This document shows, in pieces, positions 1-59,591 of a stretch of DNA of 59,591 nt. The notes beneath the pieces are model-generated. The model searched no databases, had not been told where the DNA came from, and was given only the letters and a program-made list of their open reading frames with translations. The position numbers were made by a program, and so were the translations under genes. The stretch lies in the IMG/VR virus record IMGVR_UViG_3300028823_000151; one strand, 5' to 3'. Within the stretch, counting starts at the first letter, position 1. Each line of letters begins with the position of its first letter. This DNA comes from a virus.

Positions 1-144
1 AAAAACAATTTTTCTAACTGTTTTCCACTGTTCGCATTAAGTTCTCTGCCAGCTATTTGATTTAATTCATCTTGTAGATCGTACCTTAAATCATCAAGTT
101 GCATTCCTGTTTTGTACAGCTTTTCTTTATCAACCCTTACACCT
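1..144. repeat. terminal overlap, left copy (identical to 59448..59591)
   Basis: Base-by-base comparison of the first and last 144 nt shows them identical. Confidence 0.95.
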
Positions 145-797
145 GTTCTTCTCATTTGTAAAAGCAATGGAAACAATCTCATCTCTATGTCGTATACATT
201 CATTAAGTTTTGATCTTCCAATAATCTTTTTTGTTTTTGAAAAACTTTGTAAGTAAGTAAAGCATCTTGTGCACCATAAGGTGCAACAACTAATGCTGGC
301 AAAGTATACAATATTTTATTGTCAACCCTACCTTTAGGAAACTCTATACCGTTATGAATCATATACTCCTTAATATCCCTATAGTTTTTTCCAATACCTA
401 AATATTCTTCACCCAAGGAATCTAAACTGTAAGTTAATTTATATTCATCAATAAGTGGTTCAGCTATTTGGACATCATTATATACACCATTAACAGGTAT
501 TCCTTCATAATTTATTAACCAATCTAAGTCGTATAATCCATTGGCAAATATTTTATGATTGTTAGAACTTAACTGATCAATAATATATTTACGATTTAAA
601 TTAGCTTTTTCAGGAGTCACATCAAAATGATTTATTGGATAATATTCTGAAAGTTCTCCATTAGAAAAGGAAACTCCAGTAACGTATCCATCTTTACGAT
701 AGACACCTGGACCCTTTTCTTTTAGTAAAGGGTCCTTTGATTCTATATCAACTGCTATTTCTTTATCACCTTTATATTGATAATAGCTTAACTTCAT
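1..797 (-). CDS. DNA polymerase I family (PolA-type), N-terminal 3'-5' exonuclease part; same gene as 58388..59591, joined across the circular junction (about 618 aa in total)
   Basis: My minus-strand translation from the ATG at 797 (AAGGAGGA upstream) reads MKLSYYQYKGDKEIAVDIESKDPLLKEKGPGVYRKDGYVTGVSFSNGEL... DIE is the ExoI DxE motif. The stretch I translated by hand (797 down to about 650) has no stop; I did not verify the rest of the frame down to position 1 codon by codon. The ATG at 104 equals the ATG at 59551 and is in frame (797-104=693). The ORF is missing from the track because it runs off the window edge. Confidence 0.85.
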   Translation of the reverse strand, partial: MKLSYYQYKGDKEIAVDIESKDPLLKEKGPGVYRKDGYVTGVSFSNGELSEYYPINHFDVTPEKANLNRKYIIDQLSSNNHKIFANGLYDLDWLINYEGIPVNGVYNDVQIAEPLIDEYKLTYSLDSLGEEYLGIGKNYRDIKEYMIHNGIEFPKGRVDNKILYTLPALVVAPYGAQDALLTYKVFQKQKRLLEDQNLMNVYDIEMRLFPLLLQMRRTGVRVDKEKLYKTGMQLDDLRYDLQDELNQIAGRELNANSGKQLEKLF

Positions 798-1255
798 CTT
801 AGAAATTCCTCCTTTATATCAAATATTTCTAAAAGGTTTTTTACAGTATCAACACCTATTTTTCCTTCCCATTTTGTATAGTCATTGTGATACTCTATAT
901 CGTAGATCACTACAGGAATTTTAAATAGATGCATATACTTTAAACATTGATCACAAGGACCATGAGTAACTAACATAATAAAGTCACTTAGATCAGTATT
1001 GTATCCAAGATTTTTAAAGCAATCGAATATCGCTCTTGGTTCAGCATGAATAGCCCAACATCCATCTTGTTGCCATTCATACTCTTTTCGTACACATTTT
1101 TCACATGGAACTTCAGCCCCTCCATGACCTACTCCAACAATCTCACCTGTATTTTTATACATTAAGACTGCACCTACTTTTTTCTTAAGACATTGGGATG
1201 TTTCTGCCATAACCTTTGCAAGCTCTACAGCGTCTAAAAACTTTTCCTTATTCAT
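794..1255 (-). CDS. deoxycytidylate (dCMP)/cytidine deaminase family zinc enzyme
   Basis: Carries HAEPRAI (HAE catalytic/zinc motif), HGPCDQC (PCxxC) and CLKKKVGAV. GGAGGGG lies upstream of the ATG. The gene overlaps the hydroxymethylase gene by 8 nt. Confidence 0.85.
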   Translation of the reverse strand: MNKEKFLDAVELAKVMAETSQCLKKKVGAVLMYKNTGEIVGVGHGGAEVPCEKCVRKEYEWQQDGCWAIHAEPRAIFDCFKNLGYNTDLSDFIMLVTHGPCDQCLKYMHLFKIPVVIYDIEYHNDYTKWEGKIGVDTVKNLLEIFDIKEEFLR

Positions 1256-2072
1256 ATTCCCCTCCTATGTATCCTATGTGTTTAAATAAAGTTTGACTAT
1301 ATAATTCTAATAAATAGTCATCACACCCCTTTTCAAATTCAGAACGTTTAAATTCAGAGATACCTATTAAATTATAAACTTTAGATAACTTTTCTTTTAT
1401 AAGAAGTAAATTTCTTTCGTACATGTGAAGACTACCAGTCTGATGATTATAGTTTCCTAGTTTTATGTCATAGTTTGAACGTAACTCCTTAAGCATCTTT
1501 AATTGTATTAAACAAAAGAAAGGAACATCATAAGGTAAACCATACCAAATATCTGAAGACCTCATCTTAACAAATAAATGTAGTTTCCCTCCTCTTATAA
1601 AAAATTGTAAAAACATTGTACACGGATTGTCATTACTAGGATGAGCATTTTCTCTGTTATATATTGTCATAACAGCTTTCTTGCTGTCCTTATTTTGTAA
1701 CAACATTTCCCTTGCATATTCAAACTGAGTGTAGTTGTGATGGTTTCTATCGTGTAACAATAGTTTTCCATAGTTACTAAAGATTGTTCTTCCATCATCT
1801 GAAACCTTGTTCCAGAATTTTGAATGCTTAGAAATTTCTTTTAGAAAAGGGCTTCCTGAAGTATAGAATTCTAATTCCCCTTTTAAATAATCTATAGACA
1901 TATCCCTACAAGTTGCGAAACATTTTTTAGGCTTTGTCAAAGTGAAACTATAGTCTAACAGTTCAAAAACCTTTTCTCCTTTTCTGTTTAATATACTATA
2001 GTCAAAATCATTGTACACTTTATCCATTAAGCAACAATAAATTTTATTAAAATCATTCTGAACTATCTTCAT
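1248..2072 (-). CDS. deoxypyrimidine-monophosphate hydroxymethylase, thymidylate-synthase superfamily, T4 gp42-like
   Basis: GELEFYTSGS (cf. T4 gp42 RELEWYKSKS), NPCTMFLQFF (catalytic Cys), KMRSSDIWYGLPYD and TGSLHMYERN (cf. VGSLHVYSRH). The ATG at 2072 with GGAGGGG 6 nt upstream is preferred over the TTG at 2075 used by the track. Confidence 0.8.
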   Translation of the reverse strand: MKIVQNDFNKIYCCLMDKVYNDFDYSILNRKGEKVFELLDYSFTLTKPKKCFATCRDMSIDYLKGELEFYTSGSPFLKEISKHSKFWNKVSDDGRTIFSNYGKLLLHDRNHHNYTQFEYAREMLLQNKDSKKAVMTIYNRENAHPSNDNPCTMFLQFFIRGGKLHLFVKMRSSDIWYGLPYDVPFFCLIQLKMLKELRSNYDIKLGNYNHQTGSLHMYERNLLLIKEKLSKVYNLIGISEFKRSEFEKGCDDYLLELYSQTLFKHIGYIGGEYE

Positions 2073-2141
2073 CAACTTCCCCTCCTGTTGTAATAAACAT
2101 TATACATAAGTTTATAATAGACTTGATTAAAGTCGAAATTA

Positions 2142-2759
2142 TCATTCATTACTTTTTTCCTCCCTTATGTCTGGGGTGACTGGTTTTCCTTCATATTTAG
2201 GCTTCTCTGTAGGATACAGTCCATGGATTCCAAGACGACCTTCCCAAAATTCTCTGCCCTTATTAAATTTTTTCTCACACTCTATAATTCTACTGCTTAA
2301 AATTTGAGCGTATCTTTCTATTGGTCCATAGATATATCTATTTCCTAAAGTATGTTCTTCAAAACAATATAAGTATGCTTCCATTTCATCAGACAATTTA
2401 AAAAGAAGTAATTGATCTTCCGTTAAGATATTTTCTATACCTTTGTCTGACCAAGGTTTAAGTTCTTCAGGAAGTGTTTCCTCTTCAAGTACACTCCAAG
2501 CTTCTTTTGTCTTTTCATTTTTGTTTCGTATCAGCCTATTCATATCGCCTGTAAAGGTCTCTGCAAAATCATGATTCATAAGTATAAATAAAATGTCCTC
2601 ATTTATTTCTACTCCAAACTCTTTACAAAACAAATAGAACAACGTGGCAGTTCCGTGTCCATGTTCGCATAGATTTTGTGGTCTTAAAACAAATTCCATT
2701 TCAAATCTTTTGATTGAAATCATTGTTTTTCTTTTGTCTAAATAATTTTCGATATTCAT
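2142..2759 (-). CDS. HD-domain 5'-deoxynucleotidase, YfbR-like
   Basis: RPQNLCEHGHG...LMNHDFAETFTGD...KLSDEMEAYLYCFEE parallels E. coli YfbR (ENVSEHS...YHDASEVLTGD...KQADALCAYLKCLEE). AAGGAG SD present. Confidence 0.75.
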   Translation of the reverse strand: MNIENYLDKRKTMISIKRFEMEFVLRPQNLCEHGHGTATLFYLFCKEFGVEINEDILFILMNHDFAETFTGDMNRLIRNKNEKTKEAWSVLEEETLPEELKPWSDKGIENILTEDQLLLFKLSDEMEAYLYCFEEHTLGNRYIYGPIERYAQILSSRIIECEKKFNKGREFWEGRLGIHGLYPTEKPKYEGKPVTPDIREEKSNE

Positions 2760-2761
2760 AT

Positions 2762-3829
2762 TTACTCCTTTATTAGTTTTGATATATGTGGTTTTAGTTT
2801 ACCTATTTTGGAAAACTCAATTAAATTATTGTACAAAGGTTCTTTAGGATGTAACTTCTGTATTTTTTCAACTGTATGTATACAGTCGCCATAAAAATAT
2901 TCCTTACCCCAGTAAGGATATAAACCTACACGAAAACTTCTTTGACTACATAGAACACATGAAATAAGATCTTCTCTATATCCTTCCGCAAGTAGTGCTC
3001 TAACCTTTTGAAACTTTTCACCTTGCCAAATATCAAGTACATGTTCTTCGTTAACGTTACCTAAGTCTATACACTTAGCACCATTACTACAACAAATATC
3101 TACGATTCCATCATAACCTATTGTCATATATTTGTAGGGTTCTTTACATACTTTTCTTAATGGAAAGTCCTGTAATTTTGAACCTGTATATTTTTCCCAT
3201 TGGGAAAGTTTTAGGTTGCCTCCCCAATTGTGCATACGTCTTGTAACGTTACCATCACAATTAAATATGTCACTTTCGTCTGTTAAGATAATTGTTTTAT
3301 GTTTATAACCTTTATAAGAAAAAGCATTAACGTTGTCTTTATAATAGTCATAAACTTGTATTCCTTTTATTTCTAAAATTCTTTTGTTTCTTTCTAGTTC
3401 ACCTATAAAGAAATCCCTTTGTGCCTTACTATAAAAATCTGTTTGAGCATAATTAAGACCCTTGTCAAACAAGTCTATAAATTCAAATATGTTTTTACTT
3501 TTATAGACTTCAGTATTTGTTATTATAAGTATCTGTGCCTTTGGCATTTTTTCTCTTATAATACCTATGTACTCTCCTACATTCTTATGTAGAGTTGGTT
3601 CACCTTGTAAAGAGATTGATATACGTTTTGTTTTTTCTGTCAGGTTATCTACAATATTCAACAAAGTTTCTTTTGTTATTCTACCAGTAGAAGCTTGTGA
3701 CCTTCCACAGAAAGAACAATTAAGGTTACATCCTCTTACAAATTCTATACGAACCTGATTTGGTTCTGTAAAAACAAGTAGATTATGTTTCCTTAATTCT
3801 GCGACATGCTCCTTATCATACATTTCCAT
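2762..3829 (-). CDS. radical SAM enzyme with C-terminal SPASM/twitch-like Cys-rich domain
   Basis: VRGCNLNCSFCG is the CX3CX2C radical-SAM cluster motif. The C-terminal VCKEP...GIVDICCSNGAKCIDLGNV...ISCVLCSQ resembles an auxiliary Fe-S (SPASM) domain. Confidence 0.85.
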   Translation of the reverse strand: MEMYDKEHVAELRKHNLLVFTEPNQVRIEFVRGCNLNCSFCGRSQASTGRITKETLLNIVDNLTEKTKRISISLQGEPTLHKNVGEYIGIIREKMPKAQILIITNTEVYKSKNIFEFIDLFDKGLNYAQTDFYSKAQRDFFIGELERNKRILEIKGIQVYDYYKDNVNAFSYKGYKHKTIILTDESDIFNCDGNVTRRMHNWGGNLKLSQWEKYTGSKLQDFPLRKVCKEPYKYMTIGYDGIVDICCSNGAKCIDLGNVNEEHVLDIWQGEKFQKVRALLAEGYREDLISCVLCSQRSFRVGLYPYWGKEYFYGDCIHTVEKIQKLHPKEPLYNNLIEFSKIGKLKPHISKLIKE

Positions 3830-3831
3830 AG

Positions 3832-4689
3832 TTACCTTCCGTTATATTTTCTAAACTTTACTTTTTGATTTCCAGTGTAAGCATTAAGATACTTAACATA
3901 CTTTTGATATTCACACAACCAATGTTCAACTTCCCTTAAGGTTATTTTTTCTTCTGGAAAGTATATTCTAAATTCTTCTTCCATTACTTCCCTTACAACT
4001 ACTGCATCAGGCAACCAATCTCTTTGTTTTATTCTTACAGTAGGATAACCAAACCTTATAAGGCTCATTCCTTGTCTTGCCCCAGGACCCATGTTTGCAT
4101 AGGTATTTTTATCGGTTGGATTAAAGTAGTCTGTGTATTCAAAATCACAAGCATATTCGTATGCCATAAAACCACCAACACCAGGAAATTGTTTTAGAAA
4201 ATCTACAAGCCTTTCCATAGAGTTTTCTTTAATAACTTCTTTTATATAATCGTTAGCTTTTAAACTTTCAATTAAAAAGAATGGAGCTTCATACGTTTCT
4301 AACCAACCACCAGGTACTCTTGGATTTCTTATAAAGCATGAAGAAAATAATTTTTCCCCTTCTTCTTTTCTACTACTAAGAAAATCTTTTACTTCAGATA
4401 AATTGTCCAGTTTACAGTTTTCTTTTATTCTACAGAATGTAGAATATGTAGAAATAAACCTGTATAAAATTATTAAATCCCATCTTTCAAAGGGAAGTAT
4501 GTTTTCTATTAACCACTTTGTACACTTATCGTATTGACGAAACACATTACAGAAAAAGAAATTTTGGAATATCTCATCCTCAGTCCAAGGAGCTGGCATT
4601 CCTTCTTCCTTTAATTTGTAAATCTTATGTCGTTCAATAGCCGTATCTAAGAAGTGATTAAAGTGTTCAGAATTAAAATGGTTATTCAT
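3832..4689 (-). CDS. putative DNA base hypermodification protein, alpha-glutamyl/putrescinyl-thymine pyrophosphorylase (aGPT-Pplase)-like
   Basis: The N-terminal ERHKIYKLKEEGMPAPWTEDEIFQNFFFCNVFRQYDKCTKWLIENI matches my recollection of the conserved start of this family (..R..I...R..G...PWT.D.IL....FCN.YR..DR.....). This rests on memory only and was not searched. Confidence 0.5.
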   Translation of the reverse strand: MNNHFNSEHFNHFLDTAIERHKIYKLKEEGMPAPWTEDEIFQNFFFCNVFRQYDKCTKWLIENILPFERWDLIILYRFISTYSTFCRIKENCKLDNLSEVKDFLSSRKEEGEKLFSSCFIRNPRVPGGWLETYEAPFFLIESLKANDYIKEVIKENSMERLVDFLKQFPGVGGFMAYEYACDFEYTDYFNPTDKNTYANMGPGARQGMSLIRFGYPTVRIKQRDWLPDAVVVREVMEEEFRIYFPEEKITLREVEHWLCEYQKYVKYLNAYTGNQKVKFRKYNGR

Positions 4690-4706
4690 ATATTTCTCCT
4701 ATCATC

Positions 4707-5624
4707 TTATTCATATCCTTTTAAAAATGTATTAGTTCCAAGTATAATTTTCATACCTTCTTCAGCTGGTATATAAGGTTCCTCGCCTTCAGGTAAAAAT
4801 CTTTTCCAGTCTATTGTACAATCTAATCTTTCCTCATCCCATAGTCCGTTGTTCTTTATTTTAAGATCAACATACCCAGGAAATTCTTTACATAATTGTT
4901 TAGCGGATTCAGATTGTGCTTCTACTGTTCTTGTTTCTGAACATCCACCTTTGTATCCTGTTCCAGGGTCACCACAGCACCAACGAGCATTGCTTAAAGA
5001 CTTGTAACCTTTTGACAATAATTTTAATTGTACATAACGATCACTCATAAAAGGAACAGGCATTTCATTAATCTTTATACCTTCCTTTATTAAAGTTGGA
5101 ACATGGTAACAAACGAATCTTATAATTGGAATATTCTTAGGAAACATGTATTTAATTCCTTGGCTTCCAAGCTTCAATGGCAGTCCAACTATTGGGTACT
5201 CCTCATTACAAAGTTGTATACTTTCATAAAGTATTTTATTAAAGCAATCGTTTGCAATAAAGTCTTCATGCCTTGAAGTATATTTTGAAGATAGATTTTC
5301 ATCTCTGAAATACAAGTTTATATCATCGTCAATTATAAATAGGTATTCAGTAAAATTTTCCTTTGCTATATCAAAACACTTTTGTCTTTTATCTGCGATT
5401 GTAGAATCATCAGGTACAACAAAGACAGGTGCATAATTATCTACAGCTTTTCTATAGTCACTTGCTTCACTTTCTCGAACTATAATTTCGTATAGATAAT
5501 TAAAGCTAAAAGGGTCTATATGTTTCCATATACCTATTCTTTTTTCTATAAGATGTATCCTATTTCTAGATGGAATACTTATAGAATAATTTAAGTTTGT
5601 TAACTTATTATAAATTTCACTCAT
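4707..5624 (-). CDS. GT-A-fold glycosyltransferase-like protein (possible DNA-base glycosyl/other group transferase)
   Basis: YSISIPSRNR near the N-terminus and LFIIDDDINL (DxD) are GT-A hallmarks. They resemble phage IPSYKR-type/TET-associated glycosyltransferases. The assignment is weak. Confidence 0.4.
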   Translation of the reverse strand: MSEIYNKLTNLNYSISIPSRNRIHLIEKRIGIWKHIDPFSFNYLYEIIVRESEASDYRKAVDNYAPVFVVPDDSTIADKRQKCFDIAKENFTEYLFIIDDDINLYFRDENLSSKYTSRHEDFIANDCFNKILYESIQLCNEEYPIVGLPLKLGSQGIKYMFPKNIPIIRFVCYHVPTLIKEGIKINEMPVPFMSDRYVQLKLLSKGYKSLSNARWCCGDPGTGYKGGCSETRTVEAQSESAKQLCKEFPGYVDLKIKNNGLWDEERLDCTIDWKRFLPEGEEPYIPAEEGMKIILGTNTFLKGYE

Positions 5625-7038
5625 TCATAGACCTCCTAAAAATACTTTCGTAACCGAATTGTGAATTAGAATGTACAATATGTAAATTCTTTTTTGCTCT
5701 TGTTAAAGCTACATATAAACATCTTAATTCAGAATCCAAGGCTTCTACATTTCGTTCAAGGTTATTGTCAATAGTTTTAGTTACATCTAACAACAAAACA
5801 ACATTGTCAGCTTCACCACCCTTTACTCCATGTATTGTATTCACTTCACAATTTGTTTTAGTAACATCAACTTTGTTTTTAAACAAGTCTTTAAAATAAG
5901 TTTTCTCGTTTATATCAAAGTTCAGAGAATAAAACCACGGATCTTTAATGTTTATAATGTCTCTTAAATAAGGTTTAAGTGATAGGTCAGTATAAATTTG
6001 TTCAGGATCATACTTCCTATGTTTTTCATAAATCCTTACAGCGTTATACTTTTTCATATCAACACTATACCTGTGCTTATATTGAAAAGTCATTCCTAAC
6101 TCCCGTAACCTTTTTCCATATATAGATAAGTGATAATTATTTCTGGCTAGAAAGTAGTAAGATTCCTCATTGTTTATAGGTATCTCATCTACTTTATTAT
6201 AAAAATAAATTTCACCACCTTCTTGTACAGGGTCAAAGATTTTATCTACACGATTAGATATTTGTTTTGAAAATAGTTTAGAAAAATTTAGTATCTTTTG
6301 TCTAAGTCTGTACGATTTGTCCAACACAATGTTTTCACTATGTTTTGAAAGATTTAAAAAATGTTTTATATCAGAGCCTGACCATTCATATATTGCTTGG
6401 TCATCATCCCCTGCTATATAAACTTTGTTACAATTTCTAAAAGCTACTTCACAAAATTTCCATTGCAAGGATGTAAGGTCTTGTGCTTCATCAATTATAG
6501 CTACTTGAACAGGTAACGGTTTATCTTTTTTAATAAACTCTACAATTAAATCATCAAAATCCTTTACTCCCATTTCAGTTTTAAATCTTTCATAGTTATT
6601 GGAAACAAAATTTACTTTCTTTACATCTAAATCCTCCAACAATATTTCAGCGGTCCTTGGATTATTTTTCTTTAGAGAAACATAAAACAAATATTTATCA
6701 TCGTTATTGATAAAGTCCTCTGTGTAGTAACCTACAAAGTTCATACCCATTGCCCTTGAAAACTCTTTATAATTTTTCTTGGAAATCATTTCATACCTTG
6801 ACATTCCAAGGTCTCTAAAAGCTAATGAATGAATAGTTCTAAAATAAGGTAAGTCAGAATCTTTATAACCAAACTTTTCAGTAGCTCTATCTCTTCCTTC
6901 ATAACTTCCTTTCTTTGTAAAAGAAACAAAGGCAATTTTATCTGAATCATAATCATCCAAAATGTCAGAAAGTAAGTTCAATAAGTACGTTGTCTTTCCA
7001 CACCCTGGAGCTCCAAAGATCATTGTTGTTTCTTGCAT
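5617..7038 (-). CDS. superfamily 1 (UvrD/Rep-like) DNA helicase
   Basis: FGAPGCGKTT (Walker A), AIIDEAQD (motif II), AGDDDQAIYEW (III), TIHGVKGGEADNV (V) and LYVALTRAKKNLHIV (VI). The ATG at 7038 immediately follows the stop of the upstream gene; the track start at 7056 is a TTG. Confidence 0.85.
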   Translation of the reverse strand: MQETTMIFGAPGCGKTTYLLNLLSDILDDYDSDKIAFVSFTKKGSYEGRDRATEKFGYKDSDLPYFRTIHSLAFRDLGMSRYEMISKKNYKEFSRAMGMNFVGYYTEDFINNDDKYLFYVSLKKNNPRTAEILLEDLDVKKVNFVSNNYERFKTEMGVKDFDDLIVEFIKKDKPLPVQVAIIDEAQDLTSLQWKFCEVAFRNCNKVYIAGDDDQAIYEWSGSDIKHFLNLSKHSENIVLDKSYRLRQKILNFSKLFSKQISNRVDKIFDPVQEGGEIYFYNKVDEIPINNEESYYFLARNNYHLSIYGKRLRELGMTFQYKHRYSVDMKKYNAVRIYEKHRKYDPEQIYTDLSLKPYLRDIINIKDPWFYSLNFDINEKTYFKDLFKNKVDVTKTNCEVNTIHGVKGGEADNVVLLLDVTKTIDNNLERNVEALDSELRCLYVALTRAKKNLHIVHSNSQFGYESIFRRSMNE

Positions 7039-7039
7039 A

Positions 7040-7498
7040 TTACCTGTCCAGTCCAAACAAAGGTAGAGGATCCCTTAACATAACTCCACACTTTAAAGGG
7101 GATATAAAATCATTTGTACTATTATAATAAAAAGTTTTACCTCTTCTATCTATTAAAAGGTAAGTCACTAAAGATTTATCTTTGCTAAACTTAATTCCAT
7201 AAAGTCTTATTGGATATCTCACACTATAAGAATTAAATTTTCTAGGTCTATTCTTTTTGTGAAAACCTTTCTTATGATAATCTAAAAACAAATATTGGTA
7301 TGTTAGATACTCATAACTATTTCCAAGATACTTAACTCCGCTTGGATTATATTCAAACTGTTCACAAGTATCGTACTTAAACATTTGTCCTACACGTTCT
7401 GAAAGTTCATCAAATGAAGGGATAAAAACTTCACCTTTAATAGATACAGTAAACAAAAGAACTATAGTTATAATTGTAAAAAATATTATTTTCTTCAT
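7040..7498 (-). CDS. secreted or membrane-anchored hypothetical protein
   Basis: N-terminal MKKIIFFTIITIVLLFTVSIKG looks like a signal/anchor sequence. The gene is packed tightly between the primase and helicase genes. Confidence 0.55.
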   Translation of the reverse strand: MKKIIFFTIITIVLLFTVSIKGEVFIPSFDELSERVGQMFKYDTCEQFEYNPSGVKYLGNSYEYLTYQYLFLDYHKKGFHKKNRPRKFNSYSVRYPIRLYGIKFSKDKSLVTYLLIDRRGKTFYYNSTNDFISPLKCGVMLRDPLPLFGLDR

Positions 7499-7509
7499 AA
7501 TTTTCTCCT

Positions 7510-9129
7510 TTAAAAATCTTCGATAAAGTCTGAAAAGTCTGGTTCAAAACTTTTTTCTACAGGTTCAAAGTAATTAAGTAATTCCTTCTTAACTGTAACC
7601 ACTCTAAGTTTTTTCCTTTTATCTTTTCCATTAGATTCTGTATTTACATCCTTATTCATTTCCGCTTTAAAGTCGTCTTTCAATAAACGATATACTTCTT
7701 GTTTATCAAAATTAAGCCCACGCTTTTTATCATTAACGTACACAACTAGATCCCTCATACGGAACCAATATTCTCCGCTAGAAGAATCAAAAAACACACG
7801 ACCATCTTCAATTTGTCTTCTGTTTTCAGCCGGGACTCTTCCAGTAATAAACTCGAATACACTAAGCTTCAATAATATTATTGGAGAAGTATCATCAGCT
7901 TCATCTATAGTTTTTACGTCAACTTCTTTTAGAGCTTGGTTAACCTTTTTAAACCATTCGTGTTGCTTTAACTTTGTAGGAATTTCATAAAGTTCCCTCA
8001 TACACAATTTAATGAAAGTGTCCTGTTTCAATAATTCATCCTCACTTTTAAAGACTAACCTTGTATATTTTTCTTGATCCTGTCTTCTAACTTCCCATTC
8101 ATAATAAGGTTGTTTAGATTTATATTGTGTTAGAACTCCACACTCTATAGTTGAAAAGTATCCGTCATCTTTTCCAACACCAAATTCCCTTTTACGACAT
8201 TCGTTCTTATTACAATAATCTGAACATGGAAAGTCATTACATTTATACTCGTAATCTCTTTTTCGTAAAGATGAAACAATTGTTTTTTCGACCTCCTTTT
8301 CTGATAATGGATATTTTAAATTTCCATTTGCCTCTAATAACTGTTGTTCAAAAAAGTCTTCATCCTTTTTCTTTAAATAAACACCTAACGAAAACAGAAA
8401 AATATTTCTACCTGAATTAAAATCCAACGGATCTAAAATTGTTATTGACTGCAAACAAGGTGGTGCGTCATTATAATCTAGATCATGTAGAAATTCTCTC
8501 ATATCCTTTACGGTTGTCATCTTTCCTTTTATATAACTAAGAGCTTCAGGTAAAGACAATTCTTGTCCTTCTTTTATTGCGACTTGTTTTGTCTCCTTAT
8601 GATTGTAGTAAGGTAAGTTAATTGCATTACCTATTTCTCCATCCCTTAGTTTAGTTTGCTTAGGAAAAATTTCAACAGTCCTATTTGTTTTGTTTTTAAC
8701 GTAAGTATCTATTGCTAATATAGAAGCCATACTTTTCATTATCTTTACAGCTTCTTTAGGACTCTGAGCTTGTTTGAAAAAAGAATACAAGTGCAATCCT
8801 CCACTTTTACTTTTGAAAGGAACCAATGGAAATTTATGTTTGTCTATAGCTTCAATAAAAGTTATCATGTCCTCATTATATATGTCAATATCTATAGCTG
8901 AGAAAAAACATTTACTGTCTTCAGATATGGGGATTATTCCCAGTCCTTCTTTACCTTCTAAATGTTTTTTATAATCTGTTATAGTTATTAACTTATCTTT
9001 TACAGTACGATACTCCCCTTGAAGCTTTCCATTTACCTCGTCTTTTCCGTACACTAATTTTAAATAATTGTTTTTAGAACCGGAAAATAATTTTTTAAAT
9101 TCCTCAACATCATGTGAATTTAGTGACAT
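7510..9129 (-). CDS. archaeo-eukaryotic primase (AEP/prim-pol) superfamily DNA primase with Cys-rich C-terminal region
   Basis: FFSAIDIDIY (DxD), SKSGGLHLYSFF (sGxGxH) and EIFPKQ. A later segment, CNDFPCSDYCNKNEC, looks like a zinc-binding region. Confidence 0.7.
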   Translation of the reverse strand: MSLNSHDVEEFKKLFSGSKNNYLKLVYGKDEVNGKLQGEYRTVKDKLITITDYKKHLEGKEGLGIIPISEDSKCFFSAIDIDIYNEDMITFIEAIDKHKFPLVPFKSKSGGLHLYSFFKQAQSPKEAVKIMKSMASILAIDTYVKNKTNRTVEIFPKQTKLRDGEIGNAINLPYYNHKETKQVAIKEGQELSLPEALSYIKGKMTTVKDMREFLHDLDYNDAPPCLQSITILDPLDFNSGRNIFLFSLGVYLKKKDEDFFEQQLLEANGNLKYPLSEKEVEKTIVSSLRKRDYEYKCNDFPCSDYCNKNECRKREFGVGKDDGYFSTIECGVLTQYKSKQPYYEWEVRRQDQEKYTRLVFKSEDELLKQDTFIKLCMRELYEIPTKLKQHEWFKKVNQALKEVDVKTIDEADDTSPIILLKLSVFEFITGRVPAENRRQIEDGRVFFDSSSGEYWFRMRDLVVYVNDKKRGLNFDKQEVYRLLKDDFKAEMNKDVNTESNGKDKRKKLRVVTVKKELLNYFEPVEKSFEPDFSDFIEDF

Positions 9130-9452
9130 ATTTCATCTTTATCCTTTACCTCATAAACCTTTTCTTTAACGTACAGTTTTTCATCTTCAAGATAAAACTG
9201 TTCGATACAAATACCCTCTTCATCCGGTGCAGGTTTTCCTGGTAGAACAAAAGGATATTCAAAAAGTTCCTGAGCCTCTATGAATACAGAATCATTAATC
9301 CTTATAGCTTTTAGTTTTCTTATTCTATTTCCCCTATTAACTAGAGCACGAATAGAAACTGAACTTCTATTTGTTAATTTTGAAAATTGTGTTACTAACC
9401 AATAATCAGTTCCATCTATGTTTATAGTTTTCTCATTATAAACCTGGATCAT
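9120..9452 (-). CDS. hypothetical protein, possible helix-turn-helix DNA binding
   Basis: The ORF overlaps both neighbours. YWLVTQFSKLTNRSSVSIRALVNRG looks excisionase/MerR-like. Confidence 0.4.
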   Translation of the reverse strand: MIQVYNEKTINIDGTDYWLVTQFSKLTNRSSVSIRALVNRGNRIRKLKAIRINDSVFIEAQELFEYPFVLPGKPAPDEEGICIEQFYLEDEKLYVKEKVYEVKDKDEICH

Positions 9453-9720
9453 CTTTTCCTCCTAGATTGATATTACTTTTAAATTTGACAATTTTGTTTC
9501 CACCCACAACAATCATCTCCTTACTTTTAGGGTGAATTATTTCTCTTTGTTTAGTTTCCTTTAATTCAAAGGTTCCGAATCCTCTAAAAGTCACTTTTCT
9601 ATTGTTCTCTAATTCTTTAATCACTATTTCAAATATCAAATTTATTGTATCAACTACCTTTTTTCTAGGAAGATTTAACTGCTTAGAAATATTTTCGGCT
9701 ATTTCTTTTTTCGTAGCCAT
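9436..9720 (-). CDS. HU/IHF-family (type II) DNA-binding protein
   Basis: MATKKEIAENISKQLNLPRKKVVDTINLIFEIV...FRGFGTFELKETKQREIIHPKS has the typical HU fold signature and beta-arm. GAGG SD present. Confidence 0.85.
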   Translation of the reverse strand: MATKKEIAENISKQLNLPRKKVVDTINLIFEIVIKELENNRKVTFRGFGTFELKETKQREIIHPKSKEMIVVGGNKIVKFKSNINLGGKDDPGL

Positions 9721-9728
9721 ACTTTACC

Positions 9729-10208
9729 TCATATCAATATGTTTTCCTCCATAAGTAAAGTATCCATTAACTCTCTTTTTGTAGTACATACACAAAAGTT
9801 TTTTGGACGTGGTAAATTTCTCTTAAATATTTCGTATACTAAATAAGGTAAGTGTCCTTCAGTTACATATACAGTATCTTTAGACAATAAGTAAACACAC
9901 AAAAGAGCTTTATCTAATTGTATAGAAACAACGTTACCTTCCAATAATGGAAAAGGCTTTTTGATATATGAATAAGATTCTCTTACAATTTCAATAAAGT
10001 TTGGAAGTTTCTTCCTTGAATAAATGTATATAACATTTCCAATATTTGAAGCTCGTATACCTTTAATTTTGCATTGCTCTGAAATATAATATGCCTGCCC
10101 AAAATATTCTGCACTGTAAGAAAATTTTGGATACCCGTCTGGAGCTTTATCTAATTTTGTGATTGCTACTATTTCATTTGTTCTTAATTCATTAGTTCCT
10201 TGTTTCAT
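9729..10208 (-). CDS. hypothetical protein
   Basis: The ATG at 10208 is preceded by AAGGAG at 7 nt (MKQGTNEL...). The track start at 10274 would overlap the upstream gene. Confidence 0.55.
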   Translation of the reverse strand: MKQGTNELRTNEIVAITKLDKAPDGYPKFSYSAEYFGQAYYISEQCKIKGIRASNIGNVIYIYSRKKLPNFIEIVRESYSYIKKPFPLLEGNVVSIQLDKALLCVYLLSKDTVYVTEGHLPYLVYEIFKRNLPRPKNFCVCTTKRELMDTLLMEENILI

Positions 10209-10218
10209 TATTTTCTCC

Positions 10219-10518
10219 TTAACTAAAATATTTTTTATTATAGTAAAGTAAAACATTGTACAGCCTATACACATAAAACAAAAACACTGTATTTATTAAA
10301 GGTATAACAGCGACAATAAAAGTTAACTTACAACTGCTAAGTAAGTTCTGACAATCCTCAATGTCCTTTGAATTACCTTGTCTGAACACTGGGATATTGT
10401 ACAACATAAACACAAGATCTTTATCCAAAATCTTTTTTCTTACAATAAATATAAGAATGATGCTTGCTAAATAAACTATAGCCAAACAATATGCGAATAC
10501 GAATTCAAATAGATTCAT
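10219..10518 (-). CDS. small membrane protein (2-3 TM)
   Basis: Hydrophobic segments FAYCLAIVYLASIILIFIV and FIVAVIPLINTVFLFYV. AAGGAGGG SD present. Confidence 0.5.
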   Translation of the reverse strand: MNLFEFVFAYCLAIVYLASIILIFIVRKKILDKDLVFMLYNIPVFRQGNSKDIEDCQNLLSSCKLTFIVAVIPLINTVFLFYVYRLYNVLLYYNKKYFS

Positions 10519-10527
10519 AAACCCTCC

Positions 10528-10818
10528 TTAATGTTTTCTATGTACTTCAACTTTACCAATTGAATTAGTTATAATTTCTTCTAGCAAAGAGTCCAATATA
10601 GAATTAACGGATAGATAAATGAATATACTAGACATAGCTCTAAACTTTTTGTCGTGTAACATCTTTGTACTTATTAACTCTATATTTCCAGTGTCGTTTG
10701 TTAGAGTATTCATCTTACTAATTTCACTAAAGAATTCAAGTATGTCTTCAAGGTCATACCCTAACCTTTCAAAGAAATCTTTTAACTCATCCATTTCCTG
10801 TTCTTCCAACTTATCCAT
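10528..10818 (-). CDS. acidic hypothetical protein
   Basis: AAGGAGG SD. The N-terminus is very acidic (MDKLEEQEMDELKDFFERLGYDLEDILEFF). Confidence 0.5.
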   Translation of the reverse strand: MDKLEEQEMDELKDFFERLGYDLEDILEFFSEISKMNTLTNDTGNIELISTKMLHDKKFRAMSSIFIYLSVNSILDSLLEEIITNSIGKVEVHRKH

Positions 10819-10999
10819 AAATCCTCCTTATAAAGTTCCGATTAATGTTACATAGTTTATTAAAGATTGGATCAGTCTGATAACATTGAACTGCTTCATC
10901 AATAGTTGTACCCCCTGTACACACCCTTTCAAGTTCTTCTCTAGGACCTTTGTACAGTAGGTACAAAAACAATAGATACTCTTTTTCTAAATCATTCAT
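10811..10999 (-). CDS. hypothetical protein
   Basis: Called from tight packing with its neighbours; the SD is weak. Confidence 0.4.
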   Translation of the reverse strand: MNDLEKEYLLFLYLLYKGPREELERVCTGGTTIDEAVQCYQTDPIFNKLCNINRNFIRRIYG

Positions 11000-11000
11000 A

Positions 11001-11708
11001 TCAACTTTCCGTGTTCAGTTCAATATTTTTATTTAAGTTAAACCTACTAAACAGATCCACTGGAAATAAAAAGTAAGAAAATTTACTTCTAGGATTCTGC
11101 TTAAACTTGTTTGAACTTTTTATTTTATCCATAAACAATTCAAAATCCATTATGTTTTGTATCACTTGACATCCAGCGGAATACCTACCTATCTTTGTAA
11201 CTTCCTTAATATCAGAAGCACGATGTATATTGATACCAAAATATCCACGCTGTACAATATCCTCATCGTCCCTTCTAAAATTATTATTTCCGTCTCTCCA
11301 TATTGTTACTGGTGCACCCCACTGTGCCAATGCTTCATAACCCCTATGTATTCCAACCATGTAGGCGTTACGGTGATAACCGTAACAAAGATGTGCAACA
11401 CCTTTTTTATCGCCAGCAGCTCCACCTACGAAAGTCCAATAAGCTCCAGGATCACATGTTCCATTAAAAAGAAAAACTAATTTATCAATGACGACACCTA
11501 TATAGTCATTAAATCCATCGGCCCTTTGTCCAGCTTCATTTCTTATACCAAATATATTTACCTCTTCCCATGGAGCTCCATTAGATAAATATAATTGTTT
11601 GATGTGTTTGTAAAAATATGTTTCACGATTTCCTATACTTCCATCCTTATTAAAGACAAAATTGTTTTTACTAGACAAACTCATAAGTCGATTCTTAACT
11701 TGTTTCAT
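11001..11708 (-). CDS. putative peptidoglycan-active enzyme with L,D-transpeptidase (YkuD/Tlde1)-like catalytic motif
   Basis: INIHRASDIKEVTKIGRYSAGCQV fits H-x14-S-x-G-C-[IV]-like YkuD spacing. AAGGAG SD present. The functional assignment is tentative. Confidence 0.4.
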   Translation of the reverse strand: MKQVKNRLMSLSSKNNFVFNKDGSIGNRETYFYKHIKQLYLSNGAPWEEVNIFGIRNEAGQRADGFNDYIGVVIDKLVFLFNGTCDPGAYWTFVGGAAGDKKGVAHLCYGYHRNAYMVGIHRGYEALAQWGAPVTIWRDGNNNFRRDDEDIVQRGYFGINIHRASDIKEVTKIGRYSAGCQVIQNIMDFELFMDKIKSSNKFKQNPRSKFSYFLFPVDLFSRFNLNKNIELNTES

Positions 11709-11952
11709 CTGAAATCTCCTTTAATAGTTGTTCACTATTTTCTTTCATGTACTTAGTTATTTTAATATAAGACTCCTCAACCTTTTTCTCTTCAAAGCCA
11801 CGAAATAAAACTCGTGCAGGGTAACAAGTGTTCTTATATTCATCAACAATTATTGCCCAACCAAATACATGTAGAATTTGATTTATAAACAGGAGCAATC
11901 CTGTTTCTCTAAATTCTTTCCAAGTTCTTTTTTCTTTCATCTTATTTTTCAT
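11695..11952 (-). CDS. hypothetical protein
   Basis: The ORF overlaps both flanking genes (14 nt and 4 nt). Confidence 0.5.
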   Translation of the reverse strand: MKNKMKEKRTWKEFRETGLLLFINQILHVFGWAIIVDEYKNTCYPARVLFRGFEEKKVEESYIKITKYMKENSEQLLKEISDETS

Positions 11953-12224
11953 AGTTCATATCCTCTTTGTTTAAATTCATCCCTTAACCAATCTAGAGAT
12001 TTTGATACAGGTCGTTTAGATATTTGTTCCAGCTCATAATCGAATGCCATTAAAGCTCCATCACTCATCATATTTGTATTTGCATTTAGATAAATAGATA
12101 AAGTTCTATAAGAAACGAACCCTTTATTTTCTAACATGTTAATACAATTACGAATATGATCCGTACTCATATCCTTAATGTACAGTATCCTTCCATCCTT
12201 TGTTTTCCAAGTTCTTTCTTCCAT
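11949..12224 (-). CDS. hypothetical phage protein
   Basis: The N-terminal pattern W.TKDGRILYIKDMSTDHIRNCI is common in small phage proteins. GGAG SD present. Confidence 0.55.
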   Translation of the reverse strand: MEERTWKTKDGRILYIKDMSTDHIRNCINMLENKGFVSYRTLSIYLNANTNMMSDGALMAFDYELEQISKRPVSKSLDWLRDEFKQRGYEL

Positions 12225-12228
12225 TAAT

Positions 12229-12507
12229 CTACTCCACTTTACTTATTTGAGTTGACCATCTTGCATCGTACTTTCTTAAATCAACCCAATTATCTTTTTC
12301 AATTAGAGCCTTAATTATTTTAGCATAAGCCTTTATTGCCTGTCTTAAATGTTTAAAGATTAATATCTTCTTAATTTCTAAAGCCATTCCATACTTTTCA
12401 TCTGTCCTATAATAAGTAAAACTTATGGAACGCTCCCTTACACTTATAGAAACATTCTTTTGTTCACGTATACTTAACAACGTTTCTTTTTCTGTTATTA
12501 AAATCAT
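12229..12507 (-). CDS. hypothetical protein
   Basis: AAGGAGGG SD and a 4-nt overlap with the next gene. Confidence 0.5.
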   Translation of the reverse strand: MILITEKETLLSIREQKNVSISVRERSISFTYYRTDEKYGMALEIKKILIFKHLRQAIKAYAKIIKALIEKDNWVDLRKYDARWSTQISKVE

Positions 12508-12695
12508 TTGGCCCTCCTTTTAAAAGGCTTTACTAAGACAGTTCCCCCGCAGGAGGGACACTTCCTTCTATAAAATAAAATAAAAGGAAGTGTTAATCCT
12601 CCAGTGAGGAGAGCAAACAGTATTGTTAGAAAGCCTATCTTTCTTTTAGCTTTGACTTCCTTTTTACATATTAAGCAATACTTTATCTGTGCCAT
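12504..12695 (-). CDS. small zinc-ribbon membrane protein
   Basis: CLIC...CPSC pairs flank a TM segment (FLTILFALLTGGLTLPFILF). Confidence 0.5.
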   Translation of the reverse strand: MAQIKYCLICKKEVKAKRKIGFLTILFALLTGGLTLPFILFYRRKCPSCGGTVLVKPFKRRAK

Positions 12696-12710
12696 TAAAT
12701 TATCCTTTAT

Positions 12711-14264
12711 CTATTTAGGTAAATTTACTTCATTCCTTGAGTCTGATGTGTCAAATAAATATCTGTATTCAACACCAACAGCAAAGGCAATATTCTTTTG
12801 TATGTACCTTTTGTTACCAGCAGCGTTTCGCTTAGGAAAATAATGTAAGTAACCACCTGAACCTGTTAATGATAAACATTTAAAAGGTGTTATCTTAATT
12901 CCACCTGAAATTGAAACGCATGGAATCTGTGCATCTAAATCACTATAAGTCTTTTTATTTGCACCTCCATAATAATAAGCTGTACCAGCTCCAAACTCTA
13001 GCCAGTCAAAAGGTTTTAACTTTAAACCAAATTGTCCGTCCCAGGCATCACTATAATTGTCATTATATCCCAGTATCTCACCACCTTCATCAGAATAAGA
13101 ATCAGCGAGCTTAACAAAATAATAATGACCTTGTATACCTACTGCAAGCCAACCAGTTGGACTCCATTCAATTCCAAGCCCAACCAGAGAAGGTAAATTG
13201 TAACTTCTACGTCTTCCATCCACAAACATACCTGCAAAACTTTTTCCATCCTTAACACTTTCTTTCCAAGACAGAACTGTTTGAGATTCGTAACGCAAAC
13301 CAATATTTAAACTTTCTACTGGCCTCCAGTGTAAACCTATAATTGCCCCTATTCCATGGGCTTCTTTACTTGCGTCTAATTCCACTAACTCAGTAGTAAT
13401 ATTTGCAGGGTTATTTACTTCATCTGCAATTTGATCAGCAACCATACATCCATCACTAACAGCAACTGGAGTTATTCGATACTTTGTCCACCCTGAATAC
13501 TCGTTCTTAGCGTATATGTATCTTATACTGAAAGAAGTAGCGAAAACTTTTTCAATAATTTGATAAGCTGTACCTATTGTCCCAGCTAAATACATACTGC
13601 TACCTTTAACTTCACCACCTAACCAATCAACTTTAGTGTTTGAAAAATCTAAATGCTGCTCAACATACTTCATTGAATTAAAGTCAATGGATGGATCATT
13701 CGGATTAAAAAAGTCAGATCCAATAATTGATCTTATTGTAGGCGCAAGCCAATATTCAGTAACAGACATGTGTGCTTTTTCAGCTAACCCTTTGTGTGCC
13801 TGTTCAAAAATAATATCCTGTGCTTGATCTGAGACCTTTGGACAATTTTCATCCAACATAGGAATACCATCTTTGTAATGTCTTGTACCACCACCAGCAG
13901 GAATTGTGAACGATGCAAACAATGACCAACGCCCTTTCTTAAAAACAAAGTAGGCATTTGGTATTGCTGGAACAGGTTCATTAGAACCGTAAGTCTTACC
14001 CTTGTATTCCATTCCACTGTAAGATACTGTGATACTTTGTACACTTACATCAAAGTGAATTCCATCTTTCATAAATGCTGTGCCTGCTGGATTAAAATTT
14101 GCTATGTCCGCCCCTTCTGTAGAACCTATCCTTATAGGATTCATTAAGTAGTTAGCAGACTGGTTGGGCAAATAATCAATATTTGCCATTGCACGTTTCG
14201 TATAAATAAGTTGAGTTAATGTTGCCATAACTAAAGACAACAAAATAAATCGTAATGTAACCAT
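12711..14264 (-). CDS. outer-membrane beta-barrel protein, FadL/TodX (OMPP1) family-like
   Basis: The ATG at 14264 has a GGGGGG SD. Signal peptide MVTLRFILLSLVMATLTQLIYTKRAMA is followed by NIDY. The N-terminal NFNPAGTAF matches the NPAG hatch motif of FadL. The rest shows long alternating beta-strand patterns with Gly/aromatic girdles and a terminal strand AFAVGVEYRY. Confidence 0.65.
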   Translation of the reverse strand: MVTLRFILLSLVMATLTQLIYTKRAMANIDYLPNQSANYLMNPIRIGSTEGADIANFNPAGTAFMKDGIHFDVSVQSITVSYSGMEYKGKTYGSNEPVPAIPNAYFVFKKGRWSLFASFTIPAGGGTRHYKDGIPMLDENCPKVSDQAQDIIFEQAHKGLAEKAHMSVTEYWLAPTIRSIIGSDFFNPNDPSIDFNSMKYVEQHLDFSNTKVDWLGGEVKGSSMYLAGTIGTAYQIIEKVFATSFSIRYIYAKNEYSGWTKYRITPVAVSDGCMVADQIADEVNNPANITTELVELDASKEAHGIGAIIGLHWRPVESLNIGLRYESQTVLSWKESVKDGKSFAGMFVDGRRRSYNLPSLVGLGIEWSPTGWLAVGIQGHYYFVKLADSYSDEGGEILGYNDNYSDAWDGQFGLKLKPFDWLEFGAGTAYYYGGANKKTYSDLDAQIPCVSISGGIKITPFKCLSLTGSGGYLHYFPKRNAAGNKRYIQKNIAFAVGVEYRYLFDTSDSRNEVNLPK

Positions 14265-14281
14265 TGGAACCCCCCAATTTG

Positions 14282-14464
14282 TTATTTTCTCCAAACACGA
14301 ATTCCAATTCCAAAAACGATCCATCTAAAATAAACATACTTAGAATCTTCTACTCCGATGTGTTTTGCAATTGAAATTGTTGGAACAATGAATACTTCTT
14401 TGCACAGCTCATCATCCGTATACAAATTCCAAAACACAATCTTACTTTTTAGAAAGTGTTTCAT
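14282..14464 (-). CDS. hypothetical small protein
   Basis: Called only from packing and its 4-nt overlap with the upstream ORF. Confidence 0.35.
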   Translation of the reverse strand: MKHFLKSKIVFWNLYTDDELCKEVFIVPTISIAKHIGVEDSKYVYFRWIVFGIGIRVWRK

Positions 14465-14658
14465 TTCCCCTCCTTTATTCTACCTAGATTTTTAACTTGA
14501 AAAAAGTATCCGACTAAACTCAAGCGAATACCTGTTTTAGATTTATACTTTAATTCCCACAGAAACATTTTCTTTGCATACAAAGAACCAACCCCCATTC
14601 CTACGAGAAATATAAAGCAACACATTGGAATAAATTCTTTTAATAATTCTACGGTCAT
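14461..14658 (-). CDS. small membrane protein
   Basis: GGAGGAG SD and TM segment MCCFIFLVGMGVGSLY. Confidence 0.45.
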   Translation of the reverse strand: MTVELLKEFIPMCCFIFLVGMGVGSLYAKKMFLWELKYKSKTGIRLSLVGYFFQVKNLGRIKEGK

Positions 14659-15032
14659 TCAGGCTCCTCCATTTCATAATGTTTACCGTACTGAACAATC
14701 ATCCTACTATTAAAATAATCCATATTACGTTCTAAGTTTCTTATTTCTAATTTTAATTTAGTGTACTGTTCAGTAACGTTTAGTAATAATACAAACGAAA
14801 CAATGTTAAGTAACAACATTGTAAAGACTATCATCATACAAAGAGACAGAAATCTTTCCTGTCTCTTTGTTACTTGTATTTCTTTTTGTTTCAAGGTGTT
14901 ATACATAAAATATTGTTTTGGTATACTATGACCACAAAACGAACACCACTTATATTTTTGTTTTCCACTTTTATCGTCCTTAACTATGTACATTCTATTC
15001 TGTTTACAGTTAGGACAGATTTCGTGTTTCAT
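14655..15032 (-). CDS. zinc-ribbon plus single-TM protein
   Basis: The ATG at 15032 has AGGAG 5 nt upstream. CPNC...CSFCGH, then TM LSLCMMIVFTMLLLNIVSFVLLL, then a coiled-coil tail. Confidence 0.5.
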   Translation of the reverse strand: MKHEICPNCKQNRMYIVKDDKSGKQKYKWCSFCGHSIPKQYFMYNTLKQKEIQVTKRQERFLSLCMMIVFTMLLLNIVSFVLLLNVTEQYTKLKLEIRNLERNMDYFNSRMIVQYGKHYEMEEPE

Positions 15033-15040
15033 AATAACTC

Positions 15041-15328
15041 CTACCAAGAATTTTCGTATCGTCTCATTATATCCACAGCAAACTTTATTTCTTCTATTTC
15101 AGATTCAACGTCATCAACTGAAGAAGGGCAACTTAAATTTGGTTTTATCTTGTTTAGTAAATCTTCATATTCCTCAGCTTTTTGTTCCATTATAATCGCT
15201 GCTTGCATAACAATATCTGAAGTTATATTGTCGGACATTAACTTTGGTTTTGGTGGAAGAGGACGTGGAGCCTTTGGTATATTGTTCAATCCACCTTTGT
15301 TACTTTTACCTTCTTTTAATGTAGTCAT
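15041..15328 (-). CDS. hypothetical protein
   Basis: AAGGAGG SD and a 4-nt overlap with the upstream gene. Confidence 0.5.
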   Translation of the reverse strand: MTTLKEGKSNKGGLNNIPKAPRPLPPKPKLMSDNITSDIVMQAAIIMEQKAEEYEDLLNKIKPNLSCPSSVDDVESEIEEIKFAVDIMRRYENSW

Positions 15329-15654
15329 ATTTGCCTCCTTTCAAAATCTGAAATTGTTGTTTCTTCACAGTTGTTACACAAAAAATTTAATCTTGCTAAT
15401 TCATATTCTTTGTTTGTAATTAACCAACCACAATTTTGGCATTGCCAAAATGAATTTCGTTCCTTCTTTTGTTCTTCAGACAATTCCATAAGAAATTCCA
15501 TTACTGTATCGTGATCAACTTTTGCAACTGCTTGTAAGTACTCGATCATAAACTCTGTACTTTTGTCGTGGAAGTCACACTCCTCTTTTGCCATTACTAA
15601 CTGAGCGTATTTCTCATCACTTATTTCCATACTATTCCTCCTTATACCGGCCAA
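15325..15654 (-). CDS. zinc-finger hypothetical protein
   Basis: AAGGAGG SD and the Cys pairs CQNCGW...CNNCE. Confidence 0.5.
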   Translation of the reverse strand: MAGIRRNSMEISDEKYAQLVMAKEECDFHDKSTEFMIEYLQAVAKVDHDTVMEFLMELSEEQKKERNSFWQCQNCGWLITNKEYELARLNFLCNNCEETTISDFERRQI

Positions 15655-16079
15655 ACGTAAGGTAAGTTTCGTTGAGTATCAGGCCACAAAGGTAAATAAA
15701 ATTCTTCATACTTAGCTATTAAGTTTGAACGATGAGCTTCAATAAAGTTATCATCTATCCAATATGGTTTAACAGGTTCATCATCGTTAACAAGTGTTAA
15801 TAAATATTTGTAATGTTTATAACATTTCTCATTTTTGTAACCTCGCTTAACCCATTCTAACATAATATCATATAAGTAAACTTTAATAAGGTATGATTCA
15901 TAACCCTTCCACATTTTAACAGCCGAGTGGTTTGCCCAACCGTTAGTTGTAAGTTTAGTCTCTGAAAGTAATAAACAACGAGCAATCTGTATAGCTTCAA
16001 CTCGTTGCTTACCTAACCGCCTATAATCAAGACATTCAGCAGTATTGGAAATATTGTGATCAGTGATAAATGTTTGCAT
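15642..16079 (-). CDS. putative pyrimidine-dimer DNA glycosylase-like (endonuclease V/Pyr_excise-like) protein
   Basis: MQTF...AECLDYRRLGKQRVEAIQIARCL...WANHSAVKMWKGYE...WVKRGYKN matches my recollection of a small family annotated this way. Not verified. Confidence 0.45.
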   Translation of the reverse strand: MQTFITDHNISNTAECLDYRRLGKQRVEAIQIARCLLLSETKLTTNGWANHSAVKMWKGYESYLIKVYLYDIMLEWVKRGYKNEKCYKHYKYLLTLVNDDEPVKPYWIDDNFIEAHRSNLIAKYEEFYLPLWPDTQRNLPYVWPV

Positions 16080-16089
16080 AAATCCTCCT

Positions 16090-16197
16090 TTATATTATTG
16101 TTAAATATATAGACAGTATCAATAATACTATCGCTGCAGAACAAATACAAGAAATAATTATGAATGCTAGAAAAAACTTTAACCTTTTTCTAATCAT
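16090..16197 (-). CDS. 35-aa single-TM peptide (below the ORF-track cutoff)
   Basis: My own translation gives MIRKRLKFFLAFIIISCICSAAIVLLILSIYLTII*. The ATG overlaps the upstream stop region and fills an otherwise empty 110-nt gap. Confidence 0.35.
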   Translation of the reverse strand: MIRKRLKFFLAFIIISCICSAAIVLLILSIYLTII

Positions 16198-16405
16198 TGT
16201 TTTTGTCCTTAAAAGGTTTATACTTACTGAAGCCGAACACCCTGTATCCGTTATAGTTTTTTAGAAAGTCTATACAGCCCCAAGACTTATTTCCAAGGTG
16301 ACGAGCGAACGATATGTCAATAACCTTTTTCTTTTGATCAATCGAAACGTTTTTAGTTTCTAAGGACCCTATTGCTTTTTGTAGTGTTAGTTCACGCCCT
16401 TTCAC
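16190..16405 (-). CDS. hypothetical protein
   Basis: 4-nt overlap with the upstream ORF. Confidence 0.45.
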   Translation of the reverse strand: MKGRELTLQKAIGSLETKNVSIDQKKKVIDISFARHLGNKSWGCIDFLKNYNGYRVFGFSKYKPFKDKNND

Positions 16406-16620
16406 TCGTTACCCCCTGTAGAAATAAAGCCCCTTAACCGGACACTATAACCCTTTCGTATTATAGAAGTAATTGTATCCGTTAACTCTTCTCTTCCCTT
16501 ACCTGTCATTACTTGTAAATCCTGTAATGTGGCTAATCGCTGATGGGCAATGCGATAATTGTTAACGGTAGTCAACAATTTTTGTTCGTCGGTTGTTAAC
16601 GTACTAATATGGTTCATCAT
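16402..16620 (-). CDS. hypothetical protein, possible winged-helix DNA-binding regulator; first gene of the leftward operon
   Basis: AAGGAGGA abuts the double ATG. QRLATLQDLQVMTGKGREELTDTITSIIRKGY is HTH-like. Confidence 0.4.
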   Translation of the reverse strand: MMNHISTLTTDEQKLLTTVNNYRIAHQRLATLQDLQVMTGKGREELTDTITSIIRKGYSVRLRGFISTGGNE

Positions 16621-16656
16621 TCCTCCTTATAGTATTTTAGTATTTAATAAACTAAT

Positions 16657-16706
16657 ATTATACTATATTATAGTATACATTATATACTGTATAATAACAT
16701 TATACT
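16657..16706 (-). promoter_or_regulatory. candidate -10 boxes (AGTATAAT on the minus strand) for the leftward operon starting at 16620
   Basis: attatact at 16657-16664 and 16699-16706 reads AGTATAAT on the minus strand. I saw no convincing -35. Confidence 0.3.
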
Positions 16707-16868
16707 ATTGTAAAGAACTTTTTATTAAAGGTTTATACTGTATATACCGATAAATATAAGTTAGCTGTCACTAACTTTAAACAGGGGTTAGGTAAAAAGT
16801 TACTCAATTTTTAGACAGTAAGGAAGTGTAATTGCTTAATGAGTAACTTTTTAGAACATAACCTATTA

Positions 16869-16928
16869 TAGTGTTCAAGGCATATAATGTACAGTAATTA
16901 CCGTGCTTTGTGGTTTTAGTGTTCAAGG
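16869..16928 (+). repeat. direct repeat TAGTGTTCAAGG x2 (16869-16880, 16917-16928)
   Basis: Two exact 12-mers spaced 48 bp apart. The related (A)CTTTTATAGTGTT occurs at 17492-17505 and 52261-52274. Confidence 0.8.
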
Positions 16929-17102
16929 ACTTGTACTTTATTAGTGTTTAGTTATTTAGTATCTAGTAAAAATACATTATTCAGTTTTTGTACATTTGTG
17001 AGTAACTTATATAAGGAAAAGTTACTCAATCTACTCACAAATAAATGTTTAGTAGGCATGTAACCGCCCTTAATTACCGGCTGTTAAATGCCCTTTTTTA
17101 GC

Positions 17103-17128
17103 TGAGTAACTTGAGTAACTTGAGTAGC
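17103..17128 (+). repeat. three tandem 9-bp iterons TGAGTAACT-TGAGTAACT-TGAGTAGCA
   Basis: Read directly from ctgagtaacttgagtaacttgagtagcac. Confidence 0.9.
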
Positions 17129-17144
17129 ACACTCTGAGAAAACC

Positions 17145-17166
17145 TATTTTAGCAGTTGCTAAAATA
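17145..17166. repeat. 22-bp perfect palindrome TATTTTAGCA-GT-TGCTAAAATA
   Basis: Arms 17145-17154 and 17157-17166 are exact reverse complements. The palindrome lies between the plus-oriented and minus-oriented iteron groups. Confidence 0.9.
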
Positions 17167-17643
17167 CCAAAATGAAGCTTTTGTTACTCAGCTACTCAGG
17201 ACAAACTACATAAAAGTGTCAGGGCATGTAACATACGGTAAATACCGTTAGTTACAAGCCTTAACCCCTGAGTAATTTTGAGTAGAACTGAGTAACTTTT
17301 TACTTTACCCCCTGTTTAAATGTGCTTCATTTTGTACGAAATCTCGGTACTCATTTTCATGGCTACTGGGATTTTAAAAATCCATTTGTGCCTGACATAC
17401 TATAAAAGTGTGATTGCTAAAAAACCCTCATGCCAGTACGTTCGGTTTCGCCAGCATAATCGTATTTTGGCCATTTCGTTTAACGAATTATACTTTTATA
17501 GTGTTCATGATTTTTTGGATCCATTTCGCTCTCGCTCAAGTGTTAACAGGGGTTAACCCACTTGGGATAAGGAAGCAAACTTGAGGGATACCGAGAGGCA
17601 GACGAACAGAAATCTTGGACTATAACGCCTTATAGGAAGGGAA

Positions 17644-17674
17644 TAAAAAAACCCTGTACAATTGTACAGGGTTT
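17644..17674 (-). terminator. rho-independent terminator of gene 17709..18182
   Basis: aaaccctgtacaattgtacagggttt is a perfect palindrome (17649-17674). On the minus strand it is followed by a T-run, which reads as aaaaaaa on the plus strand. Confidence 0.8.
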
Positions 17675-17708
17675 AATTTAAAACGTGGAGGTGTCTTAAC
17701 GACTGCTA

Positions 17709-18182
17709 TTATTTAAGACCTTTATCTTTATTTAATGTAACCTTGTTTTCGGCTGGTCTATAACCTTGCCAGTTAGCAGGAGCGTCTTTTCCTTTTCCTT
17801 CTAACTTGTATGTACCTGTTTTAGGATCGAAAGAAATCCATACCCTATTTTCAGGCTCAACTTTAAGGATAGACTTACGGATAATACTTGCACATTCTTT
17901 ACGTCCCATTTTAAATTGTTTGAAAACTTCATCTTCAGAAACACTTTTCTTTTCGGTAAGAAAATCAATAAACTTGGACATCGCTGAACTTGATCCGCCA
18001 CCTGTAGCTATACCATATAGTGAAGGGCGAATTTTTGCAAGAGCGTCTTTGTACTTAGGATCTGATTGTTTGTCAACAAGCTCTTTAATTATTGCGAAAC
18101 TTTCTTTTTTCATCTGAGCCTTTGATTTACCTTCAGTCTTTGCAGCTCCTACAGTTTGTTCAGTTTTCTTTTCGTTTAACAT
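17709..18182 (-). CDS. hypothetical Lys-rich protein, monocistronic unit with its own terminator
   Basis: AAGGAG SD at 7 nt. A perfect palindromic terminator lies 35 nt downstream. Confidence 0.55.
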   Translation of the reverse strand: MLNEKKTEQTVGAAKTEGKSKAQMKKESFAIIKELVDKQSDPKYKDALAKIRPSLYGIATGGGSSSAMSKFIDFLTEKKSVSEDEVFKQFKMGRKECASIIRKSILKVEPENRVWISFDPKTGTYKLEGKGKDAPANWQGYRPAENKVTLNKDKGLK

Positions 18183-18267
18183 ATTGTTACTCCTTTTAAT
18201 TTAATTTTGTTTGGCTTTTAATAAGCCTATTAAGTGAGGGCGGTTAAGCCCTCGTATAATAGGACTA

Positions 18268-18498
18268 CTAAGCAACCAGTACGGCTCTGTTATAGTAAGC
18301 TATTTGTGTAAGGTTAAGAGTAACACTTTCGCCGTTTACTGAAAAGTTAATTAAGCCGTGACGTCTGAGTCGATTTAATTTGTACATGAAAGTTTTTCTA
18401 TCTTCATAGTTAAGTTCTTTCATAGCGTGTTTAATGTTTCTTGTTTTCTTGTTTGAAGCCCAGCGTATAATTCTTTCGTTTTTGTTTAGTTTTCTCAT
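18268..18498 (-). CDS. hypothetical protein, possible winged-helix DNA-binding regulator
   Basis: AAGGAG SD. The protein is basic, and RKTFMYKLNRLRRHGLINFSVNGESVTL is wHTH-like. Confidence 0.45.
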   Translation of the reverse strand: MRKLNKNERIIRWASNKKTRNIKHAMKELNYEDRKTFMYKLNRLRRHGLINFSVNGESVTLNLTQIAYYNRAVLVA

Positions 18499-18578
18499 TG
18501 TTGTTTCTCCTTTATTCTTTAGTTCGTTTGTTCTTTTGTTTTATACATTCAATATAATGTATTCGAAAAATAAAACAA

Positions 18579-18609
18579 GAACTTTTTTAGACGAAACAGA
18601 AAAAAGTTC
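18579..18609. promoter_or_regulatory. palindromic operator GAACTTTTTT-N11-AAAAAAGTTC (perfect 10-bp arms)
   Basis: gaacttttttagacgaaacagaaaaaagttc lies in the divergent intergenic region between 18498 (-) and 18970 (+). Confidence 0.7.
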
Positions 18610-18683
18610 AGGTACTTTGGATCTATTTATAGCGGTTTACCTGTATTCCCTACAATTCTCGTAGCACACTTTAATAGCGTTGC

Positions 18684-18713
18684 CTCATCTGTCCCAGACG
18701 GCAGTTTATTTTA
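18684..18713 (+). repeat. 30-mer CTCATCTGTCCCAGACGGCAGTTTATTTTA, copy 1
   Basis: Identical to 52199-52228. Lies 186 nt from the start of the leftward gene 18268..18498. Confidence 0.9.
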
Positions 18714-18868
18714 GTACCACATGTAAACTAACGTGGGGCTTTATAACCTTGTCAGGGCGTTTATATGGACTATACCCCTATTATATATACATAGTTGTAC
18801 AATGTGTACAGTTATACAGGGTTTTTACCTTATATACTGTAATACAATAAGCCTAAACAGTACAGCCG

Positions 18869-18899
18869 GAACTTTTTTATAAAAGGTACAAAAAATTTC
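18869..18899. promoter_or_regulatory. operator copy GAACTTTTTT-N11-AAAAAATTTC (9/10), about 70 nt upstream of the 18970 start
   Basis: Read directly: gaacttttttataaaaggtacaaaaaatttc. Confidence 0.6.
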
Positions 18900-18969
18900 T
18901 TTATTTCTCGTCTCAGTTTACGATATTATAAGTAGAGTAATAAAGGTAATTTAAAGACAGGAGAATTTA

Positions 18970-19206
18970 ATGAAAAACAGATACGAACAGCTTCAAGACT
19001 TACTTGTTGACACCATCCGGGAACGGAGGGGTTATGTTTATGTGTTTAAGGACCGTGAGTCTACAATCGTAGGCGTTATGGTACTTGCAAGAAACGAGAA
19101 ACCAGACAAAAACTATTTGTTATTGACCGATGAAAAGGTTGACGACGAAAAGTGTATGTACTACAAGTTTAGTGAAAAGACAAGACGTTGGTGTTTAACT
19201 AGATAA
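18970..19206 (+). CDS. hypothetical protein (early cassette 1)
   Basis: CAGGAG SD, its own upstream operator and a downstream terminator. Confidence 0.55.
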   Translation: MKNRYEQLQDLLVDTIRERRGYVYVFKDRESTIVGVMVLARNEKPDKNYLLLTDEKVDDEKCMYYKFSEKTRRWCLTR

Positions 19207-19232
19207 CCTTAAGAGCCTTTATTACCTACATT

Positions 19233-19264
19233 GGAACCCTGTATTTCGGTACAGGGTTCCTTTA
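19233..19264 (+). terminator. rho-independent terminator of cassette 1
   Basis: ggaaccctgta-tttcgg-tacagggttcc forms an 11-bp stem, followed by ttta. Confidence 0.75.
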
Positions 19265-19271
19265 CATGTAG

Positions 19272-19301
19272 CAACTTTTTCTAACGAGAATGAAAAAGTT
19301 C
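19272..19301. promoter_or_regulatory. operator copy CAACTTTTTC-N10-GAAAAAGTTC, followed by TTGTATACT, upstream of the 19360 start
   Basis: Read directly: caactttttctaacgagaatgaaaaagttc. Confidence 0.65.
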
Positions 19302-19359
19302 TTGTATACTTTCTTCTTATTAACTATATTGAGTGTATTAAAACAAAGGAGAAAAGGTC

Positions 19360-19566
19360 ATGAGAAAAGTATACAGATTAAAAAACACAAAACAAAACAT
19401 TCAAGTAGTTGTGTTTAAGACAAGGTTCAGCTCATACGAAATAGTAGCTTATGTTAATGACCAAAAGGAACACCTTCAAACTGTTAATGTAAACAATAGT
19501 AAATGGACTGAAGCTTGTAACAAAGCGGTTGCAGTAGCCAAAGTTCATTATGATAACTTAGTATAA
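19360..19566 (+). CDS. hypothetical protein (early cassette 2)
   Basis: AAAGGAGAAAAGG SD, its own operator and terminator. Confidence 0.55.
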   Translation: MRKVYRLKNTKQNIQVVVFKTRFSSYEIVAYVNDQKEHLQTVNVNNSKWTEACNKAVAVAKVHYDNLV

Positions 19567-19569
19567 AAT

Positions 19570-19583
19570 TTGTCCTCATAACA
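19570..19583 (+). repeat. 3'-UTR motif TTGTCCTCATAACA (also at 20009-20022)
   Basis: Exact 14-mers lie 4-5 nt after the stop codons of cassettes 2 and 3. Confidence 0.8.
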
Positions 19584-19615
19584 CTTGCCTTAACACCTAC
19601 ACACCTATCCTCAAT

Positions 19616-19645
19616 AAGACCCCTTTTCATTAAGGGGTCTTATTT
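19616..19645 (+). terminator. rho-independent terminator of cassette 2
   Basis: aagacccctt-ttcatt-aaggggtctt forms a 10-bp stem, followed by attt. Confidence 0.75.
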
Positions 19646-19649
19646 ACAG

Positions 19650-19680
19650 CAACTTTTTTCTCAGCGAATGAAAATTCTTC
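19650..19680. promoter_or_regulatory. operator copy with conserved left arm CAACTTTTTT and a degenerate right arm, upstream of the 19738 start
   Basis: caacttttttctcagcgaatgaaaattcttc lies at the same position relative to the SD as the 19272 copy. Confidence 0.5.
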
Positions 19681-19737
19681 TTGTAGTGTAGATCGTTTAT
19701 TGATATATTATATTCATAAACAAAAGGAGAAAAGTCT

Positions 19738-20007
19738 ATGAAAACAAGAACAGAGTACAACACAAATTTCAAAAACATTATGGGAAAATGTGATAACAAC
19801 ACATTAGTATCAAACATAGTACACGGAACATTGATGAAACTGAATTTAGGTTGGACTTTACAAAAAGCATTCTTTGAAACATGCGAATACGAAAACCTTT
19901 ATGGGAACCGTAAACACATTGTACAAATAAGAAAGAATGTTGCAGGCGTATTAAGAAACAGGTATGCTTTAATAGTTAACCCTACAGACAAAAGATGGAT
20001 GGAATAA
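19738..20007 (+). CDS. hypothetical protein (early cassette 3)
   Basis: AAAAGGAGAAAAG SD, its own operator and terminator. Confidence 0.55.
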   Translation: MKTRTEYNTNFKNIMGKCDNNTLVSNIVHGTLMKLNLGWTLQKAFFETCEYENLYGNRKHIVQIRKNVAGVLRNRYALIVNPTDKRWME

Positions 20008-20052
20008 ATTGTCCTCATAACATACTACAATATTATCCCACCTTACATCCTC

Positions 20053-20090
20053 GAAAATAACCCTTGTATAATAACAAGGGTTATTTTCTT
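20053..20090 (+). terminator. rho-independent terminator of cassette 3
   Basis: gaaaataacccttgt-ataata-acaagggttattttc forms a 15-bp stem, followed by tt. Confidence 0.75.
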
Positions 20091-20213
20091 ATATACTACA
20101 TACATTATTTTCCATTAGCAGTTTTTTGTTTCCGAGTTACAAATTTTAGTAGTATATTATATTAGTATAGTGTATAATACTTAATTAGTTTTACTATGTA
20201 TAAGGTTTAAACA

Positions 20214-20603
20214 ATGTCTAAAGAATTTGATCAAAAGAAAGAACAAATAGTCGCATGTTTTGAAAGGACGTTTGATAAGAACATGGCCTACACAAAACTT
20301 GGACTAACGGATAAGGAAATAGAACTGCTTGAAAACGACAAGGAGTTTCAACAACGTTTGGAATTTCGTCTTATAGACAAGCGTGAAGAATTGATAGACA
20401 AGTACTCAGAGTTTATGGAAAGTGATAATGAAAGTATTTCCTTTAAGGCTACACAAGAAATGGCACAGGTCCTTTATCCGGATTTCTTTAAGAACAAAAG
20501 GGAGTCGGGAATTATTATCAACAATAACCTAACCGACTTTAGTAAGTTCACAGATGATCAACTTAAAGTGATTATACAAAAAGGGAAATTAAGAAATGAA
20601 TGA
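20214..20603 (+). CDS. hypothetical protein, possible terminase small subunit
   Basis: Lies upstream of terL and has an HTH-like segment, MAYTKLGLTDKEIELL. The evidence is position only. Confidence 0.3.
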   Translation: MSKEFDQKKEQIVACFERTFDKNMAYTKLGLTDKEIELLENDKEFQQRLEFRLIDKREELIDKYSEFMESDNESISFKATQEMAQVLYPDFFKNKRESGIIINNNLTDFSKFTDDQLKVIIQKGKLRNE

Positions 20604-20877
20604 TCAAATAGAAAAGAATTTTACTTACCATGTACCAACTGAAGATGACATTTCTGTTTTGTCTATGATAAGACAAACCGCAAAGGACTTTGTTTACTTG
20701 TTAGATGAATTTTGTCCAGACTCTCGTGAACGTTCTTTAGCTATAACAAAAATTGAAGAGTCTGTAATGTGGGCCAATGCTTCTATTGTAAGAAACAAAA
20801 CTACATGGAAGGATAAACAGGATCCTTTAGAGGATCTTAAGAATGGAATAAAGATTGTAGAGGAAAACTATAAGTGA
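20596..20877 (+). CDS. hypothetical protein, possibly Acb2/Vs.4-like cyclic-nucleotide-binding anti-defence protein
   Basis: NFTYHVPTEDDISVLSMIRQTAKDFVYLLDEFCPDSRERSLAITKIEESVMWANASIVRN follows a widespread phage pattern (F.YH.P...IR....L...I....P.SRE.SLA.TK.EE..MWAN..I.R). I associate that pattern with this family from memory only. Confidence 0.35.
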   Translation: MNDQIEKNFTYHVPTEDDISVLSMIRQTAKDFVYLLDEFCPDSRERSLAITKIEESVMWANASIVRNKTTWKDKQDPLEDLKNGIKIVEENYK

Positions 20878-20888
20878 AGGAGGTCCTT

Positions 20889-21062
20889 ATGGCCGAGTTC
20901 AGAGCAAGTATTGAAGCTACAACTACTAGAAGAAAAATTAGAAAGGAAGATATGGATTCCTTTAAGGACTATAGTTCACATGAAGAAAAACTATCGCCAC
21001 TTGTTACAAGGGCAATAGAAAAAGGAAAAAGATTTCTAGAGGAGATAACAAGAGACGGATGA
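20889..21062 (+). CDS. hypothetical protein
   Basis: The ATG at 20889 follows GAAGGAGG (20876-20883); the track start at 20874 is a GTG. The stop overlaps the terL start (ATGA). Confidence 0.45.
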   Translation: MAEFRASIEATTTRRKIRKEDMDSFKDYSSHEEKLSPLVTRAIEKGKRFLEEITRDG

Positions 21063-22555
21063 ACCGATCTTTGGAAAGCCTTTCTGTTCAGGAAAGGATA
21101 GTTTCTGAGTTAGCAAGGAGAGAATTAGCTAGAAGAGATTTTTTAGAGTTTGCAAATTTTACAATGGATGAGTTTGAACCTACTTGGTTCCATGAGACTT
21201 ATTATAAGATACTTAATTATTTTTCTTTAGGTATGTTAAAGAAACTCATGGTTACAATAGGTCCACAAAATGGAAAAAGTGAAGGTAGTTCTAGAAGACT
21301 ACCTGCCTACATGTTAGGAAAGAATCCAAACTTAAAGATAGGCTTGGCAAGCTTCAACTCTTCTTTCGCACAGAAGTTTTCAATGGATGTACAAAGGATA
21401 ATTGTCGATTATCCTTATTACAATTTGTTTCCAGAAACTACCTTACAATCAACAGAATTTTCACCGGATACAAGAGGAAAGGAATACAAAAAGACCCAAA
21501 GCCTTTTTGAAATTGTTAATCATCAAGGGGCAATGAAATCAGTTGGTAGGGGTGGAGCCTTAACAGGTGAAAAGATAGACCTTATGATATTGGATGACCT
21601 TTATAAAGATTATTCAGAAGGAAACAGTCCAATTGTACGTGAAGCAGTTATCAATTGGTACTTGTCTGTTGTTCTTAAAAGGTTACATAATAAAAGCCAG
21701 CAGTTAATTGTTTTCACAAGATGGCATGAAGAAGACCTTATAGGGTATTTAGAAAAGAAAACAAAAGTTAAGACCTTAGAAAGCTGGAAGGATTTAGAAT
21801 ACTTTATAGACAATCCACAAGTTTGGTGTAAGATTAATTTTCCTACACTAAAGATTGGTGAACCTACTGAACTTGATCCAAGGGAACCTGGAGAAGCTAT
21901 TTGGCCTAACCGACATAGTCGAGAAGACAAAGAAGCTGAAAGGGAAATGGATGAAGAAAAGTTTGATTCATTGGAACAGGGTGACCCGAAACCTAAAAGA
22001 GGATTGCTTTATCAAAAAGGATTTAACCTTTATAAAATACGTCCTTCATATTTTAGGGAAATTAAAAACTATACAGACTCAGCAGATGAAGGGACAGATT
22101 ATTTATGTTCTATTTGTTATGGAGTAGGAACAGACAATAAGATTTATATACTTGACGTACTGTACACGCAAGCACCACAAGAAGAAACGGAACCTTTAAC
22201 AGCTGAATTATTGTCAATGAATAAAGTTACCTTTGCAGATTTTGAAAGTAACAATGGAGGAAAAGGTTTTGCTAGATCAGTAGATAGATTATTAAACAGA
22301 AAAATAATTATCGAATGGTTCCATCAAAGTGGGAATAAGGAAAGTAGGATTATAACTAACGCTCCAGCGTGTATGAGATATATATTGTTTCCAGAAAACT
22401 GGACAACAATGTGGCCTGAATTTTCAAGGGACCTTTTACGATTTAGAAAAAACTTTAAATCCAATAAACATAACGATGGACCTGATGCTTTAACAGGAGT
22501 CTTAGAATACAGTGGATTATTAACAGAAGTTAATGATGCATTAAATAGTTGGTAA
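21059..22555 (+). CDS. terL: terminase large subunit
   Basis: N-terminal FLEFANF...WFHETYYKIL, Walker A-like GPQNGKSEGS and Walker B DLMILDD. The C-terminal nuclease-like region and the 498-aa size both fit. Confidence 0.85.
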   Translation: MNRSLESLSVQERIVSELARRELARRDFLEFANFTMDEFEPTWFHETYYKILNYFSLGMLKKLMVTIGPQNGKSEGSSRRLPAYMLGKNPNLKIGLASFNSSFAQKFSMDVQRIIVDYPYYNLFPETTLQSTEFSPDTRGKEYKKTQSLFEIVNHQGAMKSVGRGGALTGEKIDLMILDDLYKDYSEGNSPIVREAVINWYLSVVLKRLHNKSQQLIVFTRWHEEDLIGYLEKKTKVKTLESWKDLEYFIDNPQVWCKINFPTLKIGEPTELDPREPGEAIWPNRHSREDKEAEREMDEEKFDSLEQGDPKPKRGLLYQKGFNLYKIRPSYFREIKNYTDSADEGTDYLCSICYGVGTDNKIYILDVLYTQAPQEETEPLTAELLSMNKVTFADFESNNGGKGFARSVDRLLNRKIIIEWFHQSGNKESRIITNAPACMRYILFPENWTTMWPEFSRDLLRFRKNFKSNKHNDGPDALTGVLEYSGLLTEVNDALNSW

Positions 22556-22567
22556 TAGGAAATAACT

Positions 22568-23848
22568 ATGGCAGTAGTTGACAAAGAAGGAAATGATATA
22601 ATAAAAGGATCACCAAGAATAGACGGGTGGCAAAATCTTTTTTCAGGTGTCGGAAAAAGAGGTAGAGATAAGACGGACGCGAATTACTACACTCCTTATC
22701 CTTATATTTATTTTGATGATGAACTATTAACACACCTTTACACCTATGAAGGATTGGCCACTAAAATAATAGATACACCAGCCAATGACATGACTCGTTC
22801 TTGGGTAACAATTGAAAATGATGATGAAGGAAAAATACAAGAAGAACTAAAAAGAATTGATGCACACAATAAAATAAACATGGCAATCAAGTTCACGAGA
22901 CTGTACAGGGGTGCATTAATCTTTATGGTATTTGAAGGGGATACAACGGACTTTTCTACTCCTGCACCAAAAACAATTAAGGGAATAAAAGCCTTAAGAA
23001 TTTATTCTGCAGCTCGTGTAAGAATAACGCAAGCAAACATTATATCAGATGTAGATAGTAACTACTTTGATGAAGTGGAAATATTTCCTATAAGAACAAG
23101 AGGTGGACAACTCTTAAACGTACATGAATCAAGGTGCTTAGTATTTAAAGGGGATCCATCCCCGGACTTTGATATCAACATTGACTTTGAATATCGTTAT
23201 TGGGGTTTACCTGTAATGGTAAGAATCTTTGAACGATTAAGTAACTATGGAATAATTGAAAAAGGTGTTAGTACTCTTATGCAAGAAGCTTCAGTAGGAA
23301 AGTACTCAATAGCTAACTTAGCAAACTTCCTTGCACAAAACACAAATGAAACTATAAATAAAATATATACAAGAATAGATATTATCGATAGAAGTAAATC
23401 TGTCCTTAATGCAGTCTTGCTTGATGCGAACTCAGGTGAAGATTATTCAAGGGACACTTTAAATCTTTCAGGAATTGAAGGAATTATAGATAGAGGAATG
23501 ATGAACTTATCTTCAGTTTGTGGTATACCTGTTACTCTATTGTTTGGTCGGTCCCCTGCTGGTCAAAACGCCACAGGGGATTCCGACTTTGAAAATTATT
23601 ATAAGTCTGTTAGATCTGAACAAACCAATTGGTTAATATATCCATTAAGAAAACTAGTTAATATTGTCGCAGGATACTTGAAAGTTTCAGAACCTAAAGT
23701 AAGATTTAATCCTTTAAGAGAAGCAGATGAAAAAGAAAAAGCTGAAATAAGAAAATTAAATTCTGAATCAGACAAAATTGACATTGAACAGGGAATACAC
23801 ACCCCTGAAGAAATCTTAGAAAGAAGAGAATCAGAAAACCCAATATGA
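22568..23848 (+). CDS. portal protein (DUF1073-like)
   Basis: Lies immediately after terL and is 426 aa. YWGLPVMVRIFERLSNYGIIEKGVSTLMQEASVGKYSIANLANFL is typical of this portal family. Confidence 0.75.
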   Translation: MAVVDKEGNDIIKGSPRIDGWQNLFSGVGKRGRDKTDANYYTPYPYIYFDDELLTHLYTYEGLATKIIDTPANDMTRSWVTIENDDEGKIQEELKRIDAHNKINMAIKFTRLYRGALIFMVFEGDTTDFSTPAPKTIKGIKALRIYSAARVRITQANIISDVDSNYFDEVEIFPIRTRGGQLLNVHESRCLVFKGDPSPDFDINIDFEYRYWGLPVMVRIFERLSNYGIIEKGVSTLMQEASVGKYSIANLANFLAQNTNETINKIYTRIDIIDRSKSVLNAVLLDANSGEDYSRDTLNLSGIEGIIDRGMMNLSSVCGIPVTLLFGRSPAGQNATGDSDFENYYKSVRSEQTNWLIYPLRKLVNIVAGYLKVSEPKVRFNPLREADEKEKAEIRKLNSESDKIDIEQGIHTPEEILERRESENPI

Positions 23849-24123
23849 AAATGTTAAGAAAACTTTTATATATTATTGTAAAACCTTTTGTTCAAGAAGC
23901 AATGAACTTTGAGATTAAAAAGTTTTATGAAAATTTCTTACAAAAAGAATTTGAAAGTGTAGCTGAACAAATAGCTAAAAAAGAAATAGATGAGTTTTAT
24001 AAATTTCTAATCGAACAACAAGAAAACACAAAACATATTGAGTCTATTGGAATAGAAGAAGAAATTGAATTAAACCAATTTGCTATAGAGGCTTTAAGTG
24101 GAGAAAACGCAAAGATACGATAG
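23845..24123 (+). CDS. hypothetical protein
   Basis: 4-nt overlap with the portal gene. Coiled-coil-like. Confidence 0.45.
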   Translation: MKMLRKLLYIIVKPFVQEAMNFEIKKFYENFLQKEFESVAEQIAKKEIDEFYKFLIEQQENTKHIESIGIEEEIELNQFAIEALSGENAKIR

Positions 24124-25237
24124 AGGGTTTTATGAAATACTATTTCGCGAAACTTTAAAGATGCATCGTAAATCAATTGGAGCTTCTGCAAGAACTAGAA
24201 CAAAGACTTTTAATAACCCTGTATGGATATTTCCTTCACAATGGGAAAGAGTTTATGGTAAGTTAATAAAAACTTATCAGAAAAACTTTACAGACTTTGT
24301 GTTAGAAACATTAAAGGAAGAGCTTCCAGATTGGATAACACAATATAAAGAAGGAACAAGAACAGACAGTACTTTAATTTCTAACTTGCGAAAAGAAGAA
24401 AACGAAAGAATAAAAATAGAAAAAAGATTAAGTACTGATTCTTATCCAGAAGATGATGAAGAAATAAGAAGATATTTGGTAAAAGTTTTAAGGGAAGATT
24501 TTAAGAAAGATTATTCAGAGGAATTTCGTTATGACATTTACTCAGATGAACTTAGAAACTTTACCAATAATCTTAATACTATTCTTACTAACATATACGA
24601 TAGGGGAATTGATGAAGTTTTAGCGGACTTATCAGCTATTGGGGAAAATGTATCAGGGTTTAATCAACAGCAATGGCAAAAACAACTTAGTAGGTTAATT
24701 GGAAGACAATTCACCTCCAATGAAGCTTGGTTGTCAGAAGTACTTAGCTTATGGACACAGGAAAACCTGAACTTAATAAGAGGACTAAGTGCTGAATATA
24801 TTAGACGTGTAACTTTTATAATTAACGATGGAGTACAAAACGGATTAACCCAGATTGAAATTACAAATAATGTAAGACAATTAAATTTCAGTATTGAGGA
24901 TGCTAGAGTTCGACTAATAGCCAGAGATCAAATAGCAGCTCTCAATGGAAGAATAACAAGATTGCGACAACAAGGTATTGGAGCAAACATGTATATTTGG
25001 TCCACTGAAAAAGATGAAAGGGTAAGAACTACCCACATAAATCTTGAAGGACAAATTTGTTTATGGGGAGATCCAAAAGTGTACAGTGAAGATGGAGGAA
25101 TAACCTTTATCTTTAGACCTCCTACAATGGCAATAGCAGAACCAGGACAAGAAATAAATTGTAGGTGTCAGGGAATACCATTCTTTGATAGAATGCTTGC
25201 AGAAGTAGATGAGGAAATTCTACAGGAGGCTGCATAA
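24098..25237 (+). CDS. minor head protein, Mu F / SPP1 gp7-like
   Basis: DERVRTTHINLEGQICLWGDP...EPGQEINCRCQGIPF is the Phage_Mu_F signature. The start is uncertain (GTG at 24098 or ATG at 24161). Confidence 0.8.
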   Translation: MEKTQRYDRGFYEILFRETLKMHRKSIGASARTRTKTFNNPVWIFPSQWERVYGKLIKTYQKNFTDFVLETLKEELPDWITQYKEGTRTDSTLISNLRKEENERIKIEKRLSTDSYPEDDEEIRRYLVKVLREDFKKDYSEEFRYDIYSDELRNFTNNLNTILTNIYDRGIDEVLADLSAIGENVSGFNQQQWQKQLSRLIGRQFTSNEAWLSEVLSLWTQENLNLIRGLSAEYIRRVTFIINDGVQNGLTQIEITNNVRQLNFSIEDARVRLIARDQIAALNGRITRLRQQGIGANMYIWSTEKDERVRTTHINLEGQICLWGDPKVYSEDGGITFIFRPPTMAIAEPGQEINCRCQGIPFFDRMLAEVDEEILQEAA

Positions 25238-25578
25238 TGGAAAACCCAGCTGTCTTTCTTTATAATTCTTATAAAAAGTCGGATAAATCTTTTGGAGTAG
25301 TAAGTCACCCAAACATAAAGGATGTACAAATTAGATTTATGAAGTGTTTGGATGAGCTGTACTTTAATGTTGATGATTTTTTGAAAACACACCCTAAGGA
25401 AAAGGTTGAAGAATACAAGAAGAACATAGGATTATGTCTTCCAATAGGTTGGAACAACTTTGAAAAGTTATGGATGAGCACAAAGGCATGGGAGATACTT
25501 TCTGATTCTTTAAGTTCAGTCGAAAAGAAAAGGGAAGCTCTTATTAAAGCCTTAGAAGAGGCAGATAAGAATGGATAA
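25237..25578 (+). CDS. hypothetical protein
   Basis: TAATG overlap with the upstream gene. Confidence 0.5.
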   Translation: MENPAVFLYNSYKKSDKSFGVVSHPNIKDVQIRFMKCLDELYFNVDDFLKTHPKEKVEEYKKNIGLCLPIGWNNFEKLWMSTKAWEILSDSLSSVEKKREALIKALEEADKNG

Positions 25579-25738
25579 AAGAATATCTAAAGAACAAGTC
25601 TTAAATGAAGTAGGAAAAGCCATAAATGAAGTTGAGTATGGAAAAATAATTTTAGTCATAAATGGTTCAACAGATTTTGTTGATATAATTATTGAAAAGA
25701 GACAAAGAATTAAATCCATAGAAAAACAAAAACAATAG
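25571..25738 (+). CDS. 55-aa protein, YezD/DUF2292-like (below the track cutoff)
   Basis: My own translation gives MDKRISKEQVLNEVGKAINEVEYGKIILVINGSTDFVDIIIEKRQRIKSIEKQKQ*. YG.I.L.I..G....I..EK matches the YezD pattern. The ORF overlaps the upstream stop by 8 nt. Confidence 0.4.
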   Translation: MDKRISKEQVLNEVGKAINEVEYGKIILVINGSTDFVDIIIEKRQRIKSIEKQKQ

Positions 25739-25776
25739 ATATTTTATTTGCATAAATCCGACAAACATTATTTATG

Positions 25777-25813
25777 GTGGGGTTGACACTCTCATCAACC
25801 CCACTTACTTTTT
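25777..25813 (+). terminator. rho-independent terminator after the terminase-portal-MuF unit
   Basis: gtggggttga-cactctca-tcaaccccac forms a 10-bp stem, followed by ttacttttt. Confidence 0.75.
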
Positions 25814-25823
25814 AGGAGGAAAC

Positions 25824-26093
25824 ATGGCAACTCAAATAGTCAATATAAGTTCTGCAAGTTGGACTCAAGTATCTGATGCAGGTGTTCAGTCTATCCTTAC
25901 TCCTTTAGTCCCGAATAAGACTTATCTAGTTAGATATTCGGACACCCAACCAACTGCAATTGAAAATACGGGACACAAATTTTTTGCAAAAGATGATTCA
26001 CCAAATGCACTTGTAGGATCAGCGAATACAGAAATTTGTTGGATGAAACTTGTTTCAGGTACAGCACAAGATGTACTTGTTTCTCCCTTATAG
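25824..26093 (+). CDS. hypothetical structural protein
   Basis: AGGAGGA SD directly after a terminator. It is the first gene of the fibre-like block. Confidence 0.5.
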   Translation: MATQIVNISSASWTQVSDAGVQSILTPLVPNKTYLVRYSDTQPTAIENTGHKFFAKDDSPNALVGSANTEICWMKLVSGTAQDVLVSPL

Positions 26094-26102
26094 GAGTTAA
26101 CT

Positions 26103-29075
26103 ATGATAACTAATAGAACAGTTATACTTGGATCAATTGGAGGTGAAGTTAGTTCCATTCAAAGTTATAAAGGGCTTTGGAATGCGGACACTAACACACC
26201 AACAATTCAATCAGGAGTAGGTACAGCAGGCGATTTCTACATTGTCAGTGTTGCTGGAACTACAGAAATAGATGGAATAAATACTTGGAATGTTGGTGAT
26301 AGAATAGAATTCAATGGAACAGTTTGGGAAAGACTAGAAGACCCAACAGCAGGTGAAATTTTAGCATTAAGATCTGACATTTTTGATAATGTTAGCGATA
26401 ATATGATACCAATGAAGTCAGCTGGTGTAGATGAATTTGAAGATTCATCTTTTACAGAAACAACGGAGTTTGTTGAATCCAGTAAAACTTTAATGCTTCC
26501 CCCAGATTCGTTACTACTTGGAGAGTCTGTACGGATGTCTAGTGCGTTTAGGTCTATTCTACTCCGGAATGAAGCTACTGGAGAGACATTACTAACTTCT
26601 ATATGTGGATATGATAATACTGGATCACTACCTTTTAATCATCCAGTATTTGAATCCCAGACCATAGATGTTAGACAGGCAGTTGACACCGTTACAGCTG
26701 GTTCTGGGAATTTGACTTTTGAATTATCAGTTACAGAAAATAGACTCATTCAGTCAATCGTCTTTAGGGCTTCTAACACTGGCAGTTTTACCATTGTTGC
26801 GAGATACAATAATGCGAGCGGAAAAGTTATTTATGATATGGACATTACAGTTGGTTCTATTGGAGACATGACCTTGAACTTACCTGCCCCATATCTTGAA
26901 GCAACGGGAGATACAATTCATATAACCATTACAGGTGATGTATTATTGTTGGGTGGTAACGTCGGTCCCGGAAGTTCGTTTATTCCTTATTATAGTGTAA
27001 CTGGACTTATTTATTCAGAGTTTGAAATCCATACGGATGAGGATTTTACAAAAGAACTTCATTCAGACACTTCAGAACCTACAGGATTCATTGATAGAAA
27101 TGGAACATCTTTATCTTTTGTAAATGCCACAAGAACTTTTACTTTAGAAGTAGCTACTACAAAAGATTATTATATAAAGGGTCAGAAATATACTTTAACC
27201 GGAAATGTGAATTATGTAATACCAGATACTGAAGGGTTGATTTATATTTACCTTCAAGATGACGGAACCTTAAATTCTATAACAACTTTTGATATTCCAA
27301 CATTATTACGTGACAATGCGTTTGTTTCAATTGTATATTGGGATGCAACAAATAATCTTAGGATTTATTTTGCTGATGAACGACATGGCGCAACTATGGA
27401 CTGGGCAACACATTCTTATTTGCATAATGTATTTGGTGCTAGATTTGATAGTGGGTTAGCTTTAAATAGTATAGTTGCAGACGGTGACGGATCGTCTGAT
27501 ACTCATGCACAATTTGGGTATGATGCTGGAGTAATTCGTGACGAAGATTTGATTCACAATATATCTGCTGATACCGCACCTTCTCAGATACCTATATTTT
27601 ATAGATCTGGAACAACTAACGTAAGACGTAAAGAAGCAGACAATTTTCCTTTAATTTATGATGGAGACGGAACATGGACAGGTGTATCAGGACGTCCAGC
27701 GTATAATGAAAATGTCGCAGGTTCTTGGCAATTATCAGAAGTTGGTACTAATGATTTTTGGCTTGTACATTACTTTGCAACAAACGATATAGAATATCCA
27801 GTAATTGGATGGTTAGGAATTGAGAGTTATGGAAATGTAACTATAGCCAGAGATATGGCAAGTGAAGAAATAAACCAATTGTCAGGTCTACCTTTTGCTG
27901 AATTTACACCAATAGCAACAGTAATTTTTGGAACAAACTCATATGCTAATACAGCAAACGCAGTTATAAGAAGTATAGACGTTGATAATGATTATGTTGA
28001 TTGGAGAGGGGCGTTCGATGTTGCATCAAATATTAGTGCCTCTGAACATAACAACTTATCAAATAGGGATGCAGCCAATGCACATCCTGCTTTAGCTATA
28101 GGGTATTCAAATACGATAGGTGGAACAGTTGTCGACAATGTCGATGACGCCTTAGACGAACTTGAAATACATAACAATTTGGATGGAAGAGATACAGCGG
28201 ACACTCATCCAGCAACTTCCATTTCATATTCCAATACTATTGGTGGAACAAGTATAGACAATGTAGACGATGCATTGGATGCATTAGAAACTCACAATAA
28301 TCTTGAGGGTAGGAGTACTACTGATACACATCCAGCAACGGCTATTTCATATAGTGCAACTATAGGAGGTGTGGTAGTGAATAATGTTTCAGAAGCTCTT
28401 GATGAACTTAGTGGAGCAGGTCATTATGATGAGCCACGACTCACTAATTTTTCTATGGATATACCGCCAAGGATTGACATAGGTACAGATTTAAACGTTG
28501 CGACTGGGTATTCCTTTTTTGCAACTCATATAAATAATATTGATGGAGACTTAACTTTAGTTGTAACGACTGGAGATAATAAAACAATATCTGCACCATT
28601 TACAGAAGGGCAGAATGCAGGTTCGGTTACTTTGTCTGGTATTGTGACAAGTTCAGCCACAACCGTAACTTTTCAGTTAACTGGCACTGATACAAATGGA
28701 GGAACCATACAATCTAATGTTGTTAGTATTGATGTGTCAGATGTTCCGGTTGAAGAGTTACTATACTGGAATACACAAACGTCAAGTAATGCAGCAGACT
28801 TTGATACAGGAACTGCAGATAGTCAAGAAATTACTGGTTCAACAAATACCATAACAATAGCTACATTTACAGGAAATAGATATCTTGGAATTGCACAACC
28901 AGCAACGGAAACTGATTTTACTCAAATAAATATTGGTGGTGTAAATCAAATTGGGGCATTTACAAAAAATTCTGGTGCAATAACGGTAAATACTGAAAGT
29001 TATGATGTATGGTTATCTAATAATGCTCTTGATGGAACAATCGTTAGTGGAGAAATTATAGGACTAGTGAGGTAA
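26103..29075 (+). CDS. large fibre-like structural protein with three tandem 41-aa repeats
   Basis: 990 aa. N-terminal KGLWNADTNTPTIQSGVGTAGDFYIVSVAGTTEIDGINTWNVGDRIEFNGTVWE is a common phage fibre module. The HNNL.GRD..D.HPA.AISYS.TIGG...DNVDDALDELE repeats are typical of tail-fibre repeats. Confidence 0.6.
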   Translation: MITNRTVILGSIGGEVSSIQSYKGLWNADTNTPTIQSGVGTAGDFYIVSVAGTTEIDGINTWNVGDRIEFNGTVWERLEDPTAGEILALRSDIFDNVSDNMIPMKSAGVDEFEDSSFTETTEFVESSKTLMLPPDSLLLGESVRMSSAFRSILLRNEATGETLLTSICGYDNTGSLPFNHPVFESQTIDVRQAVDTVTAGSGNLTFELSVTENRLIQSIVFRASNTGSFTIVARYNNASGKVIYDMDITVGSIGDMTLNLPAPYLEATGDTIHITITGDVLLLGGNVGPGSSFIPYYSVTGLIYSEFEIHTDEDFTKELHSDTSEPTGFIDRNGTSLSFVNATRTFTLEVATTKDYYIKGQKYTLTGNVNYVIPDTEGLIYIYLQDDGTLNSITTFDIPTLLRDNAFVSIVYWDATNNLRIYFADERHGATMDWATHSYLHNVFGARFDSGLALNSIVADGDGSSDTHAQFGYDAGVIRDEDLIHNISADTAPSQIPIFYRSGTTNVRRKEADNFPLIYDGDGTWTGVSGRPAYNENVAGSWQLSEVGTNDFWLVHYFATNDIEYPVIGWLGIESYGNVTIARDMASEEINQLSGLPFAEFTPIATVIFGTNSYANTANAVIRSIDVDNDYVDWRGAFDVASNISASEHNNLSNRDAANAHPALAIGYSNTIGGTVVDNVDDALDELEIHNNLDGRDTADTHPATSISYSNTIGGTSIDNVDDALDALETHNNLEGRSTTDTHPATAISYSATIGGVVVNNVSEALDELSGAGHYDEPRLTNFSMDIPPRIDIGTDLNVATGYSFFATHINNIDGDLTLVVTTGDNKTISAPFTEGQNAGSVTLSGIVTSSATTVTFQLTGTDTNGGTIQSNVVSIDVSDVPVEELLYWNTQTSSNAADFDTGTADSQEITGSTNTITIATFTGNRYLGIAQPATETDFTQINIGGVNQIGAFTKNSGAITVNTESYDVWLSNNALDGTIVSGEIIGLVR
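28047..28415 (+). repeat. three tandem in-frame 123-nt (41-aa) repeats inside the fibre-like gene
   Basis: The units begin with His codons at 28047, 28170 and 28293: HNNLSNRDAANAHPALAIGYSNTIGGTVVDNVDDALDELEI, HNNLDGRDTADTHPATSISYSNTIGGTSIDNVDDALDALET and HNNLEGRSTTDTHPATAISYSATIGGVVVNNVSEALDELSG. Confidence 0.9.
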
Positions 29076-29078
29076 ATT

Positions 29079-32000
29079 ATGCCAATAAATATATATGACA
29101 AGTTAAGATCAGCTTTTAGTGGACCGATCATTGATGCCAATGTTGTTGAAGTAGATGGAGAGAATATCAATAATGTTGATACTATAACGAATGCACAGTT
29201 AACGGCAGAGTCTTTACAAAATCAGATTATAAATATTCGTCAATCTCAAGAAATAAATTCAGGTAATTTTCAAACTTTTGAAAATAGTTTCGTTATAGAC
29301 GACACTAATGCTTCAGCGAATAATGGGGTGGTTAATATTTATGTATCTCCAACAGACAAAATAACAACTGTGACATTGCCATCAACGGCAGACATAGCGA
29401 CGGCAGGATTGACGTATCCAGTAAGTTTTGAATTTATTCATACTGGTGGTACTGGATCTTTTACTCGTACAAACATATTAAGGATTCAGTCTGCTGATGC
29501 GGTGTCTGGTAACTTAATTGATGCCCCTAACGAGGACAGCAATAGAACGTTCTTTAATTTAGTACAAAATGATATTGGATTGTTTGTAAAGGACAATGCT
29601 GGTGCAGATTATCGTTTGATCCTTGGAACCTTTGATGCTATGTCACAAGTGTCAAGAGGAGGAGTCTTTACTTTCCGTGACGACATTTCCATTACAAATA
29701 TTGTAGACATAGCAACTGAACTTGCAGGTGTTACCATAAATCAAGGGGACGCTTTTATTATCACCAATGGGGGACCATACTTTAATCAAGATATTGTTGA
29801 TGGAAGTGTAATAGTAGCTAAAATAAATAATCCAAGTTTGTTAAGTACATCTACGGACTGGTTAATACTACAGAGTGAAAGAGGAAGTGCTTTATCATCG
29901 AATCAAATGGCCTTCTTCAGGAATATTATACGTGATGGTACTAGATTTGATTTTACACGGAACATAAATATTGATCCGATAAACGTTATAGAATTCTTTT
30001 CTCAAGCTACAGGAAGCAATTTAGGATCACAGTATCTTTACAGGGCAGCAGCAGGTGAATCTGCAAGTTCTGCAAGGTCAGCCGTTGTAGCTAATCAAAA
30101 TATACAATTTTCAGATTTAATTGGTGGTAGATTACGACTGCAAGTACAATTTACCACCATAATAACATCGGGATTTTTACCGCAATTGGTAGATCTTAGA
30201 TTAACATATGGAGCAATCGAATTTGTGTTTCCTTTAACCGGAGTATCAAATTCACAAACTGCTACGGTAGAAATTGACATACCAAATATAAATTATTCAT
30301 CAATATTAAATACAAATTGTACAGTTACTTTGAACTTTAATTTTACTGGTAGGTCTTTTTCTGGGGTCTTTAGAGTGCAAGAAGTAGTAAATCGACTTAA
30401 AGGTAATTTGAATGATGCAGTTACAGCCATAGCGGAAGACCAAGCACAGATGGCAGAAAACCGTCTTGATGAAAGGCTTAGGTTACTTGCAACTAATATT
30501 GATAATGAAGAATCAGAGTTTGAAGCTATACGGAATAGAATTTCACCATTAAGAACAGACAATATATTATCACCAGATATAAATGCTTTATTTCTAAATA
30601 GTACTGGTAGTGACCCTTTCCCAACTTCCTTGGCTTCATTTAATGAGGTTAACTCAGATAACCCACGATTTACTGGTGGGAATGTAGCCTTATTTGTTGC
30701 TGTAATTTCTGACGGAGTAAACAGTCATGCGTTAAGAAACATTACTACAAGTTCTTCAATAGTCTTAGTAGATTCTGATCCAAATGTAACTCTCGGAGAA
30801 TCTTTGTCCAATGGGCTTAACACATATTTTGTTTATAGAATTACTGGTCTTACTTCTGGCCATGTTTATGAAATTGACGAAATACGTCAAGTACAGATTG
30901 TTGCATGGCCTGCCGATATTTCTGCACTACAACAAGAAATAGTTAGAATAGATTCAGAGTTAAGCCATGCGGCATTAAATCTTGATGACGAATTGGTGCA
31001 TTATCTTGAAAATGATATTGCTATTACAGAGGAGACAACTCCGACAATAAATTCTACTGCATATAATAATGGTCTTGGGGATACAGGTACACAGACTGTA
31101 TTTTATGAAACGAATCCTAACACACCGTCGGGTGGCTTCCTAAATTCAAAGCCCATTATTGATACTAATGGCACTGATAGATATAGAAGGAAATTAGTTT
31201 ACTTTCCACCAAACGATAGCTATTCCAATCAAGCCTATCTGGTAGCTTTTGATGGTACGACAGGAAGGGATTTAATTCGATATCTTGAGGGGGATTTTTA
31301 TGTGCGACAATTTATACCGGCAGTTGCGGGTGGCACTCAATTAGTAAATATTTATCCTACTCCAGAAAATCAAGTATTCAATCCAAATAATCCTTGGTTT
31401 ACTATATCGACAATAACGTTTCAAAATGGTGTACCAATTCCGCTAACTAATGAATTGTTTTTTACAAGAAATATTCCACCGTCTTCAACATTTCTATTTA
31501 TTGATTATCGTGGTCATGCAAACGGAAATGTTTTTGGGACTAGTAGCACCATATTAAATGGTGCTGGTGGTAACACATCAGTTTCACTAAGTTTTACTCT
31601 AAACGACGGTAATGAGTCTGCGACCGTAGAAGTACTGTATCGAGCTACACAGAGAGATATACGAGTAAGTGTTACCGAAAGAATATCAACAGGACTACCA
31701 ACGATAAACGACATTCAGATACGTTTGCGCTGGAGTGAAACGAGAACTATTCCGGCAACCCCAGCAAGTACAAGAGATATTTTAATTGAATCTTTACATT
31801 CCGGATACAATATATTTGCTATAAAGCCGAGTGCAACAAATACACTTGTCATAGTAGGTGATCAAGTAGAAATAGACACAAGATATCCATATACAACATT
31901 ATTTGGAGGTGGTGAAACTGGATACTTAAGAGCAAGAGATGAGACAACGCCTGATCCTGTATATCTTGACTATGAGGATTTTGATGTTATACCATCAGTA

Positions 32001-32222
32001 ATAATTGATCTTGAAAATCATGCTACATTACCGCAGTATGGATTATTTACAACAAATTATACTCACGAAACGTCAATAGATTTTGATACACAGATGACCG
32101 TTAGAGATGATAACGACAATGAGGTTAATGTTGGTACAGAGTTAGTATTGAAATCCCCTAACGGTACATATTACAGATTATCGGTTGATAATGATGGAAA
32201 TTTAATAACAACGGTCGTATAA
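29079..32222 (+). CDS. large structural protein (fibre/host-recognition candidate)
   Basis: 1047 aa with a Ser/Thr/Asn-rich beta-type composition. It starts 3 nt after the previous gene. I recognised no motif. Confidence 0.45.
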   Translation: MPINIYDKLRSAFSGPIIDANVVEVDGENINNVDTITNAQLTAESLQNQIINIRQSQEINSGNFQTFENSFVIDDTNASANNGVVNIYVSPTDKITTVTLPSTADIATAGLTYPVSFEFIHTGGTGSFTRTNILRIQSADAVSGNLIDAPNEDSNRTFFNLVQNDIGLFVKDNAGADYRLILGTFDAMSQVSRGGVFTFRDDISITNIVDIATELAGVTINQGDAFIITNGGPYFNQDIVDGSVIVAKINNPSLLSTSTDWLILQSERGSALSSNQMAFFRNIIRDGTRFDFTRNINIDPINVIEFFSQATGSNLGSQYLYRAAAGESASSARSAVVANQNIQFSDLIGGRLRLQVQFTTIITSGFLPQLVDLRLTYGAIEFVFPLTGVSNSQTATVEIDIPNINYSSILNTNCTVTLNFNFTGRSFSGVFRVQEVVNRLKGNLNDAVTAIAEDQAQMAENRLDERLRLLATNIDNEESEFEAIRNRISPLRTDNILSPDINALFLNSTGSDPFPTSLASFNEVNSDNPRFTGGNVALFVAVISDGVNSHALRNITTSSSIVLVDSDPNVTLGESLSNGLNTYFVYRITGLTSGHVYEIDEIRQVQIVAWPADISALQQEIVRIDSELSHAALNLDDELVHYLENDIAITEETTPTINSTAYNNGLGDTGTQTVFYETNPNTPSGGFLNSKPIIDTNGTDRYRRKLVYFPPNDSYSNQAYLVAFDGTTGRDLIRYLEGDFYVRQFIPAVAGGTQLVNIYPTPENQVFNPNNPWFTISTITFQNGVPIPLTNELFFTRNIPPSSTFLFIDYRGHANGNVFGTSSTILNGAGGNTSVSLSFTLNDGNESATVEVLYRATQRDIRVSVTERISTGLPTINDIQIRLRWSETRTIPATPASTRDILIESLHSGYNIFAIKPSATNTLVIVGDQVEIDTRYPYTTLFGGGETGYLRARDETTPDPVYLDYEDFDVIPSVIIDLENHATLPQYGLFTTNYTHETSIDFDTQMTVRDDNDNEVNVGTELVLKSPNGTYYRLSVDNDGNLITTVV

Positions 32223-32237
32223 TAAGGAGTATAAGAG

Positions 32238-32594
32238 ATGCCAAAACATATAACAATTGAAAACGATTTACATGACTTTGATTCACATCAAATACAAACT
32301 TTGAGCAGTGCAATTTCTCAAGTTATAGACGTGTATGACACCACTGTCCATACAGGAGCGACTTTATATGTACATCTTAATGATGGGGTTGACGCAGTAC
32401 GGATTCGATTTGAGTGTATACATTTTGGTGCTGGTACAGATATAAATCAAGATATATGTTATGTAGTAAATACTGCTCCATTAAACATATCAATAAGCAG
32501 AGCAATTGTATCAGATATTTTTCAAATTACCATTACAAATAATAGTTCTAATGCGATGACGGGAAAGTACTATGTGGTCTCACATAATCTATAA
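32238..32594 (+). CDS. hypothetical protein
   Basis: AAGGAG SD. Confidence 0.45.
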   Translation: MPKHITIENDLHDFDSHQIQTLSSAISQVIDVYDTTVHTGATLYVHLNDGVDAVRIRFECIHFGAGTDINQDICYVVNTAPLNISISRAIVSDIFQITITNNSSNAMTGKYYVVSHNL

Positions 32595-32615
32595 AATGTT
32601 TTAGGGGGAAGTACA

Positions 32616-32825
32616 ATGAAAATAAGAAGACAAGGACAACCGACTATCAATCTAGAAAAAGTAGAAATGATAGATTCCGTGGATGAAGTAGGACCACCAC
32701 CATCATGGGATATTGTGTTTAATGTAGGCGGAAGAGAATATCGATGGAGATTTGATGATCCTATTATCAGAGATGATGTATATAATAGAATTCAAAATCT
32801 TTGGGGATGCACAGACTTAAATTAA
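32616..32825 (+). CDS. hypothetical protein
   Basis: GGGGGAAG SD. Confidence 0.45.
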   Translation: MKIRRQGQPTINLEKVEMIDSVDEVGPPPSWDIVFNVGGREYRWRFDDPIIRDDVYNRIQNLWGCTDLN

Positions 32826-32848
32826 ATTGCCTGTAAGGTAGGAAAACA

Positions 32849-34585
32849 ATGGGAGATAAAGAAAGAATAGATGCCGTTAATGTCTACTCTTCAGGAATGA
32901 CTAAGGCTAGATCATTTATCAATCAGGGTAAGATAAATGAATCTAGTCCATGGTCTTTTACAGGAGCCGATGGAAATAAATTGTTAGGTCCAGAAGGAGA
33001 CGACTGGAAAAACTTTGCTTCCTATCATATAGCTGAAGATACAGATGCAAATGAAGAAACAAAGGGAAGGTATAAATATCCATGGGGAAAGGATGAAGAG
33101 ATCTATAGACGTGGAGTAATTGCCGCAAAATCTAGAGCAGCAGCTCAAGGTGAAACGGATATTTCAAATGCGGCAGATGAACTTCTACAAATGATAGATG
33201 AAAAACTTGATCAGATGTATGAAGACAGATTAAAGATGAGAGGAACAGGTACTAACATGGAAAAGATGTCTGGTGGCGGAACCAAAGAAAAGTTTTCAGA
33301 AGAAGGGGCAGGTACTAAAGAAAAGATGGCTGCTTGTCAAACAAGAAGATCAGAAGATTCTATGGAAAGTGTTGCAAGAATCGACTTTATGGAAATGCCA
33401 TATAACGAGGAAGAAGAATACGATGAGTATTTAGAAAAACCTTTTAAAAGAACTGAAGAAGGTTACTTACTTGGAAGAGCAATCTTTACAAATATTGGAG
33501 TATTTCCATATAGATTAGAAGATGGAAGCGTTCAATGGGAACTAAGGCCACCAGAAGAAGTATTTGATTATGACTCAATGTCGTCATTTAAAATGTTACC
33601 TATGACAAATGAGCATACCACTGAACCTGTGACAGTCAAAAATGTAAAAATGGAACAAGTAGGTTATTCTGGAGAAGAAGTAAGAAAGAGTGCTTTTCAT
33701 TTATCAAACACTTTATTGATAAATGATGAAGATACTATAATGGAAGTGGAAGAAGGAAAGAGAGGTCTAAGTGCAGGATATACTGTGGATCTAGAAGATA
33801 AAAGTGGTGTATGGATGGGCATTCCTTATGATAAAATTCAGAGAAATATAAGGGGAAATCACATTGCTATTGTGGATAAAGGACGGGCAGGTGATGATGC
33901 AAGAATGAGATTTGACTCTACTCATTCTGTAGGTATTTTGAGTCAGGATGATTTAAATAATCAAAGAAAAAATTTAAGGAGGAAAGACAGTATGACTTTG
34001 AAAAAGTTTACAGTCGATGGCGTTGAATACCAAGCTGATGCAGAACTGATTGCTTTATTTCAAAACGTCACTAAAGAAAACGAGAGCTTGAAAAAAGATC
34101 TAGAAAATTTTAAAACTCTACACGAAGATCATACAACTCTTCTTGCAGAAAGAGACCAGCTCAATGAGGATAATGAAACTCTTAAAAAAGAAGTAGAACA
34201 AGCTAAGTCTAATTCACCTGAAGAAGTTGAAGCTCTAGTTCAAGAAAGATTAGTTGTTATTGATGCAGCCAATAGGGCTAACATCAAAATTGAACCCAGT
34301 ATGAAAGAAGACGATATTAAGAAAGCAGTTATCGTACATCTTTTTCCTGGTTCAAAAAGTAAGTTAGACAATTGTAATGAAGTCTATCTTAAAGGAAGAT
34401 GGGACGGAGCACTAGAAAAGTTGGAAGAAATTTCCAGTAAAGAAGGCAATGAAAAACTGTCCTCAGATTCTTTGAATAATTTTCAAGAGAATAAACCTAA
34501 AGAAGATGCATCTGATACTGCATACAATAATATGGTAAAAAGACAACAAGAATCTTGGAAATCAAACTTAAGAGAGGAGGTATAA
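32849..34585 (+). CDS. head scaffold / prohead protease-like protein (DUF2213-like)
   Basis: MLPMTNEHT, GLSAGYTVDLE and IRGNHIAIVDKGRAGDDARM resemble the DUF2213 signature (NH.A.V..GRAG). The C-terminal half is a long coiled coil. The gene lies upstream of the capsid gene. Confidence 0.6.
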   Translation: MGDKERIDAVNVYSSGMTKARSFINQGKINESSPWSFTGADGNKLLGPEGDDWKNFASYHIAEDTDANEETKGRYKYPWGKDEEIYRRGVIAAKSRAAAQGETDISNAADELLQMIDEKLDQMYEDRLKMRGTGTNMEKMSGGGTKEKFSEEGAGTKEKMAACQTRRSEDSMESVARIDFMEMPYNEEEEYDEYLEKPFKRTEEGYLLGRAIFTNIGVFPYRLEDGSVQWELRPPEEVFDYDSMSSFKMLPMTNEHTTEPVTVKNVKMEQVGYSGEEVRKSAFHLSNTLLINDEDTIMEVEEGKRGLSAGYTVDLEDKSGVWMGIPYDKIQRNIRGNHIAIVDKGRAGDDARMRFDSTHSVGILSQDDLNNQRKNLRRKDSMTLKKFTVDGVEYQADAELIALFQNVTKENESLKKDLENFKTLHEDHTTLLAERDQLNEDNETLKKEVEQAKSNSPEEVEALVQERLVVIDAANRANIKIEPSMKEDDIKKAVIVHLFPGSKSKLDNCNEVYLKGRWDGALEKLEEISSKEGNEKLSSDSLNNFQENKPKEDASDTAYNNMVKRQQESWKSNLREEV

Positions 34586-34588
34586 CCA

Positions 34589-35347
34589 ATGGCTGAATAT
34601 GGAGCTTATGGCTATATTGATGAGGGCATTCAGGGACTTTATGATCAATTAGACGTTGATATTCAAGGTCGTTGGGTCGCTGGAGAAGAAATTGAATTTG
34701 GAGAAGCAGTGTTTACAAATACAGGTGAAGACAATATTGTTTATGCTTATAAAAACGATGTTGGTGTAATTGCTTTTGATGCAGACTTTGTATCAGGAAA
34801 TGTTATTACGATAACTGTAAATGGCGTCGCAACTTCTCCTGTAACTTTTGCCACCGATCACGATACAACCGCAGCTGCTGTTGCCAGTGCAATCAACGCA
34901 TTGGATGGAGTATCTTGTGTATTAGATCCAGCAGATACAGATAACAGAACATTCTTGATACAAGTTAAAGGTCAGAATGCAGAGGTTTCTGAAGAAGTTA
35001 CAGGTGGTGCATCACAAGCAACAGGAACGATAACTTATGACAGTTCACAAGTGTTTGTTGGTATATCAACCTTCTTTCAAAATTCAGTAGGTGTGTATCA
35101 AGAATTTGATCCTATAAACGTTTTGTCTAGAGGACTAATTTGGGTTCGTCCTACTGCCGTCACAAATGCAAATAAGAGAGTGTTTGTTGTTACTACTGCA
35201 GGAACTACATTGGGATCTTTTGGAACTGCAGGGTATGAAATAAATGCTACTTATCGAAGAAACGCTGATGCTAATGCCTTGGGACAGATAGAAGTGTTCG
35301 GCATAAGGCCAGCAACAAGAACTACTTATGCTGATACATTTATATAA
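34589..35347 (+). CDS. head-associated structural protein (decoration candidate)
   Basis: Lies between the scaffold and major capsid genes. It contains a small domain also present in the sheath insert. Confidence 0.4.
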   Translation: MAEYGAYGYIDEGIQGLYDQLDVDIQGRWVAGEEIEFGEAVFTNTGEDNIVYAYKNDVGVIAFDADFVSGNVITITVNGVATSPVTFATDHDTTAAAVASAINALDGVSCVLDPADTDNRTFLIQVKGQNAEVSEEVTGGASQATGTITYDSSQVFVGISTFFQNSVGVYQEFDPINVLSRGLIWVRPTAVTNANKRVFVVTTAGTTLGSFGTAGYEINATYRRNADANALGQIEVFGIRPATRTTYADTFI

Positions 35348-35364
35348 GGATAGGAGGATAGAAA

Positions 35365-36324
35365 ATGTCAGGAATTGAAAGACAGAACCCTTTAAAATTG
35401 GACGCGACAGAAACTGCCTTCTTTAAAAGACAACTTGAATCTGTCAAGGCCAAAACTTACGATACAAAATATAGGAATTTACATTCTCAAATGTTGATTC
35501 CTATGAGTACAGAACATCCTGCTGGAACTGACTTTATTATTTGGTATTCATTTAGTAAAGCTGGTACAGCTAAAATTGTTGCTAACTATGCAACAGATTA
35601 TCCAAGAGTTGACATCTATGCAGAAGAAAATGAAAATAAAGTTGTCACACTTGGAGCTTCCTACGGATATTCTATTAAAGAAATTCGTAGAGCACAACTT
35701 GCCAATAGTATGCCAGGTCCAAATGTATCCTTGGATATGAGAAGAGCTGATACATGTAGAAGATCCATTGAAGAAATAATGGATAGACTTGTTTGGTTTG
35801 GTGATAATGATTATGGTATGAATGGATTTTTTAATTATCCAGGAATTACTTCTTACACTATACCTGATGCAGCTGGTGGTGGTGTTGAACCTAAAAAATG
35901 GGCAAACAAAACTTCAGATGAGATAATTGCAGACTTGACTGGAATAGTTAGTGCCATTACAGTACCTACTCGCGGTAGAGAAGAACCTAACATGATTATT
36001 ATTCCAAGGGAACAATATGATCTTATTAGAAATAAGAGAATGGAAGGTGACGCAAATAAAACTGTTCTTATGTTTTACATGGACAATAATCCTGGTGTAA
36101 TGATAAAGGCAGTTGATGAATTAAGAAGTCAAGGTGCTGGAGGAACAGATATGATAATGGCCTACGTTATGGATCCAAATAATGTAGTTCAAGAAATCTG
36201 TCAACCTTTTGAACAGCTAGACTTTGATAAAAAAGGCGGACTTTATGAAGTACCTTGTCAAGCTGAATTTGGTGGAGTAATTGTATTCTATCCACAATCA
36301 GTTGCTTATGGCATTGGAATTTAA
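35365..36324 (+). CDS. major capsid protein (DUF2184-like, HK97 fold)
   Basis: TETAFFKRQLESVKAKTYDTKYRNLHSQMLIPMS...YATDYPRVDIYAEE...GYSIKEIRRAQLAN follows the DUF2184 capsid pattern. AGGAGGA SD. 319 aa. Confidence 0.75.
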   Translation: MSGIERQNPLKLDATETAFFKRQLESVKAKTYDTKYRNLHSQMLIPMSTEHPAGTDFIIWYSFSKAGTAKIVANYATDYPRVDIYAEENENKVVTLGASYGYSIKEIRRAQLANSMPGPNVSLDMRRADTCRRSIEEIMDRLVWFGDNDYGMNGFFNYPGITSYTIPDAAGGGVEPKKWANKTSDEIIADLTGIVSAITVPTRGREEPNMIIIPREQYDLIRNKRMEGDANKTVLMFYMDNNPGVMIKAVDELRSQGAGGTDMIMAYVMDPNNVVQEICQPFEQLDFDKKGGLYEVPCQAEFGGVIVFYPQSVAYGIGI

Positions 36325-36338
36325 TTAAGGAGAAACTA

Positions 36339-37004
36339 ATGATAGTAAATTGGAAAAAGCCAAAAGCTGGATTAAAAGTTATTCCTATTCAAGTAATGGA
36401 TGCAGAAGGAAAACAAAAGATAACAATTGGATACTTAACATTACTTCCAGGGTTTAATCACATTCCAGATGAAGATTGGAAGAAAAGTAGAGCATGTGTT
36501 CTAAGTGATCCAGAAGCAGAATGGATAGAAGAAGTTTTAGTCTCTTCTACAATAAAACCTGAAAAAGAAGAAAAGGTTATGTCTGTTGATTCTTCTTCAA
36601 TAGAAAGGAATGTAGAAAATCTTGTAGAGTTTTTAAAGAAAAATGATATTTATACTTATGCTGTTGAGTTTGCAGCGAAAGGAGAAAAAGAATTTGGAAA
36701 AGATTCTATAGAAGAATTTATATCCAATCATGAAGAAGTGTCCTCAGCTGCTGCGGAACATTTTTCTGTAGACAAAGAAGTTTTTTATGTTTCAGTAAAC
36801 ATTTCAGATCTTCCAGCAGTAAGAGCAGCGGAAATTGTTAAGGACACATGGAACTTAGGTACTTTAAATTCTTGGAGATCTTTTGAATCTAGGGACGAAA
36901 TAAGGTCTTTGATTTTAAATCAAATTGAGATTGTTGAAAACCCTACTAAGAAATCCAAAGAAGTTTCAGAATCAAGTACTTCAGTTGTTAGAAATGTGAG
37001 GTAA
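36339..37004 (+). CDS. hypothetical head-module protein
   Basis: AAGGAG SD and position after the capsid gene. Confidence 0.45.
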   Translation: MIVNWKKPKAGLKVIPIQVMDAEGKQKITIGYLTLLPGFNHIPDEDWKKSRACVLSDPEAEWIEEVLVSSTIKPEKEEKVMSVDSSSIERNVENLVEFLKKNDIYTYAVEFAAKGEKEFGKDSIEEFISNHEEVSSAAAEHFSVDKEVFYVSVNISDLPAVRAAEIVKDTWNLGTLNSWRSFESRDEIRSLILNQIEIVENPTKKSKEVSESSTSVVRNVR

Positions 37005-37008
37005 AGAA

Positions 37009-37431
37009 ATGGGTGTTAGTACCATATTATCTGCAATAGCACCACAATATGACTCTGAATCAGCTAGAGATACTTTTATTTCTCTAGCTGAAACAAGAGT
37101 TAATAGGTGTGCTTTTAATGACAAGGCAGATTTAGCAGTAGCCTATATGGCTGCTCACATGATAACAGTTAAGAACCTATCTAATAAGTTACAAGGAATA
37201 GCAGTAGGTGAAGTTTCATCTATGAAAGAAGGAGACTTAGCTTTATCTTTTAGAAGATCTGCAACCAGTGGAACAGACAATGATCTTGCTTCTACTGAAT
37301 TTGGAAAACAGTTTTTAATTCTACAAAAAGGTTCCATTATTGCTCTTGGAATTACAGGTAGAAGCGGAGCTGATGAAGGGTTCATAGGTGAAGACTTTAA
37401 CTTTGGAGGCGGATTTGTCACCTGTGACTGA
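37009..37431 (+). CDS. head-tail connector protein (DUF4054-like)
   Basis: ILSAIAPQYDSE...FISLAETRVNRCAF...DLAVAYMAAHMI follows the DUF4054 pattern. Confidence 0.5.
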   Translation: MGVSTILSAIAPQYDSESARDTFISLAETRVNRCAFNDKADLAVAYMAAHMITVKNLSNKLQGIAVGEVSSMKEGDLALSFRRSATSGTDNDLASTEFGKQFLILQKGSIIALGITGRSGADEGFIGEDFNFGGGFVTCD

Positions 37432-37855
37432 TAAAGATAAAGGATGGAAAAGAATACAAAGAGAGTTAAGAATACTTAATCGTAGATCTTTATTTATTGG
37501 ATATCCTAAAGGCAAAACAACACAGTTCAATATCAACAAGGCTTTTTGGAATGAGTATGGTACAAGCCGTATTCCAAGTAGACCTTTTAATAGGACAACT
37601 TTTGATAGGTTCCAAAGTAAAGTTATTAAGTATCAAAAAACCTTAATGCGACAAGTATACAGAGGTAAGATAAATGCTAGAATAGCTTTTACAAATTTGG
37701 GAAATCGTTATGTAGGTTATATCAGGAGAACAATAAAGGCTGGTCCTTGGACCCCTAACGCACCAGCAACTATAGCTAGAAAAGGTAGAGACGAACCTTT
37801 AATAGATACAAGAGAAATGTATAGAACAACTAAGTTTGATGTAAGGAGAAAATAA
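37388..37855 (+). CDS. head-tail joining / neck protein
   Basis: Called from position. The start is uncertain: GTG at 37388, or GTG at 37424 overlapping the upstream TGA. Confidence 0.45.
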   Translation: MKTLTLEADLSPVTDKDKGWKRIQRELRILNRRSLFIGYPKGKTTQFNINKAFWNEYGTSRIPSRPFNRTTFDRFQSKVIKYQKTLMRQVYRGKINARIAFTNLGNRYVGYIRRTIKAGPWTPNAPATIARKGRDEPLIDTREMYRTTKFDVRRK

Positions 37856-38238
37856 TGTCTGTACTTTTTCCAGAAGACATAACAGCTACAGATTATTCTG
37901 TCGTAAGAAATAAAATGGAAAGTTCTAAAGTCGCAGGAACCCCTTATACAATACAAGCAGATATACAACCTATGACAGATATTGAAGGGGGAGAATTATT
38001 TGAAAGTTTGCCAACACTTAGACGAGATGTTGGTCATGTTAAAGTATATAGTGATCAACAATTAGTTGTTGCAAAAGAAGGTACGGTAGGAACTGGAACA
38101 GTCTTAGATTGGTCGACAAGTAAATGGGAAATTATACATGAATATGAATATCAAAAACCTTCTCTATTTAGCTTAGTTGATCATTATAAATACATAGGTG
38201 AATACAGAACAGAACAGGAGTTAACAATTGATACTTGA
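37855..38238 (+). CDS. neck / tail-completion protein
   Basis: TAATG overlap and position. Confidence 0.45.
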   Translation: MSVLFPEDITATDYSVVRNKMESSKVAGTPYTIQADIQPMTDIEGGELFESLPTLRRDVGHVKVYSDQQLVVAKEGTVGTGTVLDWSTSKWEIIHEYEYQKPSLFSLVDHYKYIGEYRTEQELTIDT

Positions 38239-38782
38239 TGTCACGAATACAATATATGATTGGGTAGATGCAATTATAAATAACCCTTTAAATCCTCCTA
38301 CTCCATTGGTACCTATTGTTCCGTCTTATTCAAATACACCTGCACCAGAAGGAAGATACATAACTATAGACTCTACACCTACTATGAATGAAATAGGAAA
38401 AGCAGACTGGGAAGTTATTTATGATGAAACTGAAGACAAGTACTTTAATTATTTAAGGTCTGAATTTGAAGGGGCTGTTGAAATTTGGGAAACAAATGGA
38501 AATGGAGATTATTTATTAACATTAAGTAAAAACCAGTGGGTACAAGAAGCAATAAATAAATTAAGTAGAAATAAAATTTCTTATAAAAGAGATAATGGTA
38601 TTTTATTTATTCCAAGACAGCAGGGTGAACAATGGGAACGTGAATCAGTTTTAGAAATAATATTTGGATTTGGAACTGGATTAAGGTATGAAGTTGATGG
38701 AATTGAAGACGCTGAAATAAACGGAACTATCACAAAAGACGATGGCAGTGATAGGAATATTTATATTGATAAAGATGTATAA
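38228..38782 (+). CDS. tail-completion / sheath-terminator candidate
   Basis: TTG start with CAGGAG upstream. The gene lies directly before the sheath gene. Confidence 0.4.
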   Translation: MILDVTNTIYDWVDAIINNPLNPPTPLVPIVPSYSNTPAPEGRYITIDSTPTMNEIGKADWEVIYDETEDKYFNYLRSEFEGAVEIWETNGNGDYLLTLSKNQWVQEAINKLSRNKISYKRDNGILFIPRQQGEQWERESVLEIIFGFGTGLRYEVDGIEDAEINGTITKDDGSDRNIYIDKDV

Positions 38783-38800
38783 ATTTTTAGGAGGAAGTAC

Positions 38801-40663
38801 ATGGCTAAAATAGACTCTATAGTACAAGTCTTCATAGAAAGACAAACAAGATTTCCTTCACTTCCTGGTTTTGGTAATGGAGCGGTCATAGCTGAATTTA
38901 GTCTAGATAAGACCGTTAATCCTTTACTGGGAAATGGAAGGTATCAGTTGTACACGAGCACAATCGAAATGGCTAACGATGGTTGGCTAGAAGAAGATTT
39001 AGTCTTTGCATGCGCATTAGACTACTTCACACAAAATCCTAACCCAGGATTATTTATTGTTGGTAGAAAAGATTCTGCTGATGCTTCTTGGGCAGTTGCT
39101 TTGAATGCAGTTCAAGATGAATATTCTGATTGGTATGGATTTACAATAATATCTAGAGACCCTGATGATGTCTTGGCTGCATCAGTTTGGGCCGAAACCC
39201 AAATTAAGATTTTTGGATACACTTCAAGTCAGTTAGCTATGGGTGGTGTTAATGATCCAGCAACAAGTGGATTTTGGAGATCAGGTTCTTTAGGTGGTCT
39301 TTCATTATTTCAATTAGTTGATAATGGATACTTAGCGGTGGCAGTTGACGGAGGATCAGCAACTAATGTTACTGGAGTTGACTTTACATCACAACCTGCA
39401 ACAGCAGGAATCTTTACAAGTGGTGATGTAAGTTCTAACTTAGCAAATTTTATAACCCCAGTTACAGATGGGGAATTCACAATTGCTAAAGATGGAGCAA
39501 CTGGAATCAATGTTACTGGAATAGATTTTACAGGTGATACAGATTTAGCCGATGTTGCTACAACAATTGAATCAGCGATACAGGGAGCTGATGCATCCTT
39601 AACAGGTGTCACAGTAGTCTACACCGCACCAAATTTTGTTTTCACTTCAGACGTAACAGGTGCTTCAAGTTCGATAGTAATTACTGCCGTTCCAGGAGGG
39701 GTTGGAACTGATCTAACTGGAGCTTCATATGTTAATGGTGGAACATCTACTTCTGGAACTGATGCAACTTCTGCAGTAGCAAACTTTAATGAAGTAGCTA
39801 CAATTCTTCAAGCAGACATAAGGGCTCTTGGTGGTGCATACACAAATTTTACTGTAACTTACAATTCTACTGAAGAAAGATTAATATTTAGAAGTGGAAC
39901 AACTGGGGCTTCTTCTAATGTAATTTTATCAGATCCTTCAGGTCCTACAGGCACTGCTTTATTCGGAGAAAATTACGTTAATGGTGGAGCTTCCTTTGTA
40001 GGTAAGGATGCAGTTACTGCAGGAACAGATGATCTTGCAACAGTTATAAAGGCTCTAAATAGAGACAGAACAGTTCTTTGTTATTCCCCTAGAGCACAAG
40101 ACAGTGATACTATACCTACAAGTATGGACTTTGTTTGGTCAGCTATGATAGGAGAAGGTTTTCCATTCGATCCAGGTTCTCAAACTTTTGCCTTTAAACA
40201 ATTGTCTGGAATACAAGCTGTGACAATTTCCACAGGAGTTTATTCTACGCTTCAAAGTAACTTTGTAAACTTTGTTGATATAATAGCAGGCATCACACAC
40301 CTTGCAGGTGGTCCAAATGGTGGCAAAGTTATGAGCGGTGAATATATTGATATTATTCGAGGAACAGATTGGTTATCGCAGCAAATGCAATTAGCTATAT
40401 TTAGTTCATTGTTAAACAATAGAAAAATATCTTTTACAGATGGAGGAATCTTAGGTATTAAAGGACAAATATTTAAGATACTAACTCTTGGATATGATAA
40501 TCTATTACTAACTTTGCCAACCTTGGATGATGTAATAGTGCCTCTAGCAGAAAATGTTTCTGCAGCAGATAGAGCAGCAAGAACATTAAGAGACGTTACC
40601 TTTGTTGGAAGATATGCAGGTGCTATCCACAAAGTCGAAATTCGTGGAACAATTTCAGTATAA
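38801..40663 (+). CDS. tail sheath protein (DUF3383-like) with internal duplicated insert domain
   Basis: AGGAGGAAG SD. The N-terminal IVQVFIERQTRFPSLPGFGNGAVIAEF follows the DUF3383 pattern. 620 aa, followed by the tube gene. An internal duplication spans about aa 230-400. Confidence 0.7.
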   Translation: MAKIDSIVQVFIERQTRFPSLPGFGNGAVIAEFSLDKTVNPLLGNGRYQLYTSTIEMANDGWLEEDLVFACALDYFTQNPNPGLFIVGRKDSADASWAVALNAVQDEYSDWYGFTIISRDPDDVLAASVWAETQIKIFGYTSSQLAMGGVNDPATSGFWRSGSLGGLSLFQLVDNGYLAVAVDGGSATNVTGVDFTSQPATAGIFTSGDVSSNLANFITPVTDGEFTIAKDGATGINVTGIDFTGDTDLADVATTIESAIQGADASLTGVTVVYTAPNFVFTSDVTGASSSIVITAVPGGVGTDLTGASYVNGGTSTSGTDATSAVANFNEVATILQADIRALGGAYTNFTVTYNSTEERLIFRSGTTGASSNVILSDPSGPTGTALFGENYVNGGASFVGKDAVTAGTDDLATVIKALNRDRTVLCYSPRAQDSDTIPTSMDFVWSAMIGEGFPFDPGSQTFAFKQLSGIQAVTISTGVYSTLQSNFVNFVDIIAGITHLAGGPNGGKVMSGEYIDIIRGTDWLSQQMQLAIFSSLLNNRKISFTDGGILGIKGQIFKILTLGYDNLLLTLPTLDDVIVPLAENVSAADRAARTLRDVTFVGRYAGAIHKVEIRGTISV

Positions 40664-40683
40664 TATTATAAAGGAGAAATAAC

Positions 40684-41148
40684 ATGGCTGATCTACCTAT
40701 CCCAATACCTACCGATCTAATAGTTAGAACTTATGATCCTAAACTAGTTAAAATATTGTTCGAAGGTATTCCAATGACAGGTTATGCTGATGGAACTTTT
40801 GTTATGATATCAGTGCCTGAAGATTTTTGGGAAAAGAAAAGAGGAGCAGATGGAACAATAGACAGAACTGCAAAAAATATTTTTGATGTTCAGGTCACAC
40901 TTACTTTAAAGGGAACATCCTTGAGTAATTCCGTACTGACTCAATTTCATGCAAGAGATAAACAATTTGGAACAGGAAAATTTTCTGTTTTTATTGAAGA
41001 TTTAAATCAAGGTGTTCCACTACTTGTTGCAAGAGAAGGATGGATTGTAAAATATCCAGACACAGAAAAAAGTGATGAGTCTTCAAATAAAGAATGGGTA
41101 ATTGACACTGGTCCAGCAAACTACAATCCTACAGGACATATTCGATAA
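40684..41148 (+). CDS. tail tube protein (DUF3277-like)
   Basis: RTYDPKLVKILFEGIPMTGYADGTFVMISVPEDFWEKKRGADGTIDRT follows the DUF3277 pattern. Lies after the sheath gene. Confidence 0.65.
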   Translation: MADLPIPIPTDLIVRTYDPKLVKILFEGIPMTGYADGTFVMISVPEDFWEKKRGADGTIDRTAKNIFDVQVTLTLKGTSLSNSVLTQFHARDKQFGTGKFSVFIEDLNQGVPLLVAREGWIVKYPDTEKSDESSNKEWVIDTGPANYNPTGHIR

Positions 41149-41172
41149 TTAAACTTAAAGAAGAGGTAAATT

Positions 41173-41640
41173 ATGGAACCAAAAAGATTCACAATTAATC
41201 AAGGGGAGGAGAATGAATTTCAAATACTTCATTTTCCTCTAAAACCCTTGACCATACTACACTTAGACAAAAGACTTATGTCGTTATTTACAAGGGCACT
41301 TGGATCCGCTCCTATTATTGACGCATCACAAGGTGATGATTCAATGGACACTGGATTCTTTTTAGGTTTTTCTGAAGCTATGGATAATCTTTCTAAAGAT
41401 GATATGTTAAGTTTATTTTTAGAATTGTTTTCTACTTCACAATTACATTATAAAGATAGGGCTTATGACCTTAATAACGAAAATAGTTTTAATGAAGCTT
41501 TCCAATATTTAACTGTCATCGACATTTACAAAACAGCTTTTAAAATTATGCGGGAAAACTGTTTTAGTTTTTTCGCACTAGCGGAACAGATGGGAGTGGA
41601 CATAGACATTGGATCCCTAATGGGGAAAACCGATTCTTAA
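41173..41640 (+). CDS. tail assembly chaperone (G-like)
   Basis: Lies between the tube and tape-measure genes. An acidic protein containing a slippery heptamer near its end. Confidence 0.55.
   Translation: MEPKRFTINQGEENEFQILHFPLKPLTILHLDKRLMSLFTRALGSAPIIDASQGDDSMDTGFFLGFSEAMDNLSKDDMLSLFLELFSTSQLHYKDRAYDLNNENSFNEAFQYLTVIDIYKTAFKIMRENCFSFFALAEQMGVDIDIGSLMGKTDS
41568..41574 (+). promoter_or_regulatory. programmed -1 ribosomal frameshift slippery heptamer T_TTT_TTC
   Basis: The zero-frame codons are agt ttt ttc (S F F). This is an X_XXY_YYZ site placed at the first position where the -1 frame is open. Confidence 0.55.
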
Positions 41641-41879
41641 AGTCTTCTAAATCTGCTTCCGCAAAAAGGATGAAAACGTTGGGTAAACTTGGAGAACTTT
41701 CTGAAGAATTAGAAACTGAATTAGTTTTTTGGAGAGTAGTAATTGATGCAGGAATATCTCCACGGGAATTAAACGAATGTACAATGAGAGATATCTATAA
41801 GATGGAGAGTTTTTTAAATATGAGATCAGATTATTCTGATGCACTTTTATTGTTGCCTACACTAGGAAATAAGAAATGA
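41568..41879 (+). CDS. -1 frame extension of the tail chaperone (T part of a G-T fusion); the track lists only 41670..41879
   Basis: The -1 frame opens at 41568 right after a TAG (41565-41567) and runs to 41879, overlapping the tape-measure start by 4 nt. T_TTT_TTC sits at 41568-41574 in the zero frame of 41173..41640. Confidence 0.5.
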   Translation, partial: FFRTSGTDGSGHRHWIPNGENRFLKSSKSASAKRMKTLGKLGELSEELETELVFWRVVIDAGISPRELNECTMRDIYKMESFLNMRSDYSDALLLLPTLGNKK

Positions 41880-43618
41880 TTGTAAGAGAACTTGTAACTA
41901 AACTTGGATTCCGTGTTGACACTGGAAGATTAAGAAGATTTAACTCTTCAATAAATAGAACCAGAAGAAACATGGGGGGACTACCAGGAGTTCTTAGGAA
42001 TTTTTCTCAAGGATTTAGAGGACTAAATTTAGGTGGATTTTCTAATTTACTTTCTGGTATGGGTTCTTCTTTCGGTGGAATGGGTTCCGCAGCAGCAGCA
42101 GCAGCTGGACCTATCGCCGCAGTTGGAGCTGCAGTTGCGGCGACTGCAGTCATAATAGGTAGAGCAACTAGAGCCTATCTTGAATTTGAAGAAGGTTTAA
42201 GAGGACTAAGAAGAATAACTCTAGCAAATGCTAGAACTATGCAACGATTTAGTGATGCAGCTCTTAACGCAGCAGAAACAAGTGTATTCACAGCAAGGGA
42301 TGCAGCTCAAGCTCAAGTGTTTTTAGCACAAGCAGGCTTAAACACCGAACAAGTTATTGGTGCTCTTCCAGGAACTTTGAACTTAGCAGCTGCGGCAAAT
42401 CTTGGTCTTGCCCGTGCAACTGATATTGCTACAGATATTATGGCCGCGAATGGTTTACAGGTTGACGAGTTAAATAGAATTAACGATGTTTTAGTTGTTG
42501 GTGCACGATCAGCAACAACTACTGTTCAAGGTCTAGCTGGTGGCTTTGCAAACTTAGGTGCAACTGGTAGATTAGCAGGGGTTGAAATCGAAGAACTCGC
42601 TGCTTCATTAACAATAATTCAAGGCGCTGGTGTTAAAGGAGGTAGAGCGGGAACGTTCTTAAGGAATGCTATAGACGCTTTAAGAACTCCGTCTTCTAGA
42701 TTGTCCAGTGCTATGCAACAAGTTGGAATTGATATAAATGAATATGTTGATGTACAGAGAGGTACAATAAAAGACTTACCTGCATTCATTGCAAGGCTAA
42801 GAACTTTATCTCAGACAGACTTAACAACTTTCTTTAGAGGGTTCGCGGCAACTTCCCGTGCTAAGCGAGGGCTTGAAATACTTGTAGCTTCCGGAGATAA
42901 CTTTGATAGAGTTTTAGGAAACATAAGAAACTCAGCAGGTATTGCTGCTCAGTCTGCTGGCGTCGCTTTTGAAGGATTGGGTGGTGCAATAGCTGAACTT
43001 AGATCAAAGATGGATGTTTCACTTGTAAGGTTTATGCAGGACACCGGATTAAACAAATTGTTTGAGGGAATTGTAAGAACTTTAAGTGATGTTCTACCAA
43101 AGGCAATTAGATTTTTAGGTGTCGTCTTAAAACCTATTGTCTTAGTTCTAAGAGTTATATGGTCTATCTTTTCTTTTGTTCTTTCCATAATTGGAGGAAT
43201 TATAGATGTGGTTGTTAGATTAGCACAGGCTCTTTGGGAACAGATTTCTAGACCTATTGAATGGGTTCTTGAAAAATTAAATGAATGGGTTCAAGCTATT
43301 CGAGATTTCTTTTCAGACTTAGTTTCTTCAGACGGAATTATAGGTAGAATAATAAAGACAATAAGAGAGTTTATTGATAAAGCAATAAAATTTTTAGGTC
43401 TAGGTGACGATGAAGAAGATACAGGTGAACAAGAGCAAGCTAGAAGAGAAGGACAAGAAAGAGAAAGAACAATGGGTGGCGCTCCTGGTGGAGGCGGAGG
43501 AAATGTATATAACATAAACGCTCCAATATCTGTTAGTGGAGCTGGAAATCCACAAGATGTTGCAAGGTATATTGCATTACAGATAAGAGGATTAACAATA
43601 GAAGCCGGAGGAGTTTAA
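41876..43618 (+). CDS. tail tape measure protein
   Basis: 580 aa. Has a Gly/Ala-rich hydrophobic N-region, long helical repeats and a hydrophobic segment, VLKPIVLVLRVIWSIFSFVLSIIGGIIDVVV. Lies after the chaperone pair. Confidence 0.8.
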   Translation: MIVRELVTKLGFRVDTGRLRRFNSSINRTRRNMGGLPGVLRNFSQGFRGLNLGGFSNLLSGMGSSFGGMGSAAAAAAGPIAAVGAAVAATAVIIGRATRAYLEFEEGLRGLRRITLANARTMQRFSDAALNAAETSVFTARDAAQAQVFLAQAGLNTEQVIGALPGTLNLAAAANLGLARATDIATDIMAANGLQVDELNRINDVLVVGARSATTTVQGLAGGFANLGATGRLAGVEIEELAASLTIIQGAGVKGGRAGTFLRNAIDALRTPSSRLSSAMQQVGIDINEYVDVQRGTIKDLPAFIARLRTLSQTDLTTFFRGFAATSRAKRGLEILVASGDNFDRVLGNIRNSAGIAAQSAGVAFEGLGGAIAELRSKMDVSLVRFMQDTGLNKLFEGIVRTLSDVLPKAIRFLGVVLKPIVLVLRVIWSIFSFVLSIIGGIIDVVVRLAQALWEQISRPIEWVLEKLNEWVQAIRDFFSDLVSSDGIIGRIIKTIREFIDKAIKFLGLGDDEEDTGEQEQARREGQERERTMGGAPGGGGGNVYNINAPISVSGAGNPQDVARYIALQIRGLTIEAGGV

Positions 43619-44193
43619 TGGCAATATTTGATTTTAGACAACCTTTACCGACCACTTTATTTCTTGGAAGAGATAGGAACTTTTCAATTAAGAATGATAT
43701 AGAATCCATAAGTTTTGATCTTGTTCTTAGTGAAGATCATACACTTCCAAATGAAGTTACGGTTTATAATATTGAAGATGGAAGTATAATAACTGACAAT
43801 ATTAGATTGGCTCTTAGAACTGGAAGCTTAGTAGGGTTCGTAACAAATTTTTCTGTAAGAAGAGCAACAAGTTTATTTTCCAATTATCCTTTTCCAAAAA
43901 ACAGAGCGCAAGAAGCCTTTGATGCTTTGAAAAGAATAAGGGATAGCAGACAACTTGTAACACTTGTAACAAACTTAGAAATATATAATGACGTTGCTAT
44001 AACAGGTATATCAGCTGGTAGAAGTTCTGACGATGGAGAAAGTCAATCTTTTTCTATATCTTTTCAGGAGGCCAGAGTTGTTCAGTTAAGAACAGTTGCT
44101 ATTGAAGCTAGAGTAAATCCTGGCAACTTGAATAACAACAGAGCTAGACAAGCATCACCACAAAGTAATGTGGGTAGAACTACAGGGACTTAA
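43618..44193 (+). CDS. distal tail / baseplate hub-associated protein (XkdP position)
   Basis: TAATG overlap with the tape-measure gene. Position only. Confidence 0.4.
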   Translation: MAIFDFRQPLPTTLFLGRDRNFSIKNDIESISFDLVLSEDHTLPNEVTVYNIEDGSIITDNIRLALRTGSLVGFVTNFSVRRATSLFSNYPFPKNRAQEAFDALKRIRDSRQLVTLVTNLEIYNDVAITGISAGRSSDDGESQSFSISFQEARVVQLRTVAIEARVNPGNLNNNRARQASPQSNVGRTTGT

Positions 44194-44194
44194 G

Positions 44195-44551
44195 ATGATT
44201 ATAATACCAACATTTCAAACTCAAGCGGCAGACTTTATTCAAGAAATAGAACTTGAAGGTATCCTTGTTAGATTAAGAATAGTGTGGAATTCAAGATCTG
44301 AAAATTGGTATCTAAATTCTTACGAAGAAGTGAGTACAGGAAACAGATTGTTAGGAATAAAGATGGTAACAAACTTTCCTATTCTACTTGCTTTTAAATC
44401 TAGCATAGAACTACCAGGAAATTTATTTGTATTAAAGTCTAGTGAAGGTACACCAAATGAATTAACTTATGATAATCTAAGTAACGGATGGAACTTTGCA
44501 TATTTAACTTCAGAAGAGACAGAAGCTTGGAGAAACGAGAATGGCATTTAG
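44195..44551 (+). CDS. hypothetical tail protein
   Basis: The ATG at 44195 directly follows the upstream stop; the track start at 44168 is a GTG inside the upstream gene. Confidence 0.4.
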   Translation: MIIIPTFQTQAADFIQEIELEGILVRLRIVWNSRSENWYLNSYEEVSTGNRLLGIKMVTNFPILLAFKSSIELPGNLFVLKSSEGTPNELTYDNLSNGWNFAYLTSEETEAWRNENGI

Positions 44552-45404
44552 TCAGATTGTAGAATTAAAGGTAGGTACTTCTCCAACTACAGGTGGTGCT
44601 GGAGTAGGGTTATTGATTTCAGATTTAAACATTGAATTTGAAGTTCAAAGATCTATACAGTTTAGTGACAACTCTTGTACTATAACAATATATAATGCAA
44701 AAGAAACTACTAGAAACAATGTATTAGTAGAAGGAAACAATGTAGTATTGTCTGCAGGATATGAAGACGAAAGTATAGGCACTATCTATATAGGTAATAT
44801 TGTTTCATCAGTAAGTGTTCAAACTGGTGTAGACTGGCAAACAACAATTACTTGCGGTGGTTTACAGGGTGCGGATAGAAGATTTGATTATGTAACTGTA
44901 TCCTTATCTTATGCTCCAGGAACAAGAGTAATAGATGTATTAAATCAGATTGCCTTGTCTTTAGGTCTTAGAGTATTTGGAAGAGATAATGCACAGGGAA
45001 TAACACTTCCAAATGGATATGTTTTTGCGGGCACAGCTAAGGAAGCATTAAGATATTGTAAAAGAATTTTAAACAATACTTCAATTGATTTATATATAGA
45101 TAATGCGACGTTATTTATTTATAGACAAGGACAACAAGACAGTAGATTCCGTTCAGTTTACCTTGACTATAATTCAGGATTATTTCAAGCCTTTATTGAA
45201 AATGAAGAATATAGGGTAGGTAATAGAACAGAAAATAGACCTAGAGTAAAATACTCTTGTTTATTAAATCATAACTTGGAACCGAGTGGACTTGTTACAA
45301 TAAGAAGTAATAATGTAAACGGAACCTATGTTAATGAGAAAGTTGTTTTTAAGGGTGGAAATTTTGGAAAAGTTTTTATTTGTGAAGGAGAAGCTATAGA
45401 ATGA
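44541..45404 (+). CDS. baseplate hub / late-control-D-like protein (XkdQ position)
   Basis: Size (287 aa) and order in the baseplate module. Confidence 0.45.
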   Translation: MAFSQIVELKVGTSPTTGGAGVGLLISDLNIEFEVQRSIQFSDNSCTITIYNAKETTRNNVLVEGNNVVLSAGYEDESIGTIYIGNIVSSVSVQTGVDWQTTITCGGLQGADRRFDYVTVSLSYAPGTRVIDVLNQIALSLGLRVFGRDNAQGITLPNGYVFAGTAKEALRYCKRILNNTSIDLYIDNATLFIYRQGQQDSRFRSVYLDYNSGLFQAFIENEEYRVGNRTENRPRVKYSCLLNHNLEPSGLVTIRSNNVNGTYVNEKVVFKGGNFGKVFICEGEAIE

Positions 45405-45949
45405 CAATTAATCTTTTTGGTAGTGGTAAAGAGAATTTAATCGATGCGATTTACTTAGCTATAAATTCTTCCCTTGAAAATGTTCATACAGTATTACCAG
45501 GAAAAATTGTTTCTTGGAATGCTGGACAAAGGAAAGCAAGCGTTGAGCCGTTAGTAAGTATGAAAACAGTTAAGGAAGTTGATATAACTTTACCAGTCAT
45601 AGATAATGTACCTACAATATTTCCATCTGGAAGTAACTTTACTTTAAGATGGGACATTGCAACAGGTGATGGTTGCTTAATATTATTTTCAGAATATGGA
45701 ATAGGAAATTATTTAAACAGTGGGGGGCAGAATCAAGTTGCAGCAGATGATTCAAGTAAGTTTAATTTAACTGATGCAATATGTATCCCCGGACTATTTT
45801 CATTTAGTAGAGCTTCAAATTTACCTACTGATAATGAGATAAGTATTACTCAAGGAGGGGTAATAACTATTAAAAATAGTTCAGGGACAATTGAATTAAA
45901 GGATGATGGACAAGTAGATATAAACGGAAATTTGACAGTGGATGTATAA
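45401..45949 (+). CDS. baseplate spike / assembly protein V-like (XkdR, DUF2577-like)
   Basis: VLPGKIVSWNAGQRKASVEPLVSMK is an OB-like start; also supported by position. Confidence 0.45.
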   Translation: MTINLFGSGKENLIDAIYLAINSSLENVHTVLPGKIVSWNAGQRKASVEPLVSMKTVKEVDITLPVIDNVPTIFPSGSNFTLRWDIATGDGCLILFSEYGIGNYLNSGGQNQVAADDSSKFNLTDAICIPGLFSFSRASNLPTDNEISITQGGVITIKNSSGTIELKDDGQVDINGNLTVDV

Positions 45950-46329
45950 TGGCACTTGAAAATATAGCTAACGAAGATTTGACTTTAGCACATGGAACAG
46001 GATCTCCAATAAGTGGAGGAACTTTTACAGTTACTTCTGTTCCATCACAAAAAGTAAAAGCATTAGATAAAGGTGTGCATAAAGACCCTTTACAATATAC
46101 TTTCACTGGAGGAAATGCTTCTGGATTTGATTCAGGTTCTATAGCTACTATTGTTCCACAAACAATAAATGCAACAGCAACAAAAGTAAAAGCTGAAAAT
46201 CAATTAGTTATGAGAGAAGGAGACTTTGGAACTATGCAAGCACAAGGAACAGTTGGTGGAGTTCCTACTCCTATAGCTGGTCCAGTAGAAATATCAGATG
46301 CTGGACAAGACAAAGTAAAAGGACAATAA
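45949..46329 (+). CDS. hypothetical baseplate-module protein
   Basis: TAATG overlap. I recognised no motif. Confidence 0.4.
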   Translation: MALENIANEDLTLAHGTGSPISGGTFTVTSVPSQKVKALDKGVHKDPLQYTFTGGNASGFDSGSIATIVPQTINATATKVKAENQLVMREGDFGTMQAQGTVGGVPTPIAGPVEISDAGQDKVKGQ

Positions 46330-46331
46330 TA

Positions 46332-46697
46332 ATGTTTAACTTGGAATTAGACACAAATAATGATATAATAGTTGTAAACAATACTCAGTTATCTATAATA
46401 AATAGACCAAACTATATAGCACAAAAGATAGCAAGCCGAATAAAGACTTTTAGAGGTGAATGGTTTTTAGACGTTGATTTTGGTTTACCTTATTTTACTG
46501 ACATCTTAATTAAGACAAGAGACATAGAAAGTATAGATGTCATAATTAGAAATATAGTTCTTGGTACAAGTTCTGTATCTAGAATAATAAACTATGAATC
46601 TGAATTGGACAATGCAAACAGAACTTTTAAAGTTACGACATTAGACGTGGAACTTGAAAATGGAGAACAAGTTTCTGTCGGAGGAGTGGCAATATAA
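46332..46697 (+). CDS. baseplate wedge protein, gp25/GPW-like (XkdS, DUF2634-like)
   Basis: RIKTFRGEWFLDVDFGLPY; 121 aa. Confidence 0.55.
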   Translation: MFNLELDTNNDIIVVNNTQLSIINRPNYIAQKIASRIKTFRGEWFLDVDFGLPYFTDILIKTRDIESIDVIIRNIVLGTSSVSRIINYESELDNANRTFKVTTLDVELENGEQVSVGGVAI

Positions 46698-48148
46698 TGG
46701 CAATTTATGTTACTGTTAACGGATTTCAAAAGAAAACTTTAGCTGAAATTAAACTAGAATTAGAAGAACAATTTAGGTCTGTATTTGGAGAAACTATAGA
46801 CGTAGAACCAGAAGGACCTTTTGGACAAATAATTGGAATTCTTTCACAAAGAGACGCAAACCTTTGGGATGCACTAGAAGAAATTTATAAAAGTAGAGAC
46901 CCTGATCAAGCTACTGGAACAAGTCTAACTTCTATTGCAAGGGAAAGTGGAACAACTAGAAATCCTGCAGTTCCTTCTACTGTACAAGCTATTCTTTATG
47001 GAACGGAAAGTACAATTGTCCCTGAAAATAGTAAGTCTAGAAGAAACACAGATCGAGGAAGCAATCCAATATTATTTAATTTGGATAATGATATTGAAAT
47101 AAATAGAACAAGAACAAAGGAATTAATCCTAACTATTCCTACAGATCCAACACCTACAGAAGTGTTTTCAGTTACTATAGAATCTATAGTCTATTCACAC
47201 ACTGTTCCTGGTGGTGGAAACACTAAGGATGAAGTTATAGATGCAATAGTTTCTCAGATTGATCCATTGGATGATGTTATATCAGAAAATAGAAGTACAA
47301 CGTTGTATATTTTTTCAATTCCTACTTCTTTAAATATATCTAATACAGCAAATTTTCAAATAGATACTTTAGGATCTTCCGGTAATTTTACTGCTGATGA
47401 AAGTGGACCTATTCAGGTTCCTGCAAATACATTAACCGAAATTGTTACTCCTATAACAGGTTGGGAGGGACTGAATAACCCTTCATCAGGAGTTACCGGA
47501 AATGTCGAAGAAACTGACTTTGCTTTAAGATTAAGAAGAATACAAGAACTTTCTACAGGTCTTTCTACAGTAGCTTCTATAAGAAAAGAAGTTAATTCTG
47601 TTGAAAATGTTCTTGTTGTAGTTGTAGAAACTAACAGAACAAATATTACAGACGTTGATGGAAGACCACCACACAGCTTTGAAGTAGTTGTTTCAGGTGG
47701 AGATGATAATGATATAGCGCAAGCTATATTTGATTCAGCTCCTGCAGGAATAGAATGGTACGGAGTAGGTTCTAGTGGAACAGCAATAGATGAACTTGGA
47801 AATTCTTTTACTATATTATTTTCAAGACCAACGCCAGTCTATATTTGGATTCGTATAAGTAGAGATCTTAATCCTGAAGAAGCTTATCCTACTGATGGAG
47901 ACAATTTAATAAAAGAAAATATTCTAGAATACGTTTCAGAAAATATAACTATAGGAACAGACATAATAAGACAAAGACTTGCAACTCCAGTTTATGAAGT
48001 CCCTGGTGTTGGGGATATAATAATTGAATTAGCTGAAACTGCATCACCTGGAGATACTCCAGTCTACGCTGAAGATAGTATAATACTAGCTGGAAGGGAT
48101 CAAGGTGTATTTGCATTAAGCAGAATAACTGTACAGGACATACCATAA
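46697..48148 (+). CDS. baseplate J-like protein
   Basis: 483 aa. EETDFALRLRRIQEL matches the E.D..LR.R motif of the baseplate J family. Position supports it. Confidence 0.65.
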   Translation: MAIYVTVNGFQKKTLAEIKLELEEQFRSVFGETIDVEPEGPFGQIIGILSQRDANLWDALEEIYKSRDPDQATGTSLTSIARESGTTRNPAVPSTVQAILYGTESTIVPENSKSRRNTDRGSNPILFNLDNDIEINRTRTKELILTIPTDPTPTEVFSVTIESIVYSHTVPGGGNTKDEVIDAIVSQIDPLDDVISENRSTTLYIFSIPTSLNISNTANFQIDTLGSSGNFTADESGPIQVPANTLTEIVTPITGWEGLNNPSSGVTGNVEETDFALRLRRIQELSTGLSTVASIRKEVNSVENVLVVVVETNRTNITDVDGRPPHSFEVVVSGGDDNDIAQAIFDSAPAGIEWYGVGSSGTAIDELGNSFTILFSRPTPVYIWIRISRDLNPEEAYPTDGDNLIKENILEYVSENITIGTDIIRQRLATPVYEVPGVGDIIIELAETASPGDTPVYAEDSIILAGRDQGVFALSRITVQDIP

Positions 48149-48705
48149 TGGGTGAAATAGTTAGAATAACAGACTACTATGCAGAGGCTTTGGAATTATT
48201 CATAGAGCAATATAAAAATTCTACCAACTTGCAAGAAGTAATAAGATCATCAACACTTCAAGCTGATGATCTTGAAACAGCTATTTTTGAAGTTAGGGAT
48301 TTATTTTATATTGATACGGCAGAAGGAGAGCAACTTGATGTCATAGGAAGAGTACGGAATGAAGAAAGACTCGGTAGAAATGACAATGACTTTAGAGCAG
48401 CTATTCAACTAAGAATAAGTTTAAAAATAAGTGGAACCATAAGACAAATACAAAATGTACTTATAAGTTTTTATGGTGCAACTTACATTGACTATATTCC
48501 TGTCTATCCAGCAAAAGTTTTTTTAATAACGGATGCACAAATTCCAATACAAGCGTTAACCGAACTAACTCCAGCAGGTGTTGGAATATTATGCAGGGAA
48601 AGGAATGATGACGACAATCCAGTATTTGGATTTGAAGACGATGCTATTGATAATGTTTTTGCCGTAACACAAGACTTAGAATTTTTTGGGAAAGAGGAAA
48701 TATAA
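48148..48705 (+). CDS. baseplate / tail-fibre adaptor protein (XkdU/gpI-like)
   Basis: GEQLDVIGRVRNEERLGRNDNDFRAAIQLRI; also position after the J-like gene. Confidence 0.45.
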   Translation: MGEIVRITDYYAEALELFIEQYKNSTNLQEVIRSSTLQADDLETAIFEVRDLFYIDTAEGEQLDVIGRVRNEERLGRNDNDFRAAIQLRISLKISGTIRQIQNVLISFYGATYIDYIPVYPAKVFLITDAQIPIQALTELTPAGVGILCRERNDDDNPVFGFEDDAIDNVFAVTQDLEFFGKEEI

Positions 48706-49907
48706 TGGCAGGAAATTCACCAATAACTTTTTTTAGAGACTTAGTTGAAATAACAGGTGCTGAATTAGATATGGTAAATGATTTTGCTTATGTTAATAGA
48801 CCTGCAGAAGTCTCTAGAAACAATAGAGATAACATAATACCTTTAAATCAATTTATATCTTCTGTAGAAGAAAGTGCAGTTGTTCCTTTTTTAGAAAGAC
48901 TATTTAGACAATTTAAACTCTCTAATTTTGCTTATGTGCAAGTGGGAACTTCTTCATTAGCTACTACTAGAATAGAAGCAAGAGGAGATATTGTTTGTTT
49001 GACAGACACATCGGAGACAACTTCAAGCCTATTTAGGTCTACTGATAGGGGATGGACTTGGTTTGCACAAACTACTCCCACTGAAAGAATACAGGACATA
49101 GAACCAGGAGCAGGACAAGTTTGGGTCTTTGTTAGTAATGCTTCACCTTATGCTTATAGATCTACAAACGATGCAATAAGTTGGACCGCTGTTTCTGGAA
49201 TGCCAGTAGGAGAATACAGGTCAATATCTAATGACGGTGGAAACAATTGGTGTGCTTGTGGAATTTCAGGAGCAAAATTAGCTAATTCAACTGATGATGG
49301 AATTTCTTTCACAGCAAGAACTGAACCTGATTCAAATACAACTTTTGGTGATATACAACACTCCAGAAATTCTGGAGATAATGTTTGGATAGCAGTAGGT
49401 TCAAATTCAGTTAACGATAATGCTTTTGCTCGTTCTACAGATAATGGGACTACATGGTCTGCAATAGCAGTTCCTACAGGGCTGGGTTCCAATACTTGGG
49501 TAAGTGTAGACACAGATGGAGAAGGCAATTGGATGGCAGTTGCTGCGAGTGGAACAGCAAGTGAAAGGGTTGTGAGATCTACAGACAACGGATTAACTTG
49601 GTCTATACTAACATTACCTACAGAGTTTCAAGGAATTCATTTCAAGGTAAAGTATGACGATAATACTTGGATAATAACTACTTTCGATAAAGTAAAGATT
49701 ATTTATTCCTTGGATAATGGGATTAATTGGGAAGCTTCAACTTTTCGTAGATATAATGACCCTGCATACACATTACCAATTATAGGAATAACTTATACAG
49801 AAGGTGCATGGCTATTCTTAGCAAGTATATTTTTTATAGATCCCTCAGATGATGCTAACCCAACTAAGATATTAAGGTCATTAGAATTTCAAGAAGGTAT
49901 ATTTTAA
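48705..49907 (+). CDS. distal tail protein with six Asp-box (BNR) repeats, beta-propeller (sialidase/Ycf48-like fold); receptor-binding candidate, paralog 1
   Basis: RSTDRGWTW, RSTNDAISW, NSTDDGISF, RSTDNGTTW, RSTDNGLTW and YSLDNGINW are S-x-D-x-G-x-T-W boxes at roughly 50-aa spacing. Confidence 0.6.
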   Translation: MAGNSPITFFRDLVEITGAELDMVNDFAYVNRPAEVSRNNRDNIIPLNQFISSVEESAVVPFLERLFRQFKLSNFAYVQVGTSSLATTRIEARGDIVCLTDTSETTSSLFRSTDRGWTWFAQTTPTERIQDIEPGAGQVWVFVSNASPYAYRSTNDAISWTAVSGMPVGEYRSISNDGGNNWCACGISGAKLANSTDDGISFTARTEPDSNTTFGDIQHSRNSGDNVWIAVGSNSVNDNAFARSTDNGTTWSAIAVPTGLGSNTWVSVDTDGEGNWMAVAASGTASERVVRSTDNGLTWSILTLPTEFQGIHFKVKYDDNTWIITTFDKVKIIYSLDNGINWEASTFRRYNDPAYTLPIIGITYTEGAWLFLASIFFIDPSDDANPTKILRSLEFQEGIF

Positions 49908-49916
49908 GGAGGAGTT

Positions 49917-51125
49917 ATGGCAATAGATAGTTCCATACGTTATTTTAAGGATCTTACACAAATAGCTTCAGGAGATATTATAGGTGATCAACATTACCTG
50001 TACATTAATCGTCCAAATGAAACTGATCCAAATGACGTTGACAGTATAATTACAGTAGAAGAATTTGCTACTTCTATAGGAAGTATTGTAGTAAGACCAC
50101 AAGCAGAAAGATTTATCTATCAACTTCAAGCTTCTAATTGGATAAATGTTGATACTCCAGCTACTACTGGAGCGATACAAGTTGTTGAAGCTAAAGGAGA
50201 TATTTTCTGTGCCGCTGATCCAGACGGAACAACAACTAGCTTAATAAAGTCTACGGATAGAGGTTGGTTCTGGCAATTAAGAACTACCCCAACAGCTGGT
50301 ATTCAAGGAATTTCTGCAGGCGCAGGACAAGTCTGGTTAATAATAACAGGAAATGAGTCTCCATACGTTTACAGATCTACTGATGATGCAGAAACCTGGT
50401 CCCCTGTTTCTGGAGTTTCTGCAGGAACTTATTTTGGTATTGACAATGATGGTGGAGACAATTGGTGTATATGTGGAATAACAGATTCTAAACTGGCTAA
50501 CTCAACTGACAATGGAGTTTCTTTTACAACAAGAACCGCACCTGATGCAAACGCACAATACTATAAAGTTCGACATTCAAAAATTGCATCCGACGATGTA
50601 TTTGTAGCCACAGGAGTAAATCCTATAAATACAAATGCATTTGCTAGAACTACTGATAATGGAGCAACATGGAGTGCAGTAACAGTTCCGCTTGGAACTC
50701 AAACAAATATTTGGATTGGATTAGATAGTGATGGAGAAGGTAATTGGATTGCAGTTGCTGCGAGCGGAACATTAAGTGAAAGAGCTTTAAGGTCTACTGA
50801 TAATGGTGCCACTTGGTCTATATTAACAACTATTCCTACTGAACTTCAAAGTGGTTTTAGAGAAATAAGGTATGCAGAAGGAATGTGGATGATTCTATCA
50901 GTAGATAATACTAGAGTTATCTATTCTTTAGATGGAGGGGATACATGGTTAGCTTCAACCTTTCCATTATTTAATTCCTCTTCTACTGGAAATGAATTTG
51001 ATGGAATAGCTTTTTCAAATGGTGCATGGGTAATTTGTACTAGAGGATTATCTCCTGACCCTTCAGATAATTCTAACGCAACTAAAATACTTAGGTCTTT
51101 AGAATTCCAAAAAGGATTATTCTAA
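49917..51125 (+). CDS. distal tail protein with six Asp-box (BNR) repeats, paralog 2
   Basis: KSTDRGWFW, RSTDDAETW, NSTDNGVSF, RTTDNGATW, RSTDNGATW and YSLDGGDTW. It shares its N-terminus and its C-terminal ATKILRSLEFQ.G.F with paralog 1. Confidence 0.6.
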   Translation: MAIDSSIRYFKDLTQIASGDIIGDQHYLYINRPNETDPNDVDSIITVEEFATSIGSIVVRPQAERFIYQLQASNWINVDTPATTGAIQVVEAKGDIFCAADPDGTTTSLIKSTDRGWFWQLRTTPTAGIQGISAGAGQVWLIITGNESPYVYRSTDDAETWSPVSGVSAGTYFGIDNDGGDNWCICGITDSKLANSTDNGVSFTTRTAPDANAQYYKVRHSKIASDDVFVATGVNPINTNAFARTTDNGATWSAVTVPLGTQTNIWIGLDSDGEGNWIAVAASGTLSERALRSTDNGATWSILTTIPTELQSGFREIRYAEGMWMILSVDNTRVIYSLDGGDTWLASTFPLFNSSSTGNEFDGIAFSNGAWVICTRGLSPDPSDNSNATKILRSLEFQKGLF

Positions 51126-51191
51126 TAGGATATTATATATGTTTTACTTTAATAGAGGAAACAAAAATGATTGTATAGAAGAGGAAGAAAT

Positions 51192-51455
51192 ATGCCCACA
51201 ACCAACATTGATCAAAGTGTTCTTGGTAATCCGTATATTGTTGGTGCTCTATCTGCTCTTGGTGGGATCTTATTGGCTATACTTGCTTGGATAATAAATT
51301 ATATTATTAAAAGGAACGACGAGAGTCATAAAGAAATAAAGGATAGAGTACAAAACGTTGAGGAAGATATCGAAGAAATAAGGGAAGATGTCTATTATTT
51401 AAAAGGTACAGTAGAAGTCAGTTTAAATACAACTGATAAAAAGAAAAAGAAATAA
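51192..51455 (+). CDS. single-TM protein with C-terminal coiled coil (holin/lysis-regulator candidate)
   Basis: The ATG at 51192 follows GAGGAAG; the track start at 51171 is a TTG. TM segment IVGALSALGGILLAILAWIINYII. Confidence 0.4.
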   Translation: MPTTNIDQSVLGNPYIVGALSALGGILLAILAWIINYIIKRNDESHKEIKDRVQNVEEDIEEIREDVYYLKGTVEVSLNTTDKKKKK

Positions 51456-51468
51456 AGGAGGAATACCT

Positions 51469-51684
51469 ATGAAATTCTTAGAAAAAATTAAAAGCAGAAA
51501 GTTTATTGCAATGTTGATAATGGTTACAGCTTTCTTTGTTTATCCAGAACATTTCACAGGTACTCACTTAATTTGGGGAATGGCTATATTTGTTGGGGGT
51601 AATGTAGGTGAACATGTTACAGAAACAATAAAAGCTATTCGTGGATCTAAAACCAATATTGAGCAGATACATTCACCCCAATAG
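51469..51684 (+). CDS. two-TM small protein (holin candidate)
   Basis: AAGGAGGAA SD. TM segments FIAMLIMVTAFFVYP and LIWGMAIFVGGNVG. Confidence 0.4.
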   Translation: MKFLEKIKSRKFIAMLIMVTAFFVYPEHFTGTHLIWGMAIFVGGNVGEHVTETIKAIRGSKTNIEQIHSPQ

Positions 51685-52117
51685 AGTTAACGTTTTTATT
51701 TATATTTAATACTGAAAATTTAGGTCCAACACCTATAGCAAATCTATTAAATCTATAAAGATACATTACAGAAAAATCTAATTCCATAGAATCAAATCCT
51801 ATGTTGTAATTTATACCTGACTGTACTTGTATTCCATGAACCTTTTTTCTCCATGCAAGTGCTTCAGGTATTGTATCTTTTTGAATAACTATGTCAGAAG
51901 TTCCTTTTCCTTTAGCGTCTACCCTAACAGCTACTGAATTCCGCCTTAGAGTTACCTTATTAACCTTCATGTCCTCACCTGTTATTTTTATTACCTGTAC
52001 TTTGTTAATAGGAATTTTTGTTTCCTTCTTATAGTAATATACAGTTCCTCCAATACCTATTGTAGAACCTATTATAAGGCAGACTAGACCTGTTATAACA
52101 TATTTTTTGTAGTACAT
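51647..52117 (-). CDS. envelope protein with N-terminal TM/signal anchor and an outer-membrane-type C-terminal signature
   Basis: N-terminal VITGLVCLIIGSTIGIGGTV. The C-terminal half has beta-strand-like alternation and ends ...GVNVSAQYWF (terminal aromatic Phe). The gene is convergent with, and overlaps, the holin-like gene by 38 nt. Confidence 0.45.
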   Translation of the reverse strand: MYYKKYVITGLVCLIIGSTIGIGGTVYYYKKETKIPINKVQVIKITGEDMKVNKVTLRRNSVAVRVDAKGKGTSDIVIQKDTIPEALAWRKKVHGIQVQSGINYNIGFDSMELDFSVMYLYRFNRFAIGVGPKFSVLNINKNVNSIGVNVSAQYWF

Positions 52118-52142
52118 TATATACTCCTTATATATTTTAATT

Positions 52143-52185
52143 AACCCCTGTACAGGTAAAAACCTTATAATACAGGGGTTTTTGT
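52143..52185. terminator. hairpin with T-run at the convergent junction
   Basis: aacccctgta...18-nt loop...tacaggggtt followed by tttt. The loop is large and the strand assignment is uncertain. Confidence 0.4.
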
Positions 52186-52198
52186 AAAATTGTACTGG

Positions 52199-52228
52199 CT
52201 CATCTGTCCCAGACGGCAGTTTATTTTA
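52199..52228 (+). repeat. 30-mer CTCATCTGTCCCAGACGGCAGTTTATTTTA, copy 2
   Basis: Identical to 18684-18713. Lies 82 nt from the start of the leftward gene 51647..52117. Confidence 0.9.
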
Positions 52229-52295
52229 ACCCCACGTTAGTTTGTATGTCGGGATTTTATACTTTTATAGTGTTATACTATTACTAACAAAATTA

Positions 52296-53582
52296 TTACA
52301 ATTTTTGATAAACACATTTCAAAGAAGGAAATCTTAAACTTATTTCTCCATTTTCATCTTCTATTTCAGAGAAATAACGGACGGTTACAGTTTTCCCAAC
52401 AATTAAACTTGGATGCTTGTACCAAGAAATTCTTTGTGAATCTGTTAATCCACTTCCAACCCTTTGTTTAAATCCACTATGTTCAATTACAATGTTTCCA
52501 CAACAATCTTGTTGTATACCATCTATAACTTTAGTTCCTACAACTGTATCCACTACAACATATTCATCATCATAGAAAGGCTTTACTTTTAAAAGTTCAT
52601 TGGATCTTTTAAACTTTGTTGTACAATTTTTTCTCAACATTAAACCTTCCCATTCACTTGGAATACTTTCAATTAATAAGCTAAGTTCTTTTTTAGAGTA
52701 GATTAAAGTTTGATCAACAAGCTCTATAAACTTACAATCCTTAACATTATTTGCAAGCTCATCGTATCTTTTTGTAAATACTGTTTCAGTTTCTGTATCA
52801 TCAAATTCTTGTGTACTATATTTATCAAATACAAAAAACTTTGGACTCTCAATAGTATAATTTTTTCTTCTTATAAGTTTCATAATGGATTCAAAATCTT
52901 CATTACCATTTTCATCCACAACACATATTTCTCCATCTAATATTTGTCCTCCTAACTGTATATTATTTACTGGATAATTGTTTAATATATCTTCACTCAG
53001 CTTATCTAGTGTAAAAAATTCTTTTCCATGTCTAGAATAAAACCTTACTTCATCCTTAAATACGAACGCTAAGCAACGGACACCATCAAGTTTTCTACTT
53101 GCATACCAATCATCTTCCTTAAAGTCACACATTCCTTCTTCATAATCTTTTCCCAGAGGAACTAAAAACTCAGAAATTAAATTTGGAAAAGCTTCATTTA
53201 TTGTTTTTACAGATATTCCACATGAAAGATCTTTGTCTAATATTTTTAATATTGTTGCTTCATACAGTCCGTTTTGTTCTATAAAACTTACGCAATGTGC
53301 TATTGCTGTATCGCCTGTTATTCTCCTTGAACTCAAGTCTGTAAGTAGATCAAATATATTATATCCTTGTCTTAATTCTATTTTATACTTTTCATTTTCT
53401 TCATACAACAAAGATTCTATTCTATCAGAAGTAACATAAAAATTTATCATTGGATTATATATAAGTGCTAAGAGTCTTGCACACTTTTCAAATTTAGCAA
53501 TTACTTGTATCTTCCAATACTTGCTATTGTCCTGTGAACAAAAGTGTATAAGTTGAGTCATACTTTCTAATATAGTTTCCAT
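52296..53582 (-). CDS. ATP-dependent DNA ligase
   Basis: SRKLDGVRC (motif I KxDG), ILDGEI (III), FFVFD (IIIa), EGLMLR (IV) and LLKVK (V). Confidence 0.85.
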   Translation of the reverse strand: METILESMTQLIHFCSQDNSKYWKIQVIAKFEKCARLLALIYNPMINFYVTSDRIESLLYEENEKYKIELRQGYNIFDLLTDLSSRRITGDTAIAHCVSFIEQNGLYEATILKILDKDLSCGISVKTINEAFPNLISEFLVPLGKDYEEGMCDFKEDDWYASRKLDGVRCLAFVFKDEVRFYSRHGKEFFTLDKLSEDILNNYPVNNIQLGGQILDGEICVVDENGNEDFESIMKLIRRKNYTIESPKFFVFDKYSTQEFDDTETETVFTKRYDELANNVKDCKFIELVDQTLIYSKKELSLLIESIPSEWEGLMLRKNCTTKFKRSNELLKVKPFYDDEYVVVDTVVGTKVIDGIQQDCCGNIVIEHSGFKQRVGSGLTDSQRISWYKHPSLIVGKTVTVRYFSEIEDENGEISLRFPSLKCVYQKL

Positions 53583-53600
53583 AATTTCTCCTTTTAAATA

Positions 53601-53626
53601 AGGGGTACAGAATAATCTGTACCCCT
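53601..53626 (-). terminator. hairpin between the gene at 53634 and the ligase gene
   Basis: aggggtacag-aataat-ctgtacccct forms a 10-bp stem 8 nt downstream of the stop at 53634. The T-run is weak. Confidence 0.5.
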
Positions 53627-53633
53627 TGTAATT

Positions 53634-54380
53634 TTAGTATTCTACGTCTTCTTCAGATCCTGAACTTTCTATTATTGTATAGTCAGTTTCTGCACCTTTT
53701 AACATTTCCTTAGCAGGAAGAATAAGGTTATCTTTTTCTTCCGCTGTTATGAATCGTAGAAACTCAGGCGTTGCACCTATTGTAAACCAAGAACCTTTAT
53801 CGTTAGATTCTTCAATAGTTGAAAGTTTCCAAACACCAGCCCATGTAACATTAACAGGTTTGCTATTGTGCTTAAGCAATTTTAATCTTGTTGCAAATGA
53901 TTTTGCATGTTTCAATGAAGCAGTTGAAACGGGAAATACAAAAATGTCTGAGGGATTATCTATGTTTAAACAATAGAATTCTATTGTATCAACAATCTCA
54001 TTTCCTTCAGCATCCCATTTTTGTACACCTGATTGGTCAGCGACAATTGCTTGTTCGTTTTCTGGAGTTTTTGGATATCTTCCAACAAACCCACCTCTCT
54101 CTGGACGCCATACCACAAGTGTATGTTCCATCTTTAGAATAACAACATTGATTGAGTCATAAAGTTCTCTTGTCGCCGAGTTACAAAAATGTCCTTCCTC
54201 AGCATTTTCTAAAAACTGTGGATTATTTTTCTTACGTTCTGGACTTAGTGATTGAATAATTTTTAGGAAGGGTGTCTTAAAAGTTTGGCTACTTGTTCCT
54301 TCGAACCCTGAATCCATTCCTTCGAACAATCCTAATTCTGCAATTTCTGTACTTTCTTTTTTCGCAACTTCTTTACTCAT
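53634..54380 (-). CDS. hypothetical replication-module protein with acidic C-terminal tail (possible ssDNA-binding protein)
   Basis: Lies among the replication genes. The C-terminus ESSGSEEDVEY recalls the acidic tails of SSBs. I recognised no OB motif. Confidence 0.3.
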   Translation of the reverse strand: MSKEVAKKESTEIAELGLFEGMDSGFEGTSSQTFKTPFLKIIQSLSPERKKNNPQFLENAEEGHFCNSATRELYDSINVVILKMEHTLVVWRPERGGFVGRYPKTPENEQAIVADQSGVQKWDAEGNEIVDTIEFYCLNIDNPSDIFVFPVSTASLKHAKSFATRLKLLKHNSKPVNVTWAGVWKLSTIEESNDKGSWFTIGATPEFLRFITAEEKDNLILPAKEMLKGAETDYTIIESSGSEEDVEY

Positions 54381-54405
54381 GGTTTTCTCCTATCATTTAA
54401 TTTTA

Positions 54406-54951
54406 TTATTTAATTTTTGTTTCTCTGTACTGATATACTGAGATTCCTTCTGGTATTTTTTCACCAGATTCTAGCTTTGTACGACAATACTTAGACAGTG
54501 TTTGATGATGGATGCTTTTCTTACTTTCATAAGCAACATCATTTTCAAGTAAGTAGTCAAATACTTCTTCATCCATTTCATTTTCATCAATAACTATCTC
54601 TGACTTAAATAGAGCATTAATACGTTCTTCTGCCTCTACGTCACCTCCTTCAGCATTAACCATGTTTCTGTAGGCTTCAACATAGTTCTTGTTTGAAATG
54701 CTTGCTTTAATTTTATCTTCAACTATTACTTCCTCACCTGAGGAAAGTGTTAGTTTAGATACTCCAATTGAATCAAAAAGCTCTGGAATATATTCCCTTG
54801 AAACTTTTTCCAGTTCTTCTTTTTTGTTTTTAAGACTTTGTTCAATACCTTCAATCTCTATTGCAAGAGTTCTTTGTTTATTACAAAGATCCGACAATAG
54901 TTCTAAGGAATCTTGTGATACCTCAGACTGTTCATTAAATAAGTCAGTCAT
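54406..54951 (-). CDS. acidic coiled-coil hypothetical protein
   Basis: Packing and composition only. Confidence 0.45.
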   Translation of the reverse strand: MTDLFNEQSEVSQDSLELLSDLCNKQRTLAIEIEGIEQSLKNKKEELEKVSREYIPELFDSIGVSKLTLSSGEEVIVEDKIKASISNKNYVEAYRNMVNAEGGDVEAEERINALFKSEIVIDENEMDEEVFDYLLENDVAYESKKSIHHQTLSKYCRTKLESGEKIPEGISVYQYRETKIK

Positions 54952-55213
54952 TATTTCCTCCTATTATTTCTATTTTATTTGAACTTATTTTAATTTCAGA
55001 GATATTTACGTTAGTAAAAAACTCTGGAAAACTAGTTTCATGTAACACTACAAGTTCGTTTTCCTTTTGTTCTAACAAGGTTTTTGTCTCTAAAATTTCT
55101 TTCATTAAGGTTACTCTTCTATCACATAGTGAAATAAAAGAAAGCCAATTTTCAAAAGTTAAGTTGTCCTTTTCCATAAACTCCTTTTCCAATTTAGTTA
55201 CTAAATTCTTCAT
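54944..55213 (-). CDS. hypothetical protein
   Basis: Overlaps both neighbours (8 nt and 4 nt). Confidence 0.45.
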   Translation of the reverse strand: MKNLVTKLEKEFMEKDNLTFENWLSFISLCDRRVTLMKEILETKTLLEQKENELVVLHETSFPEFFTNVNISEIKISSNKIEIIGGNND

Positions 55214-55536
55214 ACTCTTACCATCTCTCTACTTTTGTTTTTAGTAGGGATTTGTGGTAGAAAAAATCCTATAGCATAAATAAATCCAAATATAAAGAAC
55301 ATAGCTATAAACATTCCAACCCTTACAGTAGAAACAGGAATATCAAATTTATGTGCTATTCCTCCGCAAAGACCCAATACAACTTTTTCATCTGAGCTTC
55401 TGTAAAAACCTTCATACTTCTTTTCTAATTCTTTTTGATAAAAATCTTTTGGTTCGTAATGGACAGAGATATCATTATCACTAATTGCTTTATCATAACC
55501 TATCTCAAGTTCATTTCCACAATGTTGACATTTCAT
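55210..55536 (-). CDS. zinc-ribbon plus PspC-domain membrane protein
   Basis: The N-terminal CQHCGN is followed by KVVLGLCGGIAHKFDIPVSTVRVGMFIAMFFIF, which follows the PspC domain pattern. Confidence 0.55.
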   Translation of the reverse strand: MKCQHCGNELEIGYDKAISDNDISVHYEPKDFYQKELEKKYEGFYRSSDEKVVLGLCGGIAHKFDIPVSTVRVGMFIAMFFIFGFIYAIGFFLPQIPTKNKSREMVRV

Positions 55537-55546
55537 ATTGCTCTCC

Positions 55547-55903
55547 TTATTTATAAATATTAAAATAAAACTCTCGCTGACAAGCTAACTGTTTTCTTAT
55601 ATAACTTTCTTTTGGTGGTAAGAAATAAAGTTTACCATAGTCATATAAACATAGACAAATACTATTGCGATTTCCAAAACGCTTATTCTCTTTTATCCAT
55701 GCTAACTGTCCTGGCCTCCAGTCTGGTTTTATTACTTCTGAATGATAAGGTTCCTTTGAACATTTTAATTCTATCCAAAGTATATTATCATTTTTAGCTG
55801 TATAAATGTCTGGTAACCTTTTACTTTCTACACGGAAAAAGAAAACACCTTCCCTTATTAGTAAAGGCGATACCATTTTTTTATACACTTCAGATTCAGT
55901 CAT
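55547..55903 (-). CDS. PD-(D/E)xK nuclease (VRR-NUC / resolvase-like)
   Basis: FFFRVES...LPDIYT...ILWIELKC gives E, D and E-x-K elements. Its adjacency to an SNF2 helicase is a common phage arrangement. Confidence 0.55.
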   Translation of the reverse strand: MTESEVYKKMVSPLLIREGVFFFRVESKRLPDIYTAKNDNILWIELKCSKEPYHSEVIKPDWRPGQLAWIKENKRFGNRNSICLCLYDYGKLYFLPPKESYIRKQLACQREFYFNIYK

Positions 55904-57550
55904 TTAATCCTCCAAAAAATTATCTGGGTTTGTTCTAAAGTAGTTTATAAGATTTTCTTTACGCTTTAACACTTCATAGATTCGAACATCGACAGTGTTC
56001 TTACATATAATATCTTTATAAAGTACTTTGTTTGTCTGACCAATTCTATGAGATCTATCCTCAGCTTGTAACCTTGAATCAGCCTTATGTGAATTACTAT
56101 AAAAATATTGTAAAGTTGAAAGCTGTAAATTTAATCCTTCCCCTCCTTTTAATGTACTTGCTATCAATATTTGAAATTCTTTTTTCTTAAATCTTTCAAT
56201 AATCTCATACGAACTTCCTCCATAATATTTTTCACAAGTGTATCCTGCTTGAGAAACTTTTTCAGTTATTAAGTCTATTTCTCCTCTGAACCTTGCCCAA
56301 ATAATTATGAAAGTTTCTTTAGGAACAGTTTCTAAATCTTCCAATAAAACTTTTATTTTATTGTTACTTTCTATGTATTCATATTCAAAAGTAGAGTCAA
56401 AGAATTCATCGCCATCTGAATTTACTTTTATAGTTGTTTCAGCGTAAGGAAATAATCCTCCAGTAACCATTTGTAACCTTAAATACATTACAACTTTGTT
56501 TACTATATTTATTTCTTTTCCTTGATACTCTGAATACATATCCTTTTTAATTTCTTCATAGATTTTCTTTTGTTCCTTACTTAAATCACAGTACAATTTT
56601 TCGTAAACTTTATCAGGTAAATCTAAACAATCTTCTTTCTTTACAAAGAAAGTGATTTCTTTTATTTTGTCTTTCAACTCTGGTAAGTTTTTGTATGAAG
56701 CAAACTCATCCATTCTTCTTACTTGTAAAATGTCTTTTGTTTTCATACCAAATTGTATTGAAATTTCTTGTAACTTTTGGTTAGTTAATTTTTCCTCCTT
56801 CTTTAATCTATTTTTAATAAAGCTAAAAGTCTTTTCATCAAGTACAGTAAAATATCTTCTACCTTCATTTGTAGATTTCTGTATCATAATTCCATAATGA
56901 TGTTCAAAGTAAAAGTAGTCCATACCAAAAAAGTTCTTTTGTAAAAATTCAAATTGACTCCAAAGATCAAAAGGATTATTTGGTGTTGGTGTACCTGTAA
57001 GTATAGTTTTATACTCTACACCTGCAAACATGTCAAGAATTTTATTTGTTCTTTTAGCACCTCCACGTTTTCCCCTTACAGGTTTTCTTCTACCGTTTTT
57101 AATCTTTGTACTTTCGTCAATTATTACAAATACTTTTCTATTATCCAATATGTATTTTATATATAAATCTATTGTATCCGACTGAAAGGCTTCAACGTTA
57201 GTAGAAAAAACAAATAATTTATTCTTATCTGAAACATATTTTTCAAATTCGTTTTTAAATTTCTTTGTCTTTCCTCCATTCCATTCAATTCCATTCCATT
57301 CTTTTATAATACAATGCTCTTCATATTGTTCCTCTATCCATTGACTTTTGACAGCATTTGGACTTATAATAATTACAGCGTCTATCTTATCTTGCATATA
57401 CAGTAAACTTGATTTTTCTATAGCAACTTTCGATTTACCTGTACCCTGTTCCATAAATAAAGCAAAACAACTTTTGTCTGATATAAATTCTTTTGCTTGT
57501 ATTTGATGTTCGTACATCGGAGGAATTTTCTTTAAAGAAATTGTTTTCAT
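55904..57550 (-). CDS. SNF2-family (superfamily 2) helicase/ATPase
   Basis: MEQGTGKS (I), VIIDESTKIKN (II), LTGTPTPNNPFDLWSQFEFL (III), ASTLKGGEGLNLQ (V) and QAEDRSHRIGQ (VI). Confidence 0.85.
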   Translation of the reverse strand: MKTISLKKIPPMYEHQIQAKEFISDKSCFALFMEQGTGKSKVAIEKSSLLYMQDKIDAVIIISPNAVKSQWIEEQYEEHCIIKEWNGIEWNGGKTKKFKNEFEKYVSDKNKLFVFSTNVEAFQSDTIDLYIKYILDNRKVFVIIDESTKIKNGRRKPVRGKRGGAKRTNKILDMFAGVEYKTILTGTPTPNNPFDLWSQFEFLQKNFFGMDYFYFEHHYGIMIQKSTNEGRRYFTVLDEKTFSFIKNRLKKEEKLTNQKLQEISIQFGMKTKDILQVRRMDEFASYKNLPELKDKIKEITFFVKKEDCLDLPDKVYEKLYCDLSKEQKKIYEEIKKDMYSEYQGKEINIVNKVVMYLRLQMVTGGLFPYAETTIKVNSDGDEFFDSTFEYEYIESNNKIKVLLEDLETVPKETFIIIWARFRGEIDLITEKVSQAGYTCEKYYGGSSYEIIERFKKKEFQILIASTLKGGEGLNLQLSTLQYFYSNSHKADSRLQAEDRSHRIGQTNKVLYKDIICKNTVDVRIYEVLKRKENLINYFRTNPDNFLED

Positions 57551-57559
57551 ACTATACCT

Positions 57560-58237
57560 CTAATACAAACAATATTTTTCTCGATAAGCTTCCCAAAGAC
57601 CAAATTCCTTTATTGCTTCAAAACATTCTATTATTTCTCGATTTATTTCCAATTCCAAAAGGTCAAAATTGTTTACGCGAAATTTTTCTATGTGAATGTC
57701 CTTTATTTTTGGATACTCATCCCATTCAGCTATTATATATTCAAAGTCTTTACACTTTGTAATATAACAATAGAGTTTATGCTGGACGCCTTTAACGTAC
57801 TTATTCTTTTTATAAGAGCCAGTTGTCTTAATGTCTTTTATAAAAGTAATTTCTTTATCCTTTTCCTTTACTGCATCATACTTTGCATAAAGATAACACT
57901 TGTAACCTTCTATATCTTTAGTTATTCCACCTTTCTTTCCAAAGGAAAAACCTTTTACTTCACTGCAAACTTTTTGAAAGTGGATTGAACCTCCAATAGA
58001 ATCATTATTTGCAACTGCATAAACTTTTTTCTCAAACTCCACTCCTCTGCGAGCTGCTTCAGGAAAATCTCCCGGAATACGATTAAGGGTATCTGAAAGA
58101 TCTTGTAAAGCCTTTTCACTCCAAGTTGTTTTTCCATCCCCGCCTTTATCCTCTTTGATAACTGTATGCGGAGCTTCTATTGCCCATCTTACAGCACCAA
58201 TTAAATTTTGTGTAACTAAGTGTGCTTTTTCACCCAT
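57560..58237 (-). CDS. PD-(D/E)XK (RecB/Cas4-like) nuclease
   Basis: RRGVEFEKKV, YLYAKYDAV, FIKDIKTTG (D/E-x-K) and QHKLYCYI (Q...Y). Confidence 0.6.
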   Translation of the reverse strand: MGEKAHLVTQNLIGAVRWAIEAPHTVIKEDKGGDGKTTWSEKALQDLSDTLNRIPGDFPEAARRGVEFEKKVYAVANNDSIGGSIHFQKVCSEVKGFSFGKKGGITKDIEGYKCYLYAKYDAVKEKDKEITFIKDIKTTGSYKKNKYVKGVQHKLYCYITKCKDFEYIIAEWDEYPKIKDIHIEKFRVNNFDLLELEINREIIECFEAIKEFGLWEAYREKYCLY

Positions 58238-58409
58238 CCTTTTTCTCCTTTTTGTTTTCGTTTAGCCAATCATAATCTATAGGACTATAACCTTCAAGCA
58301 TTCTTCTTTTAAAAATTCTATGTTTACATTTCTTACATTCATAATAGTTATGAACTCCAGAATACTTTACAAACTTGTATCTATGAATTAAACATACTCT
58401 ATTTTCCAT
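58230..58409 (-). CDS. 59-aa zinc-finger-like protein (below the track cutoff)
   Basis: My own translation gives MENRVCLIHRYKFVKYSGVHNYYECKKCKHRIFKRRMLEGYSPIDYDWLNENKKEKKDG*. It overlaps the polymerase stop by 22 nt and the next gene's start by 8 nt, and fills an otherwise unexplained 150-nt gap. Confidence 0.35.
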   Translation of the reverse strand: MENRVCLIHRYKFVKYSGVHNYYECKKCKHRIFKRRMLEGYSPIDYDWLNENKKEKKDG

Positions 58410-59591
58410 TCCTTTAGATCCCCCCAGTTTTCACCAATTTCTGCATCGACTATTACAGGAACCCTTAGACGTATACTTGTTTCCATTATGTGTTTCAATT
58501 CTTCGCCTGCATCCCTACCTATTTCAGTTCTTGGCATACTACAGTCCATTTCATCATGGACTGTTAAGTGTGGAATTAGAACGTCGAATACTCCAGCTTC
58601 ATAAGCATCAACCATAGACTTTTTCATAATGTCTGCTGCAGAACCTTGTATAAGTCTATTAAACATTATATATTCTTTTCCAGACTGTGGCATACGAGCA
58701 CGACGATTTAATATTGTTCTTATGTATCCAAACCGTTTTGCCTTTGATGCAACTCTCCTTCCTGTCTCTTTAACGAATGGAACTTTTGAATGATACATTT
58801 CATAAACAGCCTTAGCACCTTCAAGTTCCCAATTATATTTTCTAGACATAGATGTAATTCCCATCCCATAAGCAGCTCCAAAGTTTAGTGTCTTAATAAC
58901 CTTACGGTCATCAATACCTGTCATTTCCATAAGTTCAGCATGGTAGTCTACGTTTGGATCGTTAATATATCTTTGTCGTATAACCTCTGAACCTTCTCCA
59001 GAAGCGTAATGTGCTATAAGTCGATATTCAATTTGTGACCAGTCCATCTTTAACCAATCACAACCTTCCTCTGGAACAAATAGTTTTCTTACAACTTGAC
59101 CGGACAATACTTCACTATCATGTTGTATATATTCGTTTTCATTTTTTCCAGAAACTTGCTGTAAATTTGGATTTGATGAAGAGAACCTTCCACTTACTGT
59201 TCCATAATCATCACTTCTTAATTGATTAAAGCTACAATGTAGTCTATCACCTACCATTAATTCTGGATAAGGATGTATAAACATATTTAATAAAGTGGAA
59301 ATATGTCTAATTTCTAATATTTTTTTAGCTAGATCATGATCCATTTTACTTAATGTTTCCTTATCAAACTTTGGATTTCCTTTAAGTTGTCCTTTCATTA
59401 TCATTAACTCAGTAGGTTCATTGTATTCTACAGGATGTCCCATAGACAAAAACAATTTTTCTAACTGTTTTCCACTGTTCGCATTAAGTTCTCTGCCAGC
59501 TATTTGATTTAATTCATCTTGTAGATCGTACCTTAAATCATCAAGTTGCATTCCTGTTTTGTACAGCTTTTCTTTATCAACCCTTACACCT
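58388..59591 (-). CDS. DNA polymerase I family (PolA-type), polymerase domain; continues upstream into 1..797 across the circular junction
   Basis: KMDWSQIEYRLIAHY (motif A), RKVIKTLNFGAAYGMG (motif B) and HLTVHDEMD (motif C). The frame is open beyond the listed Met at 59551 up to the window end. Confidence 0.9.
   Translation of the reverse strand, partial: GVRVDKEKLYKTGMQLDDLRYDLQDELNQIAGRELNANSGKQLEKLFLSMGHPVEYNEPTELMIMKGQLKGNPKFDKETLSKMDHDLAKKILEIRHISTLLNMFIHPYPELMVGDRLHCSFNQLRSDDYGTVSGRFSSSNPNLQQVSGKNENEYIQHDSEVLSGQVVRKLFVPEEGCDWLKMDWSQIEYRLIAHYASGEGSEVIRQRYINDPNVDYHAELMEMTGIDDRKVIKTLNFGAAYGMGITSMSRKYNWELEGAKAVYEMYHSKVPFVKETGRRVASKAKRFGYIRTILNRRARMPQSGKEYIMFNRLIQGSAADIMKKSMVDAYEAGVFDVLIPHLTVHDEMDCSMPRTEIGRDAGEELKHIMETSIRLRVPVIVDAEIGENWGDLKEWKIEYV
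59448..59591. repeat. terminal overlap, right copy (identical to 1..144)
   Basis: As for the left copy. The repeat lies inside the polymerase ORF, so it most likely reflects circular assembly or a permuted genome. Confidence 0.95.

Follow-up and report, generated by a model that had tools for sequence, protein, structure and literature searches.

Which base does this six-gene island alter, and with what group is that base decorated? The island lies in a viral stretch of 59,591 nucleotides (IMG/VR record IMGVR_UViG_3300028823_000151), which we refer to as the window. We propose that it puts 5-hydroxymethylcytosine (5hmC) in the place of cytosine in the phage DNA, and that this base is then glycosylated with a radically tailored sugar. 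We give this reading a probability of about 0.55, and the base, the sugar and the product are all inferred.

Layout and recurrence of the island

An ORF check on the window recovers six minus-strand genes (Table 1), and calling genes independently on a Logan contig of identical sequence yields the same six. The window is a closed circular phage genome, whose contig begins and ends with the same 144 nt, and it is AT-rich. The genes are tightly packed. The deaminase start overlaps the hydroxymethylase stop by 8 nt (1248-1255), the glycosyltransferase start overlaps its upstream neighbour, a UvrD-type helicase gene, by another 8 nt (5617-5624), and the remaining gaps are 66, 2, 2 and 17 nt. These coordinates, overlaps and gaps agree with the preliminary description, and its six family assignments are likewise reproduced by profile, structure and solved-structure searches. 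Its placement of the island directly downstream of the DNA polymerase gene has to be corrected, since the overlapping gene at that end encodes the helicase. From its start at 797, the minus-strand PolA gene overlaps the deaminase stop by 4 nt, crosses the circular junction with its translation open throughout, and reaches 58388. In the direction of transcription, the island therefore comes before PolA and sits between the two replication genes. PolA as called on the Logan contig carries PF01612 and PF00476, and in the window PF00476 is matched at 5.8e-61 on 58388-59551.

Table 1. Island genes and their two neighbours in the window
Gene product	Coordinates	Strand	Profile matches
Family A DNA polymerase PolA, 5' part (context; 618 aa in full)	1..797	-	
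dCMP deaminase (zinc, HAE / PCxxC), 153 aa	794..1255	-	PF00383 1.9e-13; phrog_174 2.6e-22
Thymidylate-synthase homologue with T4 gp42-type dCMP hydroxymethylase signature	1248..2075	-	PF00303 2.4e-21
YfbR-like HD-domain 5'-deoxynucleotidase	2142..2759	-	PF12917 3.6e-17; NF003009 6.7e-12
Radical SAM enzyme, single-cluster Twitch/SPASM C-terminal domain, BtrN-like	2762..3829	-	PF04055 1.6e-10; PF13186 1.8e-11
Stand-alone clade-1 aGPT-Pplase (Pplase1), without kinase domain	3832..4689	-	PF18723 'HMUDK_hel' 1.9e-45
TAGT-family GT-A glycosyltransferase, DDD (DxD) at residues 99-101	4707..5624	-	PF20691 1.4e-7; phrog_842 2e-25
UvrD-type SF1 helicase (context)	5617..7056	-	PF00580 3.1e-26; phrog_1967 3.4e-66

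At least nine different contigs, drawn from different samples, carry this module between their helicase and PolA genes; thus, the six-gene arrangement is not a product of chance. In every relative it is embedded in a primase-helicase-PolA-SNF2 replication operon, and 023Pt_psg01, a distant backbone relative, lacks it. The content of the relatives' islands varies, with one to three TAGT glycosyltransferases and one or two radical SAM enzymes, and one relative adds a carbohydrate-type sulfotransferase and a HAD-like protein. These additions and the TAGT paralogues fit a glycan that is built and tailored.

The glycosyltransferase and its Pplase1 partner

The glycosyltransferase scores 32.1 bits against PF20691 (TAGT), where the cut-off is 27.5. 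Its AF2 model (pLDDT 90.8) resembles TET-associated glycosyltransferases (TM 0.6-0.8). A Foldseek check of this model finds its viral neighbours among DNA glycosyltransferases: the BFVD hits, at TM 0.6-0.8 and with E-values as low as 4.5e-20, are phage TAGT proteins and beta-glucosyl-HMC-alpha-glucosyltransferase. In the PDB, the hits are the GT2 wall-teichoic-acid glycosyltransferases RmlT, TarP and TarS at 6e-6. From family and fold we predict that the enzyme glycosylates 5hmC in DNA, with both acceptor and donor inferred.

Its gene is directly upstream of that of Pplase1 in eight of the nine full islands. Pplase1 is homologous to M6 gp55 (2.5e-17), and its homology to SP10 gp186 is limited to residues 322-605, leaving the kinase half unmatched. 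Its REVEHWLCE motif varies little or not at all (C259, E260 and K263 are invariant) and aligns with the catalytic EVExxLC of the clade-2 transferases (PMC8989533). Its Cys-Glu pair is that of the amino-acid:DNA transferases and is invariant in kinase-linked and glycosyltransferase-linked Pplase1. Profile-profile comparison ties Pplase1 only weakly to clade 2 (E 0.019), and the all-helical AF2 model (pLDDT 95.2) finds no significant neighbour among PDB structures, solved clade-2 enzymes included. On the strength of the motif, Pplase1 is predicted to act on a 5-CH2-OR pyrimidine in DNA via Cys259 and Glu260, by a reaction that is unknown. Until now, thymidine hypermodification systems were the sole known setting of PF18723, whose role there is undefined, and M6 gp55 and the C-terminal domain of SP10 gp186 are dispensable in vitro.

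In a census of 88 Pplase1 loci, 43 had only a TAGT-type glycosyltransferase and 30 only the kinase/clade-2 transferase pair, while two showed marginal overlaps and 13 had neither (Fisher p 4e-11). Counted as 80%-identity clusters, the figures are 27, 24, 0 and 9. On a rival reading, the sugar may be no more than a leaving group on the 5-hydroxymethyl, with the glycosyltransferase standing in for the missing kinase. Cys259 of Pplase1 would attack C6, the sugar would be expelled, and another nucleophile would join the exocyclic methylene, forming a new group for the radical SAM enzyme to rearrange or oxidise, as M6 gp53 does. The final base would be a non-glycosidic 5-substituted methylcytosine. 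The almost mutually exclusive partnerships, the invariant catalytic-type Cys-Glu and the adjacency of the two genes speak for this scheme, as do loci with a kinase and Pplase1 that lack a clade-2 transferase, which hint that Pplase1 itself can be the transferase. However, competition of two enzymes for one hydroxyl would account for the exclusivity just as well, and phosphate is a far better leaving group than a glycoside. The two or three TAGT paralogues and the sulfotransferase of the relatives fit a retained glycan better, and both types of radical SAM enzyme resemble sugar-tailoring enzymes rather than the SPL-like M6 isomerase. We consider the leaving-group scheme unlikely, though the most probable of the alternatives.

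The kinase itself was sought in several ways. A Pfam scan of 49 window ORFs, at the sensitivity of that method, found no thymidylate synthase proper, dNMP kinase, dUTPase/dCTPase or P-loop 5-hmdU kinase, so the lack of these enzymes noted earlier holds. The 5-hmdU kinase was also missed by a Walker-A scan of the window, by tblastn of the window with the M6 and SP10 kinases, and by the census HMM search with the kinase profile against window ORFs of at least 60 aa. A clade-2 transferase and a PLP enzyme are both absent from the genome, and the M6 SPL-like radical SAM isomerase has no homologue in the window.

The target base and the radical SAM enzyme

The best solved relative of the hydroxymethylase is T4 dCMP hydroxymethylase (1B5E, 3.9e-20), with ThyA at about 1e-12, and the window protein scores under every NCBIfam ThyA cut-off. 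At the diagnostic positions defined in PMC13326640, Cys152 corresponds to C146, Asp149 to L143D, Asp175 to D169 and Asp183 to N177D, the last being aligned to Asp179 of T4 gp42. By the same diagnostics (PMC13326640), a methylase and a 5-hydroxy-dCMP synthase are excluded, L143 being Asp and D169 kept. This is the T4 gp42 signature (Asp at 143, Asp169 kept, Asp at 177), and the predicted base is therefore 5-hydroxymethylcytosine and not hydroxymethyluracil. The product would be 5-hydroxymethyl-dCMP, an activity that we infer from the signature. The preliminary description spoke of a 5-hydroxymethylpyrimidine; this can be retained, with the pyrimidine now narrowed to a predicted cytosine.

The validated dUMP hydroxymethylases M6 gp58 and SP10 gp188 differ in having Asn where the window enzyme has Asp183. 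Across the locus set, 17 of the 84 scorable thymidylate-synthase-like ORFs have Asp at the N177 position, and they come from the window's clade and two control phages, VPE25 and an Agathobaculum phage. The 67 others, outside these, all have Asn. Phage VPE25 encodes a beta-glucosyltransferase. Within the 88 Pplase1 loci, pairing with a cytosine-type hydroxymethylase is confined to the window's clade.

A thymine or uracil target nevertheless has to be weighed, though we judge it improbable. The deaminase would move 5hm-dCMP, or else dCMP, into the uracil series, the DNA would take up 5hmU, and the island would be a kinase-less variant of thymidine hypermodification leading to a base-J-like glycosyl-hmU. 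PF18723 otherwise accompanies Asn-type (dUMP) hydroxymethylases, and 28 Pplase1 loci of this type, the cultured phage PhiJL001 among them, have a TAGT-like glycosyltransferase and no kinase. In addition, translation of the deaminase gene is coupled to that of the hydroxymethylase gene. Against this stands the Asp of the window enzyme at the N177 position, as in T4 gp42. The deaminase, for which deoxycytidylate deaminase (2HVV, 7e-8) is the one solved relative at E<=1e-5, is kept in seven of the nine cytosine-type relatives with a full island and is missing in L006 and L012, so it cannot be an obligatory step. T4 also has gp42 and cd, yet no hmU DNA.

The HD protein matches E. coli YfbR (2PAQ) at 4.2e-7 with the HDxxE...TGD block aligned, and it is homologous to M6 gp59, which adjoins the M6 hydroxymethylase. 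All nine full islands have its gene next to that of the hydroxymethylase; L020 has an HD gene too, with about 1.4 kb between it and the hydroxymethylase gene. We infer that it takes a canonical deoxypyrimidine nucleotide out of the pool, though its substrate is unknown.

For the radical SAM enzyme, BtrN (4M7T) is the sole strong solved relative (5.8e-14), and the match covers both the core and the auxiliary-cluster domain. Its conserved cysteines are C34, C38 and C41, followed by C228, C246/247, C291 and C294. Close homologues number only about 11; all are metagenomic, and cultured phages have none. The slot is filled in relative L004 by another type of radical SAM enzyme, with AprD4 as its best solved relative (6.9e-16). 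BtrN and AprD4 are aminoglycoside sugar or cyclitol tailoring enzymes, but the similarities are only 55-61 bits and are silent on the actual substrate. The predicted reaction is oxidation of a hydroxyl, either on the sugar linked to DNA or on its donor; a nucleotide-sugar donor, a nucleotide or the base could also be the substrate. An aminotransferase or reductase able to use a keto-sugar was not seen in any relative.

It is also conceivable, if slightly harder still to credit than a uracil-series target, that the radical SAM and HD proteins jointly modify free deoxynucleotides before replication, like OxsB/OxsA (oxetanocin), with the chemistry in the precursor. The radical SAM gene is directly upstream of the HD gene in eight of nine relatives, and pairs of an HD phosphohydrolase and a radical SAM enzyme are known to act on deoxynucleotides. 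However, Pplase1 separates the alternative radical SAM gene from the HD gene in L004, the triads of glycosyltransferase, Pplase1 and radical SAM enzyme in L013 and L023 have no neighbouring HD or hydroxymethylase gene, and BtrN and AprD4, rather than OxsB, are the closest relatives of solved structure. An action of genes 4-6 on a host envelope sugar or other cell component, which would have refuted the preliminary description, is very improbable: the wall-teichoic-acid folds favour it, but the viral structural neighbours score much better, the two last genes belong to PF18723, known solely from DNA hypermodification clusters, and to TAGT-family GT-A enzymes, and genes 4-6 lie in the replication operon beside a pyrimidine hydroxymethylase in every relative.

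Proposed pathway and known systems

We therefore favor a glycosylated 5hmC. Before replication, the thymidylate-synthase homologue would turn dCMP into 5-hydroxymethyl-dCMP, as its signature suggests. The dCMP deaminase may shunt part of the dCMP to dUMP and dTMP for the AT-rich genome, in the manner of T4, and the HD phosphohydrolase may lower a competing canonical deoxynucleotide. Host kinases or an unrecognised kinase would make the triphosphate, which the adjacent PolA would incorporate. After replication, the TAGT-family enzyme would move a sugar from a nucleotide-sugar to the 5-hydroxymethyl. The BtrN-like enzyme would tailor this sugar, most likely from secondary alcohol to ketone, judging by its nearest characterised relatives. 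Pplase1 may act together with the glycosyltransferase on the flipped-out 5-CH2-OR pyrimidine, using a Cys-at-C6 mechanism as the amino-acid:DNA transferases do. The end product would be a cytosine whose glycosyl group, tailored by radical chemistry, would block host nucleases. Against the 5hmC proposal, no dNMP kinase for 5hm-dCMP and no dCTPase were found in the window, a YfbR-type monophosphatase is not an obvious means to exclude dCTP, and PF18723 is otherwise seen only with thymidine hypermodification.

The enzyme combination matches no published pathway that we found, as first suspected: the 5-hmdU kinase and clade-2 transferase are absent, and literature text searches returned no SPASM/Twitch radical SAM enzyme tied to DNA hypermodification. 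The pathways of M6, ViI, PaMx11, SP10 and SH-Ab 15599 require this kinase and transferase, whereas the window has neither. A dNMP kinase is part of the gene set of T4-like phages, the RB69/DLP3-type 5-hydroxycytosine phages among them, but none was found in the window. Though its chemistry is untested, the island is best read as an uncharacterised variant of phage DNA hypermodification. M6-like clusters come with half of its mix, in that they carry a deaminase, hydroxymethylase, HD protein, Pplase1 and radical SAM enzyme beside the polymerase.

Gene order and genomic setting of the island

Six open reading frames lie on the minus strand at exactly the positions assigned to them in the preliminary description, and an identical contig (Logan SRR5248172, L003) gave the same genes in an independent gene call. 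The 8-nt overlaps reported at 1248-1255 and 5617-5624 are present as well, and the remaining gaps are 66, 2, 2 and 17 nt. The island had been placed downstream of the polymerase gene. This holds in plus-strand coordinates only; in the direction of transcription the island precedes PolA. Because the first 144 nt of the window (1-144) are identical to the last 144 (59448-59591), we regard it as a closed circular contig of ~59,447 bp, with the PolA gene divided between the two ends. The order of transcription is therefore primase, helicase, the island (glycosyltransferase, Pplase1, radical SAM enzyme, HD protein, thymidylate synthase (TS) homologue, deaminase), PolA and SNF2 helicase. In a scan of 1-9500 no minus-strand terminator-like site was found between genes, the single one being inside the radical SAM reading frame, and promoter-like sites were no more frequent than expected by chance (46 against 45.9). 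These results are compatible with one long operon and are otherwise uninformative.

A nucleotide search with the island returned just three short matches, at 68-74% identity, and a tRNA scan found none. The structural genes of the window resemble those of E217/Pam3-type myoviruses. PF24729, the family of the Acb2/Tad1 protein, consists of phage-encoded sponges that bind the signalling nucleotides of CBASS and Thoeris, and this protein may be a second anti-defence function of the genome. The endonuclease V-like glycosylase deserves mention given the bulky pyrimidine adducts predicted in the phage DNA.

Positions of the island genes and other features of the window, with the contents of corresponding loci in related contigs (coordinates refer to each contig)
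Sequence	Feature	Coordinates	Strand	Family or remarks
Window	Deaminase	794-1255	-	PF00383
Window	TS homologue	1248-2075	-	PF00303
Window	HD protein, YfbR-like	2142-2759	-	PF12917
Window	Radical SAM protein	2762-3829	-	PF04055
Window	Pplase1 (gene 5)	3832-4689	-	PF18723
Window	TAGT glycosyltransferase (gene 6)	4707-5624	-	PF20691
Window	UvrD-type helicase	5617-7056	-	Overlaps the other end of the island; preceded by AEP primase
Window	Family A polymerase PolA, 618 aa	start 797, through position 1, on to 58388	-	Overlaps the deaminase stop
Window	HU-like DNA-binding protein	9436-9720	-	Replication module
Window	T4 endonuclease V-like pyrimidine-dimer DNA glycosylase	15642-16079	-	PF03013, 4.5e-18
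Window	Acb2/Tad1 hairpin-domain protein, 93 aa	20596-20877	+	PF24729, 1.3e-18
Window	ATP-dependent DNA ligase	52296-53582	-	Replication module
Window	PspC-domain protein	55210-55536	-	Replication module
Window	SNF2-family helicase	55904-57550	-	Replication module
L004	Island			Glycosyltransferase, AprD4-like radical SAM enzyme (428 aa), Pplase1, HD protein, TS homologue, deaminase
L004	Radical SAM enzyme	6711-7997		B12-binding-like N-terminus
L006	Island	6143-10618 (expanded part)		Sulfotransferase, HAD-like protein, glycosyltransferase, Pplase1, two further TAGT paralogues, radical SAM enzyme, HD protein, TS homologue; no deaminase
L011	Island	7897-9356 (expanded part)		Glycosyltransferase, Pplase1, second TAGT paralogue, ComB-like 2-phosphosulfolactate phosphatase, radical SAM enzyme, HD protein, TS homologue, deaminase
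L012	Island			Set of the window minus the deaminase
L015	Locus	9105-14298 (expanded part)		Two glycosyltransferases, two Twitch/SPASM radical SAM enzymes
023Pt_psg01 (L001, MW574966.1)	Corresponding region			Distant seawater backbone relative: primase, helicase, two small ORFs, PolA; island absent

Predicted nucleotide-pool enzymes and missing activities

The TS homologue matches PF00303 (2.4e-21), falls far under all NCBIfam ThyA cut-offs and is closer to T4 dCMP hydroxymethylase (1B5E, 3.9e-20) than to any thymidylate synthase (~1e-12). The diagnostic positions of this family, in E. coli numbering, are the catalytic C146; L143, a hydrophobic residue in methylases but an acidic one in hydroxymethylases; N177, where Asn goes with dUMP and Asp with dCMP; and D169, where a D169N change marks the 5-hydroxy-dCMP synthases (PMC13326640). 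Cys152 of the island protein, invariant throughout the alignment, corresponds to the catalytic Cys of T4 gp42. Asp149 occupies the L143 position, three residues ahead of it, Asp175 is kept at the D169 position in the sequence MRSSDIW, and Asp183 aligns with T4 Asp179 at the N177 position. The validated dUMP hydroxymethylases M6 gp58 and SP10 gp188 have Asn at this last position. The set Cys152/Asp149/Asp175/Asp183 is the T4 gp42 pattern, from which the formation of 5hm-dCMP itself is inferred. A dUMP hydroxymethylase of the SPO1, M6 or SP10 type would need Asn where Asp183 is found. A 5-hydroxy-dCMP synthase of the RB69 gp48 type is ruled out by the retained Asp175, and a true thymidylate synthase by the failure at every ThyA cut-off together with Asp at the L143 position.

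The deaminase matches PF00383 (1.9e-13) and the PHROG for dCMP deaminase (2.6e-22), and a deoxycytidylate deaminase is the one solved structure related to it at E<=1e-5. The HD protein, a homologue of M6 gp59, matches the YfbR-like 5'-deoxynucleotidase family PF12917 at 63.1 bits against a cut-off of 25.9, and its metal-site block NHDFAETFTGD aligns with YHDASEVLTGD of YfbR (HDxxE...TGD).

Several activities known from other phages are missing. By tblastn against the complete window genome, M6 gp51 (the clade-2 transferase), gp52 (PLP enzyme), gp53 (SPL-like radical SAM enzyme) and gp54 (kinase) have no significant match, so at the sensitivity of this search the window lacks the four enzymes that define an M6-type 5-NedU pathway. 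The helicase is the only recognised NTPase with a Walker A motif in a motif scan, and a kinase HMM search of the window found nothing. Pfam scans of the 49 window ORFs detected no ThyA or ThyX proper, dNMP kinase, dUTPase, MazG or TET/JBP protein, so the list of absent enzymes in the preliminary description stands at Pfam sensitivity. The missing dNMP kinase and dCTPase are weak points of the pathway that we propose.

Putative tailoring enzymes and the neighbourhoods of Pplase1

Gene 5 is a full-length match to PF18723 (1.9e-45), its residues 8-267 covering profile positions 2-274 of 281, and it also matches phrog_2396 (1.3e-41). Pfam names this family '5-hmdU DNA kinase helical domain'; we take it to be the former aGPT-Pplase clade 1 under a new name, as supported by the similarity of gene 5 to M6 gp55 and to an ORF of Nachito that bears the annotation 'aGPT-pyrophosphorylase clade 1'. 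Only residues 322-605 of SP10 gp186 align, not its kinase half. The Pfam name can be discounted as a function for gene 5, which has the helical domain only and lacks the kinase domain. Across 34-45 diverse members, with M6 gp55 and the SP10 domain included in the alignment, residues R20, F46, R51, D54, R77, F174, Y177, D182, D193, G203, G207, C259, E260 and K263 do not vary. When M6 gp51 is aligned, the block REVEHWLCE falls opposite its QEVETVLCK. This alignment is short, and the hhalign comparison with clade 2 is weak (E 0.072 for the single sequence, 0.019 for profiles), so that it is a lead at the level of a motif only. In clade-2 enzymes the Cys and the adjoining Glu are essential, and the Cys has been proposed to add to C6, with expulsion of the phosphate and formation of an exocyclic methylene (PMC8989533). 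Because the block aligns with that of these enzymes, we think that Pplase1 is catalytic and that its chemistry is related, though this is an inference and the profile link is weak.

The Pplase1 model (pLDDT 95.2) has no significant Foldseek neighbour in the PDB (best E 0.7), its weak resemblances being to the HhH glycosylases AlkA and Ogg (TM 0.3-0.4), and a fold common to Pplase1 and the solved clade-2 enzymes could not be demonstrated by Foldseek of this model. Sequence searches of PDB chains with Pplase1 and with the glycosyltransferase gave no matches. M6 gp55 and the C-terminal domain of SP10 are dispensable in the reactions reconstituted in vitro, and any specific role assigned to Pplase1 remains doubtful. 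Stand-alone PF18723 proteins (~285 aa) are common in metagenomes (99 matches, the closest non-self one 57% identical). In a 437-aa JGI protein the phage-type domain PF18723 is unexpectedly fused to a chromo domain (PF00385), a chromatin reader of eukaryotic type.

Gene 6 belongs to the TAGT family (PF20691, 32.1 bits against a cut-off of 27.5) and matches phrog_842, the beta-glucosyl-HMC-alpha-glucosyltransferase group, at 2e-25 over residues 12-275. Its AF2 model (pLDDT 90.8) has a GT-A fold with a DDD motif, of which D100 is invariant and D99 and D101 almost so. Its structural matches are to GT2 enzymes (6e-6) and to viral TAGT proteins (4.5e-20 to 1e-10, TM 0.6-0.8). A tblastn search of 50,697 phage records returned nothing at 1e-3.

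In the radical SAM enzyme (PF04055, 1.6e-10) the CX3CX2C cysteines C34, C38 and C41 hardly vary. Among solved structures BtrN alone is a strong relative, over both domains (5.8e-14), and residues 228-299 align with BtrN 169-240 (chain 4M7S). This part forms an auxiliary [4Fe-4S] domain with four Cys ligands (228, 246/247, 291 and 294). Since just five cysteines are conserved in the C-terminal domain (228, 246, 247, 291 and 294), a one-cluster Twitch domain is likelier than a two-cluster SPASM domain. Among the same 50,697 phage records tblastn matched Erwinia jumbo phages only, at the N-terminal core. A viperin-like nucleotide dehydratase is excluded, its match being confined to the core (4e-5).

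The contigs that carry the closest Pplase1 proteins have the backbone of the window, with the island in the same place and with varied content. Because of these differences we consider the island a mobile, combinatorially varied module, and such variation is typical of hypermodification clusters (PMC8989533). The L006 contig has three TAGT paralogues in all and a Sulfotransfer_2 enzyme. In L004 the Twitch enzyme is replaced by the longer radical SAM protein, which among solved structures is closest to AprD4 (6.9e-16), the sugar dehydratase of apramycin synthesis. The reaction of BtrN is the oxidation of a secondary alcohol on 2-deoxy-scyllo-inosamine, and that of AprD4 the dehydration of a vicinal diol on paromamine. 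Thus two unrelated radical SAM types in the same slot both point to aminoglycoside sugar tailoring. Given this likeness, and given that relatives encode one to three glycosyltransferases and in one case a carbohydrate-type sulfotransferase, a tailored glycan is the most economical reading, though the radical SAM scores are modest and the substrate has not been shown. In the first 20 kb of 023Pt_psg01, which lacks the island, CATG is absent where 54 copies are expected, whereas the window has 107 where 160 are expected and avoids no 4-mer palindrome strongly. This contrast is suggestive of site avoidance in the former and of DNA modification in the latter, but it is too weak to serve as evidence.

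To survey the neighbourhoods of Pplase1, 80 IMG/VR loci (the best 80 matches to one Pplase1 profile) were added to the earlier loci, giving 88 Pplase1 loci. Their ORFs were searched with the window, M6 and SP10 proteins, and again with HMMs built from the matches. The sample includes related contigs. At the N177 position, 67 of the 84 scorable TS-like ORFs have Asn and 17 have Asp; the Asp set consists of the window's clade and two control phages, and all 13 TS-like ORFs of that clade in the locus set have Asp. Kinase-linked loci with a TS-like ORF are all of the Asn type. A TAGT-like glycosyltransferase alone was found at 43 of the 88 loci, a kinase or clade-2 transferase alone at 30, both at two and neither at 13 (Fisher p 4e-11). 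The two overlapping loci are one contig family with a marginal glycosyltransferase match (6.5e-5), and after clustering of Pplase1 at 80% identity the counts are 27, 24, 0 and 9. Thus, among these loci, the glycosyltransferase and the kinase or clade-2 transferase are almost never both found beside Pplase1. In eight of the nine full cytosine-type islands the glycosyltransferase directly adjoins Pplase1.

The pairing is not confined to cytosine-type loci: 28 Asn-type loci, including that of a cultured phage, have a glycosyltransferase and Pplase1 without a kinase. The cultured one, Alphaproteobacteria phage PhiJL001 (L073; AY576273.1, 2274-23131), encodes an Asn-type hydroxymethylase, a TAGT-like glycosyltransferase and Pplase1; within 10 kb there is no kinase. 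This phage may carry glycosylated hydroxymethyluracil and could serve as a starting point for experiments. Nine loci (for example L031, L040, L044, L053 and L080) have a kinase and Pplase1 without a clade-2 transferase in the fetched flank, and there Pplase1 might itself be a transferase. Alternatively, and this is speculation, Pplase1 could be the unidentified enzyme that converts phosphorylated hmU to thymine in phages of the SP10/PhiW-14 type.

Proposed modification and comparison with known systems

Family membership, active-site signatures, gene order and co-occurrence are what the data directly establish, and the pathway that we hypothesize is inferred from them. The TS homologue would convert dCMP to 5hm-dCMP, a share of the dCMP would be deaminated to supply dTMP, and the HD enzyme would remove a competing nucleotide. 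Host kinases and PolA would then put 5hmC into DNA, where the TAGT enzyme would glycosylate it and the radical SAM enzyme oxidise the sugar. Pplase1 may act on the flipped base together with the glycosyltransferase. We are highly confident that the island is a DNA pyrimidine hypermodification cassette. The modified base is very likely cytosine, a sugar is probably attached to it, and the chances that this sugar is the substrate of the radical SAM enzyme are even.

In the chief rival explanation the sugar serves merely as a leaving group for a substitution catalysed by Pplase1. This would neatly account for the exclusivity of kinase and glycosyltransferase, but relatives with several glycosyltransferases fit it poorly. 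The boldest reading is an undescribed base, a 5hmC glycoside whose sugar is oxidised or deoxygenated by the radical SAM enzyme, with a clade-1 aGPT-Pplase partnered by a glycosyltransferase and not by a 5-hmdU DNA kinase. We give it, taken whole, a probability of about 0.35. If true, the aGPT-Pplase superfamily would here be put to use on cytosine for the first time, and DNA modification would have its first Twitch/SPASM radical SAM enzyme. It would also suggest a general rule, in which phosphorylation and glycosylation are alternative routes for handing a 5-hydroxymethylpyrimidine to Pplase1.

Phage hypermodifications govern cutting by restriction enzymes, CRISPR nucleases and type IV systems, and their pathways are a source of enzymes for DNA labelling and epigenetic sequencing. 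The survey yields a directly testable rule, that Pplase1 goes with a kinase or with a TAGT glycosyltransferase and almost never with both. It is also a first functional handle on the widespread clade-1 aGPT-Pplases, for which no role has been defined even in M6, ViI and SP10. Confirmation of the chemistry would bring a new base of DNA, a radical SAM enzyme that tailors sugars and is directed at DNA, and an environmental phage family whose modification varies, with one, two or three sugars, sulfation and further differences.

One parallel in logic is the 5hmC glucosylation of T-even phages (T4 gp42, cd, gp56, gp1 and alpha/beta-GT), where the pool is likewise rewired before replication and the sugar added after it. 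The hydroxymethylase signature, a dCMP deaminase and a GT-A enzyme of the TAGT family are common to both, and the beta-glucosyl-HMC-alpha-glucosyltransferase of T2/T6 belongs to the same Pfam family as the island enzyme. Unlike these phages, the island has no GT-B alpha- or beta-glucosyltransferase, gp1 dNMP kinase or gp56 dCTPase, and it has an HD 5'-deoxynucleotidase, a clade-1 aGPT-Pplase and a radical SAM enzyme, the last two of which T-even phages lack. The backbone, that of a myovirus of ~59 kb with E217/Pam3-like structural proteins, is also unrelated.

The thymidine systems of M6, ViI, PaMx11, SP10, PhiW-14 and SH-Ab 15599 combine 5-HMUDK (the P-loop 5-hmdU DNA kinase) and a clade-2 amino-acid:DNA transferase with tailoring by PLP, radical SAM, FAD and acetyltransferase enzymes. 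The island shares with M6 homologues of gp55 (Pplase1), gp58 (TS-like), gp59 (HD) and gp65 (deaminase), clustered beside the DNA polymerase gene, and with these systems generally a radical SAM tailoring enzyme and, on the strength of a short alignment, the catalytic-type motif EVExxLC. It has no 5-HMUDK, clade-2 transferase or PLP enzyme. Compared with M6, its radical SAM enzyme is Twitch/BtrN-like and not SPL-like, its hydroxymethylase is of the cytosine type, and a glycosyltransferase stands in place of the kinase.

In TET/JBP-associated phage systems 5mC or T is oxidised in DNA and then glycosylated by TAGT enzymes. The glycosyltransferase family is the same, as would be the 5-hydroxymethylpyrimidine target in DNA, and in metaviromes these systems have paralogous glycosyltransferases and sugar-tailoring genes, as the island family does. 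The island differs in that the hydroxymethyl group would be made on the mononucleotide by the TS homologue, and neither a TET/JBP dioxygenase nor a C5-methyltransferase was found in it or in the 49 window ORFs by Pfam. The 5-hydroxycytosine arabinosylation of RB69 and DLP3 (PMC13326640) also starts with a TS homologue acting on dCMP and proceeds to glycosylation of DNA with one to three sugars. Unlike RB69 and DLP3, the island lacks D169N, having kept the Asp, and has no arabinose-donor genes. For the two alternative radical SAM enzymes, the closest proteins of solved structure are BtrN (butirosin) and AprD4 (apramycin). BtrN shares with the window enzyme the CX3CX2C cluster and an auxiliary cluster domain with four cysteines. 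The likeness is low (55-61 bits), and their substrates are free aminoglycoside intermediates, unlike the DNA-linked sugar or nucleotide-sugar that would be used here.

The island thus fails the defining tests of each known pathway taken whole, which bears out the view, already put forward in the preliminary description, that its enzyme mix matches no described pathway. Text searches that paired SPASM or BtrN with DNA hypermodification or with hydroxymethylcytosine gave no result, and the aGPT-Pplase literature found by text search deals only with kinase-dependent thymidine pathways. The characterised pathways are of three kinds: those that put sugars on 5hmC or 5-hydroxycytosine, those that attach amino acids or polyamines to phosphorylated 5hmU, and those in which glycosylation is initiated by TET. 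The island combines parts of the first two and adds a radical SAM class that the text searches did not link to DNA modification. We therefore class it as an uncharacterised and experimentally tractable variant of phage DNA hypermodification.

Follow-up and report, generated by a model that had tools for sequence, protein, structure and literature searches.

Which modified pyrimidine does a phage make when one locus unites a hydroxymethylase of the cytosine type, a deaminase, and genes hitherto tied to thymine chemistry? The known hypermodification pathways start at hydroxymethylated cytosine (5hmC) or hydroxymethylated uracil (5hmU) and are handled as separate worlds, and the hypermodifications of phage DNA defeat restriction and CRISPR and are a source of enzymes for epigenetic sequencing. 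The locus was found in a viral DNA of 59,591 nucleotides (IMG/VR record IMGVR_UViG_3300028823_000151), which in its whole length is referred to below as the window (Table 1). Positions 1-144 of the window are repeated at 59448-59591, and the DNA polymerase gene therefore crosses its ends.

Table 1. Features of the hydroxymethylase locus in the window, with the matches on which each assignment is based.
Feature	Coordinates	Strand	Evidence
Family A DNA polymerase, N-terminal part (618-aa protein)	1..797	-	Junction ORF on the circularised sequence
dCMP-deaminase-family mononucleotide deaminase, 153 aa	794..1255	-	PF00383 1.9e-13; phrog_174 2.6e-22
Thymidylate synthase homolog, predicted dCMP hydroxymethylase (5hm-dCMP synthase)	1248..2072	-	PF00303 2.4e-21; T4 dCH best PDB match
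YfbR-type HD-domain phosphohydrolase (5'-deoxynucleotidase / dNTPase-like)	2142..2759	-	PF12917 3.6e-17
Radical SAM enzyme, SPASM/twitch auxiliary-cluster domain	2762..3829	-	PF04055 1.6e-10; PF13186 1.8e-11
Clade-1 'aGPT-Pplase' / HMUDK_hel protein, HhH glycosylase-like fold	3832..4689	-	PF18723 1.9e-45
TAGT-like (GT-A type) DNA glycosyltransferase candidate	4707..5624	-	PF20691 1.4e-07; phrog_842 2.1e-25
Family A DNA polymerase, C-terminal part	58388..59447	-	PF00476 5.8e-61; junction ORF

Active site of the thymidylate synthase homolog

The predicted hydroxymethylase comprises 274 amino acids counted from its ATG, and its PF00303 match assigns it to the thymidylate synthase (TS) fold. An alternative TTG start, at position 2075 upstream of this ATG, would extend the protein to 275 amino acids. 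The top PDB match is the T4 dCMP hydroxymethylase (1b49; HMMER, E 3.9e-20). The catalytic cysteine (Cys151, within NPCTMF) and an aspartate (Asp182, within GLPYD) are separated by 31 residues and occupy invariant columns in our multiple alignment of the family. HMMER pairs the segment mrssdiwyglpyd with mrsndvvfgfrnd of T4, and Asp182 is therefore equivalent to T4 D179; the two residues have C148 and D179 as their counterparts in T4 gp42, and a MAFFT alignment with E. coli ThyA places them on C146 and N177. Published mutagenesis shows that swapping Asn and Asp at position 177 switches the preference between dUMP and dCMP.

In E. coli numbering, the diagnostic residues of the window enzyme are D143, T147, M165, D169, and D177 (Asp148, Thr152, Met170, Asp174, and Asp182 of the protein). 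All tested diagnostic positions agree with those of proven 5hmC enzymes, and these five, together with C146, are identical in T4 gp42 and in the TS homolog of phage VPE25. The pattern is unlike that of dUMP hydroxymethylases, the Xp12 dCMP methylase, the RB69 5-hydroxy-dCMP synthase, and true TS. An acidic residue at the L143 position has been associated with water access and a hydroxymethyl rather than a methyl product (PMC13326640), and such a residue is present here as Asp148 (within SNDNPC; D145 in T4). Among the 120 closest database homologs, scored on a 13-position pattern, 117 share the full pattern and the other three deviate at one position each (W at the C146 position, V at 165, or S at 147). 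The catalytic cysteine is kept in 119 of these homologs, and both D169 and Asp177 are kept in all 120; Asp177 is therefore a family feature and not a product of chance.

The AlphaFold2 model of the protein (pLDDT 87.4, pTM 0.87) had as its best Foldseek matches the CMP hydroxymethylase MilA (TM 0.75, rmsd 2.2) and T4 dCH (TMt 0.73-0.76). Ordinary TS structures were also among the matches. Like T4 gp42 (PDB 1b49/1b5e/6a9a) and MilA, the window enzyme combines the TS fold and the catalytic cysteine with an acidic residue at 143, T147, M165, D169, and Asp177, and it shares with both the absence of the TS-type C-terminal tail. In contrast to T4 gp42, to which it is ~31% identical, it is coupled (or, in its relatives, fused) to a deaminase and precedes a family A polymerase, in a genome that has no gp1-type kinase, gp56-type dCTPase, or T4-type alpha/beta-glucosyltransferase. 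On these residues, the product of this gene is very probably a folate-dependent dCMP hydroxymethylase making 5hm-dCMP. The sequence-only reading of this DNA had predicted a dCMP enzyme from the Cys in NPCTMF and the Asp in GLPYD, 31 residues downstream; both residues are where it had located them, the Asp falling on N177 of ThyA and D179 of T4, and the prediction now draws on five diagnostic positions instead of one.

Other identities were considered and rejected. ThyA differs at L143, H147, Q165, and N177, and its folate-closing C-terminal segment does not align; the scores of the NCBIfam TS models lie far under their cut-offs. A dUMP hydroxymethylase of the SPO1/SP10/M6 type would carry N147, N165, and N177, as found in SP10 gp188, ZC01 gp14, and the TS homolog of locus L024, in place of T147, M165, and D177. 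This comparison bears on the classical 5hmU route, in which the deaminase would make dUMP and the TS homolog would hydroxymethylate it, the Asp being tolerated or compensated. Deamination followed by hydroxymethylation is the established route in SPO1, SP10, and M6 (PMC8989533), and the window has five gene types in common with the dUMP-hydroxymethylase clusters. However, its pocket departs from the proven dUMP hydroxymethylases at these three co-varying positions and is identical to that of T4 gp42, the mutagenesis cited above argues in the same direction, and the fusions described below place the TS domain first and the deaminase second, so that we regard this route as extremely improbable.

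A product other than hydroxymethyl, made either by an Xp12-type dCMP methylase (with the deaminase then leading to dT nucleotides) or by an RB69-type flavin-dependent 5-hydroxy-dCMP synthase, would be compatible with Asp177, which is common to all three kinds of enzyme, and Xp12 has the same order of TS homolog and deaminase. Nevertheless, Xp12 has N143, P147, and L165 where the window has D143, T147, and M165, and the D169N change that is diagnostic of 5hodCMP synthases (PMC13326640) is absent from the window protein as from the 120 homologs, with RB69 gp48 differing further at E58, W80, and Y209. Both identities were thus rejected, and a product of this kind is very improbable.

A predicted hydroxymethylase-deaminase module

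The deaminase displays the motifs HAE and PCDQC, and its PDB matches are S. mutans dCD, PBCV-1, and T4 Cd. Its gene overlaps the hydroxymethylase stop by 8 nt (ATGAATAA), and its own stop overlaps the start of the polymerase gene in an ATGA. The two enzymes form a single polypeptide in 48 of the 120 closest hydroxymethylase homologs, the hydroxymethylase being N-terminal and the deaminase C-terminal, with intact H-x-E and C-x-x-C motifs. Identity between the window deaminase and the C-terminal domain is 38-47% across all 48 fusions; against the Xp12 deaminase it is ~24%. The same module is located immediately before PolA in loci L018-L020. The hydroxymethylase and its downstream deaminase form a fixed two-enzyme module just before the phage DNA polymerase. 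Against cultured phages, tblastn with the deaminase retrieved no match at 1e-8, and megablast with 12 kb of the window likewise retrieved none.

Pairs of this kind have a precedent in a 2024 preprint (bioRxiv 10.1101/2024.12.05.627091), in which cytosine-modified contigs were enriched in phage genes of the dCMP-deaminase family that lie in cis with an Asp177 TS homolog. On such contigs, 70% of the deaminase genes were at most 3 kb from a TS homolog, mostly of the Asp177 type, and PolA ranked among the most frequent neighbours. More than 60% of 56 active deaminases preferred 5mdCTP and/or 5hmdCTP, and ~40% of the active TS-linked deaminases showed no selectivity for modified C (10.1101/2024.12.05.627091). 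Some TS-linked deaminases yielded 5hmdU in 5hmdC-making cells (7 of 90 in an in vivo screen), and in all seven cases the linked TS homolog was of the methyl rather than the hydroxymethyl type (10.1101/2024.12.05.627091). The conversion of 5mdCTP to dTTP was proposed for Xp12-type phages, and mSCD-B5, the best characterised enzyme, needs triphosphates (10.1101/2024.12.05.627091); for an enzyme with that requirement, fusion to one that produces monophosphates would therefore be of no help. The preprint gives no sequence determinant of C5 selectivity, the words 'fusion' and 'fused' do not occur in its text, and our inspection of the window deaminase found no sequence feature tied to such selectivity.

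The window pair resembles the TS(Asp177)-linked deaminases of the preprint (mSCD class; Xp12 pair) in having a PF00383 deaminase no more than 3 kb from an Asp177 TS homolog, in the proximity of PolA, in the absence of a separate TS, and in the logic of one TS homolog feeding both pyrimidines through deamination. In contrast, the characterised cases are methyl-type and lead to a canonical product (5mdCTP to dTTP), whereas the signature in the window is of the hydroxymethyl type, and deamination would therefore give 5hmdU. The relatives of the window proteins also carry true TS::deaminase gene fusions, on which the text of the preprint is silent. The sequence-only reading had regarded a route from dCMP through its hydroxymethylated form to hm-dUMP as undescribed for phages; the preprint anticipates it in part (10.1101/2024.12.05.627091), and the searchable literature holds no description of a natural hydroxymethyl-type version feeding a hypermodification.

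Neighbouring genes and the putative hypermodification cassette

The HMUDK_hel protein contains an invariant REVEHWLCE motif with Cys259 and Glu260. Because of this invariant Cys-Glu motif, its interpretation as a passive 'helical domain' is unlikely. Its relatives are found in SP10, ViI-like, and PaMx11-like phages, and all recognised cultured relatives come from thymidine-hypermodifying groups. The short motif EVE..LC, matched by eye, also occurs in the clade-2 transferase; a profile-profile comparison between the HMUDK_hel family and a clade-2 transferase gave no significance. With the AF2 model (pLDDT 93.6), Foldseek retrieved nothing significant from the PDB, the weak matches being OGG-like HhH glycosylases.

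The glycosyltransferase candidate is always directly upstream of HMUDK_hel, here as well as in L001, L009, L010, L022, and L023. The names of both families that it matches, PF20691 and phrog_842, refer to action on 5hmC, the base on which TAGT-type transferases are best known. The radical SAM gene adjoins HMUDK_hel also in L001, L009, L010, and L022, and a radical SAM gene adjoins the Pplase-like gene in SP10 and M6; no similarity to SP10 gp185 was detectable by BLAST, and all NCBIfam matches of the window enzyme were far under cut-off. The HD protein matches E. coli YfbR (2paq, 4.2e-07) and, weakly, phrog_7076 ('dATP triphosphohydrolase'), and its tblastn matches in cultured phages were weak and uninformative. 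In ZC01 and L024, too, the dUMP hydroxymethylase gene is followed by one for a YfbR-like HD protein. The window hydrolase probably removes a canonical pyrimidine nucleotide.

We compared the locus with the thymidine-hypermodification clusters of M6, PaMx11/ZC01, ViI, SP10, PhiW-14, and SH-Ab 15599. Like these clusters, the window has a clade-1 Pplase/HMUDK_hel gene (EVE..LC), a hydroxymethylase, a YfbR-like HD gene, PolA, and a dCMP deaminase within a single block, and the same set occurs together in ZC01 and L024, whose hypermodification is based on 5hmU. Unlike them, its hydroxymethylase has a cytosine pocket, and the genome contains neither a P-loop 5-hmdU DNA kinase nor a clade-2 amino-acid:DNA transferase; the TAGT-like glycosyltransferase occupies the place that the kinase has in ZC01. 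No early gene matches a kinase family, and among recognisable NTPases a Walker A motif was found only in a UvrD helicase, the other motif match being in an uncharacterised ORF of 537 aa (12711-14324). The clade-2 transferase family PF18724 (ADDT), matched by ZC01 gp9 at 4.1e-27, has no match in the window. Of the features that define thymidine hypermodification, the window therefore has the clade-1 Pplase/HMUDK_hel but not the kinase and the clade-2 transferase. This kinase-less cassette of glycosyltransferase, HMUDK_hel, and radical SAM enzyme points to a modification chemistry so far uncharacterised.

The genome was also searched for genes of nucleotide supply. We found no TS, ThyX, dNMP kinase, dCTPase, or MazG gene, no TS-like region other than 1248-2072, and no ThyX motif within an ORF. 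The sequence-only reading had reported that the phage lacks a thymidylate synthase, that a pyrophosphorylase-like protein lies nearby, and that the hydroxymethylase overlaps a dCMP-type deaminase by 8 nt, all of which agree with our results. The conflict that it saw between the enzyme and its neighbours is real and stronger than it had stated, considering the 48 fusions among 120 homologs and the five gene types shared with the thymidine-hypermodification clusters.

The closest cultured TS homologs (35-38% identity) are those of glycosyl-5hmC phages of Gram-positives, namely the Enterococcus phages VPE25/VFW and the Lactobacillus phage ATCCB, which share the active-site pattern of the window enzyme and have a gene for a DNA glycosyltransferase in its vicinity. 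In contrast to the window, these phages use T4-like beta-glucosyltransferases, and no deaminase, HMUDK_hel, radical SAM, or HD gene is adjacent in the regions that we read. In VPE25/VFW, cytosine modification by glycosylation was shown by experiment. This is a counterpoint to a thymine-type interpretation of the locus: the closest cultured phages with this type of TS homolog carry modified cytosine.

Two possible readings: one hydroxymethylase for two pyrimidines, or a division of dCMP as in T4

The reading that we favour, at a rough probability of 45%, is that the deaminase accepts 5hm-dC nucleotides and opens a route to 5hm-dUMP. The TS homolog would convert dCMP into 5hm-dCMP with folate, and the deaminase, for which 5hm-dCMP would be the simplest substrate, would turn part or all of this pool into 5hm-dUMP. 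With the help of host kinases, for which activity on 5hmdUMP has been reported (PMC13458397), the phage polymerase would incorporate 5hmU instead of T and perhaps also 5hmC instead of C. A single TS homolog would in this way supply the modified pyrimidine or pyrimidines without a thymidylate synthase. The route mirrors the scheme for Xp12, where dT nucleotides arise by deamination of 5-methyl-dC nucleotides, with hydroxymethyl groups taking the place of methyl groups. Once the DNA has been replicated, the hydroxymethyl base would be decorated by the products of the upstream cassette (the glycosyltransferase, the clade-1 Pplase-like Cys-Glu protein, and the radical SAM enzyme), and the YfbR-like HD hydrolase would deplete a competing canonical nucleotide. 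Our direct observations are the signature of the active site, the existence of fusions, the synteny, and the lack of TS and kinase genes, and the order of the domains in the fusions, TS first and deaminase second, is that of the proposed reactions; which substrate the deaminase takes, which base the DNA contains, and how each member of the cassette acts are what we infer.

In T4, which encodes a dCMP hydroxymethylase as well as a dCMP deaminase, the DNA contains only 5hmC derivatives and no hmU; the presence of a deaminase beside such an enzyme thus does not imply that it uses the hydroxymethylated nucleotide. The window phage could divide its dCMP in the same manner: 5hm-dCMP would lead to 5hmC, an ordinary dCMP deaminase would supply dUMP to the host thymidylate synthase, and the cassette would hypermodify 5hmC, a cytosine-based use of the Pplase-like enzyme that the sequence-only reading had offered as its second option. 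Coupling or fusion would then set the split of dCMP between the two branches, as a covalently joined counterpart of the T4 dNTP-synthetase complex, and the dUMP branch would meet the high T demand of a genome with 31-36% GC. Such a division is consistent with the canonical dCMP deaminases as best structural relatives of the window deaminase, with the glycosylated cytosine of VPE25/VFW, which have the same TS signature, and with the 5hmC-related names of PF20691 and phrog_842. It also agrees with the enrichment of contigs with an Asp-type TS homolog and a deaminase in cytosine-modified DNA, with the unselective ~40% of active deaminases, and with the absence of hydroxymethyl-type TS partners among the deaminases that produced 5hmdU (10.1101/2024.12.05.627091). 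However, fusions usually unite consecutive rather than competing steps, and the set of HMUDK_hel, YfbR-HD, PolA, and deaminase otherwise goes with 5hmU chemistry. Moreover, the phage lacks its own TS as well as a dCTPase and a dNMP kinase like those of T4. We consider this division a serious possibility, though one with less than even odds.

Implications for phage DNA hypermodification

A wider proposal built on the preferred reading, deamination of 5hm-dC nucleotides, is that a widespread clade of uncultured phages uses the hydroxymethylase-deaminase pair or fusion to turn dCMP into both 5hm-dCMP and 5hm-dUMP, so that both pyrimidines would be hydroxymethylated without a TS, and that the sub-clade represented here would go on to make a hypermodified base without the usual DNA kinase, relying on the glycosyltransferase and the radical SAM enzyme together with a clade-1 Pplase-like protein acting as a catalyst. 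Taken as a whole, this proposal is speculative and rather unlikely. If the deaminase does accept 5hm-dC nucleotides, 5hmU DNA could be made by a phage with neither a dUMP hydroxymethylase nor a thymidylate synthase, and the natural fusions would offer both catalytic steps ready in one protein and would be candidates for deaminases selective for 5hmC. If the cassette acts on 5hmC instead, this would be the first case of a Pplase-like transferase with a cytosine base as its substrate.

Active site of the thymidylate synthase homolog

The sequence-only reading had placed an Asp exactly 31 residues after the catalytic Cys of the thymidylate synthase (TS) homolog (274 aa), and this observation is correct and diagnostic. 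In our alignment, the columns of Cys151 (NPCTMF) and Asp182 (GLPYD) are both invariant, and they correspond to C146 and N177 of E. coli ThyA (MAFFT), while HMMER places Asp182 on T4 Asp179. By sequence, the closest protein of solved structure is T4 dCMP hydroxymethylase, with an E-value of 3.9e-20; thymidylate synthases reach ~1e-12. A confident AlphaFold2 model (pLDDT 87.4) has among its top PDB matches MilA and T4 dCH, the two known cytosine-nucleotide hydroxymethylases, which answers at the fold level whether a structure-based alignment would move the Asp.

Recent studies add further diagnostic positions. Residues 177 and 147 discriminate best between TS homologs from modified metavirome contigs and those from unmodified ones (PMC8670742). 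Hydroxymethylases can be recognised by an acidic side chain at L143, and the recently discovered flavin-dependent 5-hydroxy-dCMP synthases by Asn in place of D169 (PMC13326640).

Residues at diagnostic positions (E. coli ThyA numbering)
Enzyme	143	147	165	169	177
Window enzyme	D	T	M	D	D
T4 gp42; Enterococcus phage VPE25 homolog	D	T	M	D	D
dUMP hydroxymethylases SP10 gp188, ZC01 gp14	D	N	N	D	N
Xp12 dCMP methylase	N	P	L	D	D
RB69 gp48 (5-hydroxy-dCMP synthase)	E	T	M	N	D
E. coli ThyA	L	H	Q	D	N

The DNA of VPE25 is bisulfite-resistant and cut by PvuRts1I, indicating glycosylated 5hmC (PMC4999554). Over 13 active-site positions, the window pattern recurs in 117 of the 120 closest homologs from a 5.8-billion-protein collection; the remaining three are one position off each, and position 177 is unchanged in all 120. 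Therefore, we accept the earlier prediction of a dCMP enzyme: the protein very likely takes dCMP and releases 5hm-dCMP, and is a further, new member of the dCMP hydroxymethylases. Use of dUMP despite the Asp, in an enzyme differing at three positions from the dUMP hydroxymethylases, is highly improbable, and so is a methyl or hydroxyl product like those of Xp12 methylase and RB69 gp48.

Genome and early operon

The exact direct repeat of bases 1-144 at 59448-59591 (144 nt) shows that the window is a complete phage genome, assembled as a circle of 59,447 bp. Its GC content is 30-39%, and no near-identical relative was found among 50,697 cultured phage records. Searches of this genome found no TS, ThyX, dNMP kinase or MazG/dUTPase-type enzyme, and neither a P-loop 5-hmdU DNA kinase nor a clade-2 amino-acid:DNA transferase.

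Features of the window (early-operon genes first, in transcription order)
Feature	Position	Strand
AEP primase	7510-9129	-
ORF between primase and helicase	7040-7498	-
UvrD-type helicase	5617-7056	-
TAGT-like glycosyltransferase	4707-5624	-
HMUDK_hel / clade-1 'aGPT-Pplase' protein	3832-4689	-
Radical SAM/SPASM enzyme	2762-3829	-
YfbR-like HD hydrolase	2142-2759	-
TS homolog	1248-2072	-
dCMP-deaminase-family protein	794-1255	-
Family A DNA polymerase, 618 aa	spans window junction	-
537-aa protein	12711-14324	-
Pyrimidine-dimer DNA glycosylase	15642-16079	-
40-nt repeat	18681-18720; 52196-52235	
400-aa paralogs	48705-49907; 49917-51125	
123-nt repeat	49491-49613; 50706-50828	

Elsewhere among the early genes lie a T4 endonuclease V-like glycosylase (PF03013, 3.3e-17) and a 537-aa protein that matched neither a Pfam nor a PHROG family; the latter looks like an outer-membrane beta-barrel, and the host may therefore be Gram-negative. 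The 40-nt repeat (90% identity) lies at the two gene-orientation switch points and could be a common regulatory or terminator element. The two adjacent 400-aa paralogs, which have the 123-nt repeat (78% identity) in common, are probably tail-fibre-like.

Coupling to the deaminase

The TS homolog overlaps the deaminase gene by ATGAATAA, and the deaminase stop overlaps the polymerase start by ATGA. The link goes further than translational coupling: both enzymes are fused in one 400-460-aa protein, TS N-terminal and deaminase C-terminal, in 48 of the 120 homologs (for example L002 3025-4269, contigs L003-L006 and proteins P0070-P0120; the P0114 cluster alone represents 1268 member sequences). The window deaminase is 38-47% identical to the deaminase domains of these fusions, which in the alignment retain both the zinc motif and the catalytic Glu motif. 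Related phage contigs have the arrangement helicase, TS-deaminase pair or fusion, PolA. The TS-then-deaminase order is also that of the 5mC phage Xp12, where TS homolog, dCMP deaminase and dihydrofolate reductase genes are contiguous and overlapping (44377-46195).

The HMUDK_hel protein and its cassette

The tension with the neighbouring genes is likewise real, and stronger than first described, considering the fusions, the HMUDK_hel relatives and a conserved gene block. The Pplase-like protein belongs to PF18723, named HMUDK_hel because this region forms the C-terminal half of the SP10 5-hmdU DNA kinase gp186. We take all its cultured relatives to be thymidine-hypermodifying groups (PaMx11/Ab18-like, ViI-like, SP10-like and SH-Ab 15599). 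HMUDK_hel, hydroxymethylase, YfbR-like HD, PolA and deaminase also form a block in the T-hypermodifying phage ZC01 and metagenomic contig L024. In both, the hydroxymethylase is of the Asn type that uses dUMP, and the block includes a P-loop kinase as well as a clade-2 transferase, two genes that the window lacks. Directly upstream of HMUDK_hel, ZC01 has the kinase, whereas the window has the glycosyltransferase, a pair conserved in more distant contigs (L022 7188-10196, followed by a radical SAM/SPASM gene, and L023 7139-8912, without one). The family has an invariant REVEHWLCE(Y/F)xKY motif (window protein residues 251-265), whose REVEHWLCE lines up with EVE..LC of the clade-2 transferase ZC01 gp9. 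Since the conserved Cys and neighbouring Glu are essential in clade-2 transferases (PMC8989533), this motif suggests a catalytically competent 'helical domain', and HMUDK_hel is probably an enzyme rather than a passive DNA-binding domain. For the HD, glycosyltransferase, HMUDK_hel and radical SAM proteins, the putative roles follow from family membership and gene context.

Possible routes to modified DNA

A New England Biolabs 2024 preprint found dCMP-deaminase-family genes strongly enriched in cytosine-modified metavirome contigs, 70% of them <3 kb from a TS homolog, mostly Asp177, with PolA among their commonest neighbours; >60% of 56 active deaminases preferred 5mdCTP and/or 5hmdCTP, seven made 5hmdU in E. 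coli engineered for 5hmdC, and 5mC phages such as Xp12 were proposed to obtain dTTP via 5mdCTP deamination (10.1101/2024.12.05.627091). A second preprint reports that dCMP deaminases go along with TS-plus-glycosyltransferase pathways. The sequence-only interpretation is thus supported in part: the cytosine-type enzyme and the neighbour conflict stand, but the belief that a dCMP, hm-dCMP, hm-dUMP route is undescribed is not supported as worded, as the 2024 preprint comes close.

In such a sequential route, to which we assign a probability of roughly 0.45, the deaminase would act on the hydroxymethylated cytosine nucleotide, and the DNA would carry 5hmU, whether or not 5hmC is present as well. 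However, T4 has both a dCMP hydroxymethylase and a deaminase and only 5hmC in its DNA, and the nearest cultured TS homologs come from glycosyl-5hmC phages; a deaminase that acts on plain dCMP and supplies the host TS, with 5hmC only in DNA, is a somewhat less probable alternative. Also against the sequential route, none of the 5hmdU-producing deaminases in the in vivo screen was tied to a hydroxymethyl-type TS, and ~40% of active TS-linked deaminases were unselective for modified C (10.1101/2024.12.05.627091). In its favour are the recurrent fusions, whose domain order is the reaction order, the missing TS, the 5hmU-type neighbouring genes, the precedent of modified-C-selective deaminases, and the reported handling of 5hmdUMP by host kinases (PMC13458397).

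The searchable literature yielded no natural hydroxymethyl-type system with deamination giving 5hmU, no TS::deaminase fusions, and no kinase-less cassette of clade-1 Pplase, glycosyltransferase and radical SAM enzyme combined with such a system. The TS-deaminase module and its cassette are a novel variation on known phage DNA-modification systems and merit experimental follow-up.

Follow-up and report, generated by a model that had tools for sequence, protein, structure and literature searches.

A Twitch-type radical SAM enzyme coupled to DNA glycosyltransferases: a candidate tailoring enzyme of phage DNA hypermodification

The window analysed here, a stretch of viral DNA of 59,591 nucleotides (IMG/VR record IMGVR_UViG_3300028823_000151), encodes a radical SAM enzyme whose fold and conserved cysteine clusters place it in the Twitch subclass and whose family is coupled in the genome to, and occasionally fused with, DNA glycosyltransferases. 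The reading proposed here, with moderate confidence, is that this protein is a tailoring enzyme of phage DNA hypermodification which works together with a DNA-base glycosyltransferase and oxidises the sugar attached by the latter. The gene forms part of a compact cassette on the minus strand with the following features.

794..1255 (-), dCMP deaminase (PF00383 E 2e-13, phrog_174 E 3e-22)
1248..2075 (-), thymidylate-synthase-fold pyrimidine hydroxymethylase with the cytosine-type Asp (match to T4 dCMP hydroxymethylase)
2142..2759 (-), HD-domain YfbR-like 5'-deoxynucleotidase (PF12917 E 4e-17)
2762..3829 (-), radical SAM enzyme of the Twitch subclass, 355 aa (ORF with ATG start)
2948..3148 (-), Twitch-type auxiliary-cluster domain, residues 228-294 (Pfam SPASM, BtrN alignment)
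3707..3730 (-), CX3CX2C motif CNLNCSFC, residues 34-41 with C34, C38 and C41 (read from the sequence)
3832..4689 (-), HMUDK_hel / aGPT-Pplase-like helical protein lacking a kinase domain (PF18723 E 2e-45)
4707..5624 (-), TAGT/JGT-like GT-A DNA glycosyltransferase, the predicted functional partner (PF20691, phrog_842)

The initial annotation had recognised a radical SAM ORF with the motif CNLNCSFC at 2762-3829, and this holds in full, as the ORF is exact on the minus strand and the Pfam Radical_SAM model (PF04055) matches residues 28-129 with 41.9 bits against a cut-off of 29.5. In radical SAM enzymes the CX3CX2C cysteines ligate the [4Fe-4S] cluster that cleaves SAM. Across 70 distinct homologues these three cysteines and five further ones in the C-terminal region (C228, C246, C247, C291 and C294) are at least 99% conserved, and the 'GGE'-like SAM-binding motif, here GEP (G76-E77-P78), is likewise conserved. 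The AlphaFold2 model of the protein (pLDDT 86, pTM 0.87) matches radical SAM/Twitch structures including their radical SAM cores, which in this superfamily are partial TIM barrels. CNLNCSFC is not a chance motif, because eight cysteines are conserved at this level and the model matches enzymes of the same class; judged by sequence and predicted structure, the product is confirmed as a genuine radical SAM enzyme in class, fold and conserved cysteine clusters.

Enzymes of the SPASM subfamily carry two auxiliary clusters and a seven-cysteine motif, and the Twitch domain is a truncated SPASM domain with one auxiliary cluster. The C-terminal pattern of the phage protein, C228-x12-G241-x4-C246-C247 ... 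C291-x2-C294, contains the hairpin CX12GX4C and the distal CX2C of the Twitch subfamily, with C228, C246, C291 and C294 as the four ligands. In the family alignment the seven-cysteine SPASM pattern (CX9-15GX4C ... CX2CX5CX3C ... C) is not found and no conserved cysteine follows C294. The domain is assigned to the Twitch type because only the CX12GX4C...CX2C half with its five conserved cysteines is present, so that of the original description 'SPASM/twitch-like' the cysteine-rich Twitch domain stands and the full SPASM domain falls. The Pfam SPASM model nonetheless matches residues 228-291 (44.6 bits, cut-off 21.5) because it spans the part that SPASM and Twitch have in common, and NCBIfam N_Twi_rSAM gives a partial match (E 5e-10). 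The five cysteines would be enough for one predicted auxiliary cluster.

The gene is separated by 2 nt from either neighbour, since the HD gene occupies positions up to 2759 and the upstream gene those from 3832, and the tight spacing noted at the outset is confirmed on both sides. Shine-Dalgarno-like motifs sit within the 3' end of each upstream gene; a promoter/terminator scan found promoter-like sites around the cassette at chance level and a single minus-strand terminator-like site, which falls within conserved codons.

The upstream neighbour, initially described as 'Pplase-like', can be specified further as an HMUDK_hel protein which on its sequence belongs to the aGPT-Pplase-like clade. 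It is homologous to PhiW-14 gp72, ViI gp160 and PAE1 Orf49, a locus that we take to be equivalent to M6 gp55, and its invariant features are a GPG hairpin and C259-E260..K263. A profile search against solved Pplase2 structures returned no match, and in an hhalign comparison with the PAE1 Pplase2 the cysteine motif is the sole aligned segment, at a probability of 1.5% which is not significant. The protein may be an accessory partner and may depend on its cysteine. Both the aGPT-Pplase and the TAGT families were reportedly defined by Iyer et al. in 2013. The GT-A-like transferase predicted nearby is indeed a TAGT (PF20691 32.1 bits, cut-off 27.5; phrog_842 E 2e-25) from a family with the conserved residues R22, R80, D99-D100-D101 (the DDD motif) and D195, and the GT-A (JGT/TAGT-like) family glycosylates 5hmC in DNA (preprint 10.1101/2023.12.21.572611).

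Downstream, the HD protein also matches YfbR (2paq, E 4e-7) and the dATP triphosphohydrolase family phrog_7076 (E 1e-8); its gene is paired with the TS-like gene in most loci, as in the M6-like phage PAE1, and it would clear a canonical nucleotide. The TS-like protein has T4 dCMP hydroxymethylase as its best PDB match (E 4e-20), and the Asp of its GLPYDVPFF segment aligns with T4 D179 and E. coli N177 at the specificity position. This enzyme, which would act before replication, looks like a dCMP hydroxymethylase and not like a dUMP hydroxymethylase. The dCMP deaminase gene overlaps the hydroxymethylase gene by 8 nt, and its co-occurrence with the radical SAM gene is limited to the clade of the window. 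The cassette thus holds both genes required of a glycosyl-hydroxymethylpyrimidine cluster, a TS-like hydroxymethylase and a TAGT glycosyltransferase.

Among the early-region ORFs of the window no P-loop 5-HMUDK was found by a Walker-A scan and Pfam, and no aGPT-Pplase2 or PLP enzyme by Pfam. The canonical kinase/Pplase2 route was rejected for this phage, there being no Walker-A candidate for the kinase. An amino-acid moiety, which had been offered as a possible substrate alongside a sugar, is disfavoured because aGPT-Pplase2, P-loop 5-HMUDK and PLP enzyme are all missing.

The gene order glycosyltransferase - HMUDK_hel - radical SAM - HD - TS-like - dCMP deaminase is kept in relatives that are 41-62% identical, which bears out the claim that the enzyme belongs to the same DNA modification pathway as its neighbours, and beyond the lineage of the window the radical SAM gene still co-occurs with glycosyltransferase, HMUDK_hel, TS-like and HD genes. 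The family comprises about 500 clusters at 50% identity and is almost entirely viral. No member from a cultured phage is found in GenBank, and a megablast of the cassette against cultured phages returned nothing. Searches by tblastn with the protein of the window, a typical member (L082) and the family consensus recovered only matches to the N-terminal core, an unannotated faecal contig and a partial match in a Synechococcus phage. A profile search of GTDB with the alignment of the close clade found no relatives, and with the alignment of the broad family it found 15 loci. A related radical SAM cluster sits in a prophage of a cultured Actinomadura strain, A. rayongensis DSM 102126 (NZ_WUTW01000008.1, about 151-168 kb), where C5-methylase, TET and radical SAM genes occur together.

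Neighbourhoods were counted over 71 distinct, non-identical loci. TAGT is adjacent or fused to the radical SAM gene in 34 of the 71 and lies no more than four genes away in 48, and when the putative GT-B families c9 and c25 are included a glycosyltransferase is found near the gene in 58. In the remaining 13 none was detected nearby, some of these contigs being truncated, and at two loci (L069 and L070) without a detected glycosyltransferase the radical SAM gene directly adjoins TET/JBP. The families c9 and c25 are homologous to each other; their assignment to GT-B is only putative (Glyco_transf_4 E 0.004, MshA/GlgA N-terminal motifs E 0.3-0.6). One TAGT-radical SAM fusion (P0030/L029) occurs on three contigs from three sources, a second (P0236) is 37% identical to it, and in P0225 a c25-like region is fused to the radical SAM protein. 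Such fusions are rare and account for two or three of the roughly 500 clusters, at least two of them with TAGT. HMUDK_hel lies near the gene in 31 of the 71 loci and is missing from over half, and a TS-like or TET gene is nearby in 43. In the neighbourhood survey no aminotransferase, reductase, NDP-sugar genes or other downstream enzyme recurred near the radical SAM gene. Homologues of M6 gp53 form a separate cluster (c20), and in some loci they lie next to this radical SAM gene.

The source of the modified base varies among these loci. Thirty-eight of the TS-like partners of the radical SAM-glycosyltransferase pair are Asn-type, M6-like dUMP hydroxymethylases, and the Asp-type (dCMP-like) accounts for 11 of the 49 TS-like neighbours. 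The pair is found with TET/JBP at seven loci, with a C5-methylase alongside in the sole annotated locus of this kind. The constant of the loci is a hydroxymethyl-pyrimidine source plus a glycosyltransferase, and because the pairing is independent of the base route it points to a common sugar as the target. The radical SAM enzyme probably remodels a DNA-linked sugar, because its family is nearly always beside, and sometimes fused to, DNA-base glycosyltransferases. Among the chemistries entertained in the initial annotation, the glycosyltransferase fusions, the BtrN-like fold and the association with glycosyltransferases across base routes favour C-H chemistry on an appended sugar.

It is proposed that the sugar on a glycosylated 5-hmC or 5-hmU is tailored by the radical SAM enzyme, most likely by oxidation. 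The Asp-type TS-fold hydroxymethylase would make 5-hydroxymethyl-dCMP, which the overlapping dCMP deaminase may turn into 5-hm-dUMP, and the HD nucleotidase would deplete the competing canonical nucleotide. The hydroxymethyl pyrimidine would then be built into DNA by the phage Pol A, where its 5-CH2OH group would be glycosylated by the TAGT/JGT-like GT-A enzyme. The radical SAM enzyme, predicted to carry a single auxiliary cluster in addition to its SAM-binding [4Fe-4S] cluster, would reductively cleave SAM, and the 5'-deoxyadenosyl radical would attack the sugar at a carbinol carbon and remove a hydrogen there, with the auxiliary cluster accepting the electron. A keto-sugar would result if the enzyme behaves like BtrN, SpeY and DesII; an epimerised or deoxygenated sugar is the alternative. 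Tentatively, the family could be the first of radical SAM enzymes to act on the glycan of polymeric DNA, yielding a keto-, deoxy-, epimerised or carbon-cross-linked sugar-nucleobase adduct. A bolder variant concerns the clusters without a kinase, in which glycosylation followed by radical oxidation would replace phosphorylation as the means of activating the 5-CH2-O group and the cysteine-bearing HMUDK_hel would displace the oxidised sugar with another nucleophile.

Fusion and adjacency with a glycosyltransferase would fit an NDP-sugar donor as the substrate just as well, in which case the radical SAM enzyme would work before transfer and convert a host NDP-sugar into a keto, deoxy or epimerised donor for attachment by the adjacent glycosyltransferase, the partnership serving to channel the donor rather than to tailor the sugar after transfer. 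This is rather unlikely and yet the most serious of the alternatives, given that BtrN, SpeY and DesII, which are among the nearest structural relatives, act on small-molecule sugars or cyclitols, and that phage clusters are known which pair glycosyltransferases with epimerases working at the nucleotide-sugar level (10.1101/2023.12.21.572611). It is at odds with the lack of a recurring nucleotidyltransferase, 4,6-dehydratase or aminotransferase near the radical SAM gene. The charge of the family bears on the same question, as its median pI of 8.7 (net +7) resembles that of the glycosyltransferases (8.9) and HMUDK_hel (8.6), unlike the TS-like (6.2) and HD (6.1) proteins which act on nucleotides; this is a weak argument for action on DNA, and the glycosyltransferase of the window is itself acidic (pI 5.5), unlike the median of its family. 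A different target altogether would be the hydroxymethyl carbon of the base, where oxidation of 5-CH2OH to 5-CHO, or formation of a C-C bond, would take the place of the kinase and HMUDK_hel would complete the substitution. Radical SAM dehydrogenases oxidise both primary and secondary alcohols, and anSME, which oxidises serine to formylglycine, is among the fold matches. The hydroxymethyl-pyrimidine source in 43 of the 71 loci and the two loci where the enzyme sits beside TET/JBP would suit this chemistry, as would the window itself, which has no P-loop kinase and keeps a Pplase-like protein with an invariant cysteine. That cysteine motif aligns with the region which holds the catalytic cysteine of Pplase2 (PMC11472151), an alignment that is not significant. 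The proposal is nevertheless improbable, as the hydroxyl in question is also the acceptor that the glycosyltransferase requires, the radical SAM gene is tied most closely, and occasionally by fusion, to the glycosyltransferase and not to the hydroxymethyl source, and HMUDK_hel is absent from most loci.

Two further explanations would remove the enzyme from DNA modification and are both very improbable. As a viperin-like or conflict-related modifier of nucleotides it might, for example, produce chain-terminating nucleotides; the family does match PADLOC pVip (E 1e-5 to 1e-6) and NCBIfam viperin_w_prok (E 4e-5), and a published survey, which covers ~25,000 glycosyltransferase contigs, reports 'annotated viperins' (pVip) in clusters of glycosyltransferase with ThyS/5mYOX genes (10.1101/2023.12.21.572611). 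These matches are confined to the N-terminal ~90 residues of the generic radical SAM core (the first ~90 profile positions of pVip) and reach only 22.9 bits against a cut-off of 180 for NF038283; moreover, the enzyme has a Twitch domain, viperins rank far below BtrN by fold and a fusion to a glycosyltransferase is not expected of a viperin. The 'annotated viperins' of that survey may instead be mislabelled members of the present family. The other explanation, a housekeeping or peptide-modifying enzyme such as an anaerobic RNR activase, QueE or a RiPP/protein maturase acting on a phage protein, draws on weak matches to NrdG2, QueE, several peptide maturases and phrog_626 and on the presence of SuiB and EpeE among the fold matches. 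NrdG does not possess a Twitch domain. The scores lie far below the curated cut-offs for NrdG2 (TIGR02495, 31 bits against 131), TIGR02491 (20 against 126) and QueE (TIGR03963, 29 against 260), and the NCBIfam scores for MoaA, anSME and the peptide maturases as the identity of the protein are likewise far under theirs. A Pfam scan of the early-region ORFs detected neither NrdD nor queuosine/deazaguanine genes, no conserved precursor-peptide gene adjoins the radical SAM gene and the neighbourhoods are consistently those of DNA modification. An assignment to a housekeeping family with a matching partner gene, against which the initial annotation had cautioned, has therefore not materialised.

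Oxidation or another remodelling of a DNA-linked sugar would matter beyond this phage. Whether phage DNA withstands restriction enzymes and CRISPR nucleases depends on its hypermodifications, from whose pathways new enzymes for DNA chemistry and epigenetic sequencing can be drawn. To our knowledge, M6 gp53, an isomerase unrelated to the enzyme described here, is alone among radical SAM enzymes in having been shown to install a DNA modification. A large Twitch radical SAM family tied to DNA glycosyltransferases implies a chemically undescribed class of sugar-modified DNA bases and would widen the range of substrates known in radical SAM enzymology to a new kind. If the sugar on DNA is indeed the target, the adduct would be unlike any catalogued DNA modification and, with about 500 clusters, its chemistry would occur widely among phages of the environment and the gut. 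In some published surveys of such clusters these genes may have been counted as defence genes ('pVip') rather than as modification genes.

The search for the nearest characterised subfamily, as suggested in the initial annotation, leads to BtrN both by sequence and by fold. BtrN is a radical SAM alcohol dehydrogenase, the 2-deoxy-scyllo-inosamine dehydrogenase of the butirosin pathway (PDB 4M7T/4M7S). It heads the PDB matches by sequence (E 6e-14), with core and Twitch domain both aligned, as well as the fold matches (E 2e-14, TM 0.79-0.80 on target length, 22% identity), where SuiB, a peptide crosslinker, comes next and then DesII, SpeY and anSME. BtrN and the phage enzyme have in common a radical SAM core and a Twitch domain with a single auxiliary [4Fe-4S] cluster (predicted in the latter), and C228, C246, C291 and C294 align with the Twitch cysteines of BtrN. 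The phage enzyme differs in being about 100 residues longer, with a C-terminal extension and an insertion at about 160-225 (of which 186-197 is poorly modelled), and in having an extra invariant cysteine, C247, which might donate a hydrogen if the enzyme is an epimerase. It is encoded by a phage beside DNA glycosyltransferases whereas BtrN stems from an aminoglycoside cluster, and its substrate is presumably a DNA-linked or nucleotide-linked sugar. An orthologue of BtrN was rejected on the low identity, the DNA modification context and the lack of a nearby aminotransferase. The BtrN fold, at 22% identity, does not by itself dictate the reaction because Twitch/SPASM enzymes also epimerise, dehydrate and form C-C or C-S bonds. 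SpeY (like BtrN a Twitch enzyme), DesII and anSME also have a domain of the Twitch or SPASM kind and match the fold significantly (E 1e-5 to 1e-4), though far more weakly than BtrN; in anSME the SPASM domain is complete and holds two auxiliary clusters. Alcohols of sugars, cyclitols or serine are oxidised or otherwise transformed by these three enzymes, which is the type of chemistry proposed here; we know of no link between any of them and DNA.

Among phage systems, M6 gp53 is the radical SAM glycinyl-thymine isomerase of a thymidine hypermodification route (PMC8989533). It remains the precedent, cited from the beginning, for a phage radical SAM enzyme which tailors a group on a DNA base derived from 5-hydroxymethyl-pyrimidine, the role proposed here, and it is likewise accompanied by a TS-like hydroxymethylase, an HD nucleotidase, Pol A and an HMUDK_hel/Pplase-like gene. 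As a relative it fails, however, having turned out to be SPL-like, of an unrelated subfamily and without a Twitch/SPASM domain, and it acts on an amino-acid adduct made by a kinase and Pplase2 which are both missing in the window. An isomerase of this type was rejected, as BLASTP against the PAE1 orthologue gave E 0.57 and no similarity apart from the cysteine motif; nor does the window contain the 5-HMUDK, aGPT-Pplase2 and PLP decarboxylase that go with it. The dihydroxypentyluracil of SP-15 is unsupported as a product, since the SP-15 genome paper does not contain 'radical SAM' and the phage-database searches gave no SP-15 match. The closest correspondence in cluster logic is with the phage 5hmC/5hmU glycosylation clusters, which combine a TS-like enzyme, or a C5-MT with TET/5mYOX, with a GT-A or GT-B enzyme (PMC8256090; 10.1101/2023.12.21.572611). 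Their glycosyltransferase family and gene-cluster logic match those of the window, and the related loci include the combination of MT, TET and glycosyltransferase. The tailoring enzymes described in these two studies are glycosyltransferases, epimerases and phosphotransferases, with no radical SAM partner described in either and the word 'radical' absent from the main text of the latter, and it is to this repertoire that the present family would add a radical SAM enzyme.

The radical SAM enzyme of the window (rSAM) is a 355-residue protein encoded on the minus strand (2762..3829) from an ATG start. It carries the CX3CX2C motif CNLNCSFC at residues 34-41 (3707-3730, read off the sequence) and is matched by the Pfam families Radical_SAM (residues 28-129, 41.9 bits, cut-off 29.5) and SPASM (residues 228-291, 44.6 bits, cut-off 21.5), which confirms the initial annotation of a radical SAM gene with a Cys-rich C-terminal domain. 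The coordinates likewise bear out the 2-nt gaps reported to the HD gene (2142-2759) and to the upstream gene (3832-4689). The minus strand holds all genes from 794 to 9129; of these, the six in the cassette and a helicase (794-7056) overlap or are spaced by at most 66 nt, with Shine-Dalgarno-like GGAAGG and AGGAG located within the 3' ends of the genes upstream. Scans of the window found promoter-like sites at no more than chance level and only one minus-strand terminator-like site, which falls within conserved codons. An exact 144-nt direct repeat at the termini (1-144 and 59448-59591) shows that the contig is a complete circular phage genome of ~59.4 kb, and the Pol A gene runs across the contig ends (58388-59551 and about 1-790). 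Early-region ORFs that lack a Pfam match include 12711-14324 (-, 537 aa, with a Walker-A-like GMEYKGKT), 11001-11708 (-, 235 aa) and 57560-58237 (-, 225 aa).

Genes around rSAM, in minus-strand reading order
Ahead of the glycosyltransferase, minus strand: UvrD-like helicase, the first gene
4707-5624, minus strand: glycosyltransferase (GT) of the JGT-like GT-A family TAGT; PF20691 32.1 bits, phrog_842 E 2e-25, DDD conserved
3832-4689, minus strand: HMUDK_hel protein; PF18723 E 2e-45
2762-3829, minus strand: rSAM, between the HMUDK_hel and HD genes
2142-2759, minus strand: HD YfbR-like 5'-deoxynucleotidase; PF12917, YfbR 2paq E 4e-7
1248-2075, minus strand: thymidylate-synthase-fold (TS-like) enzyme; T4 dCMP hydroxymethylase E 4e-20
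794-1255, minus strand: dCMP deaminase, overlapping the TS-like gene

rSAM has a BtrN-like fold and a two-cluster architecture. BtrN (4M7T/4M7S) is the nearest solved structure by sequence (E 6e-14), the radical SAM core and the C-terminal Cys-rich domain aligning separately. An AlphaFold2 model from an input alignment of 16 sequences is confident (pLDDT 86.3, pTM 0.87), and in a Foldseek search of the PDB BtrN is well ahead (E 2e-14, TM 0.79-0.80 normalised to BtrN, 22% identity), followed by SuiB, DesII, SpeY (a Twitch dehydrogenase), anSMEcpe and EpeE. Eight Cys are at least 99% conserved among 70 distinct members of the family: the three that belong to the SAM cluster and, in the C-terminal part, exactly five (C228, C246, C247, C291 and C294) in the pattern C228-x12-G-x4-C246 ... 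C291-x2-C294 with no conserved Cys beyond; E29, N35, G76-E77-P78, N105, D131, Y133, W268, R277 and R285 are also conserved. The earlier description of the domain as SPASM/twitch-like holds for the Twitch arrangement and not for a full SPASM, as the 7-Cys signature was looked for in rSAM and is not present. The domain is a truncated SPASM ('Twitch') which, like that of BtrN, is predicted to hold one auxiliary cluster. C247, which adjoins the ligand C246, is invariant in the family, whereas BtrN carries Phe at this position; hydrogen-donor Cys residues are known from radical SAM epimerases, and by analogy such a role is one possibility for C247. In one family member (P0237, 672 aa) an intein (PF14890) splits the core from the Twitch domain. 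No curated NCBIfam model scores rSAM close to its own cut-off, including NrdG2 (31 against 131), QueE (29 against 260), viperin (23 against 180) and MoaA (about 22 against >230), and these membership tests rule out viperin-like and housekeeping roles.

The rSAM family is large and uncharacterised. Close homologues (39-62% identity) number only ~11 in a protein database clustered at 90%; all are from metagenomes, and their contigs keep the order GT (1-2 copies) - HMUDK_hel - rSAM - HD - TS-like - dCMP deaminase - Pol A. Only one GT is present in the window; some close relatives carry a second TAGT paralogue in their cassettes (L003:6241-7119, L005:1997-2854), which suggests that these phages use a disaccharide or a different sugar. 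In IMG/VR a pattern scan gave 253 relatives (25-47% identity), from which 80 loci were retained; 508 clusters at E <= 1e-30 came from an exhaustive HMMER search over 1.84 billion representatives, and a word-indexed search that started from a family member gave 952 or more clusters at 90% identity. No carrier was found among GenBank cultured phages.

In the locus survey ORFs were called in every locus, iterative profiles were made from the window proteins and the remaining proteins were clustered, with counts based on the 71 loci whose rSAMs are non-identical. rSAM is coupled to DNA glycosyltransferases: a TAGT gene adjoins or is fused to it in 34 of 71 loci and lies within four genes in 48, rising to 58 when the putative GT-B families c9 and c25 are included. 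These two (e.g. L026:4944-5981, L075:9659-11092 and relatives) are mutual homologues (hhalign 95%), have no match in Pfam and give weak GT-B-like signals. Also found near rSAM are genes for TS-like (36/71), HD (32/71) and HMUDK_hel (31/71) proteins and TET/JBP dioxygenases (PF12851, 7/71). Fusions are rare: P0030 (579 aa, locus L029), recovered on three contigs of three different sources, joins TAGT (1-197) to Radical_SAM (277-384) and SPASM (467-533), P0236 (588 aa, 37% identity to P0030) shares this architecture, and in P0225 (709 aa) the N-terminal region fused to rSAM is c25-like. They provide Rosetta-stone evidence that GT and rSAM would act in a common process, and together with the conserved order and GT coupling they support the earlier assignment of rSAM to the pathway of the DNA-modification cassette. 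No recurrent downstream enzyme pointing to the reaction outcome was found across the loci.

The TS-like enzyme matches T4 dCMP hydroxymethylase best (E 4e-20; genuine thymidylate synthases reach about 1e-12), and the Asp of its GLPYDVPFF motif falls in the column that holds Asp179 in T4 and Asn177 in E. coli, an assignment corroborated by the PDB rows of the D179N mutant. This residue sets cytosine versus uracil specificity: T4 D179N favours dUMP and TS N229D methylates dCMP, and the M6-like dUMP hydroxymethylase Orf53 of phage PAE1 has Asn. The cytosine-type Asp therefore predicts 5-hm-dCMP as the pre-replicative product. The dCMP deaminase, found only in the window's clade among the loci compared, could supply dUMP for the host TS or convert hm-dCMP to hm-dUMP. 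No P-loop 5-hmU DNA kinase, aGPT-Pplase2 or PLP enzyme was found in the window, which does not encode the canonical thymidine-hypermodification route of kinase and amino-acid transfer. The Asp-type hydroxymethylase shares its cluster with HMUDK_hel, a gene that is elsewhere known from phages with thymidine hypermodification.

No Walker A motif occurs in the HMUDK_hel protein, whose Pfam name stems from the kinase fusion in SP10. Its homologues are PhiW-14 gp72, ViI gp160 and PAE1 Orf49, the last of which we take to be the equivalent of M6 gp55; the group is the functionally unassigned aGPT-Pplase-like clade, and because of this membership the earlier label 'Pplase-like' is acceptable. M6 gp55 is not needed in vitro (PMC8989533). 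The family (alignment A7) has an invariant GPG hairpin and, near the C-terminus, an invariant Cys-Glu..Lys motif (C259/E260/K263 in the window protein). In Pplase2 the catalytic Cys (Cys247, PaMx11 gp46) attacks C6 and ejects the 5-methylene leaving group (PMC11472151; PMC13458397). The HMUDK_hel profile matches no solved structure, and against PAE1 Pplase2 hhalign aligns a sole 'E..LC' segment at a non-significant E of 0.035 (probability 1.5%), which hints that HMUDK_hel may itself be an enzyme; if its Cys is catalytic, it may perform substitution at the 5-methylene.

rSAM accompanies more than one base route. Among 49 TS-like neighbours 38 are of the Asn type (M6-like 'GANAVHF', dUMP) and 11 of the Asp type, and in other loci TET/JBP takes the place of the TS-like gene. 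The latter includes a prophage of the cultured Actinomadura rayongensis DSM 102126 (NZ_WUTW01000008.1, 7905-16554 in locus L098), with the order rSAM - C5-cytosine methylase - ParB-like - c9 - TET/JBP - ... - TerL, a possible experimental system for the family. A hydroxymethyl pyrimidine and a glycosyltransferase are common to all these routes, which argues that rSAM addresses the sugar rather than a given base. The GT would glycosylate 5-hmC or 5-hmU within DNA, after which rSAM would cleave SAM, the 5'-deoxyadenosyl radical would take a sugar carbinol hydrogen, and the electron would pass to the auxiliary cluster to leave a keto-sugar, a dehydrogenation of the BtrN/SpeY type. Epimerisation, possibly via C247, or AprD4/DesII-like dehydration are other conceivable outcomes.

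Action of rSAM on the NDP-sugar donor ahead of transfer is an unlikely alternative to action on glycosylated DNA; NDP-sugar enzymes, like NrdD, are absent among the early-region ORFs run through Pfam, and members of the rSAM family have a basic median pI of 8.7 (net +7), which weakly corroborates DNA as its putative substrate. GT (8.9) and HMUDK_hel (8.6) families have similarly high median pI, TS-like (6.2) and HD (6.1) families are acidic, and the GT of the window is itself acidic, unlike its family. More improbable still is that rSAM oxidises the CH2OH of the base itself or carries out C-C chemistry there, a reading consistent with two loci (L069 and L070) where rSAM lies beside TET with no GT detected. 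The initial interpretation, C-C or C-H chemistry on an appended sugar or amino-acid moiety or on the hydroxymethyl carbon, is overall supported and sharpened to the sugar, with the chemistry being what we infer.

M6 gp53, an SPL-like isomerase, has been presented as the first radical SAM enzyme with a role in introducing a modification of DNA (PMC8989533), and its similarity to rSAM is limited to the Cys motif (E 0.57). An M6-gp53-like gene occurs near the Twitch rSAM in 8/71 loci, and lies a few genes from Twitch rSAM and GT in L010, L015, L017, L020, L021 and L022 and also in L028, L052, L058, L093, L095 and L096, so that two radical SAM enzymes of unrelated type are encoded in some clusters; in none of these 12 loci was an aGPT-Pplase2 recognised. 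In a survey of DNA GTs encoded by viruses, the tailoring genes named as co-occurring are those for epimerases, secondary GTs and phosphotransferases; its main text does not use the word 'radical', and it reports 'annotated viperins (pVip)' in GT + ThyS/5mYOX pathways (10.1101/2023.12.21.572611). As rSAM family members match PADLOC pVip models in the N-terminal core alone (E 1e-5 to 1e-6), these 'viperins' are plausibly mislabelled rSAM proteins. The full-text literature searched holds no description of a Twitch/SPASM enzyme coupled to DNA glycosylation, and an earlier computational mention is possible. The conversion of 5mC to 5hmC and glycosyl-5hmC is established cluster logic (PMC8256090), and the Actinomadura prophage has a like layout with rSAM in addition. 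By comparison with these systems, rSAM would add a radical SAM tailoring step to the known glycosylation of hydroxymethyl-pyrimidines in phages.
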